Below, piece by piece: positions 1 through 64,000 of a DNA stretch of 64,000 nt (positions are counted from its first letter, which is position 1; each line of letters opens with the position of its first letter). The stretch lies in sequence record DRR723986_1321; one strand, given 5' to 3'. The position numbers and the translations under genes were made by a program. The notes beneath the pieces were generated by a model that saw only the letters and a list, made by a program, of their open reading frames with translations, was not told the DNA's origin and ran no database searches.

Positions 1-442
1 AGGTCACCACGCCCGGATCCGGGGCCTTGCCGTGCTCGCAGAACAGCAGCGAGCCACCGGGCTTCAATACCCGGGCCATGCCCGCCAGGGCCTGCGCCGG
101 ATCGGGGATAGTGCACAAGGCGAAGGTGACGACCACTGTGTCGACGCTGGCCGCCTCCAGGGGTATTTCCTCACCGGGCAGGCCAATGAACTCTACCGGG
201 ACATCCAGAGCAGCGGCGCGCTCACCGGCCAGTTCCCAGGATTCCTCGGACGGATCCAGCCCGATCACTTTCTCCACCCGCGCGGTGTCGTAGTAAGGCA
301 GGTTGAGGCCGGTACCGATACCGATTTCCAGCACCACGCCGGAGGCCTGAGGTACGATTTTCTCACGCTGCTTCATAATCGGCTTGCTGCCGCAGGCGCA
401 GTTGATAAACCGGGGCAGCACATGCCGGTCGTAGAATCCCAT
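1..442 (-). CDS. Class I SAM-dependent methyltransferase (3' end runs off the window start)
   Basis: Not in the ORF track; translated by hand from ATG at 442: MGFYDRHVLPRFINCACGSKPIMKQREKIVPQASGVVLEIGIGTGLNLPYY. Contains SAM-binding motif I (VLEIGIGTG). Confidence 0.85.
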   Translation of the reverse strand, partial: MGFYDRHVLPRFINCACGSKPIMKQREKIVPQASGVVLEIGIGTGLNLPYYDTARVEKVIGLDPSEESWELAGERAAALDVPVEFIGLPGEEIPLEAASVDTVVVTFALCTIPDPAQALAGMARVLKPGGSLLFCEHGKAPDPGVVT

Positions 443-532
443 GACATTGGTTCTCCGAGGAACGAAAGCCTATTATACCCGCAGGCAAAGCTGCGTTATA
501 TCGCAAAAATCCCGTAAACAAGGAAGCAAACC

Positions 533-2005
533 GTGTTCGAGGGTCTCGAGACAGGGAAGAAGATCAAGAGCAGCGAGTTCAGCACGCTGAAGCAGGCCCT
601 GCGCCCCGAACTGGTGAAAACCCAGTTTGAATTGCGGGACCGGGACTACCCGGTGTTCATCCTGATGGGGGGCTTCGACGGGGCCGGCAAGGGCGCCGTG
701 GTCCACCGACTCAATGAGTGGATGGACCCGAGGCTGATCGAAACCTCCGCGTTCTGGATGCACTCGGACGAGGAGGAATCCAGGCCCTTCTACTGGCGCT
801 TCTGGCGCCGCATGCCGACGCGCGGGCGGATCGGGATATTTCTCCAGTCCTGGTATACCGAGCCCTGCTACAAGGCAATGGAGGGCGAGTTGTCCGACGC
901 GGAGTTCGGCGACGCGATGCGTGAGATCGAGGCCTTTGAACGCATGCTGACCGACGACGGTGCCCTGCTGATCAAAATCTGGCTACACGTCAGCCGGGAG
1001 ACCCAGCGCCTGCAATTGGCCGAGGAAGCGCCCAAGAAGCAGCAAAACCCCAGGGTCCCCGGTGACCCAGAGGACTGGTGGAACCGCTATCCCCGGGGCC
1101 TGGAAGTCGCCGAGATGGCCCTGCACGCAACCGATACCAGCCACAGCCCCTGGCACCTGGTCGAAGCGGAAGACCGTAACTACCGGGATATCACCGTGGC
1201 CGGCCTGGTGCTGGATGCGATGCAAAATCGAGCGCGGCTGGCCGCGCCGGAGCGCAACGCCGCCCGGGTCAGGCACAGCACCAGCGCGGACCAGCCTACC
1301 ATTCTGGACAAGATTGACCTCAACCAGGTCCTGTCACGGGACGACTACCATGTTGCCGTCGACCGCTACCAGTCAGAGTTACAGGACCTGGCGTGGAAGG
1401 CACTGCGCAAGCAGCGCTCAGTCGTCGCCGTTTTCGAGGGTTGGGACGCGGCAGGCAAGGGTTCGGCAATCCGTCGGGTCACCGGCGCGGTCGATCCGCG
1501 CCTGTATCACCTGGTGCAGTTCGCGGCCCCCACTGACGAGGAGCGCGCTCATCACTACCTGTGGCGCTTCTGGCGCCAGATCGAGCGTGACGGCATTGCC
1601 ACCCTGTTTGATCGCTCCTGGTACGGACGGGTACTGGTGGAGCGGGTCGAAGGCTTTGCCCGCCCGGATGAATGGCAGCGCGCCTACAACGAGATCAACC
1701 AGTTCGAAAGCCAGCTGCGGGAGCATGGCACGATCGTGCTCAAGTTCTGGCTGCACATCAGCAAAGACGAGCAGCTGAGGCGCTTTGAGGCGCGCGAGCA
1801 GGAAGCGCACAAGCAGCACAAGATTACCGATGAAGACTGGCGCAACCGCGATAAGTGGCGCGACTATGAGCTGGCGGTGGAAGACATGATCACCCACACC
1901 AGCACCCGGGATGCACCATGGACCCTGGTGCCCGGCAACGACAAGCTGTTTGCTCGCATCCACATCCTCAAAACCTATTGCGACGCCCTGCGCGCAGCCC
2001 TGTGA
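533..2005 (+). CDS. pap: Polyphosphate:AMP phosphotransferase (two-domain PPK2)
   Basis: Two tandem PPK2 domains with P-loops GFDGAGKG and GWDAAGKG, plus DPR, FDRSWY and KFWLHIS motifs. Confidence 0.9.
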   Translation: MFEGLETGKKIKSSEFSTLKQALRPELVKTQFELRDRDYPVFILMGGFDGAGKGAVVHRLNEWMDPRLIETSAFWMHSDEEESRPFYWRFWRRMPTRGRIGIFLQSWYTEPCYKAMEGELSDAEFGDAMREIEAFERMLTDDGALLIKIWLHVSRETQRLQLAEEAPKKQQNPRVPGDPEDWWNRYPRGLEVAEMALHATDTSHSPWHLVEAEDRNYRDITVAGLVLDAMQNRARLAAPERNAARVRHSTSADQPTILDKIDLNQVLSRDDYHVAVDRYQSELQDLAWKALRKQRSVVAVFEGWDAAGKGSAIRRVTGAVDPRLYHLVQFAAPTDEERAHHYLWRFWRQIERDGIATLFDRSWYGRVLVERVEGFARPDEWQRAYNEINQFESQLREHGTIVLKFWLHISKDEQLRRFEAREQEAHKQHKITDEDWRNRDKWRDYELAVEDMITHTSTRDAPWTLVPGNDKLFARIHILKTYCDALRAAL

Positions 2006-2066
2006 TACTGGTACCCGTGGCCGCGCGCCGTATAATGCGCCCAGCATCAGCCAGGCAGCGAAGGAC

Positions 2067-2549
2067 ATGAGACTTCACGTCATTACCACCGGCGGCACCA
2101 TCGACAAGATCTACTTCGACGCCAAGAGTGACTACCAGGTCGGGGACCCGGTGATCGGCGAGCTGCTGACCAGCATGGGAGTGGGCTTCGCGTTCACTGT
2201 AGAGTCGGCAATGCGCAAGGACAGCCTGGACATGACCGACGCCGACCGCGACCTTATCCGCCGCCTGGCGCAAGAGTGCGAGGAAGACCACGTACTCATT
2301 ACCCACGGCACCGACGGCATGGTCACCACCGCCCGCGCCCTCCTCGGCATCGCGGACAAACGCATCGTGCTCACCGGCGCACTGCAACCCGCCGCTTTCG
2401 CCCGCAGCGACGCGATTTTCAATATCGGCTGTGCCATCGGGGCCGTACAGAGTAAGCCACCGGGAGTGTATATTGCGATGAACGGCCTGGTTTTTGAGGC
2501 TGAGCGCGTCGTCAAGAATCTTGCCGAAAACCGCTTCGAAGCCCGCTAG
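2067..2549 (+). CDS. Short-chain asparaginase-domain protein
   Basis: TTGGTIDK and ITHGTDGM catalytic motifs plus KDSLD. Start placed at ATG 2067 after AAGGA; 160 aa, N-terminal domain only. Confidence 0.85.
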   Translation: MRLHVITTGGTIDKIYFDAKSDYQVGDPVIGELLTSMGVGFAFTVESAMRKDSLDMTDADRDLIRRLAQECEEDHVLITHGTDGMVTTARALLGIADKRIVLTGALQPAAFARSDAIFNIGCAIGAVQSKPPGVYIAMNGLVFEAERVVKNLAENRFEAR

Positions 2550-2654
2550 CGGCAGCGCTGTTTTCGCCAAGCTGCAGCAAGCAGCAGAACACCTTCCTGA
2601 ACCCAGCTGATCCGCACCGGTCCCCGGCATGACCTGATGCCGCTTGTTGCGGGC

Positions 2655-2682
2655 AAAAAAATGGCCGCTCTGAAGCGGCCAT
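2655..2682 (-). terminator. Rho-independent terminator after the DUF1302/DUF1329 operon
   Basis: Stem ATGGCCGCT-ctga-AGCGGCCAT with an adjacent A7 tract (U-tract on the minus strand). Confidence 0.8.
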
Positions 2683-2711
2683 CGTCCGTCCCTGGCGTGA
2701 TTTTCCCAGGG

Positions 2712-4076
2712 TCAGCGTCGACCCGCTCGACGCAGCGCTGCCGGCGTAAAGTCCTCGAACTTGCCAACATAGCTGAAGTCGTACTGGTAGCCCTTTTCCT
2801 CGTTATCCAGGCCGATTACCACGTAACGGCCGGAGATCAGGTCATGCAGCGACTCGGCTGATATCCAGGGTACGCTGACCTGGTAGTGCATCACGGTGTG
2901 CCCTTCCTTCATCTTCCACAGCTCACCGCGACCATCGTAGTGATCTACCACCGCAATCTGCCAGGTGTCTTCGTCCACGTAGAAGGTGCGGCGGGCATAG
3001 ATGTGCCGCGCCCCCGACTTGAGTTTCGCCTCAACCACCCACACCCGGTGCAGCTCGTAGCGCAGGTACTGGGGATCCATATGGCCTGCTTTCATGATGT
3101 CCGAATAGGCCAGGTCGCCGCGACGCAGGTCATAGGCGTTGTAGGGAATGTACAACTCTTTTTTGCCGACCAGTTCCCAGTCATAGCGGTCCGGTGCACC
3201 GTTATACAGGTCGAGGTCATCGGCGGTACGCAGGCCGTCGGACGCTGTGCCCGGACCGTCATAGGCAATATTGGGTGCGCGCCGCACGCGGCGCTGGCCG
3301 GCGTTGTAGACCCAGGCCGAACGTGGCTCTGCGATCTGGTCGATGTTTTCATGCACGAGGAGCACATCCCCTTCCAGACGTGCCGGCGCCAGGATTCTCT
3401 GCAGGAAAACGAACAGGCGGTTCGGGTTGGGATTGTCCGGCACCCGGTTGGCAAAGACCGCCTCCTCCTCAAACAAAACCGGCGCAAAGGCGCCATTGGC
3501 CTGAACCGGCGCCTGGATATAGCGACGCTTGAAGCCCAGCGGGGTGCGGTAGCGGGTAATGTGATTCCAGATCACTTCCAGCCCGTTGTTCGGCACCGGG
3601 AACGGTACGTTGGCACGGAAGTCGATCAGGCCGTTGCCGCCCTCCACCAGGTCCGTCCTGGTCGCCCACTCCTTGATCAGTTCGTATTCCGAGTCGGGAA
3701 GGCGCGCGCTGCGACGCGTGGGATACACCGGCATCTTGTAGCTATCGGGGTAGCGCTTGAACATCGCGATCTGCCCTGGCGAGAGTTTGCTCGCATACTG
3801 ATCGACATTGTCGGCGCTTATGGTAAACAACACCTCGTCACTGGCGAAGGGATCCACCAGACGCTCGCCGACCGTGTAACCGGCGGGAAACTCCGAGATG
3901 CCCCCGGTCCACGGCGGAATGGTGCCATCAGCATTACCCGCGCGTTCCGCCCCCACGGGAGTCAGTTCCTCCCCACCCAGGCGAGCGGCCTGCTCGGGGG
4001 TCGTCTTGGCCGTCACAGAGGCCGCGCCAAGACCGAGCGATACGCCCAGCGCGATCGGTAAAAACAACTTGTTCAT
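2712..4076 (-). CDS. DUF1329 family secreted/periplasmic protein (LolA-like fold family)
   Basis: Signal peptide; LTPVGAERAGNADGTIPPWTGG, YNAGQRRVRRAP and RYELHRVWVVEA motifs typical of DUF1329. Confidence 0.9.
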   Translation of the reverse strand: MNKLFLPIALGVSLGLGAASVTAKTTPEQAARLGGEELTPVGAERAGNADGTIPPWTGGISEFPAGYTVGERLVDPFASDEVLFTISADNVDQYASKLSPGQIAMFKRYPDSYKMPVYPTRRSARLPDSEYELIKEWATRTDLVEGGNGLIDFRANVPFPVPNNGLEVIWNHITRYRTPLGFKRRYIQAPVQANGAFAPVLFEEEAVFANRVPDNPNPNRLFVFLQRILAPARLEGDVLLVHENIDQIAEPRSAWVYNAGQRRVRRAPNIAYDGPGTASDGLRTADDLDLYNGAPDRYDWELVGKKELYIPYNAYDLRRGDLAYSDIMKAGHMDPQYLRYELHRVWVVEAKLKSGARHIYARRTFYVDEDTWQIAVVDHYDGRGELWKMKEGHTVMHYQVSVPWISAESLHDLISGRYVVIGLDNEEKGYQYDFSYVGKFEDFTPAALRRAGRR

Positions 4077-4100
4077 GAATGCACTCCGCTTGTTATCTCT

Positions 4101-5948
4101 TTAAAAGGCTACCGAAAAACTCAGGGAAAGGAAGTCACGGTCTTCCTGTTCATTGTAGTCGGCATTAAAAAACGTGGTGTAGGACAGGTCCGCCCGGTAG
4201 ATATTCAGATAGTTTGCCTGCACGCCAACGCTCAACGCCATCCGGTCCTCAATGAAGTTCGGTGCCGGCGAATTACCACTGACATCATGGGACCAGGCCA
4301 CGTTCGGGGTCAGGTTAACGCCTGCAAAGACGTCCGAATAATCCAGGCTACCGCGCACCCGGTAACCCCAGGAAAAGTCGTCGGTAAAACCATCGTCAGT
4401 ACAGTAACTGCTGTTGCTGTTCGGCTTGATGCCGGCAAACGCCTCGGCCGCCGGGTGTGAATCACAGGCAATGGGCGAACCCGGCCACAGGAAAAACTCA
4501 CTGTCGAAGGGTTCGAAATCGCCCACGCCGTAAGCCGGCGAGCGACCATAGTTCACGCCCTGCTCCATACCGCCGATCCAGACCCCGCCCACTTCACTGG
4601 CAAAGGACAGCCGGTCGGCGCCCATCACCTGTTCAAAGAATTTAATGAAGGTCATCTGGAACTGGGTGTAATCGACCTCGTCGTAACCGCTGACCACAGC
4701 ACCGGGCCCGGCCTCCAGCGAGCGCGGCAGGAACCGTGACCATTCCGCAGCCGAGCCCAGGGCTACCGCCTGCAGCATATCGGTGGTATTGATCTGCAAG
4801 GGGAAGTCGGGGCGATAGCTCAACTCACCGGACCAGGCCCAGTCCCCGATATTGGTAGCAAAGGTGGCACCCCAGGTTTCGACATCTTCGGGGAATTCGA
4901 AAAAGAAGGCCGGGTCCGCACCGAAGTTGATCGGGAAACCAAAGTTGGTGGTGGCGTTCTGCACACTCAGGATCGGCGTGCGGCTATGCAGGTTCAGGTA
5001 GTACAGGCCGAACTCGGTGGAATTCAGCGACTCAACGAAGTAACGCGCCGCCATGCCCCACTGACCGGAATCCGAGGCTTCCTCATCCTTGAGGCGCGGC
5101 AAGGTCAGGTCGGCCGCCTCCTGGGCGCCATCCGGCAAGGAGGTTGTCGTGGTCAGATAATCGCAGCCACCGCCGTAGGGATCAGCTGAGTTCCAGTAGG
5201 TACCGCACTCGTCAAGAATGGTGCGCTCCCACTTGTACTGGTAGAACGCCTCAACGCTGAGGTCATAGGTCAGGCCGATGTTGCCGTAAACCAGGCCGAC
5301 CGGCAGCAGCGCTTCCTTGATTTCCGAGCCCGGCTTGCGCAGCGCGGTTACGTCAAAGGGGTTGATGACGTTGATCCCATTCTGGATAAAGGTGCTCTCA
5401 CCCCAGCTCAGCACCATGTTACCGGCCCGCAGTTCCAGCGGCATCTCGCCGAGACTCATGCTGCCGTAAGCGTAATAGTCGAGAAACTCGAAACCCTTAT
5501 CCTGGGCGAGGTCCTCGAAGCCGGAGAGATTCAGCTCGCTGTTGGGCTCATAGCCGTTGGCGGCGTGGCCATGCGCCACCTTGCCATTCGCGAGCTCATA
5601 GTCATACCAGTACTTGAAGCTGGTGTAGAAACCCCAGTTGCCGGCATTGAGATCAAGGTCGTGGACACCCTTGAAGATCAGCGAATACATATCGCCCTTG
5701 TCGTAGTTCAGGTTGCCATCGTCCGTCGTGCTGGAGGAGGACGTACCCTTGCCATCCGTGTTGCCCGGTGACAGGACACCCTTGTCAGGATCGTCCATAC
5801 GCCAGCTGGCACCAACCGACAGGTTGGAGGTGAAGTTGCCCTCGAAGGGCCCGATCTCAAAGGACGCCGCAGTCGCATTGAAAACCGCCCCGCCAGTCAG
5901 GGCTGCAACCGCCAGTGGCAAAATCCGCCTGGTATAGTTTTTATTCAC
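4101..5948 (-). CDS. DUF1302 family outer-membrane beta-barrel-like protein
   Basis: Signal peptide, DDGNLNY, SWGESTFIQNGIN, PGSEIKE, C-terminal DRDFLSLSFSVAF (terminal Phe); lies upstream of DUF1329. Confidence 0.88.
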   Translation of the reverse strand: MNKNYTRRILPLAVAALTGGAVFNATAASFEIGPFEGNFTSNLSVGASWRMDDPDKGVLSPGNTDGKGTSSSSTTDDGNLNYDKGDMYSLIFKGVHDLDLNAGNWGFYTSFKYWYDYELANGKVAHGHAANGYEPNSELNLSGFEDLAQDKGFEFLDYYAYGSMSLGEMPLELRAGNMVLSWGESTFIQNGINVINPFDVTALRKPGSEIKEALLPVGLVYGNIGLTYDLSVEAFYQYKWERTILDECGTYWNSADPYGGGCDYLTTTTSLPDGAQEAADLTLPRLKDEEASDSGQWGMAARYFVESLNSTEFGLYYLNLHSRTPILSVQNATTNFGFPINFGADPAFFFEFPEDVETWGATFATNIGDWAWSGELSYRPDFPLQINTTDMLQAVALGSAAEWSRFLPRSLEAGPGAVVSGYDEVDYTQFQMTFIKFFEQVMGADRLSFASEVGGVWIGGMEQGVNYGRSPAYGVGDFEPFDSEFFLWPGSPIACDSHPAAEAFAGIKPNSNSSYCTDDGFTDDFSWGYRVRGSLDYSDVFAGVNLTPNVAWSHDVSGNSPAPNFIEDRMALSVGVQANYLNIYRADLSYTTFFNADYNEQEDRDFLSLSFSVAF

Positions 5949-5992
5949 CTACTTTCCTCCGGGGCGCGTGCGCGCAGAACTATTCTAATGCC

Positions 5993-6005
5993 GGTCAGTT
6001 TGACC
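5993..6005. promoter_or_regulatory. Candidate operator palindrome GGTCA-gtt-TGACC
   Basis: Perfect 5-3-5 inverted repeat about 45 bp upstream of the DUF1302 start, in the divergent region with putA. Confidence 0.35.
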
Positions 6006-6224
6006 AAATTTCCCCGGGCCCGACTTGCTCTCGATCAACATTTCGCGGATTTCGCCAGGGCCTGCGAACCCAGGCGCGCCGCGGCTTATGTCGCGATTAC
6101 CCGCCAGCCGTACATTCTTTCGGGGGTACAGGGAGCGTAGCCAATAACCATGAACTGTAAAGCGAGGATGCCAGCCCGGGCGCGGATGACTACAATCCAC
6201 AGTGTGCTTCACGGAAACCGGTTT

Positions 6225-9200
6225 ATGCCCATGTTGACCAGCGACACCCTGCAAAGCGACGATCCCCTGCGCCGGGAACTGCGTCGATTTCACCGGCTGA
6301 ACGAGACGGAAGTTCTGGATTACCTGATACCGCTGGCAGAGATCGGCAACGCCGCACGCAGCCGCAGCTGGGAGCGGGCGCGCAAGCTGGTGCTGGAAAT
6401 CCGCCGCCGGCAGGCGGGCAAGGGCGGCGTCGATGCCTTGCTCAATGAGTTCGCGCTCTCCACCGAGGAAGGCGTGGTGTTGATGTGCCTGGCCGAGGCC
6501 CTGCTCCGGGTACCGGACTCGCTAACCGTGGACCGGCTGATCCGGGACAAGCTGGCGGCGGGCAACTGGAGCTCGCACCTGGGTAACTCCGAGTCACTGT
6601 TCGTCAATGCTTCCGCCTGGGGCCTGCTGCTGACCGGGAAAGTGGTGACCTATAACGAGGAGCACAGCGAGCGCCAGTTTGGCCTGCTGCGCAAAACGAT
6701 GGGCCGGGTCGGTGAGCCGGTTATCCGCGCGGCGGTTCGCTATGCGATGCAGATCATGGGCACCCAGTTCGTCATAGGCACAAGCGTCAAGTCGGCTGTT
6801 CACCGGGCGCGGGAGGAAGAGGCAAAAGGCTACCGCTACTCCTACGACATGCTCGGCGAGGGTGCCCGCACAATGGCCCAGGCCGACCGCCACCTGGACA
6901 GCTACCGCAATGCCATCGAGGTGATCGGCGGCGTCGCCGCCGGTCGCGGGCCGATCGACAGCCCCGGCATATCGATCAAACTGTCAGCGATTCATCCGCG
7001 CTACGCTTTCGCCCAGCGCGAGCGGGTGATGACCGAACTGGTGCCGCGCCTGAAATCCCTGGCGCTGGCCGCAAAAGCCCGGGATATCGGCTTTACTGTC
7101 GACGCCGAAGAGGCAGACCGACTGGATCTGTCGCTGGACGTGATCGAGGCGGTATTCGCCGATCCCGCGCTGGTCGGCTGGGATGGCTTCGGGGTGGCGG
7201 TACAGGCCTACCTGAGACCCGGCAGCCACGTCATCGACTGGCTCTATGCACTGTGTGAACGCCTGGACCGCCGCATGATGGTGCGCCTGGTGAAGGGGGC
7301 CTACTGGGACAGCGAAATCAAGATCGGGCAGGTCGAGGGACATGCGGACTACCCGGTGTTTACCCGCAAGGCGAGCAGCGATGTGTCCTACCAGGCCTGT
7401 GCGCGCAGGCTGCTGGCCTGTCGTGACCGGCTTTATCCCCAGTTTGCCACTCACAATGCCTACTCCGTCGCCACGATCCTGGAAATGGACAGGGACCGCA
7501 GCGGCTATGAGTTCCAGCGCCTGCATGGCATGGGTGAGGCACTGTTCGACCAGGTGGTGCAGGGCGAAGCGGTCCCCTGCCGGATTTACGCGCCGGTCGG
7601 CGTGCACGCTGACCTGCTGGCCTACCTCGTGCGACGCTTGCTGGAGAACGGCTCCAACAGCTCTTTCGTCAACAATATCGTCGACGAGGAGATTCCCGTG
7701 GAGGCCCTGCTGGAAGACCCGCTGGAGCAGGCCCGCAGCTGGACGAGCGCGCCAAATCCCGGGATTCCCCTCCCCCGTGACCTGTTCGGCGAGCAGCGTC
7801 TGAACTCGCTGGGTGCAGACCTGTCGGACCCGCCGGCGCTGGACGCGCTGCGCGGGGCCATGGATAACTGGCTAACGGCGCTGCCACTGGATCGGCGCAC
7901 GGGGACCGGGGTCGCCCTGCGCATCGTCAATCCCGCGGATCATGCCGAGCACGTCGGCACGGTGACCCTGGCGGACGAGGCCGCCGTGGAACTGGCACTG
8001 GGCCGCGCCGCGGCAGCGCTCCCGCTATGGGCCGCAAGCCGGCCCGCCGACCGGCGGGATTTGCTGGCACGACTGGCGGACAAACTGGAGCAGCATCAGG
8101 CGGAGCTGATCGCCCTGTGCTGCAAGGAAGCGGGTAAAACAGCGGTCGACGGTGTGGCCGAGGTACGCGAGGCGGTGGATTTCTGTCGCTATTACGGCGC
8201 ACGCACGGTCGCGGAAGACTTCGGCGCCCAGCAACTGAGGCCCAGGGGCGTGGTGCTGTGCATCAGTCCCTGGAACTTCCCGCTGGCGATATTCCTGGGA
8301 CAGGTGACGGCCGCCCTGGCCGCAGGCAACACGGTGATCGCCAAGCCGGCGGAACAGACCAGCCTGATCGCCATCCGCGCCATAGAACTGCTGCGGGAAG
8401 TGGGTCTGCCCGAGGGTGTGGTGGAACTGGTGATCGTCGAGGGCCCGCGGGCCGGCGAGCTGCTGGTGCCGGACCCCCGGATAAAAGCGGTGATGTTTAC
8501 CGGCTCCACGGAGGCAGGTCACTGGATCAACCAGCGACTGGCCGGGCGGCCCGATGCCCCGATCCCGCTGGTGGCGGAAACCGGCGGCCAGAACTGCATG
8601 GTAGTCGACTCCACCGCGCTGCCGGAACAAGTGGTGGACGATGTCATCGCCTCCGGATTCCAGAGCGCGGGCCAGCGCTGTTCCGCGCTGCGGGTGTTGT
8701 TCCTGCAGGAAGACATCGCGGACCGGGTCATCGCCATGATCATCGGCGCGATGCGGGAACTGCGGGTCGGCGACCCCGCCCTGCTGGCCACCGACGTCGG
8801 GCCGGTCATCAACCACCCCGCCCTCGCCCGCCTGCAGCAGCACACCGCTTACCTCGAGCACTCCGGACGCCTGCTGCACGCTTGCGACGCCCCGGCGCAA
8901 GGCAGCGGCACCTACTTCCCACCGCACCTGTATGAAATCAGCAACCTGTCGCTGCTGGAGCGGGAGGTGTTCGGGCCGGTTGTGCACGTCATCCGCTATC
9001 GAGCCGATGAACTGGATAAGCTTGTTGAGCAGATTAATTCTCTCGGTTACGGACTGACCTTTGGCGTCCACAGCCGGATCGAACAATTCACCAGCTTGCT
9101 GGCGCAACGCATCCAGGCCGGCAACATCTACATCAATCGCAATATGATCGGCGCCGTGGTCGGCGCGCAGCCCTTTGGGGGACGCGGCCTGTCAGGCACG

Positions 9201-9989
9201 GGACCCAAGGCCGGTGGGCCCGAATACCTGGCGCGCCTGGTAAGTACCGGAGAAGAAGCGGAGAACGCCGCCAACCAGCAAGCCCTGCCCGTCTGTGCCG
9301 AAGAGCAAGCGGACCCACTGGCCGGGGCACTGGCTGCGCTGCCGGCCTGGTCAGCAACGTCGCTCAACGATCGCCTGTCGGTGCTGCGTCGTTTCATCGC
9401 CCTGTATGCCGAGCGCCAGTCAGATGACAATCCGGTGATCCTGGAGACCACCCTGGCGGCGGCCCGTGCCCAGCTCAGCTACGCGGCGCAGGTTCTCGCC
9501 GAGCCACGGGAGTTACCGGGGCCGACCGGGGAGTCCAATCACTTGCTGCTGGAATCACGCGGCGCCTTGCTGACGCTGCTTGATGACAGCGCCTTTGCCG
9601 GTGAATACCTGATGGCGATCCTCTCCGCCCTGGCCGGCGGCAACGCGGTAACGGCGTTTGCTGCCGACGCGCTGTTGCAGGACTGGCAAGCCATCCAGGC
9701 TTGCCTGGAAGATGCGGGACTGCCCTCCGGCGCCTGCAGCCTGAGGCCGCTTGCACAGGCCGCCGGCTGTATTGCCAGTCCTGCTCTGGCCGGCGCCATG
9801 GTTCATGCGCGCAGCGTTCACCTGCACGCCGTGGCACAGGCACTCGCGGCCCGCCCGGGCGCCATTCTTCCCCTGATCAGCTGTGTCTCACCGCGCACCC
9901 TACTGCGCCAGACCATGCTCGAAAAGACCGTGAGTATCGATACCACCGCCGCCGGTGGCAACGCATCGCTGCTGACCATGACCATCTAG
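6225..9989 (+). CDS. putA: Bifunctional proline dehydrogenase / P5C dehydrogenase
   Basis: EGVVLMCLAEALLRVPD, SYDMLGEGA, SIKLSAIHPRY, RLVKGAYWD, FATHNA, EFQRLHGMGE, ETGGQN, SAGQRCSA and C-terminal TTAAGGNASL. Start uncertain (6150/6225/6231). Confidence 0.95.
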   Translation: MPMLTSDTLQSDDPLRRELRRFHRLNETEVLDYLIPLAEIGNAARSRSWERARKLVLEIRRRQAGKGGVDALLNEFALSTEEGVVLMCLAEALLRVPDSLTVDRLIRDKLAAGNWSSHLGNSESLFVNASAWGLLLTGKVVTYNEEHSERQFGLLRKTMGRVGEPVIRAAVRYAMQIMGTQFVIGTSVKSAVHRAREEEAKGYRYSYDMLGEGARTMAQADRHLDSYRNAIEVIGGVAAGRGPIDSPGISIKLSAIHPRYAFAQRERVMTELVPRLKSLALAAKARDIGFTVDAEEADRLDLSLDVIEAVFADPALVGWDGFGVAVQAYLRPGSHVIDWLYALCERLDRRMMVRLVKGAYWDSEIKIGQVEGHADYPVFTRKASSDVSYQACARRLLACRDRLYPQFATHNAYSVATILEMDRDRSGYEFQRLHGMGEALFDQVVQGEAVPCRIYAPVGVHADLLAYLVRRLLENGSNSSFVNNIVDEEIPVEALLEDPLEQARSWTSAPNPGIPLPRDLFGEQRLNSLGADLSDPPALDALRGAMDNWLTALPLDRRTGTGVALRIVNPADHAEHVGTVTLADEAAVELALGRAAAALPLWAASRPADRRDLLARLADKLEQHQAELIALCCKEAGKTAVDGVAEVREAVDFCRYYGARTVAEDFGAQQLRPRGVVLCISPWNFPLAIFLGQVTAALAAGNTVIAKPAEQTSLIAIRAIELLREVGLPEGVVELVIVEGPRAGELLVPDPRIKAVMFTGSTEAGHWINQRLAGRPDAPIPLVAETGGQNCMVVDSTALPEQVVDDVIASGFQSAGQRCSALRVLFLQEDIADRVIAMIIGAMRELRVGDPALLATDVGPVINHPALARLQQHTAYLEHSGRLLHACDAPAQGSGTYFPPHLYEISNLSLLEREVFGPVVHVIRYRADELDKLVEQINSLGYGLTFGVHSRIEQFTSLLAQRIQAGNIYINRNMIGAVVGAQPFGGRGLSGTGPKAGGPEYLARLVSTGEEAENAANQQALPVCAEEQADPLAGALAALPAWSATSLNDRLSVLRRFIALYAERQSDDNPVILETTLAAARAQLSYAAQVLAEPRELPGPTGESNHLLLESRGALLTLLDDSAFAGEYLMAILSALAGGNAVTAFAADALLQDWQAIQACLEDAGLPSGACSLRPLAQAAGCIASPALAGAMVHARSVHLHAVAQALAARPGAILPLISCVSPRTLLRQTMLEKTVSIDTTAAGGNASLLTMTI

Positions 9990-10107
9990 CCACAGAGCGC
10001 AATTTGGCCCACGGCAGCCTTTTTAGGCTATAGTCCTGCGCTGCCGCCATGGCCGTGCCTCGCAAGTAACGGCAATGGGATCGGTCCAGCAGACACAGGA
10101 GATCACC

Positions 10108-11331
10108 GTGTACCAGTTCAGCGATACATCACTGGCCTACCAGGCGCAGCTCACTGCTTTCATGGAAGCGCATATCTACCCGAACGAGGAGCTCCGCGCG
10201 GAGCAACTTGCCGCGGCCGAGAACCGCTTTGCCACCTTGCCGATCATCGAGGAACTGAAGACCAGGGCCCGCGAGGCCGGACTGTGGAACCTGTTCATAC
10301 CGCCGAAGCTGGCCGAGTTCGCCGAGCATGACGGGCTAAGCAATTTCGATTACGCCCCGCTGGCGGAAATCATGGGTCGCGTGCTGTGGTCACCGGAAGT
10401 CTTCAATTGCAATGCGCCCGACACCGGCAACATGGAAGTGTTCATGAAGTACGCCACCCCGGAGCAGCAGGCGCAGTGGCTGACGCCCTTGCTGGCGGGC
10501 GAGATTCGCTCCGCTTACGCGATGACCGAGCCCCAGGTGGCTTCTTCCGATGCGACCAATATCGAACTCAGCATCCGCCAGGACGGCGATGAGTGGGTGC
10601 TTAACGGCCGCAAGTGGTTTATCACTGGCGCCATGTTCGAGCGCACCAAAATCTTTATCGTCATGGGCAAGTCGGACCCGGACAATCCCAATCGCCACAA
10701 GCAGCAAAGCCAGGTGCTGGTGCCTCGCGACGCCCCGGGAGTGACCCTGGTGCGACCGCTGACTACCCTGGGTTATGACGATGCTCCCCAGGGGCACGCC
10801 GAGATGCACTTTGACAATGTACGGGTGCCGCTGGAGAACATCCTGCTGGGCGAGGGTCGTGGCTTTGAAATCGCCCAGGGCAGACTTGGCCCGGGCCGTA
10901 TGCATCACTGTATGCGCCTGATCGGCGCGGCACAGCGCTCACTGGAACTGGCCTGCAAGCGGGTAACCGAGCGCTCCACCTTTGGCCGCAGCCTGGCCCA
11001 GCACCAGTCCGTGCGTGAGGACATGGCAAAATGCTTCGCGGAAATTGAAATGATGCGACTGCTGGTGCTGAAGGCCTGCCACCGTATGGACGAGGTTGGC
11101 GCCCAGGAAGCCCGCGACATGATCGCCGCCGCCAAGATCAGCGTACCGTTGATGGCCCAGACAGTCATCGACCGCTGCATGCAGGTGCACGGCGCGGGTG
11201 GCCTGACCGAAGACTATTGCATGGCGGAAGCCTTCAACTACGCGCGCTGGTGTCGCCAGGCAGACGGTCCGGACCAGGTCCACCAGATGGCCCTCGGCAA
11301 GCAGGTCATCAACCGCTACGCCGAGGACTGA
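10108..11331 (+). CDS. Acyl-CoA dehydrogenase, ACAD10/ACAD11/LvaC-type clade
   Basis: NCNAPDTGNMEV, AMTEPQVASSDATN, GRLGPGRMHHCMRLIG and ADGPDQVH motifs. GTG start after CAGGAG. Confidence 0.85.
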   Translation: MYQFSDTSLAYQAQLTAFMEAHIYPNEELRAEQLAAAENRFATLPIIEELKTRAREAGLWNLFIPPKLAEFAEHDGLSNFDYAPLAEIMGRVLWSPEVFNCNAPDTGNMEVFMKYATPEQQAQWLTPLLAGEIRSAYAMTEPQVASSDATNIELSIRQDGDEWVLNGRKWFITGAMFERTKIFIVMGKSDPDNPNRHKQQSQVLVPRDAPGVTLVRPLTTLGYDDAPQGHAEMHFDNVRVPLENILLGEGRGFEIAQGRLGPGRMHHCMRLIGAAQRSLELACKRVTERSTFGRSLAQHQSVREDMAKCFAEIEMMRLLVLKACHRMDEVGAQEARDMIAAAKISVPLMAQTVIDRCMQVHGAGGLTEDYCMAEAFNYARWCRQADGPDQVHQMALGKQVINRYAED

Positions 11332-11344
11332 GGCAGCAATCGGT

Positions 11345-12868
11345 TCACCGGGGGGCGTCGGTAGCGATGATCTCGATGCCCGCCAGCTTCTCCGCGTAGG
11401 ATTTTTTGCGCTCGATTTCCATGCCGCGCAGAATCTGGATGCGCTGGGCCTGGGGTGAACCTGCCCCGTGCAGGGATTCGGTGAGGTAGCCCACGGCATT
11501 GCGCCCCAGGGTCATATTTTCAATCAGGCGCAACATGCGCACCCGCTTCTCCACCGGAATATCGGGCCTGCCCTGCAGGTACTTCGCCAGCAGCGGCCCG
11601 GTCTCCTCGTGCTCCATATCGGCCTGGGACGGTAAGGTCACCATCAGTCCTCCCGCCAGGTCCTGGGCAAAGCGTGCGATTTCGTAGGGAAAGCGGGTGA
11701 CATTGTGCTTGCACACATTGGCCAGCATCTCGTCGTTCATGTAAATCCCCGAGTCCAGTTGCTGCGCTTCATGGGATGAGGCGATACCCGAGGAATAAAT
11801 CGTTTCGTTCAGGTGCGTCATTTCGACCAGCTTGTCCTTGATGTGGCTGGCCTTATCGGCGCCGTTGTACTCGGCAATCGCTGCCGCGGCACCGACCATC
11901 ACGTCACCCAGGCCGGTCTTACACACGTAGCTGGCGCGGTGATACGCCGTGAAGCGCGCCACCATCGGCTGGGCGAATTCATACTCACCGTCCATCAGTA
12001 CGTGCTCCCAGGGAATGAACACCTCGTCGAACACCACCAGCACTTCCTGACCACCATACCGGGCATTGCCCGCATCGATGTCACCGGGCTCCAGCGCGCG
12101 GGTATCGCAGGACTGGCGTCCATAGATATAGGTAATCCCCTGCGCGTCCGCCGGCACCAACCCTACCACCGCGTAATCCCGGTCCTGCTCCAGCATGTTC
12201 ATGGTGGGCATGACACAGATCCAGTGTGAATTGAGCCCGCCGGTCATGTGCGCCTTCGCGCCCTTGACGTACAAACCCTGCTCCGTGCGCCGGGTCACAT
12301 GCAGGAACATGTCGGGATCATCCTGCTCGTGGGGCCGACGTGCGCGATCGCCCTTGGGGTCGGTCATGCCGGCGCCGATAATCACGTTGTTACGCTGGGC
12401 GTGGCGCATGAACTCAAGGTAACGCTGGTGATACTCGGTGCCGTGCTGCTGGTCGATGTCATAGGTAATCGAGTGCAGGACGCTGATAGTGTCCAGCCCG
12501 GCACAGCGCTGGAAACAGGTGCCCGTGATCTGGCCCATACGGCGCTGCATACGGTTCTTCATCACCAGATCCTGCGGGGAGCCGACGATATGCAGGAAGC
12601 GGTTGACCGGGGCGTCGATCAAGGCCGAGTGCGCAGTGGCCAGCTCGGGGTCCTCAACCGCCAGGTCGTAGCTCGCCTTGAGCGCGTTGATCGAGGGCCT
12701 GATGATCGGGTGATCCACCGGTTCTTCAACTCGCTCACCCAAGAGGTAGACCAGCAGTCCGCGTCCGCGCAGGCTCGCGACATAGTCGTCGCCATCCTTG
12801 ATCGGGCTGAAGCGGCTCCAGCGCTGCGCCGCGGTCTCTTCACGCGAGGTCGGGGTGATGGCATTCAT
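11345..12868 (-). CDS. abfD: 4-hydroxybutyryl-CoA dehydratase / vinylacetyl-CoA isomerase-like (AbfD; HpaB-family fold)
   Basis: TGTCFQRCAGLD (two Cys) and YHRASYVCKTG (His + Cys) match the [4Fe-4S] ligand pattern; also MTDPKGDR, GAKAHMTG and HGAGSPQAQR. Confidence 0.8.
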   Translation of the reverse strand: MNAITPTSREETAAQRWSRFSPIKDGDDYVASLRGRGLLVYLLGERVEEPVDHPIIRPSINALKASYDLAVEDPELATAHSALIDAPVNRFLHIVGSPQDLVMKNRMQRRMGQITGTCFQRCAGLDTISVLHSITYDIDQQHGTEYHQRYLEFMRHAQRNNVIIGAGMTDPKGDRARRPHEQDDPDMFLHVTRRTEQGLYVKGAKAHMTGGLNSHWICVMPTMNMLEQDRDYAVVGLVPADAQGITYIYGRQSCDTRALEPGDIDAGNARYGGQEVLVVFDEVFIPWEHVLMDGEYEFAQPMVARFTAYHRASYVCKTGLGDVMVGAAAAIAEYNGADKASHIKDKLVEMTHLNETIYSSGIASSHEAQQLDSGIYMNDEMLANVCKHNVTRFPYEIARFAQDLAGGLMVTLPSQADMEHEETGPLLAKYLQGRPDIPVEKRVRMLRLIENMTLGRNAVGYLTESLHGAGSPQAQRIQILRGMEIERKKSYAEKLAGIEIIATDAPR

Positions 12869-12972
12869 CGTCGTGTTCCTCTGATCTGGGCTCTCGGGAT
12901 AATAACACCTCGAAAGCGTGCTGCGACGAATGGTAAGCTCTGCACCCCGAAATCGCAGAGCTGAGGCTTTCC

Positions 12973-13839
12973 ATGACCGGCGACTATTCCTGTCTCGAGT
13001 ACGAGCTGCAAGATCACATTCTCACTATCCGGCTGAACCGCCCTGAACGCATGAATGCGTTCACCACACCCATGGCAATGGAGCTGGTATCGCTGCTGGA
13101 CGCCGCCGACGCAGACGATGCCGTGCGGGTGATCGTGGTGACCGGCAACGGCCGCGGCTTTTGTGCCGGCGCCGACCTCGGTGGCGGTGGCAGCACCTTC
13201 GACTACGACACCGGAACGGATGGCAGTGCGGACGCCGCGCCAAGGGACACAGGGGGCCTGGTAAGCCTGCGTATTTTCCAGAGCAAGAAACCCGTTATCG
13301 GCGCGATCAATGGCGCGGCGGTCGGCATTGGCGCCACCATGACCTTGCCCATGGACATTCGGCTGGCCTCGGAGAAGGCCCGCTTCGGTTTTGTTTTCGC
13401 CCGCCGCGGCATCGTACCCGAGGCGGCCTCCAGCTGGTTCCTGCCGCGCGTGGTCGGCATCAGCCAGGCCATGGAATGGTGCCTGCGCGGCCATGTCTTC
13501 GATGCCCAGGAAGCGCTGGCCGGCGGCCTGGTCAAGGCGGTCTACCCCGAGGACGAGCTGTTGCCCGCCGCGTACGCACTGGCCCGGGAGATCGCCGACA
13601 ATGCAGCGCCGGTATCCGTTGCCCTCACCCGCCAGATGCTGTGGCGCATGCTATCGGCCGATCACCCCATGGACGCACACAAGATCGACTCCCGCGGTGT
13701 CTACTATCGCGGCAAGCAGGCTGATGCGAAAGAAGGCGTGGAATCGTTTCTGGAAAAGCGGCCGGCGCGCTTCACCGACAAGCCGAGCACCGACATGCCC
13801 GACTTTTACCCCTGGTGGGAAGAGCCGGAGTATTCCTAG
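12973..13839 (+). CDS. Crotonase / enoyl-CoA hydratase family protein
   Basis: LNRPERMNAF, FCAGADL, KPVIGAINGAAVGIG and GIVPEAASSWFLPR motifs. Confidence 0.9.
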   Translation: MTGDYSCLEYELQDHILTIRLNRPERMNAFTTPMAMELVSLLDAADADDAVRVIVVTGNGRGFCAGADLGGGGSTFDYDTGTDGSADAAPRDTGGLVSLRIFQSKKPVIGAINGAAVGIGATMTLPMDIRLASEKARFGFVFARRGIVPEAASSWFLPRVVGISQAMEWCLRGHVFDAQEALAGGLVKAVYPEDELLPAAYALAREIADNAAPVSVALTRQMLWRMLSADHPMDAHKIDSRGVYYRGKQADAKEGVESFLEKRPARFTDKPSTDMPDFYPWWEEPEYS

Positions 13840-13848
13840 AGTCGACTG

Positions 13849-14847
13849 TCAGAAGCTGAACTGGTCCGGCGTCACCGCGGAGAGGGTTCGCATGGCGCTT
13901 TCCGGGTCGGCGGCAAGCGGCGCGATGATGTGAGTATGAACTCCGCCCTCGGCATCTTCACGCAGGCGCTGCTGCACTTCCTCGGCCGTGCCGATGATAG
14001 CGATTTCGTCCACCAGTTCGTCACTGAGCGCCGCTGCCGTCTTCTCCCTGTCGCGTTGGGCCCAACCCTCACTGACCTGGCTGGCGGCGTCACCGTACCC
14101 GGCCCAGGCCAGGAAGGCGTTATAAACCGGGGTTGCGTAGTAGGGCCCGAAGGCCGCGCGAAACAACTCGCGACCGGCGGCCTTGTCATCGGTGACCAGG
14201 ACCATCGCCCGGTTGACGATTTCCACCTCACGCCAGTCCTTGCCCGCGCGTTCAGCGCCAATTTTCACATGCTCCATCATCTTCGGCAGCGCGCCTTGCG
14301 GCCACAGGTTGAAGATCACTCCGTCACCAACCTCCGCGGCCATTTCGATCATCTTTGAGCGCAGCGCGGCGAGATAAATCGGCGGCGGATTGTCGCAGGG
14401 TGCCTGGCGATAGCCTTTGCTCGACAGCGTCTCCAGGTCGAAGTCGCTCTTTTCACCCTTGAGCATCGAGCGGACCATGATGGCAGTCTCCCGCACGCGG
14501 GTCAGTGGCTGTTCCAGCGGGATGCCATTCCACTGGCCCATGATGGTCTGGCTGGAGGAGCCAAGGCCGAGCACAAAGCGCCCCGGCAAAACCTGGCTGA
14601 TCGCCTCTGCGGTAGCGGCAAGCACCGCCGGGGTCCGGGTGTAGACCGGGGTCACCGCAACACCCAGGCGCATGGACCGGGTGTGATGCGCGAGCGCCGC
14701 TATCGAGGTCAGGCTGTCCGGGGCACCGGCATCGCTGAACCAGCCGTCGGTGATACCGTTGTCCTCGGCCCAGCGAATCAGGGCGGCCGTATGCTCCAGC
14801 CTGGGGCCGCCGGGCAGCGTCACGGCGATGCGCTTGTTATGGCTCAT
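13849..14847 (-). CDS. LLM-class (luciferase-like) flavin-dependent oxidoreductase
   Basis: RLGVAVTPVYTRTP, GRFVLGLGSS and PIYLAAL..KMIEMAAEVGDG motifs. Confidence 0.85.
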   Translation of the reverse strand: MSHNKRIAVTLPGGPRLEHTAALIRWAEDNGITDGWFSDAGAPDSLTSIAALAHHTRSMRLGVAVTPVYTRTPAVLAATAEAISQVLPGRFVLGLGSSSQTIMGQWNGIPLEQPLTRVRETAIMVRSMLKGEKSDFDLETLSSKGYRQAPCDNPPPIYLAALRSKMIEMAAEVGDGVIFNLWPQGALPKMMEHVKIGAERAGKDWREVEIVNRAMVLVTDDKAAGRELFRAAFGPYYATPVYNAFLAWAGYGDAASQVSEGWAQRDREKTAAALSDELVDEIAIIGTAEEVQQRLREDAEGGVHTHIIAPLAADPESAMRTLSAVTPDQFSF

Positions 14848-14870
14848 ACGGTTCTCCCTGTCAGTGCCGG

Positions 14871-16031
14871 TCAGTCCAGCAGGCTACTGTACTCGTCGGT
14901 GAAGATTTCCCGGCCGATCACATACTTCATGATCTCGTTACTGCCAGCCAGGATGCGGTTGATACGCGCCCCGGTAAACATCTCGCTGATCGGATACTCC
15001 GACATATAGCCAGCGCCGCCGTGCAGCTGTACGCCCAGGTCCATCATCTTCCACTCTACTTCGGTGGAGAGCAGCTTCGCCTTGGCCGCCATGTTGGCGT
15101 TAAGCCGACCCTCGTTGTGCTCGTAGACGCAGTGGTCGACATAGGTTTGCACCAGCTCGATCTCGGCATCCATTTCCGCCATCTTGAACTGCGTGTTCTG
15201 CATCGCCGACAGGGGCTTGCCAAATACCTTGCGCTGCATGACAAAGTCCCGGGTGATATCGAACGCCTTGCGCGCGTGGGCGGTCGAGCCGACCCCGACG
15301 ATGAGCCGCTCCTCGGCCAGGCCGTGCATGAGATAGGCGAAGCCCTGTCCCACCTCGCCGAGCACGTTTTCCTTGGGGATGATCACATCGTTGAAAAACA
15401 GTTCCGCTGTGTCCTGGGCGTGGCCACCCATTTTGTCCAGGTTGCGCCCACGTTCGAAGCCGTCCATGCCGCGCTCGACAACAACCAGGGTGACCGCATA
15501 GGGACTGTTCTCAGGATCGTTCTTGGCAGCGACGATTACCACGTCGGCGTTGATACCATTGGAAATATAGGTCTTGGCACCGTTGAGAACGAAATGATCG
15601 CCCTTGTCGACAAGATTACTGCGCATCCCTGACAGGTCGCTGCCCGCATCGGGCTCGGTCATCGCCACCGCGAGAATGGTTTCCCCTGCCACGCAGGAGG
15701 GCAACCAGCGCTGCTTCTGTTCTTCGGTACCCAGCTTTTCAAAATACGGGCCGATAAGGCGGCTGTGCAGGGTGTTACCCCAACCGGCAACGCCGGCGCG
15801 CACCGATTCTTCGATGATGATCTGCTCGTAGCGGAAGTCGTTGTCACCCAGGCCGCCGTATTTCTCTTCCGGCCAGATCATCAGGAAACCCTGCTCCCCG
15901 GCCTTGCGGAAAATGTCCCGGTCCACAATGCCCTGTTCGCTGTAGCGCGCCATGTGAGGCTGCACTTCCGCCTCCAGGAACTTGCGGTAGGACTGGCGAA
16001 ACATCTGCTGTTCTTCGGTGAAAACTCTCAT
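14871..16031 (-). CDS. Acyl-CoA dehydrogenase (LCAD-like)
   Basis: AMTEPDAGSDL, NGAKTYISNG, QDTAELFF, LAEERL and QLHGGAGYM motifs. Confidence 0.9.
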   Translation of the reverse strand: MRVFTEEQQMFRQSYRKFLEAEVQPHMARYSEQGIVDRDIFRKAGEQGFLMIWPEEKYGGLGDNDFRYEQIIIEESVRAGVAGWGNTLHSRLIGPYFEKLGTEEQKQRWLPSCVAGETILAVAMTEPDAGSDLSGMRSNLVDKGDHFVLNGAKTYISNGINADVVIVAAKNDPENSPYAVTLVVVERGMDGFERGRNLDKMGGHAQDTAELFFNDVIIPKENVLGEVGQGFAYLMHGLAEERLIVGVGSTAHARKAFDITRDFVMQRKVFGKPLSAMQNTQFKMAEMDAEIELVQTYVDHCVYEHNEGRLNANMAAKAKLLSTEVEWKMMDLGVQLHGGAGYMSEYPISEMFTGARINRILAGSNEIMKYVIGREIFTDEYSSLLD

Positions 16032-16148
16032 CCGGGGAAACTCCGTTGCGTCTGGTTAATCGCCAGCATAGTGGGATGGATAACGAAGCCGATCAATGAC
16101 CGCGCCGCTTAAAAAAATTGACCCGGCGCGACAGCCCGGCGAGCCGGT

Positions 16149-17426
16149 TCAGCCCCGGCCGCCCTTGATGAAGCCGAACAGGGTTCCGGCGATCTTGCGC
16201 AGCTGGATTTCATCAGAGCCCTCGGTGATCCGGTAGCGGCGGTGATGCCGGTAATGGTGCTCGAACTGCTTGTAGCGGGAGTAGCCAATACCACCGTGAA
16301 CCTGGATTGCCGCGTCCGCCGCATCGCAGGCCAGCTGGTTGGCGCGGTAATTACAGATGGCGACCTTGTCCGACAGCCGCTGGGCGACATCCCGTTTGCT
16401 CATCCCGTCCATTTCCGCCGCCACCTGGAAGGTGAGCGCCTTGATCAGTTCGTAGTCTGCATGAAGCTCGGCCAGCTTGAACTGGATCGACTGATTGACC
16501 GACAGGGGCTTGCCGAAGGTCGTGCGCTGGTTTGCGTAGTCTACCGACTCACTGATGCAGTAACGCGCCGTGCCCAGGCTGGAGGCAGCCTGGCGGATAC
16601 GGTTTTCATGGACAAAATGCTGGGCCACGGCCAGGCCCATGCCCTCTTCCCCGAGAATCGCGTCAGCGGGCAGCCAGACGTCCGTCAGCGATACCCGGGG
16701 ATGGTCGGTAGGCATATTGAAGGTCCACAGCCATTCCTCGATCCGGAACCCGTCACAGCCATTGGGCATGACGAAACAGGTAATACCGCGAGCGCTGCCG
16801 TCCTCGCCCGCGGTGCGAGCGAAGATCAGGATGTGGGAAGCCAGATGAGCGCCGGTGGTCCACATCTTCTCGCCATTGAGACGCCAGCCCGCCACCCCGT
16901 CACGGGTTTCCGCTACCGCGCGGGTTTTCATCCAGGTGGCATCGGACCCGTGCTCCGGCTCGGTCAGACCGAAGCCGACGCCGATAGTGCCGGCGATACT
17001 GCCGGGAATAAAGGCATCCTTCTGCGCCTGGCTGCCAAAGTCGCGGAACGCCAGGGTGGTGGGAAAATTCCCGACGATGCTGTGTTCGTTCTGCAGATCG
17101 CAATGCAGGCCGATGCCCCGGGCCGCGAGGTGCTCACGCACCACCGCCATCTCCAGGTTACTGGCGTCGCCGCCGCCGTACTCCGCCGGCAGCGCGAATC
17201 CAAGGAAGCCGGCTTCTCGCGACAGTTCCCGCGCCTGCCGCAACAGATCCTCCCAATCCTCTGCCGGAAGACCGTCGCGCTCCCAGTCCGTGCGGCTGTA
17301 CTCCCGGCGATGGTCGAAGAACCGCCGGTTGTCGTCCGCGGCCTCCAGGGGCGCCAGCTTCTCATCGATGAACGCGTCGAGGCTCGCCAGGAAGGCGGGA
17401 ATATGGTCGGGAATCAACAGGCTCAT
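16149..17426 (-). CDS. Acyl-CoA dehydrogenase family protein
   Basis: FGLTEPEHGSDA, NGEKMWTTG, QVHGGIGY and RYRITEGSDEIQ motifs; overlaps the upstream gene by 4 bp. Confidence 0.88.
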   Translation of the reverse strand: MSLLIPDHIPAFLASLDAFIDEKLAPLEAADDNRRFFDHRREYSRTDWERDGLPAEDWEDLLRQARELSREAGFLGFALPAEYGGGDASNLEMAVVREHLAARGIGLHCDLQNEHSIVGNFPTTLAFRDFGSQAQKDAFIPGSIAGTIGVGFGLTEPEHGSDATWMKTRAVAETRDGVAGWRLNGEKMWTTGAHLASHILIFARTAGEDGSARGITCFVMPNGCDGFRIEEWLWTFNMPTDHPRVSLTDVWLPADAILGEEGMGLAVAQHFVHENRIRQAASSLGTARYCISESVDYANQRTTFGKPLSVNQSIQFKLAELHADYELIKALTFQVAAEMDGMSKRDVAQRLSDKVAICNYRANQLACDAADAAIQVHGGIGYSRYKQFEHHYRHHRRYRITEGSDEIQLRKIAGTLFGFIKGGRG

Positions 17427-17818
17427 GGCGTGTCCTTACTGTCGTCGCCTGGATACCAGCGCCGGGTGGCGAGCAGGTAGCCGGAATAGCGTGGGTTGTC
17501 TATGGCGATCGCCTGGTACGCGCGGCGCTGGAGGAAGCCCACCAGCTCTGCGTCCGGCGCCACGGTGCCATCACGCAGCGCGCGGGCCAGTTGCGCGGCG
17601 ACCGCACCCTCCCCGGGATCCAGCCCGTAGCGTTCGGCGATCTCGGCGTCCAGCGCCACCAGCTCCTGACCCTGGGCCAGCTCCCGCGCCACAATCGCAA
17701 GGTTATTCGCGGCAACCCGCGTGCTGTAGGCCTGGAAGCCGTCCAGCTCCGGCAGCAGGACCTCGCGCAGAAACGCGCGGGTTGCGGCCAGCAATTCATC
17801 TGCGTCAGTGCCACTCAT
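17423..17818 (-). CDS. DUF6285-like small partner of a phosphotransferase (LvaB-like)
   Basis: 131 aa helical protein with ELLAATRAFLREVLLP, RVAANNLAIVARE and AIDNPRY; sits directly after an APH kinase gene. Confidence 0.7.
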   Translation of the reverse strand: MSGTDADELLAATRAFLREVLLPELDGFQAYSTRVAANNLAIVARELAQGQELVALDAEIAERYGLDPGEGAVAAQLARALRDGTVAPDAELVGFLQRRAYQAIAIDNPRYSGYLLATRRWYPGDDSKDTP

Positions 17819-17819
17819 C

Positions 17820-18842
17820 TCATTGTGCTCCTGTCGCGATCGCCAGCTTGCCTTCCAGCAGCAGCATCAGGTCGATTTCGGATTCTGACAGACGACGCCC
17901 TACCGCCGCCCGCTCCAGCGAGGTGTCGCTGCCGGAGCGATACATGGCCAGCATGGTCAGGCACACCAGGCCCCATCCCAGGGCCGTATAGATTTCCCAG
18001 TACAGCACTTCGTCGAGCTCCGGCGCCCAGCCAGTCACTGACCGGTAACCATCCAGCAGCTGGGTGTAGTCGCCAAAACCGCCAACCGGTTTGTCGACCC
18101 GGCCAAAGCGCCAGACGTTACCGCAGATGTAGCCGAGGTCCTCCACCGGACTGCCGACATGTGCCAGCTCCCAGTCCAGCACCGCGACCAGGCCGCGCTC
18201 GTCCACCAGCAGGTTGCCGTTGCGGAAATCACCGTGCACCAGGCTGGCCTGGCGCTCGGCGGGCTGGTTGTCGCGCAGCCAGTTCAGCGCCAGCTGGTGC
18301 ACCGGGGAGACGTTACCGTACTGATCCAGCAGATCCTGGTTGCGCGCCAGCTGGCCGTCGATAGACAGGGCCGGCAGACCGGGCGGCAATTCTTCCAGCG
18401 GGATGGCGTGTATCCTGGCCAGCGCTTCACCGCACTGGAACGCCAACCGCTCCCGGGCGCTGGCGTACTGTTCATCCCCGAGGATCCTGAAGGGCAGTGC
18501 CTCGCCCTGTTTGCGGGTCATCACATAGCCGCGACCCAGGCCATCTGCGGGTTCAAGTACCCGGATGACCGCGGGCACCGGTACCCGGTTGCGCTGGGCG
18601 ACCGATACCAGGCTTGCCTCGGTTTCCAGGCCGAACTGGCTGACCAGGTCCTCCTCGCTGGCCATGGCGGGCAAGCGGCGCAGGATCAGCGGTCGCGCGT
18701 GGCCATCGGCAACCAGGTCGAAGGACCAGGTCTCCATATTGGCACCACCCGAGAGACGCCGCAGTCCTTCGATCCGGCTGTCGGGCCCTGCTGCCAGCAC
18801 AGCGCACAGCCCGGAGGCCATCTCGTTCAGGACATCACTCAT
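17820..18842 (-). CDS. APH/phosphotransferase family kinase (LvaA-like)
   Basis: RLSGGANMETW, LVHGDFRNGNLL and VLDWELAH kinase motifs; C-terminal ERAAVGRRLSESE. Confidence 0.85.
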   Translation of the reverse strand: MSDVLNEMASGLCAVLAAGPDSRIEGLRRLSGGANMETWSFDLVADGHARPLILRRLPAMASEEDLVSQFGLETEASLVSVAQRNRVPVPAVIRVLEPADGLGRGYVMTRKQGEALPFRILGDEQYASARERLAFQCGEALARIHAIPLEELPPGLPALSIDGQLARNQDLLDQYGNVSPVHQLALNWLRDNQPAERQASLVHGDFRNGNLLVDERGLVAVLDWELAHVGSPVEDLGYICGNVWRFGRVDKPVGGFGDYTQLLDGYRSVTGWAPELDEVLYWEIYTALGWGLVCLTMLAMYRSGSDTSLERAAVGRRLSESEIDLMLLLEGKLAIATGAQ

Positions 18843-18866
18843 GGGGCTGCCCTCTCAGCAAGGCGC

Positions 18867-20390
18867 TCATTGGAATTCAAACAGGTTGGTTTTCTCGCCG
18901 GGCGTCACCTTGCCTGTTCGACCTACTGCATCCTCGCCGACCAGTGACTGCAGCAACTCGGGATCCTTGCGGGTATGAGCGACAAACCGTTTGCCGTCGT
19001 CGAGACGACCGACCACCAGCGCGCCGCTGGGAGCACCTTGCTCATAGCGCACGGCGTGCGCCTCGATCACCCCATGACCAGCCGGGCTTGCGTCCAGCTC
19101 CGGGTGCGGCAGAGCGTCCAGTTCCGGCTGCGGGCTAACCCGCCGGGACGGATCCCAGGCTACGCCCGACGCCTCGGTAGAATACACACCGACCGCGTGT
19201 TTGGTGAGATAACCGCCGTTCGCAGTGACCAGACCTGTGCCACGCCGCTCACGCAGGCGGCTGGCCATTTCGGCAATGGCGTGCAGGCTGTAGTTATTGC
19301 CGGGACCACCGAACAGGGTCAGCCCGCCGGTGACAGTCAGCCCCCGCGGGTCATCCACCGCGAGCCCGAGGGCATCACAGGCAACCTGGACCGCCGCCGG
19401 GAAGCAGCTGTAGATATCGAACAGGTCAATCTCGTCGAGGCTCAGCCCGGCCATCGCCAGGGCTTGCGGCCCGATCCGCGCCAGCGCCGGGGAACTGTGG
19501 AAGTCGACCCGCTCGCTCACATAATCCACGTCGTGGGCTTCGGCGCCCCCCCGCAGGTAAACCAGCTGCGACTCCTCGATACCCAGCTCCCGGGCATGGC
19601 CCGCCGTGGTCATCACCACTGCGGCCGCCATGTCGACCGCCAGGATCGAATTCATGACCTTGGTATACGGGTATACGATCATCCGGTTGCCGTCGTCGGT
19701 GCTCAGCACATCCTCCACACTCACCTTGCGTTGGCGCCAGGCGTGGGGATTAGCGGCCGCGACCTCGCTCATCCGGCTGACAATACCGGCGATCAGTGCG
19801 TTGTGGGCAACGCCGTCCAGACCCTTGTGATGGCGCAGCGCGCTCTCGAACAGGGGATAGGTGTTAATCGGTTCAAACAGGCCGTGAGCACGCTCGGTCG
19901 CATAGCTCATGTCCTTGCCCTCACCGAGAATGTCGGCGGTTCGCGCACCCCCGACAGTCCAGCCGGAAATATCCTTACCGCCGCGCAGGGCGTCAAACAG
20001 GGTCGCCAGCAACTCGCTGCCGCAGATCATTACCGCCCGGCACTGCCCCGCTGCGAGGCGGTCGGCAAAGCGATTGACGAAAAACTGCGGCAGGCTACCA
20101 CCGACGTCAGCGCTGTACAGTTGCGCCTTCAGGCCCAGGCGATCTGCCAGCAGCGCGCCGGGGTTGGCCGGCATCAGGCCCGCCATATCCTTCACCTGGC
20201 TGGCGAGGAACGGCACCGTGACCACGGTATCAATCGCAGCGGCCAGGCCGGGAGCACCCGCATCCGCCAGCGCCAGGCGGGCCGCAGCCTCCATCGCGTC
20301 CACCGGGGTGCGCGCGGGATCGCGGTCACGAAAAGTCTCTTGTCCCACGGCCACAAGGACTGGGCTGTTATCGGTCATAAATCCTTCCAT
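18867..20390 (-). CDS. Thiolase-like protein (TLP1-type 'acetyl-CoA acetyltransferase')
   Basis: YPLFESALR, DIYSCFP, TGGLTLFGGPGNNYSLHA and ANGGYLTKH motifs, plus an extra C-terminal domain. Confidence 0.8.
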   Translation of the reverse strand: MEGFMTDNSPVLVAVGQETFRDRDPARTPVDAMEAAARLALADAGAPGLAAAIDTVVTVPFLASQVKDMAGLMPANPGALLADRLGLKAQLYSADVGGSLPQFFVNRFADRLAAGQCRAVMICGSELLATLFDALRGGKDISGWTVGGARTADILGEGKDMSYATERAHGLFEPINTYPLFESALRHHKGLDGVAHNALIAGIVSRMSEVAAANPHAWRQRKVSVEDVLSTDDGNRMIVYPYTKVMNSILAVDMAAAVVMTTAGHARELGIEESQLVYLRGGAEAHDVDYVSERVDFHSSPALARIGPQALAMAGLSLDEIDLFDIYSCFPAAVQVACDALGLAVDDPRGLTVTGGLTLFGGPGNNYSLHAIAEMASRLRERRGTGLVTANGGYLTKHAVGVYSTEASGVAWDPSRRVSPQPELDALPHPELDASPAGHGVIEAHAVRYEQGAPSGALVVGRLDDGKRFVAHTRKDPELLQSLVGEDAVGRTGKVTPGEKTNLFEFQ

Positions 20391-20535
20391 TCTGGTTTAC
20401 CAGGGCGCGCAGAGTGCGCGCGGCGCGGATGCGGCCTCTGCGAGCAAACCCCGGATTCTGTCCAATCGGGCTGCTAAAATCAATTTAACCGGGACCGCAG
20501 GTCCCGCAAACGATCACTGGACGGGAGCATAGGGT

Positions 20536-21519
20536 ATGCGGGCAATGGTGTTTCACGGAACCGGCAAGCCCCTGGCGCTGACGGAGCTACCAGACCCCAG
20601 CCCGGGGCCCGAGCAGGTGCTGATCAAGGTCGGCGCCTGCGGCATCTGCCGCACCGATCTGCACGTCATCGATGCCGACCTCCCGGACCCGGTGCTGCCG
20701 CTGGTACCCGGGCACCAGATCGTCGGCACTATCGAAGCACTGGGTGATGGCGTTACCGGATTCCGCGTGGGCCAGCGCATCGGCGTACCCTGGCTGGGGG
20801 GCAGCTGCGGACACTGCTGGTTCTGCCGGCACGAGCGGGAGAATCTCTGCGACGAGGCGCGCTACACCGGCTACCAGGTCAACGGCGGCTTTGCCGAGTA
20901 CACCGTGGCAGACGCCGGCTACTGTTTCCCGATACCCGAAGGCTACTCCGACCTGCAGGCAGCACCGCTGCTCTGCGCGGGCCTGATCGGCTACCGCTCC
21001 TACCGGCTGGTAGAAGATTGCGACAGCATCGCCCTGTACGGCTTCGGTGCGGCAGCCCACCTGCTAATCCAGGTCGCGCGCTATCGCAAGCAGCGGGTGG
21101 TGGCCTTTACCCGGCCAGGCGACCGGGAGGCGCAGGCCTTTGCCCGCCAGCTGGGCGCTGACTGGGCGGGAGATTCCGGGGACGAACCCCCGGGCCGCAT
21201 TGATGGTGCAATCATCTTCGCGCCCGCCGGCGAACTGGTGCCCGAGGCACTGCGCCGGGTGCGCAAGGGCGGTCGCGTGGTCTGCGCGGGTATTCACATG
21301 ACGCCGATACCGAGTTTTTCCTACGATCTGCTGTGGGGGGAACGGGAGCTGGTGTCGGTAGCCAACCTGACCCGCCGGGATGGTGAGGAATTCCTGCCCC
21401 TGGCAGCCCGGATACCGATCGAGACCACCGTCCACCGCTACCCGCTGGAACAGGCGAACGAGGCGCTGGAGGATCTGCGCAAGGGGCGCTTTACCGGCGC
21501 CGCCGTATTGGTGCCCTGA
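20536..21519 (+). CDS. Zinc-dependent alcohol dehydrogenase (MDR family)
   Basis: GICRTDLH, PGHQIVG, structural Zn CGHCWFC..C and APLLCAG motifs. Confidence 0.92.
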   Translation: MRAMVFHGTGKPLALTELPDPSPGPEQVLIKVGACGICRTDLHVIDADLPDPVLPLVPGHQIVGTIEALGDGVTGFRVGQRIGVPWLGGSCGHCWFCRHERENLCDEARYTGYQVNGGFAEYTVADAGYCFPIPEGYSDLQAAPLLCAGLIGYRSYRLVEDCDSIALYGFGAAAHLLIQVARYRKQRVVAFTRPGDREAQAFARQLGADWAGDSGDEPPGRIDGAIIFAPAGELVPEALRRVRKGGRVVCAGIHMTPIPSFSYDLLWGERELVSVANLTRRDGEEFLPLAARIPIETTVHRYPLEQANEALEDLRKGRFTGAAVLVP

Positions 21520-21542
21520 GCACCGGGGTGCTCAGGGGCGGA

Positions 21543-22256
21543 TCAGAACAGCTCTGCCAGGAAGTTCTGCAGGCTTTGCCATGAACGGCGTTCCGCATCG
21601 GCGTTGTACATGGTGCCCATCACCGGATCGTTGGCCTGCGGGTTGGTGAACGCGTGCTGGGTATTGCCGTAGGCGTGTACCTGCCAGTCAGCACCCGCGG
21701 CACTGAGTTCCGTCGCCAGGGCCAGCAGGCTGTCCGGCTGCGCCATGGGGTCGTCGTAACCGTGCAGACACAGGACCCGCGCGCTGATGGGCTGCGGCGT
21801 GCTGTCACCCGGCGGATTGAACAGGCCATGGAAAGACACCACGCCCAGGACATCGCTGCCGGAGCGCGCCAGGTCCAGCACGCACAAGCCGCCGAAGCAG
21901 TAACCCATGGCGGCCACGCGCCCGGCATCCACTTCCGGCTGCTGCCGCAGCACCTCCACCGCGCGGTTGATCCGCCGCTGCAGCAGGCTGCGGTCCTCCA
22001 CCAGCGGGGTCATCAGCGCCGTGTTCTCCTCCACGCTGCTGCCACGCACGCCCTTGCCATACATATCAATGGCAAAGCCGACATAGCCGAGCTCGGCCAG
22101 GGCGTGCGCCCTGCCCTGTTCAAATTCACCGCGTCCGGCCCAGGTGTGCGAGATGGCTACCGCAGGGGCGGCAGCGACGCTGTCGTCCCAGGCCAGGTAG
22201 CCTTCCAGCACGACCCCGTCACAATCGTATTCGACCAGTCTCGTCTGAATCGCCAT
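21543..22256 (-). CDS. Dienelactone hydrolase family protein
   Basis: GYCFGG nucleophile motif, HGYDDP and HAFTNP. Start MAIQTRL at 22256 after GAGGAG. Confidence 0.9.
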   Translation of the reverse strand: MAIQTRLVEYDCDGVVLEGYLAWDDSVAAAPAVAISHTWAGRGEFEQGRAHALAELGYVGFAIDMYGKGVRGSSVEENTALMTPLVEDRSLLQRRINRAVEVLRQQPEVDAGRVAAMGYCFGGLCVLDLARSGSDVLGVVSFHGLFNPPGDSTPQPISARVLCLHGYDDPMAQPDSLLALATELSAAGADWQVHAYGNTQHAFTNPQANDPVMGTMYNADAERRSWQSLQNFLAELF

Positions 22257-22266
22257 ACCCGTCTCC

Positions 22267-23451
22267 TCAGGCCACTTCGTCCACGCGCTCGATGATCGTG
22301 CCGTTTGCGGTACCACCGCCTTCACAGATCGCCAGCAAGCCATAGCGCTTGCCCGAGCGATGCAGCTCGTGCACCAGGGTGGTCATCAACTTGGCCCCGG
22401 TACCACCCAAGGGATGGCCGAGCGCCTGTGCGCCCCCGTTGACATTCAGCTTCTTCAGGTCCGCCTTGAGCGCCTTGGCCCAGGACAGGGGCACGGAGCC
22501 AAAAGCCTCGTTCACTTCGAACAGGTCGATGTCACCCATGTGCAAACCGGCGCGCTGCAGCACTTTCTCGGTCGCCGGTATCGGGCCCTCGAGCATGATG
22601 ACCGGGTCGGAACCGATCACGCTCATGGCGACAATCCGGGCCAGGGGCTTGAGCCCGAGGCGCTTGCAGGTTTCACCGTTGACAATCATCACCGCGGCGG
22701 CGCCGTCACAGATCTGGGACGCATTTGCCGCGGTCAGCACACCGTCCTCACTCAGCGGCTGCAAGCCCGCTATCGCATCCAGGGTGGCCTCCAGGCGAAT
22801 ACCCTCATCCTGCACGTGCAGCTCACGGCTGCCGTCTTCCAGTTCGATTTCGATCGGCACGATCTCGCGCTCGAAGCGGCCCTCTTCCACGGCACGCTTT
22901 GCCTTCATGTGGCTATCGAGGGCGAATTCATTCAGTTCCTCGCTGGTCAGCTCATATTTCTTGACCAGCATTTCCGCGCCGGCGAACTGGTTGAACTGCA
23001 CGCCGGGATAGCGAGCGGTAATCGTCTCACCGTAAGGCAGGCCGTGGTCGGCCTTGAAGCCGTCAATGATGTTGGCGCCAATCGGCACCTGGCTCATGCT
23101 TTCGACGCCACCGGCGATTACCACGTCCTGGGTGCCGGACAGCACCGCCTGCGCGGCGAAATGCATCGCCTGCTGGCCCGAGCCACACTGGCGATCCACC
23201 GTGGTACCGGGAACCTGCTCCCCGAGCACCGAGGCCAGGCAGACATTGCGGCCGATGTTGCTGGACTGGGCGCCGACCTGCGACACGCAACCCCAGATCA
23301 GGTCGTCGATCTGGTCGACCGCTACACCGGTGCGCTCCACCAGGGCATCCACGACCTTGGCACCAAGATCAATGGGGTGGATTTTGGAAAGGCGTCCGTT
23401 CTTGCGGCCACCGGCGCTGCGCACGGCGCCGACGATGTAAGCATCAGTCAT
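22267..23451 (-). CDS. Acetyl-CoA C-acyltransferase (thiolase)
   Basis: DRQCGSG, EVNEAF, GHPLG and CEGGG catalytic motifs. Confidence 0.93.
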   Translation of the reverse strand: MTDAYIVGAVRSAGGRKNGRLSKIHPIDLGAKVVDALVERTGVAVDQIDDLIWGCVSQVGAQSSNIGRNVCLASVLGEQVPGTTVDRQCGSGQQAMHFAAQAVLSGTQDVVIAGGVESMSQVPIGANIIDGFKADHGLPYGETITARYPGVQFNQFAGAEMLVKKYELTSEELNEFALDSHMKAKRAVEEGRFEREIVPIEIELEDGSRELHVQDEGIRLEATLDAIAGLQPLSEDGVLTAANASQICDGAAAVMIVNGETCKRLGLKPLARIVAMSVIGSDPVIMLEGPIPATEKVLQRAGLHMGDIDLFEVNEAFGSVPLSWAKALKADLKKLNVNGGAQALGHPLGGTGAKLMTTLVHELHRSGKRYGLLAICEGGGTANGTIIERVDEVA

Positions 23452-23551
23452 GGGTCAAATTCTCCTGGCTTGCAGTAACTGGCCGCACCGTGGGTGCGAG
23501 CCGGGGCCGCTAGCCTATTACAAAGCGCCGGGTGGAGAGAACCCCCCCCGT

Positions 23552-25480
23552 TCAGACCCGGCCAGCGGCGCTGCTCGCTGCAGTGCCGGCAACCACCCGC
23601 AGGCTCGGGGTGCCACCCTGCTCATTGAGGCCGTGGATTTCGATGCCGCTGTTGCTGTGGTACAGGTCGAGCAGGAAACCGGCGATCTCGGCGCTAACCC
23701 GCTGCCCTGGAACCAGGACCGGGATGCCCGGCGGATAAGGCACAACCTGGTCCGCACTGATCGCGTCGATCAGAGCCGGGTTGAGGGCGTGCCCCTCCTC
23801 GGTCAGCGGGATATCTTCGGTGGCGCCGAAATAGGCCTTGCGCGGCAGCAGGGCGATGTCGCTCAGTGGCGGCAGCGCCGGCACCCGGCGATAACGGGGG
23901 CGCTTCTCGCTGCGATTGGCCGCCAGCTTCTGCAGCGCATTCACCAGGCGCAGGGCCTTGCTCTGGGTGCTGCCCAGGGTTACCAGCACCGACAGGGTGT
24001 TGTGGGTCACCTTTTCCACCTGGATGCCGTAGTTCTCAAACAACTCCAACTGGATCTCGCGCGCAGTCATTCCCGAGTTCGATACATCGATGCTCAACTT
24101 GGTAGGGTCGAGACGGATGCCGTCATCCGCGAGTTCCGCCGGCAGTATGTCCTCGAGGCGCAGCACGCGGAACGCGCCAGTGGCATCGATGGCCTCACGC
24201 AGCCTGCCGGCCATCTCGATACAGCGCGACAGGCGCTCGAACCCTTCCATGCTCATCTGCTTGCGGGCGACATCGAGGCTGGCAATCATCGCGTACTGCG
24301 GGCTGGTAGAGGTATGCATATTGAGGTTTTCGCGGAAGCGGTGCTCATCGAAGTCACGGTCACCAACGTGGATCATGCTGGCCTGAGAGAACGCGGACAG
24401 CATCTTGTGGGTACTCTGGGTGACGTAGTCGGCGCCGCACTCCAGCGCGTTGGGCCGCAACGCCGGGTGGAAGCGCCCGTGGGCATACCAGGCCTCGTCG
24501 ACCAGCACCTTGATCCCGCGCCGGTGAGCGTGCTCGATAATCGGCGCCAGGTCGTAGTAGAAACCGTCGTAGGTACAGGAGGTCAACACCAGCAGGCGGG
24601 CGTCTGGATGGGCATCGATCGCGGCCAGCACCCGCTCCCGTGGCACCGGGCCGTAGAAGCCATAGGCGGATTTCACGCTGGCCTGCAGGTATACCGGCTC
24701 CACGCCGAACAGGATGACCGCGTGATGAATCGACTTGTGACAGGCCTGGTCGAGGATCAGCTTGCCGCCGTCGCCCAGCAAGTGCTGCACGATGACCTTG
24801 TTGGCCGTGGACGTGCCGTTGGTCACGAAAAATGTGTGCCTGGCGCCGAACGCCCGCGCGGCCAGGTCCTGCGCTTCCTGGATCACGCTGTGGGGTTCGA
24901 GCAGCGAATCCAGCGCCTGTACCGACACCGACAGGTCGGTATTGAAAATATGCTCACCCATCATCCGGTAGAAATCCGCTACCCAGGGGCTGTCGCGCAG
25001 GCTGTCGCCCCCGGAATGCCCGGGCGTGTGCCAGGCATCCTTTGCGCTGTAGACATAGTCCCGCAGGGTGTCGGCAAACGGCGTCCGCGCCCGGCGCTGA
25101 ATCGCACTGCTTAACTGGCGCAGCAGGTGGGTCCACTTCTGCTCCTCACGATCGAGCAGCGCAACGGCCTGCTCGGATGCGGCGTGCTCCCGGGGCACGA
25201 CGAGGAACAAATCCAGCTCGGCGCGCGCCTGGCGCAGTCGCCGCAATAACGCCGAGGCCTCGGGCAGCGACACGCTGTCGATAATCACCGCCTGCAGCAG
25301 GCCATCGCTGAGGCTGCGATCGATGGCCGCCTCGGCGGACTCCAGCGGCAGGAACTGCATGGCGCAGACGCCCTGCCCCGCGGGGTCAGTCGCGGCGGCC
25401 CCGTTGAGGCCGTCGACCCAGCGCGCACGGAACACCGGGTCAGCGCTGACCACGGCGAGATGACTGACAGGTAAGGGCAA
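23552..25480 (-). CDS. Orn/Lys/Arg decarboxylase (fold-type I PLP, with N-terminal wing domain)
   Basis: HTPGHSGG, VTNGTSTAN, CHKSIH, DEAW, TQSTHKML (PLP Lys), STSPQY and PYPPGIPVLVPG. Start uncertain. Confidence 0.88.
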   Translation of the reverse strand: MPLPVSHLAVVSADPVFRARWVDGLNGAAATDPAGQGVCAMQFLPLESAEAAIDRSLSDGLLQAVIIDSVSLPEASALLRRLRQARAELDLFLVVPREHAASEQAVALLDREEQKWTHLLRQLSSAIQRRARTPFADTLRDYVYSAKDAWHTPGHSGGDSLRDSPWVADFYRMMGEHIFNTDLSVSVQALDSLLEPHSVIQEAQDLAARAFGARHTFFVTNGTSTANKVIVQHLLGDGGKLILDQACHKSIHHAVILFGVEPVYLQASVKSAYGFYGPVPRERVLAAIDAHPDARLLVLTSCTYDGFYYDLAPIIEHAHRRGIKVLVDEAWYAHGRFHPALRPNALECGADYVTQSTHKMLSAFSQASMIHVGDRDFDEHRFRENLNMHTSTSPQYAMIASLDVARKQMSMEGFERLSRCIEMAGRLREAIDATGAFRVLRLEDILPAELADDGIRLDPTKLSIDVSNSGMTAREIQLELFENYGIQVEKVTHNTLSVLVTLGSTQSKALRLVNALQKLAANRSEKRPRYRRVPALPPLSDIALLPRKAYFGATEDIPLTEEGHALNPALIDAISADQVVPYPPGIPVLVPGQRVSAEIAGFLLDLYHSNSGIEIHGLNEQGGTPSLRVVAGTAASSAAGRV

Positions 25481-25598
25481 AGCGCGGCTCCGCTAAGGCG
25501 TGATGGCGCCAGTCTAGCGCCCGCTATCGTCAGAATGAATAGCCAAACTGACGGATTGATAGTAGCTTTCCGTTATTTTGACGGAACAGGCCCCGGCC

Positions 25599-26033
25599 AT
25601 GAATGAGCTCGACCCGCTGGACCAGGAACTCGTTGCCCTGCTGCGCGCCAACAGCCGCGCCAGCACCAGCGCGCTCGCCCGCACGCTGGCCGTTTCGAGG
25701 ACCACGGTTCAGGACAGAATCAACCGGCTGGAGCGGCGTGGCGTGATCGAGGGCTACACCATCCGCTTCAACGACAACGTTGCCGGCCGCCAGATTGCCG
25801 CCCACGTGATGATTCAGGTGAACCCGAAACACGGCGCGGCGGTGGTGCAGGCACTGGCTGCCATCGACGCGGTGCGCACCCTGCAGACAGTGAGCGGGGT
25901 CTACGACCTGGTAACCCAGTTGGAGGCGGCGACCACCGAGGCCATGGACGAGGTCCTCGACCGGATCGGGGCGATCACCGGCGTGGAAAAAACCACGACC
26001 TCTATTGTCCTCAGCACCCGGCTGCGGCGGTGA
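25599..26033 (+). CDS. Lrp/AsnC family transcriptional regulator
   Basis: N-terminal HTH (LARTLAVSRTTVQDRINRLERRGVI) and C-terminal RAM domain (VSGVYDL); divergent from the decarboxylase. Confidence 0.92.
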   Translation: MNELDPLDQELVALLRANSRASTSALARTLAVSRTTVQDRINRLERRGVIEGYTIRFNDNVAGRQIAAHVMIQVNPKHGAAVVQALAAIDAVRTLQTVSGVYDLVTQLEAATTEAMDEVLDRIGAITGVEKTTTSIVLSTRLRR

Positions 26034-26039
26034 CCCTGG

Positions 26040-26294
26040 TCAGGCGGTAGCGGCGGCGCGCACTTCCTTCATGTGAAACACCCCGAACAGGAACACGTTA
26101 AACAGGTGGCCACCGAGGGAGCCGCCGGCGCGCTTGAGCTCACCGAAGAACACCACCATTTCCACCACATGCGCGACCACCAGCGCGACCACCAGCCAGA
26201 GGGCAACCTGGGCGGCGGTGGTACCGGGCATCAGGACCAGGATCGCGGCGAGCGCCGCGTACAGGACCAGGCAGGCAATTTTTCCAGCAGACAT
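26040..26294 (-). CDS. Small membrane protein, DUF1145-like
   Basis: 84 aa, hydrophobic, with AHVVEM and VFLFGVFH motifs; ATG after AAGGAG. Confidence 0.6.
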   Translation of the reverse strand: MSAGKIACLVLYAALAAILVLMPGTTAAQVALWLVVALVVAHVVEMVVFFGELKRAGGSLGGHLFNVFLFGVFHMKEVRAAATA

Positions 26295-26322
26295 AACAAT
26301 CGCTCCTTTGCGACGGGTTTGG

Positions 26323-27102
26323 TCAGGGATTAAGACCGGCAGTCTGACTCGCCGGTAATGCGCCACTATAAGCTTCCGGATCAAGCCGGCGCATCTCCGC
26401 CTCGATCCAGATCTCGATATCGCGCATCAACTGTTCCGGATCCTGGCCTGCGGCGTGAATCGGCTCACCTATCGAAACGTCGATTGTTCCGGGGATAAAC
26501 CAGAAAGATCGCCGCGGCCAGCAGCGGCCGGAGGTGACCGCGATAGGGATCACCCAGGCATCGGTGAGGGTCGCCAGGCGGGTCGCGCCGGACTTGTAAC
26601 TGCCCTGCCCGCCGCGTTCTGTTCGGGTGCCCTCGGGAAACATGATGATCCACTTGCCGCCGTCCATGAGCGGACCGCCCAGTTCGGCCACCTTGGCCCA
26701 GGCCTCCTTGCGTCGGCTGCGATCAATCGGGACCATGGCCAGCCGCGCCATGCACCAGCCGAAAATCGGGATACGCAGCAGTTCGCGCTTGAACACATAA
26801 GCCAGGGAATGGGGCGTCATGCTGGGAAAGAAAAACGTCTCCCAGGTGGACTGGTGCTTTGGGCACAGAATCACCCGGCGCATATCTTCCGGTGGCGGCA
26901 GGTTTTCCCGCCCGTGGACCCGGTAATCTACCCCGCCTACCAGCCGGGCCATGGCAATAACCCCCTTTAGCCAGGGGACTGCAAAGGTCCACCATAGCCG
27001 CTCGGCGGATATGAACAGGGAACACAACACCAGCGCGAGACCGACCGGGATGACTGAGATCACCATCCAGCTGAATACCAGCAGGGAGCGCAAGGCGTTC
27101 AA
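26323..27102 (-). CDS. plsC: 1-acyl-sn-glycerol-3-phosphate (lysophospholipid) acyltransferase
   Basis: KHQSTWET, KRELL and FPEGTR motifs. Confidence 0.85.
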   Translation of the reverse strand: MNALRSLLVFSWMVISVIPVGLALVLCSLFISAERLWWTFAVPWLKGVIAMARLVGGVDYRVHGRENLPPPEDMRRVILCPKHQSTWETFFFPSMTPHSLAYVFKRELLRIPIFGWCMARLAMVPIDRSRRKEAWAKVAELGGPLMDGGKWIIMFPEGTRTERGGQGSYKSGATRLATLTDAWVIPIAVTSGRCWPRRSFWFIPGTIDVSIGEPIHAAGQDPEQLMRDIEIWIEAEMRRLDPEAYSGALPASQTAGLNP

Positions 27103-28172
27103 GCAGCCCGCTCCGCCTGGTCCGCCTGCTCTACCGTCTCAAGAAATTCGGCGATGTTGGCGAAGGCCTCTTCCGCCTCCGGCAACTCCGGACTGAAGAT
27201 ATGCCAGACGTGAACCATCCAGGGCCAGGTCTGCAGTTCCACCGGTGAGCCGGCCGCCTGCGCCTTGGTCACATAGCGCCGGGCGTCATCCAGCAGCATC
27301 TCCGCCTCGCTGGCATGCACCAACACCGGCGGCAGGCCGGCGAGGTCGCCGCGCAAGGGAGAAACTCGCGGATCACTGGGCGGCAGGCGATTGGACAGCC
27401 AGTTGGTCCACCACAGGACAATAGGCGGCAGCTGCAGCAACTTGCCGAAACCCGGGCCCAGCATGGGGTCGGTGGCGATATTGCCGCGCAGGCTCGGCGC
27501 CGTCATGGTCACATCCGTCGACGGTGACAGGGCCACCGCCGCATCCGCAGGGCGCAGACCCTGATCGCGAGCCCAGGCAATCGTCACCAGGGTGAGACTG
27601 CCGCCGGCAGAGTCGCCACTGACCAGCAGGAAATCCAGCTCCCCGGGGCCATCGGGGCCGTTGCCCAGGATCCAGCGGTAGGCGTTCTGGCAGTCGACAA
27701 TCCCGTCCAGCCGCCGGTTCTCCGGCATCAGCCGATAGTCCAGGGAAAACACCGCGGCATTGGCGAGCCGGGAAAGCCGGTCAGTAATCACCCGGTGACT
27801 GAGCGGGCTACCCGCGAACCACGCACCGCCGTGGATGTACAGTACCCTGCGCCGCGGGTCGACGCCCGGTGCAAGCACCCATTCGCCGCGTATGCTGCCC
27901 TGGTCAACCCGGCGAAACTCACTGGCATAAGACTTGTCCTCGCCCATGGAATCCATCAAGTCGCGAATCGCCCGAATTCGATCACCGCGCTTTTGCGACT
28001 GACCGGCGGCGGCAAACTCCTGCATGGCTGCCACCACCTCGTAATGGCCGTCGCTGGGCTGACCCACCGGCCGCGGCAGGACATTGGAGTCGAGATAGGT
28101 GAGGTTCTCGCCCCGCAGGTAAAGCAGGCTGAACAGGACCAGAACAATAACGGCGAACAGGAGCCAGGCCAT
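27099..28172 (-). CDS. HSL-family alpha/beta hydrolase (esterase/lipase), N-terminally membrane-anchored
   Basis: HGGAW oxyanion motif, GDSAGG nucleophile, HVWH; hydrophobic N-terminus. Confidence 0.9.
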   Translation of the reverse strand: MAWLLFAVIVLVLFSLLYLRGENLTYLDSNVLPRPVGQPSDGHYEVVAAMQEFAAAGQSQKRGDRIRAIRDLMDSMGEDKSYASEFRRVDQGSIRGEWVLAPGVDPRRRVLYIHGGAWFAGSPLSHRVITDRLSRLANAAVFSLDYRLMPENRRLDGIVDCQNAYRWILGNGPDGPGELDFLLVSGDSAGGSLTLVTIAWARDQGLRPADAAVALSPSTDVTMTAPSLRGNIATDPMLGPGFGKLLQLPPIVLWWTNWLSNRLPPSDPRVSPLRGDLAGLPPVLVHASEAEMLLDDARRYVTKAQAAGSPVELQTWPWMVHVWHIFSPELPEAEEAFANIAEFLETVEQADQAERAA

Positions 28173-28295
28173 GGAGCAATATCCGGTTGCAAGGAACCGG
28201 CATTAAACCAGACTCCCCCTGCCGGACGAAACCCCGGGCTGACGCGGACGGTCGTTCCGACTATCCTTCTGCACACACAATCAGGGAGCAGGTTC

Positions 28296-29258
28296 ATGTC
28301 AGTCAATCAAGAATCACAGCTGCGGGAACTGGGCAACGGGGCCTATGCCTGGATCGCCCCGGGCGGCGGCTGGGGATGGAGCAATGCAGGACTGATCGTC
28401 GATGGGGACCAGTCCCTGCTGGTGGACACCCTGTACGACCTGGACCTGACCGGGAAAATGCTCAGCGCCATGCGCCGCGCCGAGCCGTGCACAGCCCACA
28501 TCGACACCCTGGTCAACACCCACGCCAATGGCGATCACTGCCACGGCAATGAGCTGGTGACCGGCGCGGAGATTATCGCCTCCGCTGCGACCGCCGCAGA
28601 AATGGCGGAGCTGCCGCCAGCAGCGATGGCGGCGCTGGTCGCCGGCGCCGGCGATCTGGGTCCGATGGGCGATTATTTCCTGCACTGCTTTGGCCAGTTC
28701 CGCTTCGACGGTATCACCTATACCCCGCCGACCCGCACATTCAGGGACGAACTGACGCTCAGCGTGGGCGACAAGCCGGTACACATGATTGATGTCGGTC
28801 CCGCCCATACCCGGGGCGATGTGCTGGTGCATTCCCCCGCGGACCGGGCCGTATTTACTGGCGATATCCTGTTCATCGACTGCACACCGATCGTCTGGGA
28901 GGGACCGGTTGCCAACTGGATTGCGGCCTGCCGGCGGATCGAGGCCATGGACGTGGACCACATCATACCCGGGCACGGCCCGCTGACGGACAAGCGCGGT
29001 GTTGCCCGGGTGCGCGAGTACCTGGAGTTCGTCACCCATGAAGCGCGCCAGCGCTTCGACCTTGGCATGCCGGCACAGGAGGCGGCACGCGATATCGCAC
29101 TCGGCGCCTACGCGGACTGGGGCGAATCCGAACGCATCGCGGTCAACGTCGACACCCTGTACCGTGAGTTTAGCGCCCAGCAGGCCCGCACCGATATCTT
29201 CGCCCTGTTTAACCAGATGGCCGCCCTGGCCGGCTACCCGGTGGCAGACCCGGGCTGA
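28296..29258 (+). CDS. Metallo-beta-lactamase-fold hydrolase
   Basis: THANGDHCHGN, AHTRGD, TGDILF and IPGHGP motifs. Start MSVNQE. Confidence 0.88.
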   Translation: MSVNQESQLRELGNGAYAWIAPGGGWGWSNAGLIVDGDQSLLVDTLYDLDLTGKMLSAMRRAEPCTAHIDTLVNTHANGDHCHGNELVTGAEIIASAATAAEMAELPPAAMAALVAGAGDLGPMGDYFLHCFGQFRFDGITYTPPTRTFRDELTLSVGDKPVHMIDVGPAHTRGDVLVHSPADRAVFTGDILFIDCTPIVWEGPVANWIAACRRIEAMDVDHIIPGHGPLTDKRGVARVREYLEFVTHEARQRFDLGMPAQEAARDIALGAYADWGESERIAVNVDTLYREFSAQQARTDIFALFNQMAALAGYPVADPG

Positions 29259-29337
29259 CGCGGCGCGCGCCCTGTCATTCCTGTATCGGCTGGTTATACT
29301 TGTTGGTTTGGAATCGTGCAGGGACCAGCGCAACACC

Positions 29338-29673
29338 GTGAAGAAACCCGTATCCAAGGAGGACATCCGCGCCGAGCTCGAACGGGAGATGGAGAACTAT
29401 CTCGAGCACGGTGGCCAGGTAACCGAAATACCGCGCGGGCAAAGCGGTAAGGATCCGCTGGCCGCTCCCCTGTTCCTCACCCGACGCCTGTTCTCCGAAC
29501 CACCAGTGCAGCGCACCTTCGTGCCCGAGGTGGTTGCGGCGATCGAGGAACGGCGCAAGGCATTACTGAAACGTACTCCACAGCGCAAGCGGTCACGCCT
29601 GCCGCAACCGCGCAAGAAAGTGATCTATGACGATTTCGGCGAACCCCTGAGACGGGTTTGGGTAGAAGACTAG
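29338..29673 (+). CDS. Small basic hypothetical protein with a SutA-like N-terminal motif
   Basis: GTG start; IRAELEREMENYLEHGGQVTEIP; C-terminal DDFGEPLRRVW. Confidence 0.7.
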   Translation: MKKPVSKEDIRAELEREMENYLEHGGQVTEIPRGQSGKDPLAAPLFLTRRLFSEPPVQRTFVPEVVAAIEERRKALLKRTPQRKRSRLPQPRKKVIYDDFGEPLRRVWVED

Positions 29674-29689
29674 GCTGCTGAGCGGGCAC

Positions 29690-29712
29690 AAAAAAAGGGG
29701 CCGAAGCCCCTT
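29690..29712 (-). terminator. Rho-independent terminator of the sortase operon
   Basis: AAGGGGC-cgaa-GCCCCTT hairpin flanked by an A-tract (U-tract on the minus strand), 20 bp past the substrate stop. Confidence 0.8.
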
Positions 29713-29731
29713 GGATTAACTGCGTCGATAC

Positions 29732-30295
29732 TCAGGAAAGACGACGACGAACGCTGGTCAGCAGACCACCGAGAGCCAGGAAGGCACCACCGGCGAGGCC
29801 AATCAGGAACAGCGGGCTGGCCGTAGTCGGCATTGCCACTTCATCTTCTTCCTCGATCGTCATCAGGGCGGCTTCTACAGGCGCATCCATTTCCGCGTCA
29901 TGCATCGCCAGGGCGAAGCGGTCTTCGGGGATGTACACGTTGAGCTCCTGACCACGCATCAGGTCGCTGGCGCGGTACTGGCGTCCGCCGATAGAGGCGC
30001 GGAAATCACCAGGCAAGGTGATGCTGCGTGCATCGCCCTTGGTGCCATCGGTGTGCAGCGGGCGGAAGGTCATGCGATTACCGCGAACCCGAACCACTTC
30101 AACCGACACCTTGGCAAACATCTTGCCGTCTTTCTCGTACACACCGCGACAGCTCTCACCTACATCGGGATTGTTCGCCAGCACTTCTGCAGACCAGTTG
30201 ATGTCAGCACAGGTCGGACCTGCGTCCTGGGCCATCGTGGATCCTGCGGACAGGGCGAGCGCCATACCCATCGCTACTACGAGCTTCTTTTGCAT
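29732..30295 (-). CDS. Secreted protein with a C-terminal sortase sorting signal (MPTTA + TM + RRR)
   Basis: Signal peptide MQKKLVVAMGMALALSAGSTMA; C-terminus MPTTASP-LFLIGLAGGAFLALGGLLTSV-RRRLS; RBS AAAGGAGG. Confidence 0.85.
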   Translation of the reverse strand: MQKKLVVAMGMALALSAGSTMAQDAGPTCADINWSAEVLANNPDVGESCRGVYEKDGKMFAKVSVEVVRVRGNRMTFRPLHTDGTKGDARSITLPGDFRASIGGRQYRASDLMRGQELNVYIPEDRFALAMHDAEMDAPVEAALMTIEEEDEVAMPTTASPLFLIGLAGGAFLALGGLLTSVRRRLS

Positions 30296-30308
30296 GTCAA
30301 ATCCTCCT

Positions 30309-30998
30309 TTATTGTTGATTGACATTCGTGGTGTCGAGTGAGGCCGTTACGATATATCGCTGCGGCGCATGCCCGACGAAATAAAACGGGTAACAGGTAA
30401 CCAGGGTTACCGTTTGGTCATCCGTATCCTGGAGCACGTGGGTGTCGGAAATTTCGACCACCTGCACAGAATTTATGGTGAACTGCTTGGGACCATGAAG
30501 GGTCTGCAGTTTGAGGCTGTCGCCAACCTGCACGTCTTTAAGGGCGCGGAAATAACCGTCCCGGTGTCCGGCGATGCCGATATTGCCCAACTCGTGCGGA
30601 TAGGACATACCGTCGATCACGCCCGCGCCGCGGTCCATGGCAAGTTCGGAATCCGTCGAATAGACGGGGACTGACAGTCCCACCGACGGTAACTCAAGCA
30701 CCCCGAGAACCGGCGGCAGGTCTGCCTGCAGGCTGGCCTGGTAGTCGGCGATGCGCCCCGGTGACCAGAGGCTCATATCAGGCGCTTCGGTGGTGTCGGT
30801 CAGGGCAAGGGCTTCTGCTTGCCGGGTCGCCACCGGCAGGTCGAGACTGGCCAGTTGCTCGAATGCTTCAATGCCGGAACGGCGCTCGACTTCGCCCTGG
30901 GCGATCTGCACCAGGAAGAAGCCGGCAAAGGCAACGCCCGCTGCATAGCTGGCGTATTCACCCGCCCGGACCAATGTTTTGCCAATAGCGCTCGGCAT
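30309..30998 (-). CDS. Class D sortase
   Basis: N-terminal TM segment; catalytic His (IAGHRDG), Cys (TLVTCYPF) and Arg (QRYIV). Confidence 0.9.
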   Translation of the reverse strand: MPSAIGKTLVRAGEYASYAAGVAFAGFFLVQIAQGEVERRSGIEAFEQLASLDLPVATRQAEALALTDTTEAPDMSLWSPGRIADYQASLQADLPPVLGVLELPSVGLSVPVYSTDSELAMDRGAGVIDGMSYPHELGNIGIAGHRDGYFRALKDVQVGDSLKLQTLHGPKQFTINSVQVVEISDTHVLQDTDDQTVTLVTCYPFYFVGHAPQRYIVTASLDTTNVNQQ

Positions 30999-31263
30999 AG
31001 TGTTCAGCTGCTCTCCCCGTATTCCAGAAACAATGGACGACACCGCGCCGCCCCTCGCCTGACGGAAGGACGCCTTCATTCTAGTAGTCCCGGCAAAAAA
31101 AGCCAGCACTCATCATCCTTCATCAAGCCGGGCACGCTATCAAGAATAGACGCTAACTCGCTGAATTACCGTTACTTTTTATCAACTACCGGAATTACTG
31201 TCGGTGAACTGCCCATGAAAGCCTTGCGTATACAGGTGGTCTATACTCTTAACAGGTCAAACA

Positions 31264-32706
31264 ATGATCAGCCTGCATGAAAAAATTGACGTGCGCCGGC
31301 CAGTCCATGAAGCCTTCGCCTACGTCTCCGACTTTCGCACCACCCGGGAATGGGACGCCACTGCTTTTGCTGCGGAAAAGCTGACCCCCGGACCGGTCGC
31401 GGTGGGAACCGAGTACGATGTGCGCTGCAAAATGCCCGTCGGCAGCGTGCTCCTGCGCTATACCGTGACCCAGCTGGAACCGAACAGCATGATTGCGCTG
31501 CACGGCAGCTGCAACTTGTTCGAGGTCCAGGACACCATCCATTTCACCGAGACCCCGACCGGCACCCACATTGACTACCGCGCCGACTTCACCTTCAAGG
31601 TGCCGGTTGAGCGCTTCAAGGGTGCCATCGAGCCCGGCATGAAGCGTATGGGCGAAACCGCCCTGGCCGGCATGAAGGCGGCCCTCGACGACAACTACGA
31701 TGCGCCCAGCATTTCCGCCAGCGCTGAGCGGGCAGACAAGCTGATGCTGCCGGGCCTGGCCCTGTTCAGCCGCGCCGGCTACCGCCGTGGGCTGAAGTCA
31801 TGGAATCCCGTTTCCGCCTGGCTGGGGGACAAGCACATCGTCATTACCGGCGCCAGCGCAGGCCTCGGTCTGGCAACCGCGCATCGGCTCGCCGAGATGG
31901 GCGCGGAGTTGACCCTGGTAATCCGCAACGAGCAACGAGCCAGTGCACTGAAAGACGAGATCCGCCGCGAGAGCGGTAACGACCGTATCCACGTGGAAAT
32001 CGCCGACCTCAGCCTGATGCGCGATGTGGACCGCCTGATCACGACCATGAAACGCCGGGGCAGGAAGATCGACGTGCTGATCAACAATGCCGGCGCCCTG
32101 TTCAATCCCCGGGGCGAAACCGAGGAAGGTCTGGAGCAGAGCTTTGCGCTGCTGCTCCTGAGCCCTTACCGCCTGACCACCGGTCTCAAACCGCTGCTCG
32201 TGAAAGCGCCTGCGCCCCGGGTGATCAACGTGGTTTCCGGCGGTATGTACAGTCAGAAACTCGAGGTGGACAAGTTGATCATGGGCGAGCGAGGCTACTC
32301 CGGCAGCGTGGCCTACGCCCGTGCCAAGCGCGCCCTGATGGTCGTTACCGAACAGTGGGCCGAGGACTGGGCGCAGGACGGCATCGTGGTTAATGCCATG
32401 CACCCCGGCTGGGCAGACACCCCCGGCGTCGAGAATGCCCTGCCGGGCTTCCACAAGGTGACCCGCAGCATCCTGCGCAGTCCCGAAGAAGGCGCCGACA
32501 CCATTATCTGGCTGGCGGCGGCGACCGAGGCGGGCAAGGCCACGGGCGAGCTGTTCCTCGACCGGGAACCGCGCACCACCTACCTGGTGCCCTCCAAGGT
32601 CGAGGACCCTGCGGAACGCGACAAGCTCCGCACATTCCTTGCGGACTTCCAGCTGCCCTCGCCAAAAGACCTGTCTGCCATGGCTGAGGCCCGGCTGGCG
32701 GGCTGA
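31264..32706 (+). CDS. SRPBCC/START-domain + SDR oxidoreductase fusion
   Basis: N-terminal AFAYVSDF..EWD polyketide-cyclase-like domain; C-terminal TGASAGLG, INNAG, YARAK and MHPGWADTPG. Confidence 0.85.
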   Translation: MISLHEKIDVRRPVHEAFAYVSDFRTTREWDATAFAAEKLTPGPVAVGTEYDVRCKMPVGSVLLRYTVTQLEPNSMIALHGSCNLFEVQDTIHFTETPTGTHIDYRADFTFKVPVERFKGAIEPGMKRMGETALAGMKAALDDNYDAPSISASAERADKLMLPGLALFSRAGYRRGLKSWNPVSAWLGDKHIVITGASAGLGLATAHRLAEMGAELTLVIRNEQRASALKDEIRRESGNDRIHVEIADLSLMRDVDRLITTMKRRGRKIDVLINNAGALFNPRGETEEGLEQSFALLLLSPYRLTTGLKPLLVKAPAPRVINVVSGGMYSQKLEVDKLIMGERGYSGSVAYARAKRALMVVTEQWAEDWAQDGIVVNAMHPGWADTPGVENALPGFHKVTRSILRSPEEGADTIIWLAAATEAGKATGELFLDREPRTTYLVPSKVEDPAERDKLRTFLADFQLPSPKDLSAMAEARLAG

Positions 32707-32722
32707 GCGGACTCTCCAGTTG

Positions 32723-32750
32723 AACCGGCGCCACCAGGCGCCGGTTTTGT
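32723..32750 (+). terminator. Rho-independent terminator
   Basis: AACCGGCGCC-acca-GGCGCCGGTT followed by TTGT. Confidence 0.7.
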
Positions 32751-32812
32751 ATTGCAATCGCAGCGCTTGAAAGCTAGCGTGATCGCCGATATCCCAATCG
32801 GAGAGCAAGCCT

Positions 32813-33964
32813 GTGACCGACCCCGTCGTCCCATTTCACATCGATATTCCACAATCTGAACTCGACGACCTGGCAGCGCGCCTGGCGAATACCCGCTGGC
32901 CCGACGCGGAGACCTGCGACGGTTGGGACCAGGGCATACCGCTGGCCTATACCCGCGAGCTGGCGGACTATTGGGCCACGGACTATGACTGGCGTCGCTG
33001 CGAGCAGATGCTGAACCGCTGGCCGCACTACAAGACCCCGATTGATGGCACCGACATTCATTTCATCCACCGCACCAGCCCGCACGCGAACGCGCTGCCG
33101 CTGATTATCACCCACGGCTGGCCGGGCTCGGTCATCGAGTTCCACAAGATCATCGACGCCCTGGCCGATCCCACTGCCCACGGCGGCTCGGCGGAGGACG
33201 CATTCCACGTGATCGCCCCGTCACTGCCCGGCTACGGCTTCAGTGGCAAGCCCGCACGGCACGGTACCTCTGCGGAGCAGATCGGCCGTATGTGGGGCCA
33301 GCTGATGGCCCGGCTCGGTTACGATCGCTACGTCGCCCAGGGCGGCGACTGGGGTTCGCTGGTGACCCAGAGCATGGGGGTTTCCGAAACCACGCACTGC
33401 GCCGGAATTCACATCAACATGCCGATAGTGGCCCCGGATCCGGATACCATGGACCAGCTGACCCCGCTGGAACAAAGCGCCCTGGAGGGCATGGCGTTCT
33501 ACAACGACTGGGATTCCGGCTACTCCAAGCAACAGTCCACCCGCCCGCAGACCCTGGGCTACGGCCTGGCGGATTCGCCAGTCGGGCAAATGGCCTGGAT
33601 CGTGGAGAAGTTCTATGCCTGGACCGACAGCGAGCAGGACGGGGTGCGCCACCCGGAGAATGTACTGACCAAGGATGAGCTGCTGGACAACGTGATGATC
33701 TACTGGCTGAACAACGCGGCCGCCAGCTCCGCACGCCTGTACTGGGAGAGTTTCAATTCGCCGAGTTTCGAGCCTATCCACATGCCGGTGGGCTGCTCCA
33801 TTTTCCCCCGGGAAATTTTCCGCTCCAGTCGTCGCTGGGCGGAAAAGCGGTTCAGCAACCTGGTGCACTGGAACGAACTGGACAAGGGCGGGCACTTCGC
33901 CGCCATGGAGCAGCCCGACACCTTCCTGAACGAAGTTCGCACTGCGTTCCGCAGCCTGCGCTGA
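32813..33964 (+). CDS. Epoxide hydrolase (microsomal/EHN type)
   Basis: EHN N-terminus, HGWPGS, PSLPGYGFS, QGGDWG and GGHFAAMEQP. Confidence 0.92.
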   Translation: MTDPVVPFHIDIPQSELDDLAARLANTRWPDAETCDGWDQGIPLAYTRELADYWATDYDWRRCEQMLNRWPHYKTPIDGTDIHFIHRTSPHANALPLIITHGWPGSVIEFHKIIDALADPTAHGGSAEDAFHVIAPSLPGYGFSGKPARHGTSAEQIGRMWGQLMARLGYDRYVAQGGDWGSLVTQSMGVSETTHCAGIHINMPIVAPDPDTMDQLTPLEQSALEGMAFYNDWDSGYSKQQSTRPQTLGYGLADSPVGQMAWIVEKFYAWTDSEQDGVRHPENVLTKDELLDNVMIYWLNNAAASSARLYWESFNSPSFEPIHMPVGCSIFPREIFRSSRRWAEKRFSNLVHWNELDKGGHFAAMEQPDTFLNEVRTAFRSLR

Positions 33965-33978
33965 AGGAGCGCAACCGC

Positions 33979-34656
33979 ATGGATACCAAGGAAGCGCTGG
34001 AGCTGTTCTTCAACCCATTCGCCAGCGAAGAAGTCACCGGCCCCTATTCCGACCATTGGGAAGCCAAACGCAGGGTCGCTCGCGCCATCCGGCAACTGAC
34101 TGATGCGCTGGTCACCAGCACCCCGCCCACCGATGACCTGCACCGGATCGCAGACGAGTTGGAACAGCAGGTGAGCGCGTTTGATGATTATCCCCGGCTG
34201 TACGGCCTGCGCGCCTATGTCGCGGAAGGCGAGCATGGCGGCCACGGCGAGATCAACCATGAACTGAATGCGGTGGGCGGCTGGTCCAACCCCCTGTCAC
34301 CCGGTCTCAACATGTGGATCGATGGCGATCGCGCCTACGGTAAGGTCCGTTGCGGCTATGCCTACGAGGGCCCACCCGGGCACATCCATGGCGGCTTCGT
34401 GGCGGCAATCCTCGATCAGTTTCTCGGCATGGCGCAGCTGGCGGGAGGCTTACCCGGTATGACCGGCACCCTGCAGGTACGCTACCTGCAGCCAACCCCG
34501 CTGAACACTGATCTGGACCTGGTGGCGACCATCGAGCCGCTGGAAGGCAGGAAAACCCGGGTTAGCGGTGAGATCCGCAATGGAGACACCGTCACCGCCG
34601 TGGGTGAAGGCCTGTTTATCCGGCCGAAGCACATGCTGGCGCGCCCCTACTCCTGA
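33979..34656 (+). CDS. PaaI-family hot-dog thioesterase
   Basis: YEGPPGHIHGGFVAAILDQ and MTGTLQVRY motifs. Confidence 0.85.
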   Translation: MDTKEALELFFNPFASEEVTGPYSDHWEAKRRVARAIRQLTDALVTSTPPTDDLHRIADELEQQVSAFDDYPRLYGLRAYVAEGEHGGHGEINHELNAVGGWSNPLSPGLNMWIDGDRAYGKVRCGYAYEGPPGHIHGGFVAAILDQFLGMAQLAGGLPGMTGTLQVRYLQPTPLNTDLDLVATIEPLEGRKTRVSGEIRNGDTVTAVGEGLFIRPKHMLARPYS

Positions 34657-34670
34657 GGCCCCGACGCGCG

Positions 34671-36236
34671 CTAGGTATCGAACTCCTCATTGGTGATGAG
34701 GCTGCTGTCAAAAGGCGGCCCACCGCTCAGCCAGTCCTCTTCTGCGGCCTGTTCACCGTCGTCGAATCGACCCAGGGTCGGCGGCGGCGCGGCAGGCGCT
34801 GTCCTGGCCATGGGCGCTACCGCATCATCGCGATCGATCAGGGAATGACGATTAACGTTGAAGCCCGGCGAGTCCAGCGGGTGGGGAGCACCCGTGGCCT
34901 GACTCTCGCTACCGGGTTCCGGCAGGTCGCCTGCTGACTCCGCGAGCGTGGTGCCAAGCTCCGGTTCGCCCAGGCTGGCAGGCGGTGCCCTGCGCGGACG
35001 CCGCCGCTCTATCCCATCAGGTGCAAGCCCGCTGACCGGCGGACGCAGGCCACTGCCGATAAACTCGAGGTTTTCCAGCGCCGTTTCCGCCGCGCCGCGC
35101 ATGGTCGCACCCGGAACAGCCCGGTCAATCGGCCCCAGGCGTCCGCCGGTTGGTTCTATCGGCGTGGGCATCGCATCCAGGGTATAGGTCTCATCCAGGC
35201 TCAGTGGCGGTATATGGGTGCCCCCGTCGTGCGCCGGTACAGGCTGGCTGCCACCGGCATCAACCTGGGCATAGCCCGGGAGCGGCTGCAGGCTTGTCGC
35301 GTCATCGGCGGGTGCGGTCGGTGCCAGCGCCCGCGCCTGCTCCGCCAGAGTATCGCTGACCTTCAGCCCCTTACCATAGCGGCCCGGCAACAAAGCCCCG
35401 GGGTCTGACGCGGCTGCCTGGTCGGGTGCTGGTTCGGGCGCCCGACCGATAGCGGAGGTCTGCTCCGAACCCACCGCGCGCTGCAGAGGCAGGCTCTGAG
35501 GCTCATCCTCTTGCGGCGGAGCGAACAGTTCATCGGCACCCGGCGGGTGCAGAGCCCGCTGTTTGAGCACCTCGTTGGCGCAGTCTGACCAGCGGCCGAA
35601 GTGGGCTGACTCGGCGGGGTCAGGCATGCGGTGCTTGCGGAAGGCCCGCTGCGCCGTCATGAAACGCTGCTTTACCGCGCGGTAGTGGTAAATGTGGTTC
35701 TCGGTATCCAGGGGCACGACATCCGAGCCGCCCCGAATGATAAGCATCTGGGGCGGTAACTGACCCTGCAGGCTGTGCAGCAGGTCGGCCAGGAAACAGA
35801 GCCGGAACGTGGACTGCAAGGTACTCTTGGCCTGGGTATCACAGGGAACGTAGAGGTAGTCACCCAGTTCGGAATAGCCGCTGGTGCGCATCAACAGGTT
35901 GGCCGAGCCGGACAGTGGCCCCAGGGCCAGCTGGCCATTGACAATGAAATCCACACCGCCACGCATCGCCGAAAGGGTGGCGGCACGCCGGGTCGGCTCA
36001 TCGGCATCCCAGTCGATCAGGGCAACCTTGCGCCCTTCCGCCAGCAGTGTCTCGGCAATGCTGTCCTGGCGTTCGCGCGTGTCGCCAGGCGCGGCGCTTC
36101 CGGCATCCGGAGGAATACCGTGATCGGGATTTTCGAGAGTCAGGCGCTCCATGAAGGAGGCGAAAGGCGATTCCTTGAAGAGGACCAGGTCCTCGGAGGT
36201 GTAGGTAATGGCGTTATCGACGCTGTAGCGATACAT
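34671..36236 (-). CDS. Hypothetical protein: degenerate TM0106/RecB-like nuclease domain + long Pro/Ala/acidic disordered tail
   Basis: The first ~230 aa follow the TM0106-family pattern (SEDLVLFKESPFASFMER, TLSAMRGGVDFI, GDYLY, PDPAESAHFGRWS); the rest is low-complexity. Alternative start 36263. Confidence 0.65.
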   Translation of the reverse strand: MYRYSVDNAITYTSEDLVLFKESPFASFMERLTLENPDHGIPPDAGSAAPGDTRERQDSIAETLLAEGRKVALIDWDADEPTRRAATLSAMRGGVDFIVNGQLALGPLSGSANLLMRTSGYSELGDYLYVPCDTQAKSTLQSTFRLCFLADLLHSLQGQLPPQMLIIRGGSDVVPLDTENHIYHYRAVKQRFMTAQRAFRKHRMPDPAESAHFGRWSDCANEVLKQRALHPPGADELFAPPQEDEPQSLPLQRAVGSEQTSAIGRAPEPAPDQAAASDPGALLPGRYGKGLKVSDTLAEQARALAPTAPADDATSLQPLPGYAQVDAGGSQPVPAHDGGTHIPPLSLDETYTLDAMPTPIEPTGGRLGPIDRAVPGATMRGAAETALENLEFIGSGLRPPVSGLAPDGIERRRPRRAPPASLGEPELGTTLAESAGDLPEPGSESQATGAPHPLDSPGFNVNRHSLIDRDDAVAPMARTAPAAPPPTLGRFDDGEQAAEEDWLSGGPPFDSSLITNEEFDT

Positions 36237-36370
36237 GGCCCGTTGATGGCCCTCCCTTGTCACTCATGCAAAAACAGCACACTTTGGAAGAACACCCCTG
36301 CCGTTTTTGCATTTATATCGGAATGCGCTGCGGGTGTCCACGAAACGCCCCGATACAGGGGAAAACCGGG

Positions 36371-38080
36371 TCAGCGCCGCTGATAAATCGTCACGCCACC
36401 GACCAGGGTGCGCTCGACCGTCAACTCGCGCATCGCCAGTGGGTCATCCAGCGGATTGCCCGACAGCACGACCAGGTCGGCGTACTTGCCCGGTTCCAGC
36501 GAACCGATAGCGTCCTCCTGGAACACCTGCCAGGCCGCGTCGATAGTGACCGCACGCAGCGCAGCCATCACCCCGATGCGCTGCTGCTCGCCGATGACCT
36601 CGCCGCCGGAGCTGATGCGGTTGACCATACTCCAGACCGCCTGCAGCGGCAGCATCGGTGTCACCGGGGTATCCAGGTGGGAACTGAACCGCACCCCCGC
36701 TTCCTGCGCCCAGCGGGCCGGACTCATATTGGCTGCCCGCTCCGGGCCCATGAAGATATCGCGGTGACGATCACCCCAGTACCAGGTATGGGCCGAGAAA
36801 AAGCTCGGCGTGACGCCCAGTGCTTTCATCCGGGCCACCTGGTCCCGCCGCGCCATCTGCCCGTGGATCAGGATCATCCGGGGATCGGCGACCGGGTGTT
36901 CTGCCTGGGCGGCTTCGAAGGCATCGAGAATATCGTCGATGGAGGCGTCACCATTGCCGTGAATCGCGATCTGGTAACCCGCCCCATGCAGCGCACTGAC
37001 CTGGCTGAACAGGTCCTGGCGACTGACCGCCGGGTAACCGCGGTAATCCGCATCGCCCTTGAACGGCACGTGGTAGGGTTCGCTCAGGTAGCCGGTATAG
37101 CCCTGGATGCTGCCATCGGCGACAATTTTCACCGCCGGCATGGCGACCTTGTCGCCGTTGAAATCTTCGAGCCTGAACTCGCCGGCGAGGATCGACTCAC
37201 CCTCCTCGGTGAAAAACGGGAACAGCACCAGCCGCTGGGGAATCACGCCATACTCGCTGGCAAATTTCAGTGCGCCAAGGAAACCCGACACCATGCCCCC
37301 CGCCTGGGCTGTCGTCACCCCCTTGGAGGCGTAATCGCGCACGGCGGCCTTGATCAGCCGGTAGACCATCACCGGACCCACGTCCTGGGTGATGCGCATG
37401 GCGGCCAGGCGCGCGGTCTCCTCCAACACCCCGTTCGGCTGCCTGGTACCCGGGAAGCGGACGATCACACCGCCCTCCGGGTCCGGCGTATCGGCATCGA
37501 TACCGAGCAGTTCCAGGGCGACGCTGTTGACCGCCATGATATGTCCTGACACATGGGTCAGGGCCACCGGCAATTCCGTGCTGACCCGATCCAGATCCTC
37601 CCTGGTGGGATGGCGCTGGTCCGCGAGCAAGGTATCGTCATAACCGGAACCCTGGACCCAGTAACCGTCCGGTGTAACAGCAATCTGTGCGCGCAGCGCC
37701 TCAACGATGTCCTCGATGGTGTTCACCGTACCGACGGGCGGGCTGGTGACGTCAGCGGCAATCACGGCAAAACCGGACCCCGGGAAGTGTCCGTGTGCAT
37801 CCACGAAACCGGGCAGCAAGGTCCTACCCCGCAGGTCGTTGACCTCGGTATCGTCCGCCACCAGGGCCATGATCTGCGCGGTGCTGCCGACCTGTTCGAT
37901 GCGTCCGCCGCGCACGCTGATGGCTTCCACCACCCGGTTGTCCGCATCCATGGTCAGCACGTCACCGTTGATGAAGACCTGGTGCGCCGGTGGTTCCGGG
38001 GTGCGGGTGGCAATCTGGAACAGAACGAACAGGCCCGCGAGCAGGGCCAGCAGAACAACGCCAAGGGCTTTCAGGTTCAT
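36371..38080 (-). CDS. Amidohydrolase_3 (YtcJ-like) metal-dependent hydrolase with N-terminal signal/anchor
   Basis: PGFVDAHGH, KIVADGS, IHGNGD and GSLEPGKYADLVVL motifs. Confidence 0.88.
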   Translation of the reverse strand: MNLKALGVVLLALLAGLFVLFQIATRTPEPPAHQVFINGDVLTMDADNRVVEAISVRGGRIEQVGSTAQIMALVADDTEVNDLRGRTLLPGFVDAHGHFPGSGFAVIAADVTSPPVGTVNTIEDIVEALRAQIAVTPDGYWVQGSGYDDTLLADQRHPTREDLDRVSTELPVALTHVSGHIMAVNSVALELLGIDADTPDPEGGVIVRFPGTRQPNGVLEETARLAAMRITQDVGPVMVYRLIKAAVRDYASKGVTTAQAGGMVSGFLGALKFASEYGVIPQRLVLFPFFTEEGESILAGEFRLEDFNGDKVAMPAVKIVADGSIQGYTGYLSEPYHVPFKGDADYRGYPAVSRQDLFSQVSALHGAGYQIAIHGNGDASIDDILDAFEAAQAEHPVADPRMILIHGQMARRDQVARMKALGVTPSFFSAHTWYWGDRHRDIFMGPERAANMSPARWAQEAGVRFSSHLDTPVTPMLPLQAVWSMVNRISSGGEVIGEQQRIGVMAALRAVTIDAAWQVFQEDAIGSLEPGKYADLVVLSGNPLDDPLAMRELTVERTLVGGVTIYQRR

Positions 38081-38084
38081 CTAC

Positions 38085-39206
38085 TCAGGCCGCCGTTCCG
38101 ATAAGGATGTCTGCCAGTTGTGCGCGGTGCCAGGGGGCATCGCCGAACAGCATCTGGCTGTGCTTCTGGCGCTTGAAATACAGGTGCACGAAACACTCCC
38201 AGGTAAAACCGATGCCACCGTGGCATTGCACCGAACGGCCGGATGCATAAGCGGCCATGTCACTCGCCGAGGCTTTCGCCATGTGGGCATACTGGGCTGC
38301 GCGTTCCGGTTCGGCGTCCACCGCGCAGGCCGCGTTATAAACCAGCGACTTGGCTTCGTCGATCTTGATCATGACGTCAACCAGCGGGTGCTTGACCGCC
38401 TGGAAAAACCCGAGGGGATGATCGAACTGCTTGCGCTGGGTTACGTACTCCACTGTGGTTTGCAGCTGCCACTCACCGGCACCGACCATGTCGGCGGCGA
38501 GCAAGGTCCAGATCGCGGGAAATGCCGCGTTGAGCGCGGCGAGGCCGTTGCTGGTGATCGGCTCCGCCGCCACCTGATCGAACTGCACCCGACCCTGGTC
38601 CCGGGTCAGGTCGACAATCGCATCGGGCAATACCGTTACCCCGGCGGCTGCCGCGTCGACCCAGAACAGGGACAAGCCGGCATCGCTGTGCGCGCTGACC
38701 AGGAAACGCTCCACCTTGCGGGCTTCCTGCACATAGCTTGCCGTACCGGTCAGCACGCCGTTGGCATACTGTACATCGGTATCTCCGGCCTGCCAGGAAC
38801 CCGCGGCATTGGTAATCGCCAGGCTGGCCGAGCGGCCCTCGATCAGCTCGCCCAGGGCTTCCTGAGCATCACAGGCGGCAAGCACGTAGCAGGCATTGAG
38901 GGTCGGCAGCAGCGGGCAGGGAAATGCGGCTTTGCCCAGTTCTTCTACCAACCCGGCCACCGCCGCAGCCGGCATACCCAGGCCACCGGCACTCTCAGGC
39001 ACCGCCAGCATGGTCCAGCCGAGTTCGACCATTTTCTGCCAGGCATCCGGCATCCAGGGCGCATCCGACTGGCGCTCAGGGCTGTGATCGGAGGCCACCA
39101 GCGCATGCAGCCGGTCTACCGGCAGGGTTTCAGCAAAAAACTTTTTCGCGGATTCCTTGAGCAGGGCCGCCTCTTCGCCAAAGCCGTAATTGTTTGGTTG
39201 GGTCAT
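38085..39206 (-). CDS. Acyl-CoA dehydrogenase, probable non-catalytic subunit of a heteromeric pair
   Basis: RKQFDHPLGFFQAVKH and HGGIGFTWE motifs; lacks the TEP..GSD motif. Confidence 0.8.
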   Translation of the reverse strand: MTQPNNYGFGEEAALLKESAKKFFAETLPVDRLHALVASDHSPERQSDAPWMPDAWQKMVELGWTMLAVPESAGGLGMPAAAVAGLVEELGKAAFPCPLLPTLNACYVLAACDAQEALGELIEGRSASLAITNAAGSWQAGDTDVQYANGVLTGTASYVQEARKVERFLVSAHSDAGLSLFWVDAAAAGVTVLPDAIVDLTRDQGRVQFDQVAAEPITSNGLAALNAAFPAIWTLLAADMVGAGEWQLQTTVEYVTQRKQFDHPLGFFQAVKHPLVDVMIKIDEAKSLVYNAACAVDAEPERAAQYAHMAKASASDMAAYASGRSVQCHGGIGFTWECFVHLYFKRQKHSQMLFGDAPWHRAQLADILIGTAA

Positions 39207-39216
39207 GGGAGTCTCC

Positions 39217-40452
39217 TTACTTCGACTTCGGCATGTTGAGTACACGCTCACCGAGGATGTTGCGCTGCACTTCGCTGGTACCGGCGGCGATCGTCATCCC
39301 GTAGGAGTTCATGTAGGCCATCGGCCACTGCCCCCCTGCCGGCGCGTTGTCATCGCCGAGATACAGCGACGCCGCCGGGCCCTCGACATCCAGCGCCAGG
39401 GACGCGATTTCCTGAGCTATTTCACTGGCCAGCAGTTTGTTCTGCAGGGCCAGACGCATCGGGTGGTCCAGCAAGGCGGGCACCCTGGAGCGACGCTGGT
39501 TCTGGGCCAGGCCCCACTCGCGGATCACGCCCTGCATGATGCGATCGCGGATCAGCGGATCGTCCGCCGCGGTCTTGTCGCCGCGCACGGTGTTGCGCGC
39601 CAGTTCGATGAGATTCGCAGTATTTGTAGCGTGGGTGGACTTGCTCTTCAGCCCTCCGGCACGCGGGGTCACCAGCTCACCTGCACCGCGTTCGTGCAGC
39701 AAGGTGGTCATCGCTACCTGCCAGCCCTTGCCCAGTTCATCGAGGCGATAGCTGTCATCCACTTCCAGGTTCTCGAAAATAACCTCGTTGAAGCCGGTTT
39801 CGCCGGTGATCTTGATCAGCGGGCGGACGGTGACGCCCTTGCCCAGGGCCGAGCGAATCGGCACCACAAAATAGGACAGGCCGTCGTATTTATGGGACTT
39901 GTCGGTGCGCAGCAGGATAATCATCCATTCGGCAAAGTGCGCCAGTGAGGTCCAGACCTTGTGGCCGTTAATCACCCACTTGTCGCCCTTCTGTTCGGCA
40001 AAGGTCTGCACGCTGGCGAGATCCGAACCCGCGCCTGGTTCGCTGAAGCCCTGGCACCAGATGTCCTCACCGGAAAACAGCCGCGGCAACAGGCTCGCCT
40101 TGACCTCGTCCTGGGCGTGATAAAACACGGTGGGCGCTGCCATGCCCAGGCCAATCACGTTGGGCAGGAACGGGGTGCGCGCCCGGATCATCTCTTCGTT
40201 GGCCACCCGCTGGCAATCGTTGCGACCGCCGCCGCCAACCGCCTCGGGGTAGTCACAGCCGACCAGGCCGGCGTCGTAGGCCGCTTTCTGCCAGGCCTGC
40301 AGATAGGTCAACTGGTCCGTGGTCATGATTTCCAGGGGCGACAATGGCAGGCGGACCGGTGGCTCGCCGGGGTGGTTGTCAGCCAGCCAGTTCTTGCAGT
40401 AATCGCGAAATTCCGCCTGCTCGGCGGTATCCTTGCGTGCGCTCTCGGACAT
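39217..40452 (-). CDS. Acyl-CoA dehydrogenase, probable catalytic subunit of a heteromeric pair
   Basis: WCQGFSEPGAGSDLA, NGHKVWTS, FNEVIF, LLHERG and TIAAGTSEVQRNI motifs. Confidence 0.88.
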   Translation of the reverse strand: MSESARKDTAEQAEFRDYCKNWLADNHPGEPPVRLPLSPLEIMTTDQLTYLQAWQKAAYDAGLVGCDYPEAVGGGGRNDCQRVANEEMIRARTPFLPNVIGLGMAAPTVFYHAQDEVKASLLPRLFSGEDIWCQGFSEPGAGSDLASVQTFAEQKGDKWVINGHKVWTSLAHFAEWMIILLRTDKSHKYDGLSYFVVPIRSALGKGVTVRPLIKITGETGFNEVIFENLEVDDSYRLDELGKGWQVAMTTLLHERGAGELVTPRAGGLKSKSTHATNTANLIELARNTVRGDKTAADDPLIRDRIMQGVIREWGLAQNQRRSRVPALLDHPMRLALQNKLLASEIAQEIASLALDVEGPAASLYLGDDNAPAGGQWPMAYMNSYGMTIAAGTSEVQRNILGERVLNMPKSK

Positions 40453-40547
40453 CAGGTGCTCCTTCGCTGGTCAATTCGAGTCGTTTTTCCGCGGCCAAGT
40501 TTGGTGGAATCCCATCCGGGCCGCAAGGCGGTGCCGCGAGCGGCGGT

Positions 40548-40775
40548 TCAATAATGCGGCGGGGGCGGTTCTTCCCCCGCTGGCGCCATGTCTGCGAGGG
40601 CCTGCCCCTGCTCCGTGAGCCGCTGCCTGAGCAGCGCCAGCTCTTCACGCAGGGCCAGGATATCCCGCTGCTGGCTGGCCAGCGCCGCATTGAGGCTTGC
40701 AACCGTGTCATCCTGGAAAGCGAACTGGGTCTGCAGTTCCTGCAGGGCAAGCTGCAGGGCATCATTGTCTGGCAT
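40548..40775 (-). CDS. slyX: SlyX family protein
   Basis: ELQTQFAFQDDTVASLN coiled coil and C-terminal EPPPPHY. Confidence 0.88.
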   Translation of the reverse strand: MPDNDALQLALQELQTQFAFQDDTVASLNAALASQQRDILALREELALLRQRLTEQGQALADMAPAGEEPPPPHY

Positions 40776-40853
40776 GGTCAGGTGACTTCCTGTGCTGCAT
40801 CGGGCCAACGGGCGAGCTACTATACTGCCGCCACCCCGGAGACCCAAGCGAAG

Positions 40854-41219
40854 ATGGCCAAGCGCGACAAGAACAACTCCCGACTCGTTTACAGAACGGA
40901 TGCCGGCCGGCTCTGCCCCCAGTGCCACCGGCCGGTCAGTGACTGCGTCTGCGGCAAGGATCGACCGGCAGCCACCGGCGACGGGATCGTGCGCCTGCGC
41001 CGGGAGACCAAGGGCCGGGGCGGCAAGGCGGTAACCGTGGTCGATGGCGTGCCGCTTGCGGGAGAGCAGCTGAAAGCCCTCGCCAAAACCCTGAAACAGC
41101 GCTGCGGCGTGGGCGGATCGGTCAAGGACGGGCAGATCGAGATTCAGGGCGACCAGCGGGCAAGCATCAAGACCGCACTGGAAGACCAGGGATTCACAGT
41201 TAAGCTCTCCGGCGGCTAG
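40854..41219 (+). CDS. yciH: Translation initiation factor Sui1/YciH
   Basis: LVYRTD, RETKGRGGKAVT, LKQRCGVGGSVKDG, IEIQGD and terminal SGG. Confidence 0.92.
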   Translation: MAKRDKNNSRLVYRTDAGRLCPQCHRPVSDCVCGKDRPAATGDGIVRLRRETKGRGGKAVTVVDGVPLAGEQLKALAKTLKQRCGVGGSVKDGQIEIQGDQRASIKTALEDQGFTVKLSGG

Positions 41220-41541
41220 TTTTGCCAATTTTGCCGAAGTTAACTACATTTAACCTCTAGTTAAGCGCAAATTTCAGGAATTTTTTATACCCCCACTACC
41301 CTGAAATGGGTAGGCAAAACCGGAGTTACGGTCCTTTCCCGAAACTTTTATAAAATAACCGCCGCAAACCGTTATTTTTATTGGATTTTATTTTTAGCTG
41401 TGATAAAAATAGCCTCGTGAGTGCGGAACAGCGGTGAACTGGCAGGTACTGCAGGCCCGGAAAATAACCACACCACATAACAACCATAAAAGTGAAACAG
41501 CTGTATCTGACGGATTTGTCATCCCTGCGAGGAAGTGGGTT

Positions 41542-41931
41542 ATGTACGTTACCGCAGACCACCTGAGAGACCAGGTTATCCGGCCTACCCTGAAGTACCT
41601 GGGCGTCTGGTCCCCCGCGACAGAGAACTTCCTGCTCAATGCCGCCGTGAACGCTCCCGACCTGGGATTGTTCTCGGCGCGCAATGAGGGACTGGGCCTG
41701 TTCCACATCACGGCGTCACAACACCGTGATATCTGGGACCGCTACCTTGCCTTCAAGCCGGAAATCGCCAGTCGCGTACGGGGCCTGGCCAGCCAGCGGG
41801 CTTTCCTGAGCGACCCGGATAGCGAACTGCAAACCAACCTGAGCTACTGCACCGCCATTGCCTGGCTGCTGCACCAGCGCTCCAATGGGTCGGTAGCAGA
41901 TAGCGGTACCGCCGAACGCGCGATGGCCTGA
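41542..41931 (+). CDS. Conserved hypothetical protein, lysozyme/transglycosylase-like
   Basis: VIRPTLKYLG, GLFHI..QHRDIWDRYLA, RGLASQRAFL and NLSYCTAIAW; ATG after GAGGAAG. Confidence 0.7.
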   Translation: MYVTADHLRDQVIRPTLKYLGVWSPATENFLLNAAVNAPDLGLFSARNEGLGLFHITASQHRDIWDRYLAFKPEIASRVRGLASQRAFLSDPDSELQTNLSYCTAIAWLLHQRSNGSVADSGTAERAMA

Positions 41932-41970
41932 GGCCGTTCCGCGCGTTTTCCGGCGCCGCCCCCGGCAGCG

Positions 41971-42591
41971 TCAGGCCCGGAATCGCCGCCAGGTCGGCAG
42001 GTCTTCCGGGCGGTCGATATCCGCCAGCGGCGCCAGCAGGCCGGTTTTCCATCCCAGACCTGCCGCCCGATCCAGACTCCGGGCCAGCACCTCGGTACCG
42101 CCCCAGCCAATCCCATCGAACAGGCCCGGATCAACCCGGGTAGCACCAAGCAGCACGTACCCCCCGTCCAGCGCCGGACCGAAGACCACCGGGGCAGTGC
42201 GCAGCGCCGCCTGCGCCTGGCGCAGATACGCCGAATCAATTCCCGGGCAGTCACTGCCCACCAGTAACACCTGGCGGTAGCGCGCCAGCCCATCCCGCAG
42301 GGCGTGATACATGCGCTGGCCAAGATCGGCACCGACCTGGTCCCGCAGGCCGGTGACCCCCAGCTCGAGGCAGTGGCCGAAGGCGGCATGGTTGCGATCG
42401 CCGGTCACCCACAGTTCCAATGGGCCCAGACCTGAGGCCAACAGCTGGCGGCAACTGTGTAGCAGTAATTCGCAGTGCAGTTCGCTGGCCTGCTGCGCAG
42501 ACAGGGCGGGCATCATCCGGGTCTTCACCTGCCCCGGCTGCGGCGCGCGGGCAAACTGGATCAACAAGGTATCCGCGGTCACTTCAGCCAT
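41971..42591 (-). CDS. TIGR04282-type (DUF2064) arsenosugar-associated glycosyltransferase-like protein
   Basis: FARAPQPGQVKTR, QVGADLGQRM, VGSDCP, GPALDGGYVLLG and DIDRPEDL. Confidence 0.88.
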   Translation of the reverse strand: MAEVTADTLLIQFARAPQPGQVKTRMMPALSAQQASELHCELLLHSCRQLLASGLGPLELWVTGDRNHAAFGHCLELGVTGLRDQVGADLGQRMYHALRDGLARYRQVLLVGSDCPGIDSAYLRQAQAALRTAPVVFGPALDGGYVLLGATRVDPGLFDGIGWGGTEVLARSLDRAAGLGWKTGLLAPLADIDRPEDLPTWRRFRA

Positions 42592-43258
42592 AGTAGTAAT
42601 GCCACAGGGTCGCCGGCGGCACGCCACAGGCATAGGCAAGGCGCAGGCCCCACATCTGCAGCACGGTGCGCAGGATGCCACGCTGCTCCCAGCGTCGGCT
42701 TGAGGTCACTACCGGGAGCGCCAGGATCACCGGCGTCGCCAGTGCCCGCAGGCGCTTGCTGAGCTCCACGTCCTCCATCAGGGGGATATCGGCAAAGCCC
42801 GCCGCCAGGTCGAACACATCACGGCGCAGGAACAGCATCTGGTCGCCGGTGGCGACGCCGCTTGCGCGCGAACGCCAGTTGATGCCCCGCTCCACCCAGC
42901 GCAGCAGCCAATGCTCCCCGCTCAGACGCAGCGGGCAAAAACCCCAGGCCGGGCGCTCGGTCAGCGCCTCGTCGAGGGTGGCGGCGGTAAATTGCGGACG
43001 GGTATCGGCATGCAGGAAGACCAGGTAGTCAGCGTCGGATACCCGGCCACCCAGGTTCATCTGCCGCGCCCTGCCCGGCTCTCCGAGCAGCAATTCACTG
43101 CAGTACGGCATGGCCTGGGCGACGGTAGCGTCGGTGCTGCCACCATCGACCACGATGCGCCGGGCGGCGGGAAAATCCCGCTCCAGGTGCTGCAGCAGGC
43201 CGGCAACAGTCTGCGCCTCGTTGAGCACCGGGATCACAAAGGCGACCGACGCCGGCAT
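42584..43258 (-). CDS. TIGR04283-type GT2 glycosyltransferase
   Basis: IPVLNEA, VDGGSTD, GRARQMNLG, FLHADT, TGDQMLF, MEDVE and TSSRRW. Confidence 0.9.
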   Translation of the reverse strand: MPASVAFVIPVLNEAQTVAGLLQHLERDFPAARRIVVDGGSTDATVAQAMPYCSELLLGEPGRARQMNLGGRVSDADYLVFLHADTRPQFTAATLDEALTERPAWGFCPLRLSGEHWLLRWVERGINWRSRASGVATGDQMLFLRRDVFDLAAGFADIPLMEDVELSKRLRALATPVILALPVVTSSRRWEQRGILRTVLQMWGLRLAYACGVPPATLWHYYYG

Positions 43259-44217
43259 CAGGCCTCCAGGGCGCCCCCGCAGCTGCTACCCTGCCCCGCC
43301 GTACAGCCGTAACAGTGCTCGCCGGTAGCGATAGCCTGGCCCTGAAGGGCCGCACCGCCGAGCAGATCGCGGATATGGCGCCGGTCGGAACCGAGTACCG
43401 GCAGGTCGAGCATCTGGTTGAAATCGCAGTCGTAGAGGTAGCCCTGCCAGTCGACGCTGATCAGGTTGCGACACATAACCGTCTCCAGGTTGGCCTCACT
43501 GTAGTTGTCCCGCAACAGCTGCATATAGGGCAGGTACTGGTCCTGTGCCAGCAACACCGCACCAAAGCGACTGATCGGCATATTGGTGATGGTCAGCAGG
43601 CGATTGAAGCGGATACCGAAGCGGTCGCCCAGCTCGCGTTTGTAATCGGCCTCCAGCGCTGCTTGCGGCGGTGGCAGAACCGGTCCCACCGGGTTGTAGA
43701 CCAGGTCCAGGCGGAGCGCGGGGTCGCTGCCGTAACCCAGCGCATTGAGACGCTGCAGGGCCCGCACACTGTCGCTGTACACGCCCTTGCCCCGCTGCTG
43801 CTCGACGTTGCTCTCCAGGTAGCAGGGCAGCGAGGCGGTGATGTCGACCCCCTGCCCGGCCAGGAACTGGGCCAGGTCCTCCTGCCCGGGTTCGAACAGG
43901 ATGGTCAGGTTGCAGCGGTCGATCACCCGCACGCCGAGCTCGCGGGCGCGGGTGACCAGGTAGCGGAAATGCGGGTTCAGCTCCGGCGCGCCGCCGGTGA
44001 GGTCGAGGGTGTCGACCGCAAAAACCTCGATACAGGCCAGCACCTGCTCGATGGTCTGCGCGTCCATCTCCTCGGTCCGGGTCGGGCCCGCATTGACATG
44101 GCAGTGCACACAACTGAGGTTGCAACGGTAGCCGAGATTAAGCTGCAGCGTGGTCAGCGCGCCGCGCTCCACGGGCGGGAAATCGGATTCAAGTAGTAGT
44201 GGCCGGGTATCTTGCAC
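43258..44217 (-). CDS. arsS: ArsS-type radical SAM protein (TIGR04167/DUF3641), Cys form
   Basis: CNLSCVHC SAM cluster, TGGAPE, YDCDFNQML and C-terminal HCYGCTAGQGSSCGGAL. Confidence 0.9.
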   Translation of the reverse strand: MQDTRPLLLESDFPPVERGALTTLQLNLGYRCNLSCVHCHVNAGPTRTEEMDAQTIEQVLACIEVFAVDTLDLTGGAPELNPHFRYLVTRARELGVRVIDRCNLTILFEPGQEDLAQFLAGQGVDITASLPCYLESNVEQQRGKGVYSDSVRALQRLNALGYGSDPALRLDLVYNPVGPVLPPPQAALEADYKRELGDRFGIRFNRLLTITNMPISRFGAVLLAQDQYLPYMQLLRDNYSEANLETVMCRNLISVDWQGYLYDCDFNQMLDLPVLGSDRRHIRDLLGGAALQGQAIATGEHCYGCTAGQGSSCGGALEA

Positions 44218-44260
44218 GTCGGTCAGGGTCCGGGTCGGTGGGTGCGCGGAGCCAGCGGCG

Positions 44261-46189
44261 TCAGTAGGCCGCCTGCTGCTCCTGGGAGGTCAGCATACTG
44301 TGGTTCTCACCCTGCAGGTACTGGAATACCACGTTGTAGGACAACACGGCCTGGACGTAATTGCGGGTCTCCCGAAAGGGAATCGTCTCTATCCACACTT
44401 CCACCGGCATCGCCGCCCTGTTGTGTTTGCGCCAGCGATCCACCCGGTGGGGACCGGCGTTATAGGCGGCCAGGGCGAATACCCGGTTACCATCGAAGCG
44501 ATCCAGCAGCTGCCGGTAATAAGCGCTGCCGAGCAGGACATTATGCTCCACCTCGTTCAACGCCGCCGTACTGTGCGCCCGACCGAGCTGGGAGGCAACC
44601 TGCTTGCCGGTGGCCGGCATGATCTGCATCAGGCCCCGCGCGCCCACCGGTGAGCGCGCTTCGGGGAAAAACGCACTCTCGCGCCGGGCGATGGCCATCA
44701 ATTCCGTCTCCGGGACCCGCTGCACCGCGCCGAAGCGGGCAAAGGTATCGCGGTAGGGCATGGGAAAGCGCAGGTCGAGGGCATCCCAGGCCTTGGCCCG
44801 GTTGGCCGCATCGATCGCCATGCGGTGCCAGCCCTGCTCCGCCGCCAGCAGAGCCAGCTGCTGCTGTTCCTCGCTGTCACGCCGGGTGAGCACGTTGAAC
44901 CACTCGGAGTGGGCCAACTGGTCCTCCTCGTGAAAATACAGCTCCTCGATGCGCTGCACCGCGGGAATCATGCGCAGCGGTTCCTTGCGCGACGACTCCA
45001 GGGCAAAGGACTGGTGGTTGAAAGCGTAATCCTTGCCCAGCCGGTCGGCGGCGAGAAAGCCGTAATAGCCGCGCTCCTGGGCAACTGATTCGAGCATCGC
45101 GCGGGCTTCTTCCCGCCGGCCCTGCTTTTGCATCGCGTAGGCCTGCCAGAAACGCCAGCCTGCCTCCTCGGCGCCGTCGCCGGTGAGTCGCGGCAGGGTT
45201 GCCAGGACACCGGCCCAGTCCTGCTCCTCCAGTAACCAGCGCAGGCGGATTTCAACCAGCTTGTTTTCACCGAGGCGCGCAAGGGCGCCGTCGAGCCACG
45301 GCAGGTTTTCCTCGCTGCGGGCGAACAAGCCGTGCAGCGCTATGGCGTACTCCACCCTGGCGGACTGTTCCGCCGAGAAGTCGATCCGCCGCTGGTAATC
45401 CTCCCAGTACTGGCGCGCCGTCACCGGGCTGTATTTGGCCAGGTAAGCCAGCCCGTGGCTCGCGATGTCCGCCGAATAGGGGCTGTCGGCGGGCAAGCGC
45501 TGCTGCCGTATGTTCGAGGGCTTGCTATACACCGCCAGCAGGGTATCGGACCAGGGGCGAAGCTGGTCGCTGCCACGCCGGGCCACGTAGCTCATCAGGC
45601 TGCGCTGGCGCGCGTCGAAGGCCTTTAGCAGGCGAGCCCAGACCACCTCGTCCGACACCGCCCCCGACTTGAGCCAGGCGTCGAACAGCGGGTCGCATTC
45701 CTTCGGTCGCGACTCACCGTGGATCCAGAGGCGCTCCGCCCCTTCCCAGGCCGCCAGGGTGTCGCCGCCGGCGAGCAGGGCCCGGAAGTAATAACACTTG
45801 AGGTTGATACTGTTTGGCTCATTGGGCATGACCGAAAGAAAATCGGCCCAGCGCCGATCCTTTCCCGCCCGGGTCAGGTAGACCGAGAGGAAACGGTTGG
45901 GCAGCGGCGAGTCCTCAGACAGGCTGATAAAGCGCCGTGCATCTGCGGGCCGGACATTCTGGGGCTGTCGGCTGAGCTTGAAGTAATCGAGATAGATAGC
46001 GAGGGGGTAGCCATCGAGATCGTTGCGCAGCTGCTCGTACTCGGTCCACTTGCCGCGATCGATCGCCACCACGGCGGTGCCGTACTGGTCACGTGCCTGG
46101 TTGAGCTCCGGTACCGCAAATGCCGGCGTGATGACTGCCGGGCCCATAACAAGGACCACACCAAGCAACCAGCCAAAATACCACCGCAA
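44261..46189 (-). CDS. slt: Soluble lytic murein transglycosylase (Slt70-type)
   Basis: Signal peptide, helical U/L domains, IARRESAF, GLMQIMPATG, AAYNAGP and IPFRETRNYV. Confidence 0.9.
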   Translation of the reverse strand: MRWYFGWLLGVVLVMGPAVITPAFAVPELNQARDQYGTAVVAIDRGKWTEYEQLRNDLDGYPLAIYLDYFKLSRQPQNVRPADARRFISLSEDSPLPNRFLSVYLTRAGKDRRWADFLSVMPNEPNSINLKCYYFRALLAGGDTLAAWEGAERLWIHGESRPKECDPLFDAWLKSGAVSDEVVWARLLKAFDARQRSLMSYVARRGSDQLRPWSDTLLAVYSKPSNIRQQRLPADSPYSADIASHGLAYLAKYSPVTARQYWEDYQRRIDFSAEQSARVEYAIALHGLFARSEENLPWLDGALARLGENKLVEIRLRWLLEEQDWAGVLATLPRLTGDGAEEAGWRFWQAYAMQKQGRREEARAMLESVAQERGYYGFLAADRLGKDYAFNHQSFALESSRKEPLRMIPAVQRIEELYFHEEDQLAHSEWFNVLTRRDSEEQQQLALLAAEQGWHRMAIDAANRAKAWDALDLRFPMPYRDTFARFGAVQRVPETELMAIARRESAFFPEARSPVGARGLMQIMPATGKQVASQLGRAHSTAALNEVEHNVLLGSAYYRQLLDRFDGNRVFALAAYNAGPHRVDRWRKHNRAAMPVEVWIETIPFRETRNYVQAVLSYNVVFQYLQGENHSMLTSQEQQAAY

Positions 46190-46503
46190 CCGCGTCTACC
46201 TCATTCTGCCCGGGCCCGCTTCCTGACGGAAGGTTCACCGGGGCGCACTGACACCGTGCCCATAGGGTGATACGCCGCCCGGTCGAATGCAAGCCTGACC
46301 AGGGGTTTTTCGCTCTGAGCTTGCCACGGCGCAGCGCCCGTCCCCATGAGCGCCGCATCCGGCCGGTCACTGTGCTGACCGGTAACAACAGGTCTGGCAA
46401 CCCGCTAAATACGATCAAATATTAATTTTTATCCGGTATCTCAGCGCTGAATTCGAAAAATGACGCCTTGCATGCTATTTTTTTGCTTACTATTTAACGA
46501 TCA

Positions 46504-47148
46504 GTGGATAATTTTTTGCCAGAACAGCCCGGTGCCAACAAGGCGCTGACCAAGGGCCAGCGCACCACGCAGCGCATCATGGATGTGGCGGAGGACCTGT
46601 TTGCGCGCCAGCGCTATGAGGGCACGACCTTGCGCCAGATAGCCGAGGCGGCCGCAATCAGGGAACCGGGAATTTACAACCACTTCAGCAGCAAGCAGGC
46701 ACTGTACGAGGCAGTTCTGCATCGCGCCCTGAACCCCCTGGCCGAAACCATGGCCAGGCGATTATCGGCGGCGGGCGATTTACGCGACTTTACCGAATTG
46801 CCGGCGACCATGACCGATCTCCTGCTCCAGCACCCACAGCGGGCAGCGCTGTTCCAGCAGGCATTACAGGGTGATGACGATGCAGTTGGCGCCCGCCTGG
46901 TGCGGGCCTGGCTGGAGCAGCTGTTCCGCCAGGGGCTGGACAGCATCGGCCCGCTGGCCGCGACCCGCGAGCTGGATACCGCCACCCTGGCGATCAACGT
47001 CATCGCCCTGTTCAACCTGACGACCGGTTACTTCCTCGCGCAACGGGCCTTCGAAACAATGGCTGACGGCAATCTGAACAGCCCGGAGAACATTGCACGC
47101 CAGAAACTGCTGCTGCACAAAGTCATCCGGGCCATGCTGATCAACTGA
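46504..47148 (+). CDS. TetR/AcrR family transcriptional regulator
   Basis: IMDVAEDLFARQRYEGTTLRQIAEAAAIREPGIYNHFSSKQAL HTH. Confidence 0.9.
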   Translation: MDNFLPEQPGANKALTKGQRTTQRIMDVAEDLFARQRYEGTTLRQIAEAAAIREPGIYNHFSSKQALYEAVLHRALNPLAETMARRLSAAGDLRDFTELPATMTDLLLQHPQRAALFQQALQGDDDAVGARLVRAWLEQLFRQGLDSIGPLAATRELDTATLAINVIALFNLTTGYFLAQRAFETMADGNLNSPENIARQKLLLHKVIRAMLIN

Positions 47149-47182
47149 GCGGGCAGCGAAAGCAGGCGCGCCTGCGCTGGCC

Positions 47183-47605
47183 TTACTGGACCTCGATCCG
47201 CCGCCGCTCAGGCGGCCGCGCAACCAGCTTCGGCGCTTGCAGTTTGAGCACGCCATCCTTGAAGGAGGCCTTGATGTCCTGTTCGTGCACGTCGTTGCCC
47301 AGGTTGAAGCTGCGCATGAACTTGCCGTAACGGCGTTCCTGGCGAATGATCTTGCCTTCTTTCTCTTCCCTGTCCTCCTGGGTGGCTTCCGCCTCCAGGG
47401 TCAGGATGCCGTCTTTCACGTGGACATGAATGTCATCCCGCTCGACACCCGGTAGCTCGGCGGTAATTTCGTAATGGCCATCTGCTTCGCGGATATCGAC
47501 CCGCGGCGCAAAGAAGGTACCCGCCTGCGATTCTGCAGATGGCGTCCAGAAGTCATCGAAAAAACGGTCCACATCAAACATGTTTCTGCGTGGTACAAGC
47601 GCCAT
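47183..47605 (-). CDS. Hsp20/alpha-crystallin small heat-shock protein
   Basis: PRVDIRE, AELPGV, ERRYGKFMRSF, FKDGVL and C-terminal IEV motif; RBS AGGAGG. Confidence 0.93.
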   Translation of the reverse strand: MALVPRRNMFDVDRFFDDFWTPSAESQAGTFFAPRVDIREADGHYEITAELPGVERDDIHVHVKDGILTLEAEATQEDREEKEGKIIRQERRYGKFMRSFNLGNDVHEQDIKASFKDGVLKLQAPKLVARPPERRRIEVQ

Positions 47606-47651
47606 GTCACACCTCCTATATTTGCCTGTTTGGCTGCTGTTTCATGAGGAT

Positions 47652-47680
47652 AGATAGGGCTGTGGGAGCGCGATTTCAAG
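47652..47680 (-). promoter_or_regulatory. RpoH (sigma32)-like promoter of hsp20
   Basis: Minus strand CTTGAA-N15-CCCTATCT, close to the CTTGAA...CCCCATnT consensus. Confidence 0.65.
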
Positions 47681-47706
47681 GCGCCCGGCGGCGACTGCGC
47701 GCTTCG

Positions 47707-47720
47707 TTGATCCATGTCAA
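47707..47720. promoter_or_regulatory. FNR/Anr-like box
   Basis: TTGAT-ccat-GTCAA (one mismatch to TTGAT-N4-ATCAA), flanked by CG..CG. Confidence 0.55.
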
Positions 47721-47950
47721 CGTGGACCGCGCCGTGGCCGGCATGTGGCGCGTTGTTGAAGCGAGAGCGTCGGCAACCCGCTGTCAACCAGCACTCTCCT
47801 GCGGCTGCGCTTCAGCTCACGCGCTAACGCAGTACAAGCAGCAGCGCCACCTTGCGCCTGAGCAATGCACTGGGCGCAGCTGTCCGCCGGTAAACTTGCT
47901 TACCTGGGCCCGGCACGGAATAATCCGCACTCCGCGCAGCAAGAAACGTG

Positions 47951-47978
47951 TTGGGAGCAAAGCCACGCTTGCTATACT
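47951..47978 (+). promoter_or_regulatory. Sigma70-like promoter of the tRNA gene
   Basis: TTGGGA-N16-TATACT with an extended TG, 15 bp upstream of the tRNA. Confidence 0.5.
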
Positions 47979-47992
47979 CCCACCCTCTCCAC

Positions 47993-48069
47993 GCCCCGGT
48001 AGCTCAGCTGGATAGAGCAAGCCCCTCCTAAGGGCTAGGTCGGACGTTCGAATCGTCTCCGGGGTACCA
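47993..48069 (+). tRNA. tRNA-Arg (anticodon CCT)
   Basis: 77 nt cloverleaf: acceptor GCCCCGG/CCGGGGT, D-arm GCTC/GAGC, anticodon stem AGCCC-CT CCT AA-GGGCT, T-loop TTCGAAT, encoded CCA. Confidence 0.96.
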
Positions 48070-48306
48070 TTTCTCAGCAACATCGCGGAACCGGATCGCA
48101 CCCCGCTGACCCAACTTTCCGACGAGTTTCTGGTACAAATATCGAAAGCCTATCTGAGCACAGGACGCGGCTACGCCAGCCAGCTGGCAGCCGAATACGG
48201 CGTGAGCCGGCGCACCGTGATCAGTTGGATTGAGAAAGCGCGCAAACGTGGCATTCTGAGCCCTTCGGGGAAGGGTCAGTTTCAGGGTCGGATTTTAAAA
48301 TCCTGA
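48070..48306 (+). pseudogene. 5'-truncated helix-turn-helix protein remnant abutting the tRNA
   Basis: Open frame FLSNIAEPDRTPLTQLSDEFLVQISKAYLSTGRGYASQLAAEYGVSRRTVISWIEKARKRGILSPSGKGQFQGRILKS*. No ATG; in-frame TAG at 48013 inside the tRNA. Confidence 0.6.
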
Positions 48307-48308
48307 GC

Positions 48309-50735
48309 TCACGGCTCGACCGCGTCGCGGCTCAAGGAAGCCAGGGACTGCTCCACCAGGAAGAATTCGCGCAACAGGTAGCGCGCCTTGTCGTGATCAC
48401 CAGCTCCAATCGCTTTGCTCAGCGCCTCGTAGTCATTGCGCATTGCCAGCCTGAGCGTCACCGAGCGGTCAGCCAGCCAGCCTTGTATCGCCGGATCACG
48501 ATCATCCAGCAGGTCGTAGGCGCGCAGGATATCCGCCGGGGCTATGCCTGCACTTTCATCGGCAAGTGCAGCCCTGTTGGTAACCACCGTGTTTATGGTT
48601 TCCAGCAAGGTTTCAATCTGAACAGGCTTGGGAGTGAAGGCCACCATACCGGATTCCAGCGTCTCGGCGCGCTGTTGCTGGGTCACCCCCGCCGTGAGCG
48701 CCACGATCGGCGGGGCCTGTTTGCCCAGTTGCTGCCGAATCGCCCGGGTGGCCCCTACGCCATTGAGCACGGGCATATTCTGGTCCATTAGTACCAGGCT
48801 GACCAACGTTCCCCCGGTCAGCAGGTCTACAGCCTGCTGGCCGTCCTCCGCCAGCAGCACCTCAAAATCGTAGCCTTCGAGTATCTCCTCCAGCAACTCC
48901 CGGTTGTCAGCGTCATCATCCACAACCAGAATGCGGACACCCGCCAGTTCTGCGTCATTCTTCGCCGCGTCGGTATCTGCCGGCAGGACTGCCGATTCGG
49001 CCTGGCCCCGCTGCCTTCCCCCTGCCAATAGCTGCCAGATCTCCTGGCGGCACAGGGGTTTGTGCAAAATAGCGACATTAGCGGCCGCAGACAGTTCCGG
49101 GTCTCTCTGCGCATTACCCAGGAAATAAATGGTATAGGCGGCGGGGAATGTGCTGGCCAGTCTCTGCGTCAGGTCCGTATCCTGTAACCCGGTTGCGCCG
49201 TCGACCAGGAAGACGTCGACACCTAGCTTGCTGGCGATCAGGCGCTCAAGACCCTGCTCGAGACCCGACGGATCAATCAGGGTCACACAGCTCAAACAGG
49301 ATTCCACGTAGGACTGCAGTACCTGTGCTCCGCCTCCCTCGTCGTCAGCAATCAGTACAGCATGCAAACTGATATCACCGGGGGGAACCACGTTGGTGCT
49401 TGTTGCATCCAGCAGACCCTCAAACCAGAAAGTCGACCCCTTCCCTGGCACACTATCAAGCCCGATGCGCCCACCCATCAGTTCCGCCATCTGCCGAGCG
49501 ATTGCCAGACCCAGGCCTGTGCCGCCGAACTTCCGCGAGGTAGACAGCTCCGCCTGCTGGAAGGCATCGAACACCAGCTCGCTCTGCTTTTCCGTCAGCC
49601 CCGGCCCGGAGTCGGTGACCTCGATACGCAGGCGTATCTTCTGCTCGCCCTCGCCAACGCCGGTCACCCGCAGGCGAACAAAGCCCTCCTCGGTAAACTT
49701 GACGGCGTTACTCAGGAAGTTGATGACAATCTGCCCGAGACGCTTGGCGTCGCCGATGGGGGCGAGACCCGGGTCCCAGCGCTCATCCACGATCAGCTTG
49801 ATACCCTTGGCTTCCGCCCTGTCGGCAAACATCTGGGCCCAGCTCCTGATCATGCCATCGAGCTCCATGGCGCGCTGCTCGAGCTGGATTTTACCGGCTT
49901 CCCCTCGACTGAAGTCGAGCACATCATTGATAAGGGCAAGGAGATGGTCACTGGCTTTCCCGATATTCGCCAGCCAGCGTTGCTGTTGCTCTGTTGTTTC
50001 CGAGCGCCCGAAAAGCTGGGCTGTGCCCATGATCAGATTCATGGGCGTGCGGATTTCGTGACTTATATGGGCCAGGAACTCGGACTTGGCAACACTCGCC
50101 TCGTGAGCCTGATGGACACTGGTAGCGAGCTCCAAGGTTCGCTGGCTGAGTAATGCTGAGAGCTCCCGGTTCTTTTCCTGCAGCTCATCGAGCTGTTGTC
50201 GCTGTGCAGTAATCTCCCTACCAGCACCACAGTAGCCAAGGAAGTTATCGTCGTGGTCGTGGATTGGGGCGCCGGCCAACTCATACCAGTGGCGCTGGCC
50301 ATTAGCATCGAGGGAAAAACACAGGCGAAACGGCTGGCGCTCAGCGAGCGCTGCCCGCAAGGGCTCCCAGCCACCGACGGGTTCAACGCCGGGGACATCC
50401 CAGAGAGCAGCATTGATGATCCCGGCGTTCAGTAATGCCTCGGGCGCCAGGCTGTAGTCGGTAAAATGATGCTCGGCGTCCTGCTCCCAGCTCCAGTCCG
50501 CAAAACCATCGGCAATGGCCTGCGAAACCCGCAGCTCCATCAATGCGTCATCCAGATCCTGACGTAAGGGTGAAAATACCAGCCACCTCAACATGCCGTA
50601 CGAGACCAGCAAGGTAAGCACAGCGGCACCTAGCAGCAGGGCGAAGAAAGGCAGGCCAAACGGCACCGTCAACCACTGGATCAGCATGAAGGAGCCGCCC
50701 AGGACAAGAATGGCAAGCAAGACAATAGCCATCAC
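48309..50735 (-). CDS. Hybrid sensor histidine kinase (2 TM, PAS-like, HisKA, HATPase, degenerate REC, REC)
   Basis: FLAHISHEIRTPMN, NFLSNAVKFT, DSGPG, GGTGLGL and VLMDQNMPVLNG. Confidence 0.9.
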   Translation of the reverse strand: MMAIVLLAILVLGGSFMLIQWLTVPFGLPFFALLLGAAVLTLLVSYGMLRWLVFSPLRQDLDDALMELRVSQAIADGFADWSWEQDAEHHFTDYSLAPEALLNAGIINAALWDVPGVEPVGGWEPLRAALAERQPFRLCFSLDANGQRHWYELAGAPIHDHDDNFLGYCGAGREITAQRQQLDELQEKNRELSALLSQRTLELATSVHQAHEASVAKSEFLAHISHEIRTPMNLIMGTAQLFGRSETTEQQQRWLANIGKASDHLLALINDVLDFSRGEAGKIQLEQRAMELDGMIRSWAQMFADRAEAKGIKLIVDERWDPGLAPIGDAKRLGQIVINFLSNAVKFTEEGFVRLRVTGVGEGEQKIRLRIEVTDSGPGLTEKQSELVFDAFQQAELSTSRKFGGTGLGLAIARQMAELMGGRIGLDSVPGKGSTFWFEGLLDATSTNVVPPGDISLHAVLIADDEGGGAQVLQSYVESCLSCVTLIDPSGLEQGLERLIASKLGVDVFLVDGATGLQDTDLTQRLASTFPAAYTIYFLGNAQRDPELSAAANVAILHKPLCRQEIWQLLAGGRQRGQAESAVLPADTDAAKNDAELAGVRILVVDDDADNRELLEEILEGYDFEVLLAEDGQQAVDLLTGGTLVSLVLMDQNMPVLNGVGATRAIRQQLGKQAPPIVALTAGVTQQQRAETLESGMVAFTPKPVQIETLLETINTVVTNRAALADESAGIAPADILRAYDLLDDRDPAIQGWLADRSVTLRLAMRNDYEALSKAIGAGDHDKARYLLREFFLVEQSLASLSRDAVEP

Positions 50736-50822
50736 AGTCTGCCCTCGCGCCGTGTCGCGCAGGGCTTGAGGTACGTGTGCTGCCGGGTCTGTCTGCGACG
50801 CTTTTATGCTGGGTTCACCTTA

Positions 50823-51227
50823 TTAATGTGCGATCTGTGTTGGTGCTGAGCCGCGCTGCCGCTGGCCGGTGGGTGTGAGTGCCTCCAGCAGCTCATGCAG
50901 CTCATGCAGGTTGATCGGCTTCTCCAGGCACGCGTTGGCACCCAGCTCCTCCGAGAGCTCCAGGTAGTCAGCATAAGACGACATCATGATAACGACCATG
51001 CCAGGGTAATCGGCCCTGATCTCCATGAGCGTTTCGATACCTTCCCTGCCCTCCATCACGATATCGAGCAGCACGGCAGCAATATTGTGCTCACTTAACA
51101 GCTCTGTAACTGCCAGGCCGGACTCGGCCAGAATGACCTTCCAGCCCTGCTTCTCCAGACCCATTTTAAGCATGGTCCTCACGACCTCGCTGTCGTCGAC
51201 TACCAGTATCGTGCGCGCCTCGCTCAT
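50823..51227 (-). CDS. Single-domain response regulator (CheY-like)
   Basis: ILVVDDS, VLLDIVM and LEKP. The ATG at 51227 overlaps the upstream TGA (ATGA). Confidence 0.88.
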   Translation of the reverse strand: MSEARTILVVDDSEVVRTMLKMGLEKQGWKVILAESGLAVTELLSEHNIAAVLLDIVMEGREGIETLMEIRADYPGMVVIMMSSYADYLELSEELGANACLEKPINLHELHELLEALTPTGQRQRGSAPTQIAH

Positions 51228-54019
51228 TCGGAATTTCCCTTTTCCAGTAGCGTTAGAATCTGCTGCAGAGTAGCCACGGCATCGTAACACTCATCGCTGA
51301 GTCGATCGACCTGGGCACGGCCGCTCTCCACCGCAGGCCCCTCCCGAAACAGCTGGTCGACCTCACTTGCCAGTTCCGCCAAATGCTCCGCTCCAATCAG
51401 TCCGGCAACCCCCTTGAGTTCATGGCATATCGCGGCAGCGCCTTTGTGGTCACCGCTGGCTGCCGCCGTTGACAGCTTCTCCAGCATAGCCGGGTGGCCG
51501 CTGATGAACGGCGCCGCTGATGCCCGGTAGATCCCGGTGTCGTTCGTCATTCTCGCCAGGGCCGCTGCCAGGTCAAAGCCGGGGAAATCCGGCACATGCT
51601 GTGTGCTTACTGGTTCAGCTGCTGGCTGCGAGACAGTACGCCCTGCCCCGGGCTCAGAGGGCAGGTTTCGGTGCAGCGCGCGAACCAGGCCAAAGAGATC
51701 GATGGGCTTGCTGATAAAATCGTTCATGCCGACCTGTCTCGCAGCATCTCGATCATGGCGGGTGGCGTTCGCGGTCATGGCGATCACTGGCAGCTCATCA
51801 TGAGACCAGCGTTGTCGAATGGCCTCTGCGGCATCGATTCCACCCATCACCGGCATCTGCAGGTCCATGAGCACCACATCAAAATGAGTGTCAGCGGCGC
51901 GCAATACCTCAAGCGCTTCCCGGCCATGGGAGGCGACCACTATCCTCGCTCCCTGCTGCTCCAACAGCAGGCGCGTCATTTTTTGCAGGGACGGATTGTC
52001 TTCGACCAGCAAGATAGTGATACCGGCGAGCGAGTTTGCGTCATTGATGTCTACCGTCTCGTTTTTCCCGTCGAGGGACTGGGCAAGGATTTCCTCTGCA
52101 CTGAGCTCAGGCAACTCCAGCGTGATGATAAAACTGCTGCCCTCGCCGGGCTTGCTGACGGCATTCAGCTTACCGCCCATGAGTTCCACCAGCCTCCGGG
52201 CGATGGTCAGGCCAAGACCGGTGCCGCCGTAGGCCCGGGTGGTGCGCCCTTCTGCCTGGGTGAATGATTCGAAGATTCTCTGCAACTTATCCTCAGCAAT
52301 ACCGATGCCGGAGTCCTGCACTTCCAGCCTGATTTCGCGCTTGCCCGGAGACTCCGCTGCCGAGTCCTGTGCTGAGGCCAGAACAACAATACTGCCTTCA
52401 TCAGTAAACTTGAGAGCATTGCTGAGAAGGTTCATCAAAATCTGGGTCAGGCGGGTCGCATCGGCGCGCACCCATTCCGGGAACGCCTCTGCGATATCAA
52501 CTTTCAGTGAAAGACCCTTGGTTTTAGCCAGGCCCTTGAACTGGGTTTCGAGGTCATCCAGCAACTCATACAAATTGACCGGGGCGTCCTCCAGTTCCAT
52601 TTTTTCGGCTTCAATCTTGGAAAAATCAAGAATCTGGTTAAGCAGCAAAGACAGGGTTTTATTGCACACCCACACATCCCTGGTGAGCTCTTTCTGCTCC
52701 TGGGATAGCTCCGTATTTTCCAGCAGTTGCAAGTGCCCCTGTAGCGCGTGTACCGGCGTGCGGATCTCGTGGGACATATTGGCCAGGAATTCACTCTTCG
52801 CCTGGGCTGCCGCCTCCGCCGCATCACGCGCCGACCGTAGCTCCAGGTTTGACGATTGCAGCTGCCGGGTTCGTTGTTCAACCTGCACTTCCAGGCTCTC
52901 ACTCAGCGCCTGGTAACGCTCCAGCAGGGCTCTGGTCTCGTTGTTCTTGTCACGGAATACAGCGGCCGCACGGGCGAGTTCACTCAGCTGGTCGTCCGAG
53001 GAGAACTCCGGAATCGGCTCGTCGCCCGCGCCACTGGCCAGGCGCTGGAAGGTTGTCGTCATTAGCCGTATCGGTCTTACGATACTCTGGCCCAGCAACC
53101 ACGGGAGAAGGAACAGCAATACCAGCAGCAAGGCACCAAAGGTGAAGAACGCCGCAATCGAGCGGGGTACGACAGTGGCAATAGCGCGCTCGTTGTCGCG
53201 CATACTTGCACTTACCTGCTCCGCCAGCTCGTTCGACTGGTAAAGCATCTCGTACACTTCAGCTGCCATCACCACGTTCACCAGGTAAATATACCCGCGG
53301 GTGCGCTGCACTCCCTGCAAAAAAAGTCGCTCGTACTCGCCCATGGCGGCCAGGGTGGCCTGCAACTCGCTGCCGGGCAAAGTGGACGCGTTCAGCCGTG
53401 CCCGAGCTCGGTCCAGCGCCGACAGGCTGCCATCGACATCAGCGGAACTGAGGGTTTCGAAATAGCGGTAAGCGCTGACCTCGGACAGCAGTACGCGATT
53501 CGTTACCTGCAACATCTCCGACTTGTCTGTGACCAATTCCGGCAAGCGCTCGATAGACTCTAATAACACCCTGGCGGCCAGAGGAATATCCTGCTGGATA
53601 ATGGCCACCTGTAACTCGCGCAGACGCCTGACCTCGCCAAACGTCCGATAGTAGATGGCGAGGTGGGTGGTAACATCGGTCACGATTTTCTGGGTATCGG
53701 TCGACAGCGGTTGCTCGGCCATTTCCGCCAGGTCAGTCTGCAGGCTGTTGTAGAGCATCGTGACCTGCTCCGCGGCAGATTTGTGCCCCTGATCGATGTA
53801 CACCTGCACCGCGCGTTGCAGCATGGCGATATCCTGCGCCACCAGCAGGGCATCCCGGTGTCGCTGGCCGGCAGCTGAGAAGTCATTGAACTCGTCGCTG
53901 ATAGACTTCAGGGTGGTGTAAGCCACCGCCAGCATGATCAGCGCCAGCACACCGAACACGATATACCCCAGGTATATCCGTTCACTCAGGCGCGTTGCAT
54001 TGGTAAGGCGATCGATCAT
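51224..54019 (-). CDS. Unorthodox hybrid histidine kinase (periplasmic sensor, HAMP, HisKA, HATPase, REC, Hpt)
   Basis: Two TM segments around a ~260 aa helical periplasmic region, FLANMSHEIRTP, GGTGLGL, VLMDLQMP and Hpt CHELKGVAGLIGA. Confidence 0.92.
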   Translation of the reverse strand: MIDRLTNATRLSERIYLGYIVFGVLALIMLAVAYTTLKSISDEFNDFSAAGQRHRDALLVAQDIAMLQRAVQVYIDQGHKSAAEQVTMLYNSLQTDLAEMAEQPLSTDTQKIVTDVTTHLAIYYRTFGEVRRLRELQVAIIQQDIPLAARVLLESIERLPELVTDKSEMLQVTNRVLLSEVSAYRYFETLSSADVDGSLSALDRARARLNASTLPGSELQATLAAMGEYERLFLQGVQRTRGYIYLVNVVMAAEVYEMLYQSNELAEQVSASMRDNERAIATVVPRSIAAFFTFGALLLVLLFLLPWLLGQSIVRPIRLMTTTFQRLASGAGDEPIPEFSSDDQLSELARAAAVFRDKNNETRALLERYQALSESLEVQVEQRTRQLQSSNLELRSARDAAEAAAQAKSEFLANMSHEIRTPVHALQGHLQLLENTELSQEQKELTRDVWVCNKTLSLLLNQILDFSKIEAEKMELEDAPVNLYELLDDLETQFKGLAKTKGLSLKVDIAEAFPEWVRADATRLTQILMNLLSNALKFTDEGSIVVLASAQDSAAESPGKREIRLEVQDSGIGIAEDKLQRIFESFTQAEGRTTRAYGGTGLGLTIARRLVELMGGKLNAVSKPGEGSSFIITLELPELSAEEILAQSLDGKNETVDINDANSLAGITILLVEDNPSLQKMTRLLLEQQGARIVVASHGREALEVLRAADTHFDVVLMDLQMPVMGGIDAAEAIRQRWSHDELPVIAMTANATRHDRDAARQVGMNDFISKPIDLFGLVRALHRNLPSEPGAGRTVSQPAAEPVSTQHVPDFPGFDLAAALARMTNDTGIYRASAAPFISGHPAMLEKLSTAAASGDHKGAAAICHELKGVAGLIGAEHLAELASEVDQLFREGPAVESGRAQVDRLSDECYDAVATLQQILTLLEKGNSE

Positions 54020-54028
54020 CGGCGTGCC

Positions 54029-55318
54029 TCAGGCGAGGAGGAACTCACCCCATTTACCCAGGGTGTATTCGTAGGTTGGCATCACGGTGTTCCACACGGC
54101 GACATTTGAGAAGCGGCGCAGGTAACTACCCCCAGTCTGTATCTCGCCAGCTTGCACCGATACCTTGCCGTCGGTGCCGCGCAAGGGCTCTGAGGCGGGC
54201 TTCCCGGCATACCAGTAATCCCATTCCGGCACGCTCATGAACTGCCGGGCGCGCTGCGGATTGGAAATGTAGTAGCCCTGACGGGCGATAAAAGCTCCCG
54301 GCCAGCCGGACAGCCACCAGTTCATGTAGGCATAGGCCGCTTCCTGCCGCTCGCCCTGGCAGGCGCTTGACAGGCACATGACACCATGCCAGGCCCGGTA
54401 GCCTTCCTTGGGGGCAGCGTAGATGCAGGGTATTCCCATTCCCTTGAGGGCACTCACGCCGGGTGAAAACATACTCTGCACGTCGACCTGGTCGGTAGAC
54501 ATCAATTCAACGGAGTGTGGCACCGACGTCCAGACGCCCCTGAAATGGCCGCGGCGCTTGTAATCGTTGAGGATATCGAACAGTTCATCGACCTCCTTCA
54601 CCGTCATGTTACCGATGTCAGCAAACTCCATGAGACCCCTGGCACGGGCAGCCAGCGCCAGGTCAAACAGGCCAATCGTGGGGGCATTAACCACAGCGAC
54701 CCGACCCCGGTACTGGTCGTCCAACAACCAGCCCCAGCTCTCGGTTTCATAAGGGGTGCCCTGTTCAATAATGGCCGAGTTGTAACCCAGGGAGTCGGTA
54801 TTGTGGACATAGGGCAGGAAACTGATGCGCCCGGTATCGTTCTCGCCCAGGCTACCGTCGGGCTGCACGAACAGCAGTTTATGGGGCGCATCACCAGCCC
54901 CGGTGCGCGCGTCGGGTGAGAGGCTACCGGTCTTGGTAAGGTTGTTGATCTCGTGCCAGTACTGCAGCTTTCTTACATCAATCGACTGGATCGTGCCGGC
55001 CTGCCACAGAATCCGCATGCTGTTCGACCACTGTTCATAGAGGTCGAAGGCCTCCGGATCCAGCGATGCCTTGAGCATCACCTCGGCGCTGCCGCCCGGG
55101 TAGAATTCTATGCGAATGCCAAGTTCCTGCTCGGCGCGCTTGCGCAACGCTTCCTGCAAGGTGACATGAGTACCCACGACCCGGATCGTCGGCGGCGCGT
55201 TGAGCGCTTTCACGATTGCCGGAAAGCCGAGCGAAGACGCCGCAACTGCGCCCGCCGTATGGCGCAAAAGGTTTCGCCGGTTTATTGCCACTAGCCGCCT
55301 CTCAAGGATGGTGTCCAA
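54029..55318 (-). CDS. Tat-exported extracellular solute-binding protein (PotD/PotF-like), orphan
   Basis: NRRNLL twin-arginine signal; SWGWLLD..YRGR, PKEGYRAW and AYAYMNWWLS motifs. Start may be the GTG before AINRR. Confidence 0.75.
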   Translation of the reverse strand: MDTILERRLVAINRRNLLRHTAGAVAASSLGFPAIVKALNAPPTIRVVGTHVTLQEALRKRAEQELGIRIEFYPGGSAEVMLKASLDPEAFDLYEQWSNSMRILWQAGTIQSIDVRKLQYWHEINNLTKTGSLSPDARTGAGDAPHKLLFVQPDGSLGENDTGRISFLPYVHNTDSLGYNSAIIEQGTPYETESWGWLLDDQYRGRVAVVNAPTIGLFDLALAARARGLMEFADIGNMTVKEVDELFDILNDYKRRGHFRGVWTSVPHSVELMSTDQVDVQSMFSPGVSALKGMGIPCIYAAPKEGYRAWHGVMCLSSACQGERQEAAYAYMNWWLSGWPGAFIARQGYYISNPQRARQFMSVPEWDYWYAGKPASEPLRGTDGKVSVQAGEIQTGGSYLRRFSNVAVWNTVMPTYEYTLGKWGEFLLA

Positions 55319-55430
55319 TGATTCAATCAGCTATTCCCGCAGGGCCTGGTTTGGCGCCGCTGGCGGCAACCATGGCACCGTACCTCGCAGGCCAATCGGG
55401 AAAGCTGAAATCGCCTCATATAGTACCGTA

Positions 55431-55454
55431 AAAGTGTGAATTTCGTCACACTTT
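55431..55454. promoter_or_regulatory. CRP/Vfr/Clp-type box
   Basis: AAAGTGTGA-atttcg-TCACACTTT: perfect 9-bp arms around the TGTGA-N6-TCACA core. Confidence 0.75.
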
Positions 55455-55689
55455 CTGGCGACGAATTATCGTACTTTCGCCGCTACAGCCTGGCTTCTTG
55501 TCGACCAGGCGAGACGCGTCATCGATTGGCATTGGCCATCAGAATCCAACCCGAAATATCGCAAGGAATCGATCTGACTGTTCACTGATCCAGGTCAACA
55601 AACCGGTTTCTTGCTCGCACCGTCTGCCAAAAAAACTGCGAACAGGTTCACAGTTGACCTGTTTTACGAACACGCTATTTAAAAATGTT

Positions 55690-55705
55690 TGAGACCTTGC
55701 TCACA
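55690..55705. promoter_or_regulatory. Second CRP-type box upstream of the pilin gene
   Basis: TGAGA-ccttgc-TCACA (one mismatch to consensus). Confidence 0.5.
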
Positions 55706-55854
55706 CATCTGACGCTGAAACGGCTTGCGCGCTATACAGATTCACATTTCACCGCCAACATCCTCAACGTCGATGCGCACGGCGTGAACTTGCTGACGCT
55801 CTGCGGCGAACTTTAGGTATAACACCTGACTTTTTAACGAACGGAGTTACTAAC

Positions 55855-56394
55855 ATGATTATTAAACGCGCACCTATCGCTGCCGCTATCCTGACGATCT
55901 GCAGCAGCGCGGCCTTCGCGGCCAACGATGGCACCCAGAACAGCACCAGCACCGGCACCACTGACATTTCCTTCACGGTCAGCGACCAGGTGCTGCTCAC
56001 CGGCCTGGGCGATGTCGCCCTTGGTACCTATGGCGCAACGGACACTGGTGACGCCGGCGCCAACGAAGCGTTCTGCGTCTACCGCAACGGCGGAGACGAC
56101 TTCACTATCACTGCCAGCAACACTGCAGACAGTGCGACCGACTTCGTGCTTACTGGTACAACCGGCGATGAAATCCAGTACAGCGTTTTGCTTGCCACTG
56201 GCGCTGCCGCGTCAGCGTCTTCTACCGCACTGACCTACAACACCGCGTCGGCAGACCTTGCCGGCAGCAACCAGCGGAACTGTGGCGGCTCGGACAACAC
56301 GTCGATTTACATCAAGGTCGGCGAGCAGGAGATGCGCGAGGCATCTACCGGCTCTTACAGCGGCACGCTGCAGCTGCTCGTCTCTCCGTCCTGA
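55855..56394 (+). CDS. Probable major pilin of a chaperone-usher system
   Basis: Signal peptide, Thr/Gly/Ser-rich beta protein, two Cys, C-terminal GSYSGTLQLLVSP strand; first gene of the usher operon. Confidence 0.75.
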   Translation: MIIKRAPIAAAILTICSSAAFAANDGTQNSTSTGTTDISFTVSDQVLLTGLGDVALGTYGATDTGDAGANEAFCVYRNGGDDFTITASNTADSATDFVLTGTTGDEIQYSVLLATGAAASASSTALTYNTASADLAGSNQRNCGGSDNTSIYIKVGEQEMREASTGSYSGTLQLLVSPS

Positions 56395-56413
56395 TACGGC
56401 TTACCCCCGCCTG

Positions 56414-56472
56414 GATGCTGGATTCCATAACCGCCCGATTCTTCCGGGCGCTATGGGTCCAGCATCGTTTTT
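56414..56472 (+). terminator. Long intra-operon hairpin/terminator after the pilin gene
   Basis: GATGCTGGA...CGCCCG-loop-CGGGCG...TCCAGCATC imperfect stem followed by GTTTTT. Confidence 0.65.
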
Positions 56473-56534
56473 ACCACGCACTGCGGCACAACCTGCCCCG
56501 GTGCTCTAGCAGTTAGTCTGCCTCGAGGTGCTCG

Positions 56535-57488
56535 GTGAAGCTGTTCGGCAAGGCCACACTTTTGATGCTTTTCTTGGCAGCGCCATCTGCCCTTGCAGGA
56601 AGGAGTGACTTCGACATTAAATCGATTCCCCCGCTCAACCTCGGCACCTGGGAAAACGCTGGCTCGATCTCCGGATCGACTGCTACCTGCATAGAATCCT
56701 ATGATGGACGCAACGAAGAAAACTACCGCTTCGAGGTTACCGATCTCCTCGGAGACAACGGCTTTTACCTCTACAAAGACGGCAACGGGAACAGCACCGG
56801 CAGCGACCGTATCTTCATCTCCATGTTTGAGAGAGACACAGAATCCAGCCCCTCCTTCAGCGAGATCGAATACGAAGAGCGCGTTGATAGGCGTGAGGGC
56901 ACAAGAAAAAACAGGTGCCCGGCAGGGGGGAATGGCGTGTTCCGGGTGGATATCAGTGGCAGTGAGCTGGCTGGCGCAAGCGCCGGCGATTACATCGGCC
57001 GTTTCCGCGTGGAAGGCGAAGGCGGCGATGACTACGATGATGACGACGATGAAGACTTGTATGTCTACCTGACCGTAGCCCAGTCCCAGCCCGAGGTGAA
57101 GATTTCCCGTATGGACGACATCGCCGCGGTCCGGTCAGCGACGCATGCTGGTAATCTTAGCGCCGACGAATACTTCTGCGTATACGCCGACTCAGGCGAT
57201 TACGCCATTTCGGTCAGCTCCAGCGTCAATCAGGGCGGCAGTTTTGCAATTCAGTCCAGCAACGGCTCGCTGATACCGATCGACCTGGCGTTCGCCGACA
57301 ATACCTCTGGCGCCGGCCTGCAGAATGCTGAGTCAGGCTCTGTGACCGGTACCGGCAATGCCGTCGCAGCGGACTGCGGCGGTACCGACAATGCGATGAT
57401 TCGGGTGACGGCAAGCGATGCCGCGCTGTCCGCTGCCTCCTCGGGCAGTTATACTGCCACCCTGACCCTGTTCGTAGAGCCTATTTGA
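56535..57488 (+). CDS. Two-domain pilin-like protein, probable tip adhesin
   Basis: Signal peptide; two repeats each with a Cys pair, ending in AGDYIGRFRVEG and SGSYTATLTLFVEP; the C-terminal repeat resembles the 55855 pilin (FCVY, CGGTDN). Confidence 0.65.
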   Translation: MKLFGKATLLMLFLAAPSALAGRSDFDIKSIPPLNLGTWENAGSISGSTATCIESYDGRNEENYRFEVTDLLGDNGFYLYKDGNGNSTGSDRIFISMFERDTESSPSFSEIEYEERVDRREGTRKNRCPAGGNGVFRVDISGSELAGASAGDYIGRFRVEGEGGDDYDDDDDEDLYVYLTVAQSQPEVKISRMDDIAAVRSATHAGNLSADEYFCVYADSGDYAISVSSSVNQGGSFAIQSSNGSLIPIDLAFADNTSGAGLQNAESGSVTGTGNAVAADCGGTDNAMIRVTASDAALSAASSGSYTATLTLFVEPI

Positions 57489-58159
57489 TGCCGTCGGTAC
57501 ATCCATATCTCGCTGGCCTTCGCTCACCCTTCGGCTTGCTGGCGGCAACGGCCCTTACCGTGGTGACTGTTGCGCTGCCCGCCGATGCCGCCGACGGAAT
57601 CCAGGGCAGCACATCTACCGCGTCCGCCAGTATTTCCCTGCAAATTACCCGCAGTGCCCAGTTCATTATTACCAGCACCGGCGCCCCGCTACCTGACACT
57701 GCCGCATCAATGGCACAGCGGCGGACAAGGGCGCCCGCCATGGCCTCCGGCAATGGCAATCAGGTGGGTGTCAAAGCCTTCTACGTTGAAGACCGCACTA
57801 CCCAGGAATGGTTCGCCGAGCAGATTGCCGCCAATGGCGAAGCAGAATTTTCCATGTGCCTACCCGACGGCGTGGATGGACAGGCCATCGGGGTACTCGA
57901 CACGGATACCGGTCTTGCCGATTACATCAGTGCTGTAGACAGCAGTGACTATTCGCTCATGGTGAGCGTGACACCGCCTACCCCATCGGCCTCGGGCGAT
58001 GCTTCCGCAGGCTGTGCCAGTGGTGTCAGCAGCCGGATCCAGATTTCAATGACCCAGGCAACGGCAGCCGGGGGCAATCAATCACAGGGCAAGGACATCT
58101 CGAGCAAAAAGCCCGAGGGCGACTACACCAAGGTCAACCTCATCATGGTCCCTGAATAA
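57485..58159 (+). CDS. Minor pilin-like secreted protein
   Basis: Signal peptide; N-terminal ADGIQGSTSTASASISLQI like the pilin; Cys pair; C-terminal GDYTKVNLIMVPE. Confidence 0.55.
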   Translation: MMPSVHPYLAGLRSPFGLLAATALTVVTVALPADAADGIQGSTSTASASISLQITRSAQFIITSTGAPLPDTAASMAQRRTRAPAMASGNGNQVGVKAFYVEDRTTQEWFAEQIAANGEAEFSMCLPDGVDGQAIGVLDTDTGLADYISAVDSSDYSLMVSVTPPTPSASGDASAGCASGVSSRIQISMTQATAAGGNQSQGKDISSKKPEGDYTKVNLIMVPE

Positions 58160-58193
58160 TGGCCAAGGAATTTGAAACAGGAGTTTCAGGACA

Positions 58194-58931
58194 ATGTTCC
58201 AGCTAAAACAGTTTAATCACACAGGACGCTGGCTCGCGGCTTTTGGCCTTGCCCTGCTGGCTTCTGGCCAGGCTACAGCGGGACTGCTGCTGGATCGCGC
58301 GATCGTCGTGTTTGAAAACGGCGGCGTGAGCAAGCAGGATATTACGGTCATCAACGATAACCCCGATGAAAGACTGTTCGTCAGTGTTGAACCCTATGAA
58401 GTCACGCAGCCGGGCACAGACGCGGAACAGCTGATCCGCTCGGACGAACCGGAAAACCCGGCATTCATTGCTACGCCCGCCAAGTTGATCGTCGAGCCCG
58501 GCTCTACCAGTGTGGTCAGGCTGCTCAATATTCATCCGGCCGAGCAGACCGAGAAGATCTTCCGGGTAAACTTCCTGCCAATCGTGAGACCGCCGGAACT
58601 GGCCAGCGATGATGACGCGGAAGGGGTCAAACCGGTGCTGCAGATTACCGTTGCCTATCAGGCGCTGATCATCGTGCCACCTCTCGAACCGGCGGCAAAG
58701 CCGGTTTTCAGCAGGGAAGGCACCCTGGCGCGCTTTAGCAATCCCGGCAACAGTAATTATCTGCTCTCCAAGGGCCGGCAATGCAATCCGGCCGATCCTG
58801 AGGAATGCCTCGACTTGCAGGGCAAGCGCATCTATCCCGGCAATGAATGGGAGATGACCCTGCCCTTCGACGGACCCTTTGAGTTTTCCCTGCGTACGCT
58901 GTCGGGAACCCGCGGCCTGATCGTGCCCTGA
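58194..58931 (+). CDS. Periplasmic fimbrial chaperone (EcpB/TcfA-like)
   Basis: Signal peptide, ATPAKLIVEPG, EKIFRVNFLP, NPGNS, C-x6-C and KRIYPG; directly upstream of the usher. Confidence 0.82.
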   Translation: MFQLKQFNHTGRWLAAFGLALLASGQATAGLLLDRAIVVFENGGVSKQDITVINDNPDERLFVSVEPYEVTQPGTDAEQLIRSDEPENPAFIATPAKLIVEPGSTSVVRLLNIHPAEQTEKIFRVNFLPIVRPPELASDDDAEGVKPVLQITVAYQALIIVPPLEPAAKPVFSREGTLARFSNPGNSNYLLSKGRQCNPADPEECLDLQGKRIYPGNEWEMTLPFDGPFEFSLRTLSGTRGLIVP

Positions 58932-59034
58932 ACCCTCGTTACTGCGCGCAGAGCAGACGGGCTGGCTGAAAGTGCGTTACAGGCAGACGCCGGCTGCTTC
59001 GGCTGCAATCCAGTTCCTTAACGTATGAGAGGCA

Positions 59035-61479
59035 ATGAGCGCTTCCGTCATATTATCGCTGTCACTATCCCGGACGCTGAGAGTCGCCGCCTGGCTTGCG
59101 CTCAGCCTGGCCTGGGCCGCGCCAGCAGCGGCCCAGGGTGGCTCATCAGCACCTGCGGATGAATGGATTCCCGAGGGGTTTGAGTCCCTCGCCGCGCCGC
59201 AACAAACCCTGGTTGATGTGTACTACGGCGGCATCTTTTTGCAATCTGTGCCGGCCCGCTTCACCGCCACCGAGATCACCCTGCTTGATGCCCAGCCCAT
59301 TGCCGACCGACTCAGCGACTTATCGGACCCGGACAGCTTTGTCGAACTGATGGAGTTCACCCAGAGAACGAACTCGGAGCTGATCTGTAAATCGAAATTT
59401 TCTGTAGATTGCGGCCAGCTGAGCACGCCAACCGTCGGCATCATATTCGACCGCTCCAGGCTGCGCGCCGATCTCTTTATCGGCCCGGAGTTGCTCGCTG
59501 TTCGCTCTGCCGAGCAGATCAACTTCCTCCCGGGCTCGGATGGGGGCCTGTCGCTGCTCGACGACATTGCGGTTTATGCCAGCGGCAGCTCCGATTCCGA
59601 CACCAGCTACAACGTTGCCAACACGACTTTGCTCGCCTATGCCGAGAACCGGCTGAACATCCAGAGCAACTACACGGAAGAAGAAGACTTCACCATCGAC
59701 ACTCTCGCCCTGGAGCGCGAACGAAACGGGCTCGACTACAGGCTGGGGGCGTTTCGGGCGAACGCCGGCAGCTTCGTATTCATGCAGAATGAGGAATTTG
59801 TCGGCGCCACGGTAGAAAGCTCCCTGGTGACCCGGGACGATCTTGAACTATCACTGGGTAGCAAGCTGGTAGTGTTCCTGAACTCCCGCAGCCTGGTCCA
59901 GCTATACCGGGATGACCGCCTGCTGGGCTCCACCTATTACGACACGGGTAACCAGGAGCTGGATACCAGCTCCCTGCCTGCGGGATCCTATGAAGTCGAA
60001 ATTCGCATCATCGATTCGGCGGGCCGGACCAGGATTGAACGCCAGTTCTATTCAAAGTCATCAAGAATACCCCCAAGGGACCAGCCGCTGTACTTTGTGC
60101 AGGCCGGCAAGTACGCGCAAACCACCCTGGACAGCATTCTGCCTGAAGTACAGGATGAGACGTTCCTGCGATCCGGATTCAGCTGGCGCATGTCAGACGC
60201 GATAGCGACCAGTCTCGGCGTGTCGGTCAACGACAGTTCGACCATGCTGGAAACCGGCATCTTCAACCAGGGCCAGAGTTATGAACTGTCGGCCTCCTTC
60301 GCGGGTGATGAGTTTTCCCGCCTGGGCGCGGATGTGCGCTTCCGCTACCGTTACGAACAAGGCGATATCAGCTTCTATGGCCGCCATACCGCAGGCGGCG
60401 ATGTCGACGAAGATGAGGAGTCCCAGCTGGGTGAAGAGTTAAGCCAGGTGAATATCAGCGCCGGCCTGAGAACCGACTTTGGCAGCTGGGGCGCGTTCCT
60501 GAACTATACCGATGACAAGGAGCAGGACAGTAAGCGATACGGCCTGCGCTGGACCTTGCCCACCTATTTCAACCGGGGCAGCTGGACCAGCGATATCGAG
60601 CTCTCCAGTAACGATGGCGATGCGCTGTTCCTGGTCAACGTCAGGTACAGCCAGCGAGGTGGACGCTGGACCAACTCCGCCGCTGCCGAGTACTCGCACA
60701 CAAGCGTTGACGGCTCGAATAGCGAGAGTGATTTCAATGGCTACGCTGCGACAGGCTGGCAAAGCGATATCGACCAGGCCACCCAGTACCGTTTCAACGC
60801 CCGCGCCGACCACCGGGATACCGATTCCGTTGAGACCAGCGGCGAGATGCTGACCAACAGCGGTAACGCGGGGATTAACCTGAAGCACGATTTCGATACC
60901 AACGTCTCCCAGTATAACGGTTCCCTGCGCTCCAGCTTCGCGATCTCCGGCAGCGGCATGGGCCTGGGCGGCAAGCGGACCGCCCGGTCCGGGCTGCTGG
61001 TCAGTGTTGAGGGCTCCGGCGAAGAACAAAGCAGGATCAAGGTGCTGGCGAACGGCGCGCCGCAGACATCGATACTGGCGGGCAGCAGGGTCTTCGTACC
61101 GCTGGCGCCCTATAACACCTATGAGATCGAACTGCTGCCCGAGGGTGATTCAATCGTGAATATTGACTACCGCACCCGCTCATTCACCCTCTATCCGGGC
61201 AATGTAGTGAGCATCGACGCCGCATTGAAGAAAGTCCTGATAACCATAGGCCGCGCTACCAACGCGTCGGGCGAACCCATCAGGAATGCGCTGGTGGAAG
61301 GGGTCGAGGGACTGGCGCTCACCGATGACAACGGCTACTTCCAGGCGGAAATCGCCGCGGGAACCGCCGAGCTCAGCGTGGTGAAAGGCGATGCCCGCTG
61401 CGTGATCGATCTGCCGGAGCTCGATGTCAACCGGCCTGTACTGTCACTGGGCTCGCTGCCCTGCAGACCGACACCGTAA
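59035..61479 (+). CDS. Outer-membrane usher (TcfC/EcpC/CS1-type)
   Basis: IPEGFESL, QTLVDVYYGG, GNQELDTSSLPAGSYEVEIRI, LAPYNTY, TLYPGNV and TDDNGYFQ; terminal Cys pair. Confidence 0.85.
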   Translation: MSASVILSLSLSRTLRVAAWLALSLAWAAPAAAQGGSSAPADEWIPEGFESLAAPQQTLVDVYYGGIFLQSVPARFTATEITLLDAQPIADRLSDLSDPDSFVELMEFTQRTNSELICKSKFSVDCGQLSTPTVGIIFDRSRLRADLFIGPELLAVRSAEQINFLPGSDGGLSLLDDIAVYASGSSDSDTSYNVANTTLLAYAENRLNIQSNYTEEEDFTIDTLALERERNGLDYRLGAFRANAGSFVFMQNEEFVGATVESSLVTRDDLELSLGSKLVVFLNSRSLVQLYRDDRLLGSTYYDTGNQELDTSSLPAGSYEVEIRIIDSAGRTRIERQFYSKSSRIPPRDQPLYFVQAGKYAQTTLDSILPEVQDETFLRSGFSWRMSDAIATSLGVSVNDSSTMLETGIFNQGQSYELSASFAGDEFSRLGADVRFRYRYEQGDISFYGRHTAGGDVDEDEESQLGEELSQVNISAGLRTDFGSWGAFLNYTDDKEQDSKRYGLRWTLPTYFNRGSWTSDIELSSNDGDALFLVNVRYSQRGGRWTNSAAAEYSHTSVDGSNSESDFNGYAATGWQSDIDQATQYRFNARADHRDTDSVETSGEMLTNSGNAGINLKHDFDTNVSQYNGSLRSSFAISGSGMGLGGKRTARSGLLVSVEGSGEEQSRIKVLANGAPQTSILAGSRVFVPLAPYNTYEIELLPEGDSIVNIDYRTRSFTLYPGNVVSIDAALKKVLITIGRATNASGEPIRNALVEGVEGLALTDDNGYFQAEIAAGTAELSVVKGDARCVIDLPELDVNRPVLSLGSLPCRPTP

Positions 61480-61562
61480 CGCCAGGCACCCTCCGCCACT
61501 GGCGTAGCCTTGTCGACACGCGGTTGACGGAAGGTCGGGCTCGAAGCCGGTACAGAACGGTA

Positions 61563-62924
61563 TCAGTGCGCGCCGCCCTGCGCGCCAGCCAGAGCCGTCG
61601 GCGGATCGTCGATTGCCGGAAACTTCATCTCTATCATCGCGCCAGACGACCAGTTCTGCGCCGTGATCCTGCCGCCAAAACTGGACACGATACCGTAGCT
61701 GATGGACCCGCCGAGGCCGGTTCCGCTGCCCACCGCCTTTGTGGTGTAAAACGGGTCGAATATCCTGTCCAACTGCTCGCTGTTCATCCCGCCGCCGGAG
61801 TCAAGGACCTGTATCACCACTTCCTTGTTCTCCGAATAGCACCGGACATGAATCACCCTTTCGGACGGCATTTCCTTGATGATGGCATCGCGCGCATTGA
61901 CAATCAGGTTGAGCAAAACCTGCTCCAGTTGCGATTCAATCCCAAGTATCCATGGCAGGCCATCCTCGACCTCCCTGACAACCAGGATGCCATCCTGCTT
62001 CAACTCGGGCGCCGTCATCAGCAGCGAGCCGTCAAGAGCAGACACGACCGAGATAGGCGTCAGTTTGAGGCCCTCTACCCGGCCGAAGGCCCGCATATGA
62101 TCAATGATGGAGGCTGCGCGGCCAATCGACTGCATGACTCGCCCAATCTTACTTTTCACCTGGTCTGTATCGGTGATTTTTTCCGGACTCAGTAACAACT
62201 TCTCCAGGTTCAGCATCACCAGCTTGATGTGATTGAGTGGCTGGTTTAACTCGTGCGCGATGCTCGCAGACAACTCGCCAAGATTGGCAAGCTTCGCTGC
62301 CTGCATCAGCTGCTGCTGCCTTAACTTTTCCTCGGAAACATCCGCCAGCAAAACCGACATCTCACCGTCTGGCGAAGGGTCATGATCTAACCTGCCGAGA
62401 ACAGCGAACTTTGCCCTGTCCGCATCACCAATCTGTACTTCTTTCGCTGCGCTACCGGAGCCTGCCACCAATGCCTGCTGGTAAACCGCGCGCTCCAGTG
62501 TGCTGTCTTCGCCAACGAATTTCCTGAACGCCGAATTAGCCGTTATCAGGCGACTGCTGCCATCATAAGTTGCTAGGCCTATTGGCATGGCGCCAATCAG
62601 CCAATGCATCCGCTCGGTAAGCGCCTCCGCCTCGCGCTGCTTCGCGGCCGCATGAGAGCGAGCGTTCTCGGCCGCATCCTGGCGACGACCAGCCATGGAG
62701 GCAACAATTGCGAGCACCAGGGGTGCGGTATCAATAATCCAGTGTAAGGGCTGGGTCTGCTGCACCTCCACAACACTGGCCAGGCTCAGGGACAGACCCC
62801 TGACAGCAAGGTCGAGGCTGGTCGCACAGACAGGAAAGACCAGGCCAAACAAGCAGCCGAAAAATGCATAGAGCGCGATGTTAGAGTCCAGCACTCGCCA
62901 CACGACCGGGAACCGCCCCCTCAT
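61563..62924 (-). CDS. Membrane-bound sensor histidine kinase (NtrB/DctB-like)
   Basis: LGELSASIAHELNQPL, QVLLNLIVNARDA, FDPFYTTK and GTGLG. ATG at 62924 after GGGAGG. Confidence 0.88.
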   Translation of the reverse strand: MRGRFPVVWRVLDSNIALYAFFGCLFGLVFPVCATSLDLAVRGLSLSLASVVEVQQTQPLHWIIDTAPLVLAIVASMAGRRQDAAENARSHAAAKQREAEALTERMHWLIGAMPIGLATYDGSSRLITANSAFRKFVGEDSTLERAVYQQALVAGSGSAAKEVQIGDADRAKFAVLGRLDHDPSPDGEMSVLLADVSEEKLRQQQLMQAAKLANLGELSASIAHELNQPLNHIKLVMLNLEKLLLSPEKITDTDQVKSKIGRVMQSIGRAASIIDHMRAFGRVEGLKLTPISVVSALDGSLLMTAPELKQDGILVVREVEDGLPWILGIESQLEQVLLNLIVNARDAIIKEMPSERVIHVRCYSENKEVVIQVLDSGGGMNSEQLDRIFDPFYTTKAVGSGTGLGGSISYGIVSSFGGRITAQNWSSGAMIEMKFPAIDDPPTALAGAQGGAH

Positions 62925-63027
62925 CACAGCCCTCCCAGGACCTGCATCATTTAATGTCATACTCCGCCAGCAGCCAAGCTGCACCCGTTGACAGGATACG
63001 CCAGGCCCTGAAGGCTGAAATTGCGCA

Positions 63028-63049
63028 TTTTGTGATGCCGCTCACAAAA
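63028..63049. promoter_or_regulatory. CRP/Vfr/Clp-type box
   Basis: TTTTGTGA-tgccgc-TCACAAAA: perfect 8-bp arms, in a divergent intergenic region. Confidence 0.75.
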
Positions 63050-63113
63050 CCAATGCAACACCCCTGAACCGCAGCGCGTACACTCTTCAAAGAAAGCCAC
63101 GGAGAACTCCGGC

Positions 63114-63428
63114 ATGTCCGGTAACACCAAAATCCACATCGACGAGCTACGCACTGGCCTTCATGTCTACAGACTTGAAAGCGGCCGGCGCGCTGTGCGT
63201 GTGCCCTTCTCCCCCGGTGGCGTAACGCTGACCTCGCAGGAGTCCGTCGACAGTATGCAGACATACTGCCGATGCATGGATATAGAACGTGTGTATGTCA
63301 GGGACGCTGCGACAGCGCCCCGCGCGACCGATGCGCCTGCTATGCGCAATACTGACTCTGGAATATTCGCGAATACCTTCACCGACACCCTGTCGGCGAG
63401 GCGCTGGGCGTCGGTGACGAAGCGATAG
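63114..63428 (+). CDS. Small DUF3391-like protein (stand-alone or truncated)
   Basis: KIHIDELRTGLHVYRLE..VPF..GVTLTSQESVDSM..VYV resembles the N-terminal accessory domain of HD-GYP proteins; ATG after GGAGA. Confidence 0.5.
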   Translation: MSGNTKIHIDELRTGLHVYRLESGRRAVRVPFSPGGVTLTSQESVDSMQTYCRCMDIERVYVRDAATAPRATDAPAMRNTDSGIFANTFTDTLSARRWASVTKR

Positions 63429-63476
63429 CTTCGTGAGGGGTTCAGCTTACCAGTGAGGACTCGAATATCTACTGGA

Positions 63477-64000
63477 CTAGCTTTTTTGGTCTGCAACCAT
63501 CGATGTATTACCGTTACGGGCCTGGGAAATCGGCACTGGGCCGACGAGCTCTCCCTCACCACTTCCTGCATCTGCTGATGTGCATTTTTTGTAGATCGCC
63601 TCAAAATCCCGATGGTGTCGCAGGAAGACGGCCAGCACTTCCGGGTTGAACTGAGAGACGCTGGTTCTGTCATCCCCGTTGCAAATGACATCAATGGCTG
63701 CTGAATGCGCCATCGTATCTTTATAAGGCCTCGACGAACGCAGCGCGTCATACACGTCGATCAGCGTCGTTACCGCCGCCTCAATTGGAATCTGGTTGCC
63801 GACCAGGCCTCGCGGGTAGCCGCTGCCATCGTAATACTCGTGGTGGCATAACGCGATCTTGGCGCCCATGCGCATTACCGGACTGCTGGACGACGACAGG
63901 ATCTGTGCACCCAGCGAGGTGTGGTCCTTCATTTCGGTGTATTCCGCTTCCGATAGCGAGCCCTTCTTGCCCAAAATGCCATCAGCAACACCAATCTTAC
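63477..64000 (-). CDS. HD-GYP c-di-GMP phosphodiesterase-domain protein (5' part outside the window)
   Basis: Frame open to the window edge: KIGVADGILGKKG, HHEYYDGSGYP and DVYDALRSSRPYK. Confidence 0.9.
   Translation of the reverse strand, partial: KIGVADGILGKKGSLSEAEYTEMKDHTSLGAQILSSSSSPVMRMGAKIALCHHEYYDGSGYPRGLVGNQIPIEAAVTTLIDVYDALRSSRPYKDTMAHSAAIDVICNGDDRTSVSQFNPEVLAVFLRHHRDFEAIYKKCTSADAGSGEGELVGPVPISQARNGNTSMVADQKS

Follow-up and report, generated by a model that had tools for sequence, protein, structure and literature searches.

The stretch analyzed here (the window) comprises 64,000 nucleotides of DNA from a Halieaceae-type marine gammaproteobacterium, and its acyl-CoA gene cluster, with context genes, contains the following features:

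6150..9989, plus strand: putA, bifunctional proline dehydrogenase / glutamate semialdehyde dehydrogenase, a context gene (NCBIfam NF008869, 1438 bits)
10075..11331, plus strand: ACAD10/ACAD11/LvaC-type acyl-CoA dehydrogenase-family protein, P0005 (APDTGN, HHCMR and ADGPD motifs)
11345..12868, minus strand: 4-hydroxybutyryl-CoA dehydratase / vinylacetyl-CoA isomerase (AbfD/4HBD), P0001 (HpaB_N and HpaB_C)
12973..13839, plus strand: enoyl-CoA hydratase (crotonase), P0008 (PF00378, E 5.5e-54; NF006109, 455.8 bits, cut-off 320)
13849..14847, minus strand: luciferase-like oxidoreductase (LLM), P0009 (PF00296, E 5.1e-62; TIGR03841, 210.4 bits, slightly below its cut-off of 213.65)
14871..16031, minus strand: ordinary acyl-CoA dehydrogenase, ACAD_B, P0006 (Pfam ACAD N, M and C domains)
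16149..17426, minus strand: class-A ACAD, P0004 (Glu-type; travels with the kinase and DUF6285 genes)
17423..17818, minus strand: DUF6285 protein, P0003 (PF19802, E 3.7e-18)
17820..18842, minus strand: APH-family small-molecule kinase, P0002 (PF01636, E 5.1e-31)
18867..20390, minus strand: thiolase-like protein type 1 (TLP1), P0007 (PF18313 and PF22691; PDB 4egv, E 8.3e-85)
20536..21519, plus strand: Zn-dependent alcohol dehydrogenase family protein, Zn-ADH (TIGR02822, 323 bits, cut-off 283.5)
21543..22343, minus strand: dienelactone-hydrolase family protein (DLH), a context gene (PF01738, E 4.7e-41)
22267..23451, minus strand: acetyl-CoA C-acetyltransferase (thiolase), a context gene (NF005077, 599.3 bits, cut-off 590)

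Every gene and motif listed in a first-pass annotation of this DNA was recovered at its position by ORF, Pfam and NCBIfam analyses. Judging from strands and gene spacing, the region forms at least four transcription units, not a single operon. Between putA and the ACAD10/11-type gene downstream lie 85 nt, and the monocistronic AbfD gene is convergent with the latter (13 nt apart) and divergent from the crotonase gene (104 nt between); TLP1 opens the minus-strand operon, LLM closes it, and the Zn-ADH gene is divergent from TLP1. Within 6-26 kb of the cluster there was no CoA ligase/transferase, transporter or dedicated regulator. Since the convergent ACAD/AbfD junction (11038-11707) is spanned by a 670-nt contig of the public run X1 with 3 differing letters, it is not obviously an assembly artefact, though X1 may be the window's own source.

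The AbfD homologue is credible as a 4-hydroxybutyryl-CoA dehydratase. Its PDB matches were 6vjr (E 1.3e-226) and 1u8v (E 1.2e-164), versus 3.5e-35 at best for HpaB monooxygenases, and both sets of cluster ligands were intact as first reported, CFQRC at residues 118-122 and H310-x5-C316. Equivalents of T194 and E260 were also conserved, and the seven residues that constrict the tunnel in the oxygen-tolerant Nitrosopumilus maritimus enzyme were all kept. The tunnel residues place P0001 with the oxygen-tolerant enzymes of Nitrosopumilus type rather than with the oxygen-sensitive clostridial ones. The first-pass annotation had described this gene as an oxygen-sensitive entry to beta-oxidation, possibly separated by oxygen level from a parallel kinase-dependent entry; the retained tunnel residues contradict the description, and the proposed split fails because the dehydratase is of the oxygen-tolerant type. 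The GC3 of the gene (0.80) resembles that of its neighbors (0.75-0.80) and its closest relatives are from Halieaceae, which fits relocation inside the lineage, with nothing to suggest foreign DNA.

P0005 matched mouse ACAD11 (PDB 8v3u) with an E-value of 2.8e-115. The ACAD10/11/LvaC signature includes the residues that bind the 4-phosphate, R626, H634 and R637 (PMC12440821). P0005 keeps equivalents of all three (GRLGPGRMHHCMR) together with the catalytic Asp (ADGPD), and on this basis it is a presumed 4-phosphoacyl-CoA phosphate eliminase. Its earlier designation as LvaC-like thus stands as to residues (4/4), but the gene lies outside the kinase operon. P0005 is not the ACAD that adjoins the kinase: the two are 6.5 kb apart on opposite strands, with six genes between. 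Orthologues of P0005 adjoin putA and crotonase genes (in genome G431) or an SDR gene (G003-G005) and lack a kinase; among its orthologues and paralogues in G001-G005, 3/15 matches have a kinase next door. The crotonase orthologue in G431 (80% identity) directly follows the ACAD10/11-type gene. In the alignment, Ala replaces the usual catalytic Glu of ACAD_B, and its helix motif GLAEERL holds a Glu, a pattern that may be IVD/LCAD-like; ACAD_B has an 89% orthologue in G431.

The order of APH kinase followed by DUF6285 gene was confirmed, with a 1-nt gap, and the DUF6285 gene overlaps the start of the class-A ACAD gene by 4 nt, so that translational coupling links the kinase and DUF6285 to this ACAD. 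The kinase motifs HGDxRxGN and DWE were invariant across 21 aligned sequences. DUF6285, whose predicted model was all-helical (pLDDT 88.4) and which occurs naturally fused to the kinase in nine relatives, is the presumed small kinase subunit, LvaB-like by position and size. The kinase itself is distant from ACAD10/11-type kinases. Its matches to 3dxp (E 5.9e-11) and, over the catalytic core alone, to the ACAD11 kinase domain (E 1e-6) are weak, versus 1.2e-45 and 2.9e-36, respectively, for a DUF6285-less kinase of Halieaceae, and the DUF6285-partnered clade separated from ACAD10/11-type kinases with 100/100 support. Nevertheless, kinases of the DUF6285 clade directly adjoin Asp-type ACADs with the ACAD10/11 signature in four loci. 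Locus L130, in the unrelated gammaproteobacterium G390, is a full Lva-like cluster, in which a kinase and DUF6285 pair 45% identical to that of the window is accompanied by an Asp-type ACAD, two SDRs, a CoA-transferase, a crotonase and an ACAD_B 55% identical to the window's. By analogy with such loci, an Lva-like role of the window kinase is plausible.

The ACAD directly coupled to the kinase is of another clade. P0004 retains an ordinary catalytic Glu (ITEGSDEIQ), has no equivalents of R626, H634 and R637, and belongs to a separate, unnamed clade (SH-aLRT 99) with the specific motifs QHFVHENRIRQAASSLG, FEHHYRHHRRYR and LQNEHSIVGN. The earlier likening to LvaA/LvaB holds for a kinase with a small coupled partner but not for its ACAD. 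The kinase, DUF6285 and class-A ACAD genes were adjacent in all ten Halieaceae loci examined (G001-G005, G444, G526, G557, G495 and G573), and the order TLP1-APH-DUF6285-ACAD_A recurred in five genomes (G002, G526, G557, G495 and G573). Elsewhere, in a 401-genome sample of the class, the three genes stood together in 3/15 other DUF6285 loci; a kinase was adjacent in 4/6 class-A matches, and the other two had none within 1.5 kb. The literature searched held no biochemical data on class-A ACADs or DUF6285, and no mention of DUF6285 was found.

These properties raise the prospect that the three-gene module is unrelated to 4-hydroxyacyl-CoA. The kinase would then phosphorylate a different hydroxylated molecule, either a CoA ester or a lipid, the class-A ACAD would be an ordinary dehydrogenase of that pathway, the ACAD10/11-type gene would be served by a kinase encoded elsewhere, and the cluster would amount to generic beta-oxidation genes that happen to be neighbors. 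The normal catalytic Glu of P0004, its lack of the three phosphate-binding residues, the distance of the kinase from that of ACAD11, the two class-A ACADs without a nearby kinase and the mostly kinase-less surroundings of ACAD10/11-type genes are all as this reading would have them. So is locus L138, where a DUF6285-partnered kinase lies beside a non-ACAD DUF7064/DUF7065 partner, which indicates that the kinase clade is not bound to a single substrate. However, the same clade adjoins Asp-type ACADs in the four loci above, and the class-A ACAD carries a conserved cluster of additional basic residues near the catalytic Glu and on the substrate helix (YRHHRRYR, QHFVHENRIR), which might favor an anionic (phospho) substrate. 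Considering both sides, we regard this explanation as improbable.

The annotation had proposed two co-clustered 4-hydroxyacyl-CoA routes, and at the level of individual genes this was supported. At the level of the locus it was not, as the kinase belongs to a clade apart and the linkage to abfD is not conserved. Neither DUF6285 nor an ACAD10/11-type gene was found near AbfD in any of 80 related AbfD loci (identities 66-91%, including a 91% Halioglobus locus; full 10 kb on both sides in 47/80). A single locus (L050) had an APH gene near AbfD, of the DUF6285-less kind, and the commonest neighbor family within 4 kb occurred in only 12/80, so that in relatives AbfD mostly stands by itself, and its neighbors vary. 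Nor was the window's arrangement seen among 201 Halieaceae genomes in a DNA search limited to two scored candidates per genome. G431, the nearest genome by synteny, shares, in unchanged order, putA (70%), the ACAD11-like gene (80%), the crotonase, ACAD_B, TLP1 (62%), DLH, thiolase (91%), decarboxylase and AsnC, with AbfD absent from between the ACAD11-like and crotonase genes. Relative to G431, the window has AbfD, LLM and Zn-ADH as extra gene-sized segments (LLM and Zn-ADH had no counterparts at the corresponding place), and an FkbM methyltransferase gene in G431 occupies the place of the kinase, DUF6285 and class-A ACAD genes. The change may instead have run in the opposite direction, by gene loss in G431. 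DLH orthologues (63-76%) adjoin TLP1 in G431, G002, G526, G557, G495 and G573.

It is conceivable, though doubtful, that the cluster is an island dedicated to the catabolism of gamma-hydroxy acids and lactones, its two parallel chemistries having been selected together, with the radical dehydratase handling C4 and the kinase and eliminase handling C5 and longer substrates. Both enzyme types are credible and intact, their genes meet at the X1-bridged junction, and the DLH and Zn-ADH genes lie close by; in the Lva-like cluster of G390, moreover, the same kinase clade, ACAD_B and crotonase work with an Asp-type ACAD. Paquay et al. proposed that the ACAD10 reaction passes through a transient 2,4-dienoyl-CoA (PMC11342911). 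Since such a route would need a C5 hydrogen, C4 substrates would fall outside it, and the dehydratase would then complement the kinase. Against an island stand the failure to find the arrangement in the 80 related AbfD loci and, within the limited DNA search, in the 201 Halieaceae genomes, and the fact that one adjacency among 406 AbfD homologues is about what chance would give in genomes with 34-58 ACAD candidates each. The genes are also spread over four transcription units without a CoA-activating enzyme, transporter or regulator, the DLH gene is syntenic in relatives lacking AbfD, and the oxygen-level split does not hold.

We therefore favor, by a little better than even judgment, the reading that the acyl-CoA catabolic genes of these 10 kb form a mosaic specific to one lineage rather than a conserved two-route operon; its parts are of known kinds. 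The mosaic would consist of an inherited backbone in common with G431 (putA, ACAD10/11-LvaC-type eliminase, crotonase, ACAD_B ... TLP1, DLH, thiolase), a conserved operon core (APH kinase, DUF6285 and class-A ACAD), and a solitary dehydratase gene of the oxygen-tolerant type, placed between eliminase and crotonase genes that are neighbors in G431. The analysis establishes gene identities, signature residues, clades and synteny, whereas the substrates, the ACAD that takes the kinase product and any co-regulation are inferred; the likely chemistry is as follows. The two-subunit kinase would phosphorylate a hydroxyacyl-CoA, most likely one of C5 or longer with its hydroxyl at position 4, and the phospho-ester would be converted to 2-enoyl-CoA by the class-A ACAD, the Asp-type ACAD or both, with beta-oxidation continued by the crotonase, ACAD_B and thiolases. 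Independently, the dehydratase would convert 4-hydroxybutyryl-CoA to crotonyl-CoA, which the neighboring crotonase could hydrate. The kinase-coupled Glu-type ACAD is a more interesting item than the co-clustering of two routes.

The position of the dehydratase gene counts against a mosaic. It lies exactly between those of a presumed 2-enoyl-CoA-forming enzyme acting on 4-substituted acyl-CoAs and of the crotonase, with which it shares the 104-nt divergent region. This placement looks purposeful, and recent selection in a single genome is possible; the closest relatives of the window may lie outside the sampled genomes.

Comparison with known systems shows both likeness and difference. The window AbfD has the two-domain HpaB-like architecture, the CxxxC and H...C cluster ligands and the T194 and E260 equivalents of the 4HBD of N. 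maritimus (6VJR) and AbfD of Clostridium aminobutyricum (1U8V), and aligns with 6VJR gap-free across 477 residues (756 bits). Unlike these enzymes, it is bacterial and heterotrophic, stands outside a CO2-fixation cycle or GABA fermentation operon, and has no adjoining gene for a 4-hydroxybutyrate CoA-transferase, CoA-ligase or dehydrogenase. P0005 shares the catalytic Asp and phosphate-binding residues of the mammalian ACAD10/ACAD11 ACAD domain, Pseudomonas putida LvaC and the Burkholderia pseudomallei orthologue (PMC12440821, PMC11342911), but has no kinase, fused or adjacent. In the lva operon of P. putida, LvaA/LvaB is the 4-hydroxyvaleryl-CoA kinase (Rand et al. 2017, as cited in PMC6692424, PMC12440821 and PMC11342911). 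The window pair resembles it in gene layout: the APH-family kinase keeps its catalytic motif intact, and its gene is directly followed by that of a small coupled partner (~14 kDa). Kinases of the same clade elsewhere lie beside Asp-type ACADs, SDRs and a CoA-transferase. The window pair differs in that the ACAD directly coupled to it is Glu-type and belongs to another clade, and in that its cluster has no LvaD-type SDR or LvaE-type ligase. With ACAD10/11-type kinases (8V3U/8V3V; Ralstonia eutropha 3DXP) it has the APH fold in common despite weak sequence similarity, the model of a fused kinase-DUF6285 relative matching 3dxp best (Z 25.3, rmsd 3.3 Å, 308 residues). The 25-hydroxysteroid kinase of Sterolibacterium denitrificans (PDB 9FSG) acts on a steroid, versus the acyl-CoA context here, and the window lacks a DUF7064/DUF7065-type partner, seen only in L138. 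However, 9FSG is likewise APH-type (structural Z 22.3; sequence E 6.4e-7 with P0002), and it activates an unreactive hydroxyl for later elimination.

Genes between 6 and 26 kb of the window were mapped from ORFs and from Pfam and NCBIfam matches. Every gene that the first-pass annotation had listed is found on this map, so its description holds gene by gene:

6150-9989, + strand: putA
10075-11331, + strand: acyl-CoA dehydrogenase (ACAD) P0005, Asp-type
11345-12868, - strand: AbfD-like gene P0001, of the 4-hydroxybutyryl-CoA dehydratase (4HBD) type
12973-13839, + strand: crotonase P0008
13849-14847, - strand: luciferase-like oxidoreductase (LLM) P0009; TIGR03841 (F420-dependent subfamily) 210.4 bits, cut-off 213.65
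14871-16031, - strand: ACAD_B, P0006
16149-17426, - strand: ACAD_A, P0004, class A (Glu-type)
17423-17818, - strand: DUF6285 protein P0003
17820-18842, - strand: APH kinase P0002
18867-20390, - strand: thiolase-like protein TLP1, P0007
20536-21519, + strand: Zn-ADH
21543-22343, - strand: dienelactone-hydrolase family protein (DLH)
22267-23451, - strand: thiolase
23552-25480, - strand: Orn/Lys/Arg decarboxylase
25578-26033, + strand: AsnC regulator

The G+C content of the window is ~62%, the closest relatives of its AbfD lie in Halioglobus and Haliea genomes (85-91% identity), and its DNA is present in marine plankton metagenomes; by sequence, its source is a Halieaceae-type marine gammaproteobacterium. 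Strand and spacing predict at least four transcription units across the cluster: putA with the P0005 ACAD (gap 85 nt); AbfD by itself, with 13 nt separating its stop from that of the convergent P0005 and 104 nt separating it from the divergent crotonase; the crotonase by itself; and a minus-strand unit of TLP1, APH kinase, DUF6285, ACAD_A, ACAD_B and LLM, with successive gaps of 24, 1, -4, 117 and 23 nt. A promoter and terminator scan of 9900-20700 gave counts no higher than those of shuffled sequence (2 vs. a mean of 2.2, and 7 vs. 6.4). The junction between P0005 and AbfD is bridged by a 670-nt contig from run X1 (11038-11707, 3 differing letters), which may be the window's own source sample. 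A 209-aa ORF at 12865-13494 (- strand) was rejected as a gene, having no Pfam or NCBIfam match and overlapping the opposite-strand crotonase gene. The F420-subfamily score of the LLM gene (13849-14847) is unexpected for a gammaproteobacterium. Elsewhere in the window, two further adjoining ACAD-family genes (38085-40452), which bring the total to five, stand beside an amidohydrolase (36371-38080); a DUF1329/DUF1302 outer-membrane pair (2712-5948) lies upstream of putA; a sortase-domain protein (30309-31109; PF04203, E 6.4e-25) occurs in this Gram-negative genome; and a DUF2064 protein (41971-42681) is found near a radical-SAM/DUF3641 protein (43258-44217), the two spanning 41971-44217.

Comparison with the closest syntenic Halieaceae genome, G431, showed much of this order to be shared. 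In window order, G431 carries putA (70%), the ACAD10/11-type gene (80%), crotonase (80%), ACAD_B (89%), an FkbM methyltransferase, TLP1 (62%), DLH (76%), thiolase (91%), decarboxylase (73%) and AsnC (72%), and the methyltransferase stands where the window has its kinase-DUF6285-ACAD_A block. In the DNA comparison, AbfD, LLM and Zn-ADH each stand out as a segment of gene size that only the window has, by gain or by loss, and the window query found no AbfD in G431 or in a second relative, G444. On balance, we favor the view that the cluster is a lineage-specific mosaic, in which a putA/eliminase/crotonase/ACAD_B backbone was inherited and combined with a kinase-DUF6285-ACAD_A core and a solitary AbfD gene.

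The AbfD-like protein has HpaB_N plus HpaB_C architecture (PF11794, E 1.9e-84; PF03241, E 2.3e-70) and is nearer to proven dehydratases (6vjr, 756 bits; 1u8v, 552 bits) than to the best monooxygenase (125 bits). The Clostridium aminobutyricum AbfD (1U8V) aligns with it at E 1.2e-164, whereas HpaB-type monooxygenases reach 3.5e-35 at best. Its motifs C118-FQR-C122 and H310-x5-C316 line up with their counterparts in 6vjr and 1u8v; a CxxxC followed by a later His and Cys is what we take to be the [4Fe-4S] ligand set of 4HBD (1U8V). The catalytic residues T194 and E260, in N. maritimus numbering (bioRxiv 10.1101/2020.02.05.935528), correspond to T209 and E275, an offset read from a gap-free alignment. 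The oxygen tolerance of 6VJR has been ascribed to residues closing two tunnels, L77, T102, Q237, G257, G258, R441, and N442 (bioRxiv 10.1101/2020.02.05.935528), and P0001 keeps all seven (L92, T117, Q252, G272, G273, R456, and N457). P0001 is therefore predicted to be of the oxygen-tolerant 4HBD subtype, and the 'oxygen-sensitive' route proposed in the first-pass annotation is not a likely description of it, since the tunnel-closing residues of the oxygen-tolerant N. maritimus enzyme are retained 7/7. Relatives of P0001 are encoded in 406 stretches of species-representative genomes, the best 80 of which belong to Halieaceae, sphingomonads, Alcanivoracaceae, Acetobacteraceae and Burkholderiales; judging from these, aerobic proteobacteria commonly encode close relatives. 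Oxygen-tolerant 4HBDs are usually discussed in the context of archaeal CO2 fixation, but enzymes of this predicted type appear to be widespread in aerobic proteobacteria.

The claim that an AbfD route and an Lva-like route are co-clustered as a selected dual-route locus was examined by synteny. Both enzyme types are indeed present with intact signatures; however, their linkage is not conserved, as none of 80 related AbfD loci (47 with a full 10 kb on both sides) has a DUF6285 or ACAD10/11-type gene. An APH gene is near AbfD in one of the 80 (L050) and is of the kind without DUF6285. Neighbors were unrelated in the eight Pfam-annotated AbfD loci, and a fixed AbfD partner in aerobes was ruled out, the commonest neighbor family within 4 kb being found at only 12 of 80 loci. 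A DNA search of 201 Halieaceae genomes with 9990-20400 matched the ACAD10/11-type gene, AbfD, ACAD_B and the ACAD_A-DUF6285-APH block separately, and of the 150 matches listed none spans AbfD and a neighbor; the negative is a weak one, because two candidates were scored per genome and 296 matches lie outside those listed. The adjacency of AbfD to the Lva-like set is thus a single event in one lineage, and with hundreds of AbfD homologues and 34-58 ACAD candidates per genome, chance would roughly account for one adjacency picked by scanning. Since the adjacency is a single event and about what chance allows, we regard a selected dual-route locus as possible but rather doubtful, and rank the mosaic above it. 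If true, the dual-route locus would neatly exemplify a division of labor by chain length, based on a single genome.

Some AbfD loci have companions of another kind. Among loci from Burkholderiales and others, L026, L027, L040, and L049 have LLM plus thiolase downstream of AbfD, L065 has LLM alone, and in L027, which was Pfam-annotated, AbfD and LLM are separated by an AMP-binding ligase. These loci may represent a recurring operon.

P0005, the Asp-type ACAD, aligns with mouse ACAD11 at E 2.8e-115. Its catalytic Asp lies in ADGPD, aligned to LADGPDEVH of 8v3u (Asn in the mutant 8v3v). Rashan et al. (PMC12440821) showed that R626, H634, and R637 bind the 4-phosphate, and the equivalents of these residues in P0005 lie on one helix, GRLGPGRMHHCMR. 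By these features P0005 is of the ACAD10/11/LvaC kind. A fused or adjacent kinase is expected for ACADs of that type, whereas the nearest kinase gene to P0005 is 6.5 kb away on the opposite strand; thus, although the APDTGN/HHCMR/ADGPD motifs were read correctly, the gene bearing them is not kinase-coupled. Its orthologues in G003-G005 and G431 likewise have no adjoining kinase. Halieaceae genomes carry 2-4 ACAD10/11-type paralogues each (15 matches at E ≤ 1e-60 in five genomes, G001-G005), and an APH gene is next door in 3 of the 15, all of the ~37%-identity class; one such kinase, in G002, is clearly of ACAD10/11 type (3dxp, E 1.2e-45; ACAD11, E 2.9e-36). Since most of these paralogues are without an adjacent kinase, kinase-orphan eliminases are the rule in G001-G005.

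P0002, the window's own kinase, has the APH fold (PF01636) with the D220/N225 equivalents of ACAD11 intact, and its H203-G-D205-x-R-x-G-N210 and D223-W-E225 motifs are invariant across 21 sequences. Its match to the ACAD11 kinase domain is limited to the catalytic core (E 1e-6, residues 105-239), 3DXP is distant (E 5.9e-11), and P0002 does not resemble either over its full length; a Halieaceae kinase without DUF6285 is far closer to ACAD11 and 3dxp (2.9e-36 and 1.2e-45). A tree of 32 APH sequences, all from loci fetched for this analysis, placed the 26 kinases with a downstream DUF6285 gene or domain in one clade (100/100), with the six others outside it. Hence P0002 does not group with ACAD10/11-type kinases; it belongs to a separate clade with 100/100 support and weak similarity to them. 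Neither P0002 nor P0003 is matched by an NCBIfam model.

P0003 (131 aa, 1 nt downstream of the kinase) has the position and size expected of an LvaB-like partner. In nine relatives (L092, L093, L094, L095, L156, L129, L131, L117, and L141) kinase and DUF6285 form a single ORF of 455-475 aa, and a tenth case, L132, has a stop inside the match; these Rosetta-stone fusions are evidence that the two proteins would act together. A model of the fused G001 protein (pLDDT 82.9, pTM 0.82) matched 3dxp best in its kinase part (Z 25.3), followed by Rv3168, homoserine kinase and the 25-hydroxysteroid kinase 9fsg (Z 22.3), while its DUF6285 part was covered by none of the structural matches listed. DUF6285 alone gave a confident all-helical model (pLDDT 88.4), for which Foldseek found no match at E ≤ 0.001. 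By sequence, solved structures gave nothing better than E 0.55, an ESM Atlas search returned DUF6285 clusters only, and a literature search found no mention of DUF6285.

The third member of the module, the class-A ACAD P0004, has a start that overlaps the DUF6285 stop. It keeps the usual catalytic Glu (ITEGSDEIQ) and lacks the phosphate-binding feature of ACAD10/11/LvaC, because F, Q, and S replace R626, H634, and R637 of ACAD11. P0004 belongs to a separate clade (SH-aLRT 99) with conserved basic motifs peculiar to it, QHF(V/F)(H/N)ENRIRQAASSLG and FEH(H/I)YRHHRRYRITEG. Among the best 120 of 7999 matches, class-A ACADs are named only 'acyl-CoA dehydrogenase (family protein)' or 'acyl-CoA/acyl-ACP dehydrogenase' in their sources. 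Kinase, DUF6285 and class-A ACAD are adjacent in 10/10 Halieaceae loci examined: G002, G526, G557, G495, and G573 have the order decarboxylase/(thiolase)/DLH/TLP1/APH/DUF6285/ACAD_A/second thiolase; G444 has APH (69%)/DUF6285/ACAD_A (85%) alone; and in G001 and G003-G005 a fused APH-DUF6285 comes after an ACAD_A paralogue. Class-wide, class-A ACADs occurred in 6 of 400 sampled genomes, four with the kinase adjacent, and DUF6285 in 13 of 401 sampled gammaproteobacterial genomes, in varied contexts:

Context of the 15 class-wide DUF6285 loci other than that of G001
Class-A ACAD adjacent: 3/15
Asp-type ACAD with ACAD10/11 signature adjacent: 4/15
Asp-type ACAD within 5 kb (L130): 1/15
No adjacent ACAD (one with two DUF7064/DUF7065 proteins instead): 5/15
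Too short to tell: 2/15

Locus L130 (G390, 1729-9298) has SDR/APH (45% to P0002)/DUF6285 on one strand and, on the other, divergent strand, SDR/crotonase/ACAD_B-like (55%)/CoA-transferase III/Asp-type ACAD and a glyoxalase-family gene; by gene content it is a compact, full Lva-like cluster. At L138 (G134, 9470-12543), two DUF7064/DUF7065 proteins precede the DUF6285-partnered kinase, followed by crotonase and ACAD; these proteins seem to be a third partner type of the kinase clade.

The DUF6285-partnered kinases would have at least two kinds of phospho-eliminating partner. Paired with Asp-type ACADs, they would repeat the LvaA/LvaB/LvaC logic, and an Lva-like route in the window, from 4-hydroxyacyl-CoA through 4-phosphoacyl-CoA to 2-enoyl-CoA, is plausible because kinase, crotonase, ACAD_B and Asp-type ACAD are all there, as in G390. 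The class-A ACAD, the regular companion of the kinase in Halieaceae, probably takes the kinase product, alone or as well, and a phosphate group would be well accommodated by the extra His/Arg residues that surround its catalytic Glu. For the dehydratase, conversion of 4-hydroxybutyryl-CoA to crotonyl-CoA in air is expected. A transient 2,4-dienoyl-CoA has been proposed for the ACAD10 reaction by Paquay et al. (PMC11342911); if this is right, the kinase route would need a C5 hydrogen and could not serve C4, and the two chemistries would have complementary ranges. A bolder reading, which we put forward only tentatively, is that kinase, DUF6285 and class-A ACAD make up a second, as yet undescribed kinase-coupled ACAD lineage, which would dehydrate hydroxyacyl-CoAs by way of a phospho-intermediate, with a Glu base and its own basic residues. 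Here it would share one island with an LvaC-type eliminase and an oxygen-tolerant radical dehydratase, the whole set handling 4-hydroxyacyl-CoAs from C4 upward under air.

How 4-hydroxy fatty acids enter beta-oxidation became clear only recently, through the Pseudomonas lva operon and, in 2024-2025, mammalian ACAD10/11 (PMC12440821, PMC11342911). Literature searches found no description of the DUF6285-partnered kinase clade, of a class-A ACAD traveling with it, or of an AbfD and Lva-like pairing. A search for bacterial 4-hydroxyacyl-CoA kinase plus ACAD gave, among the matches listed, only the ACAD10/11 work and an ACAD10 ether-lipid preprint, and one joining 4-hydroxybutyryl-CoA dehydratase with levulin- gave unrelated matches only. 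Should the Glu-type ACAD that accompanies a DUF6285-partnered kinase have this same function, phosphorylate-then-eliminate chemistry would have emerged or branched more than once among ACADs and would be common in marine heterotrophs feeding on oxidized lipids. Each part of the cluster is of a known type or a variant of one, namely an oxygen-tolerant 4HBD, an ACAD10/11/LvaC-type eliminase and an LvaAB-like two-part kinase; however, the operon partner of the LvaA/LvaB kinase is an Asp-type ACAD, whereas P0002 and P0003 are coupled to a Glu-type ACAD.
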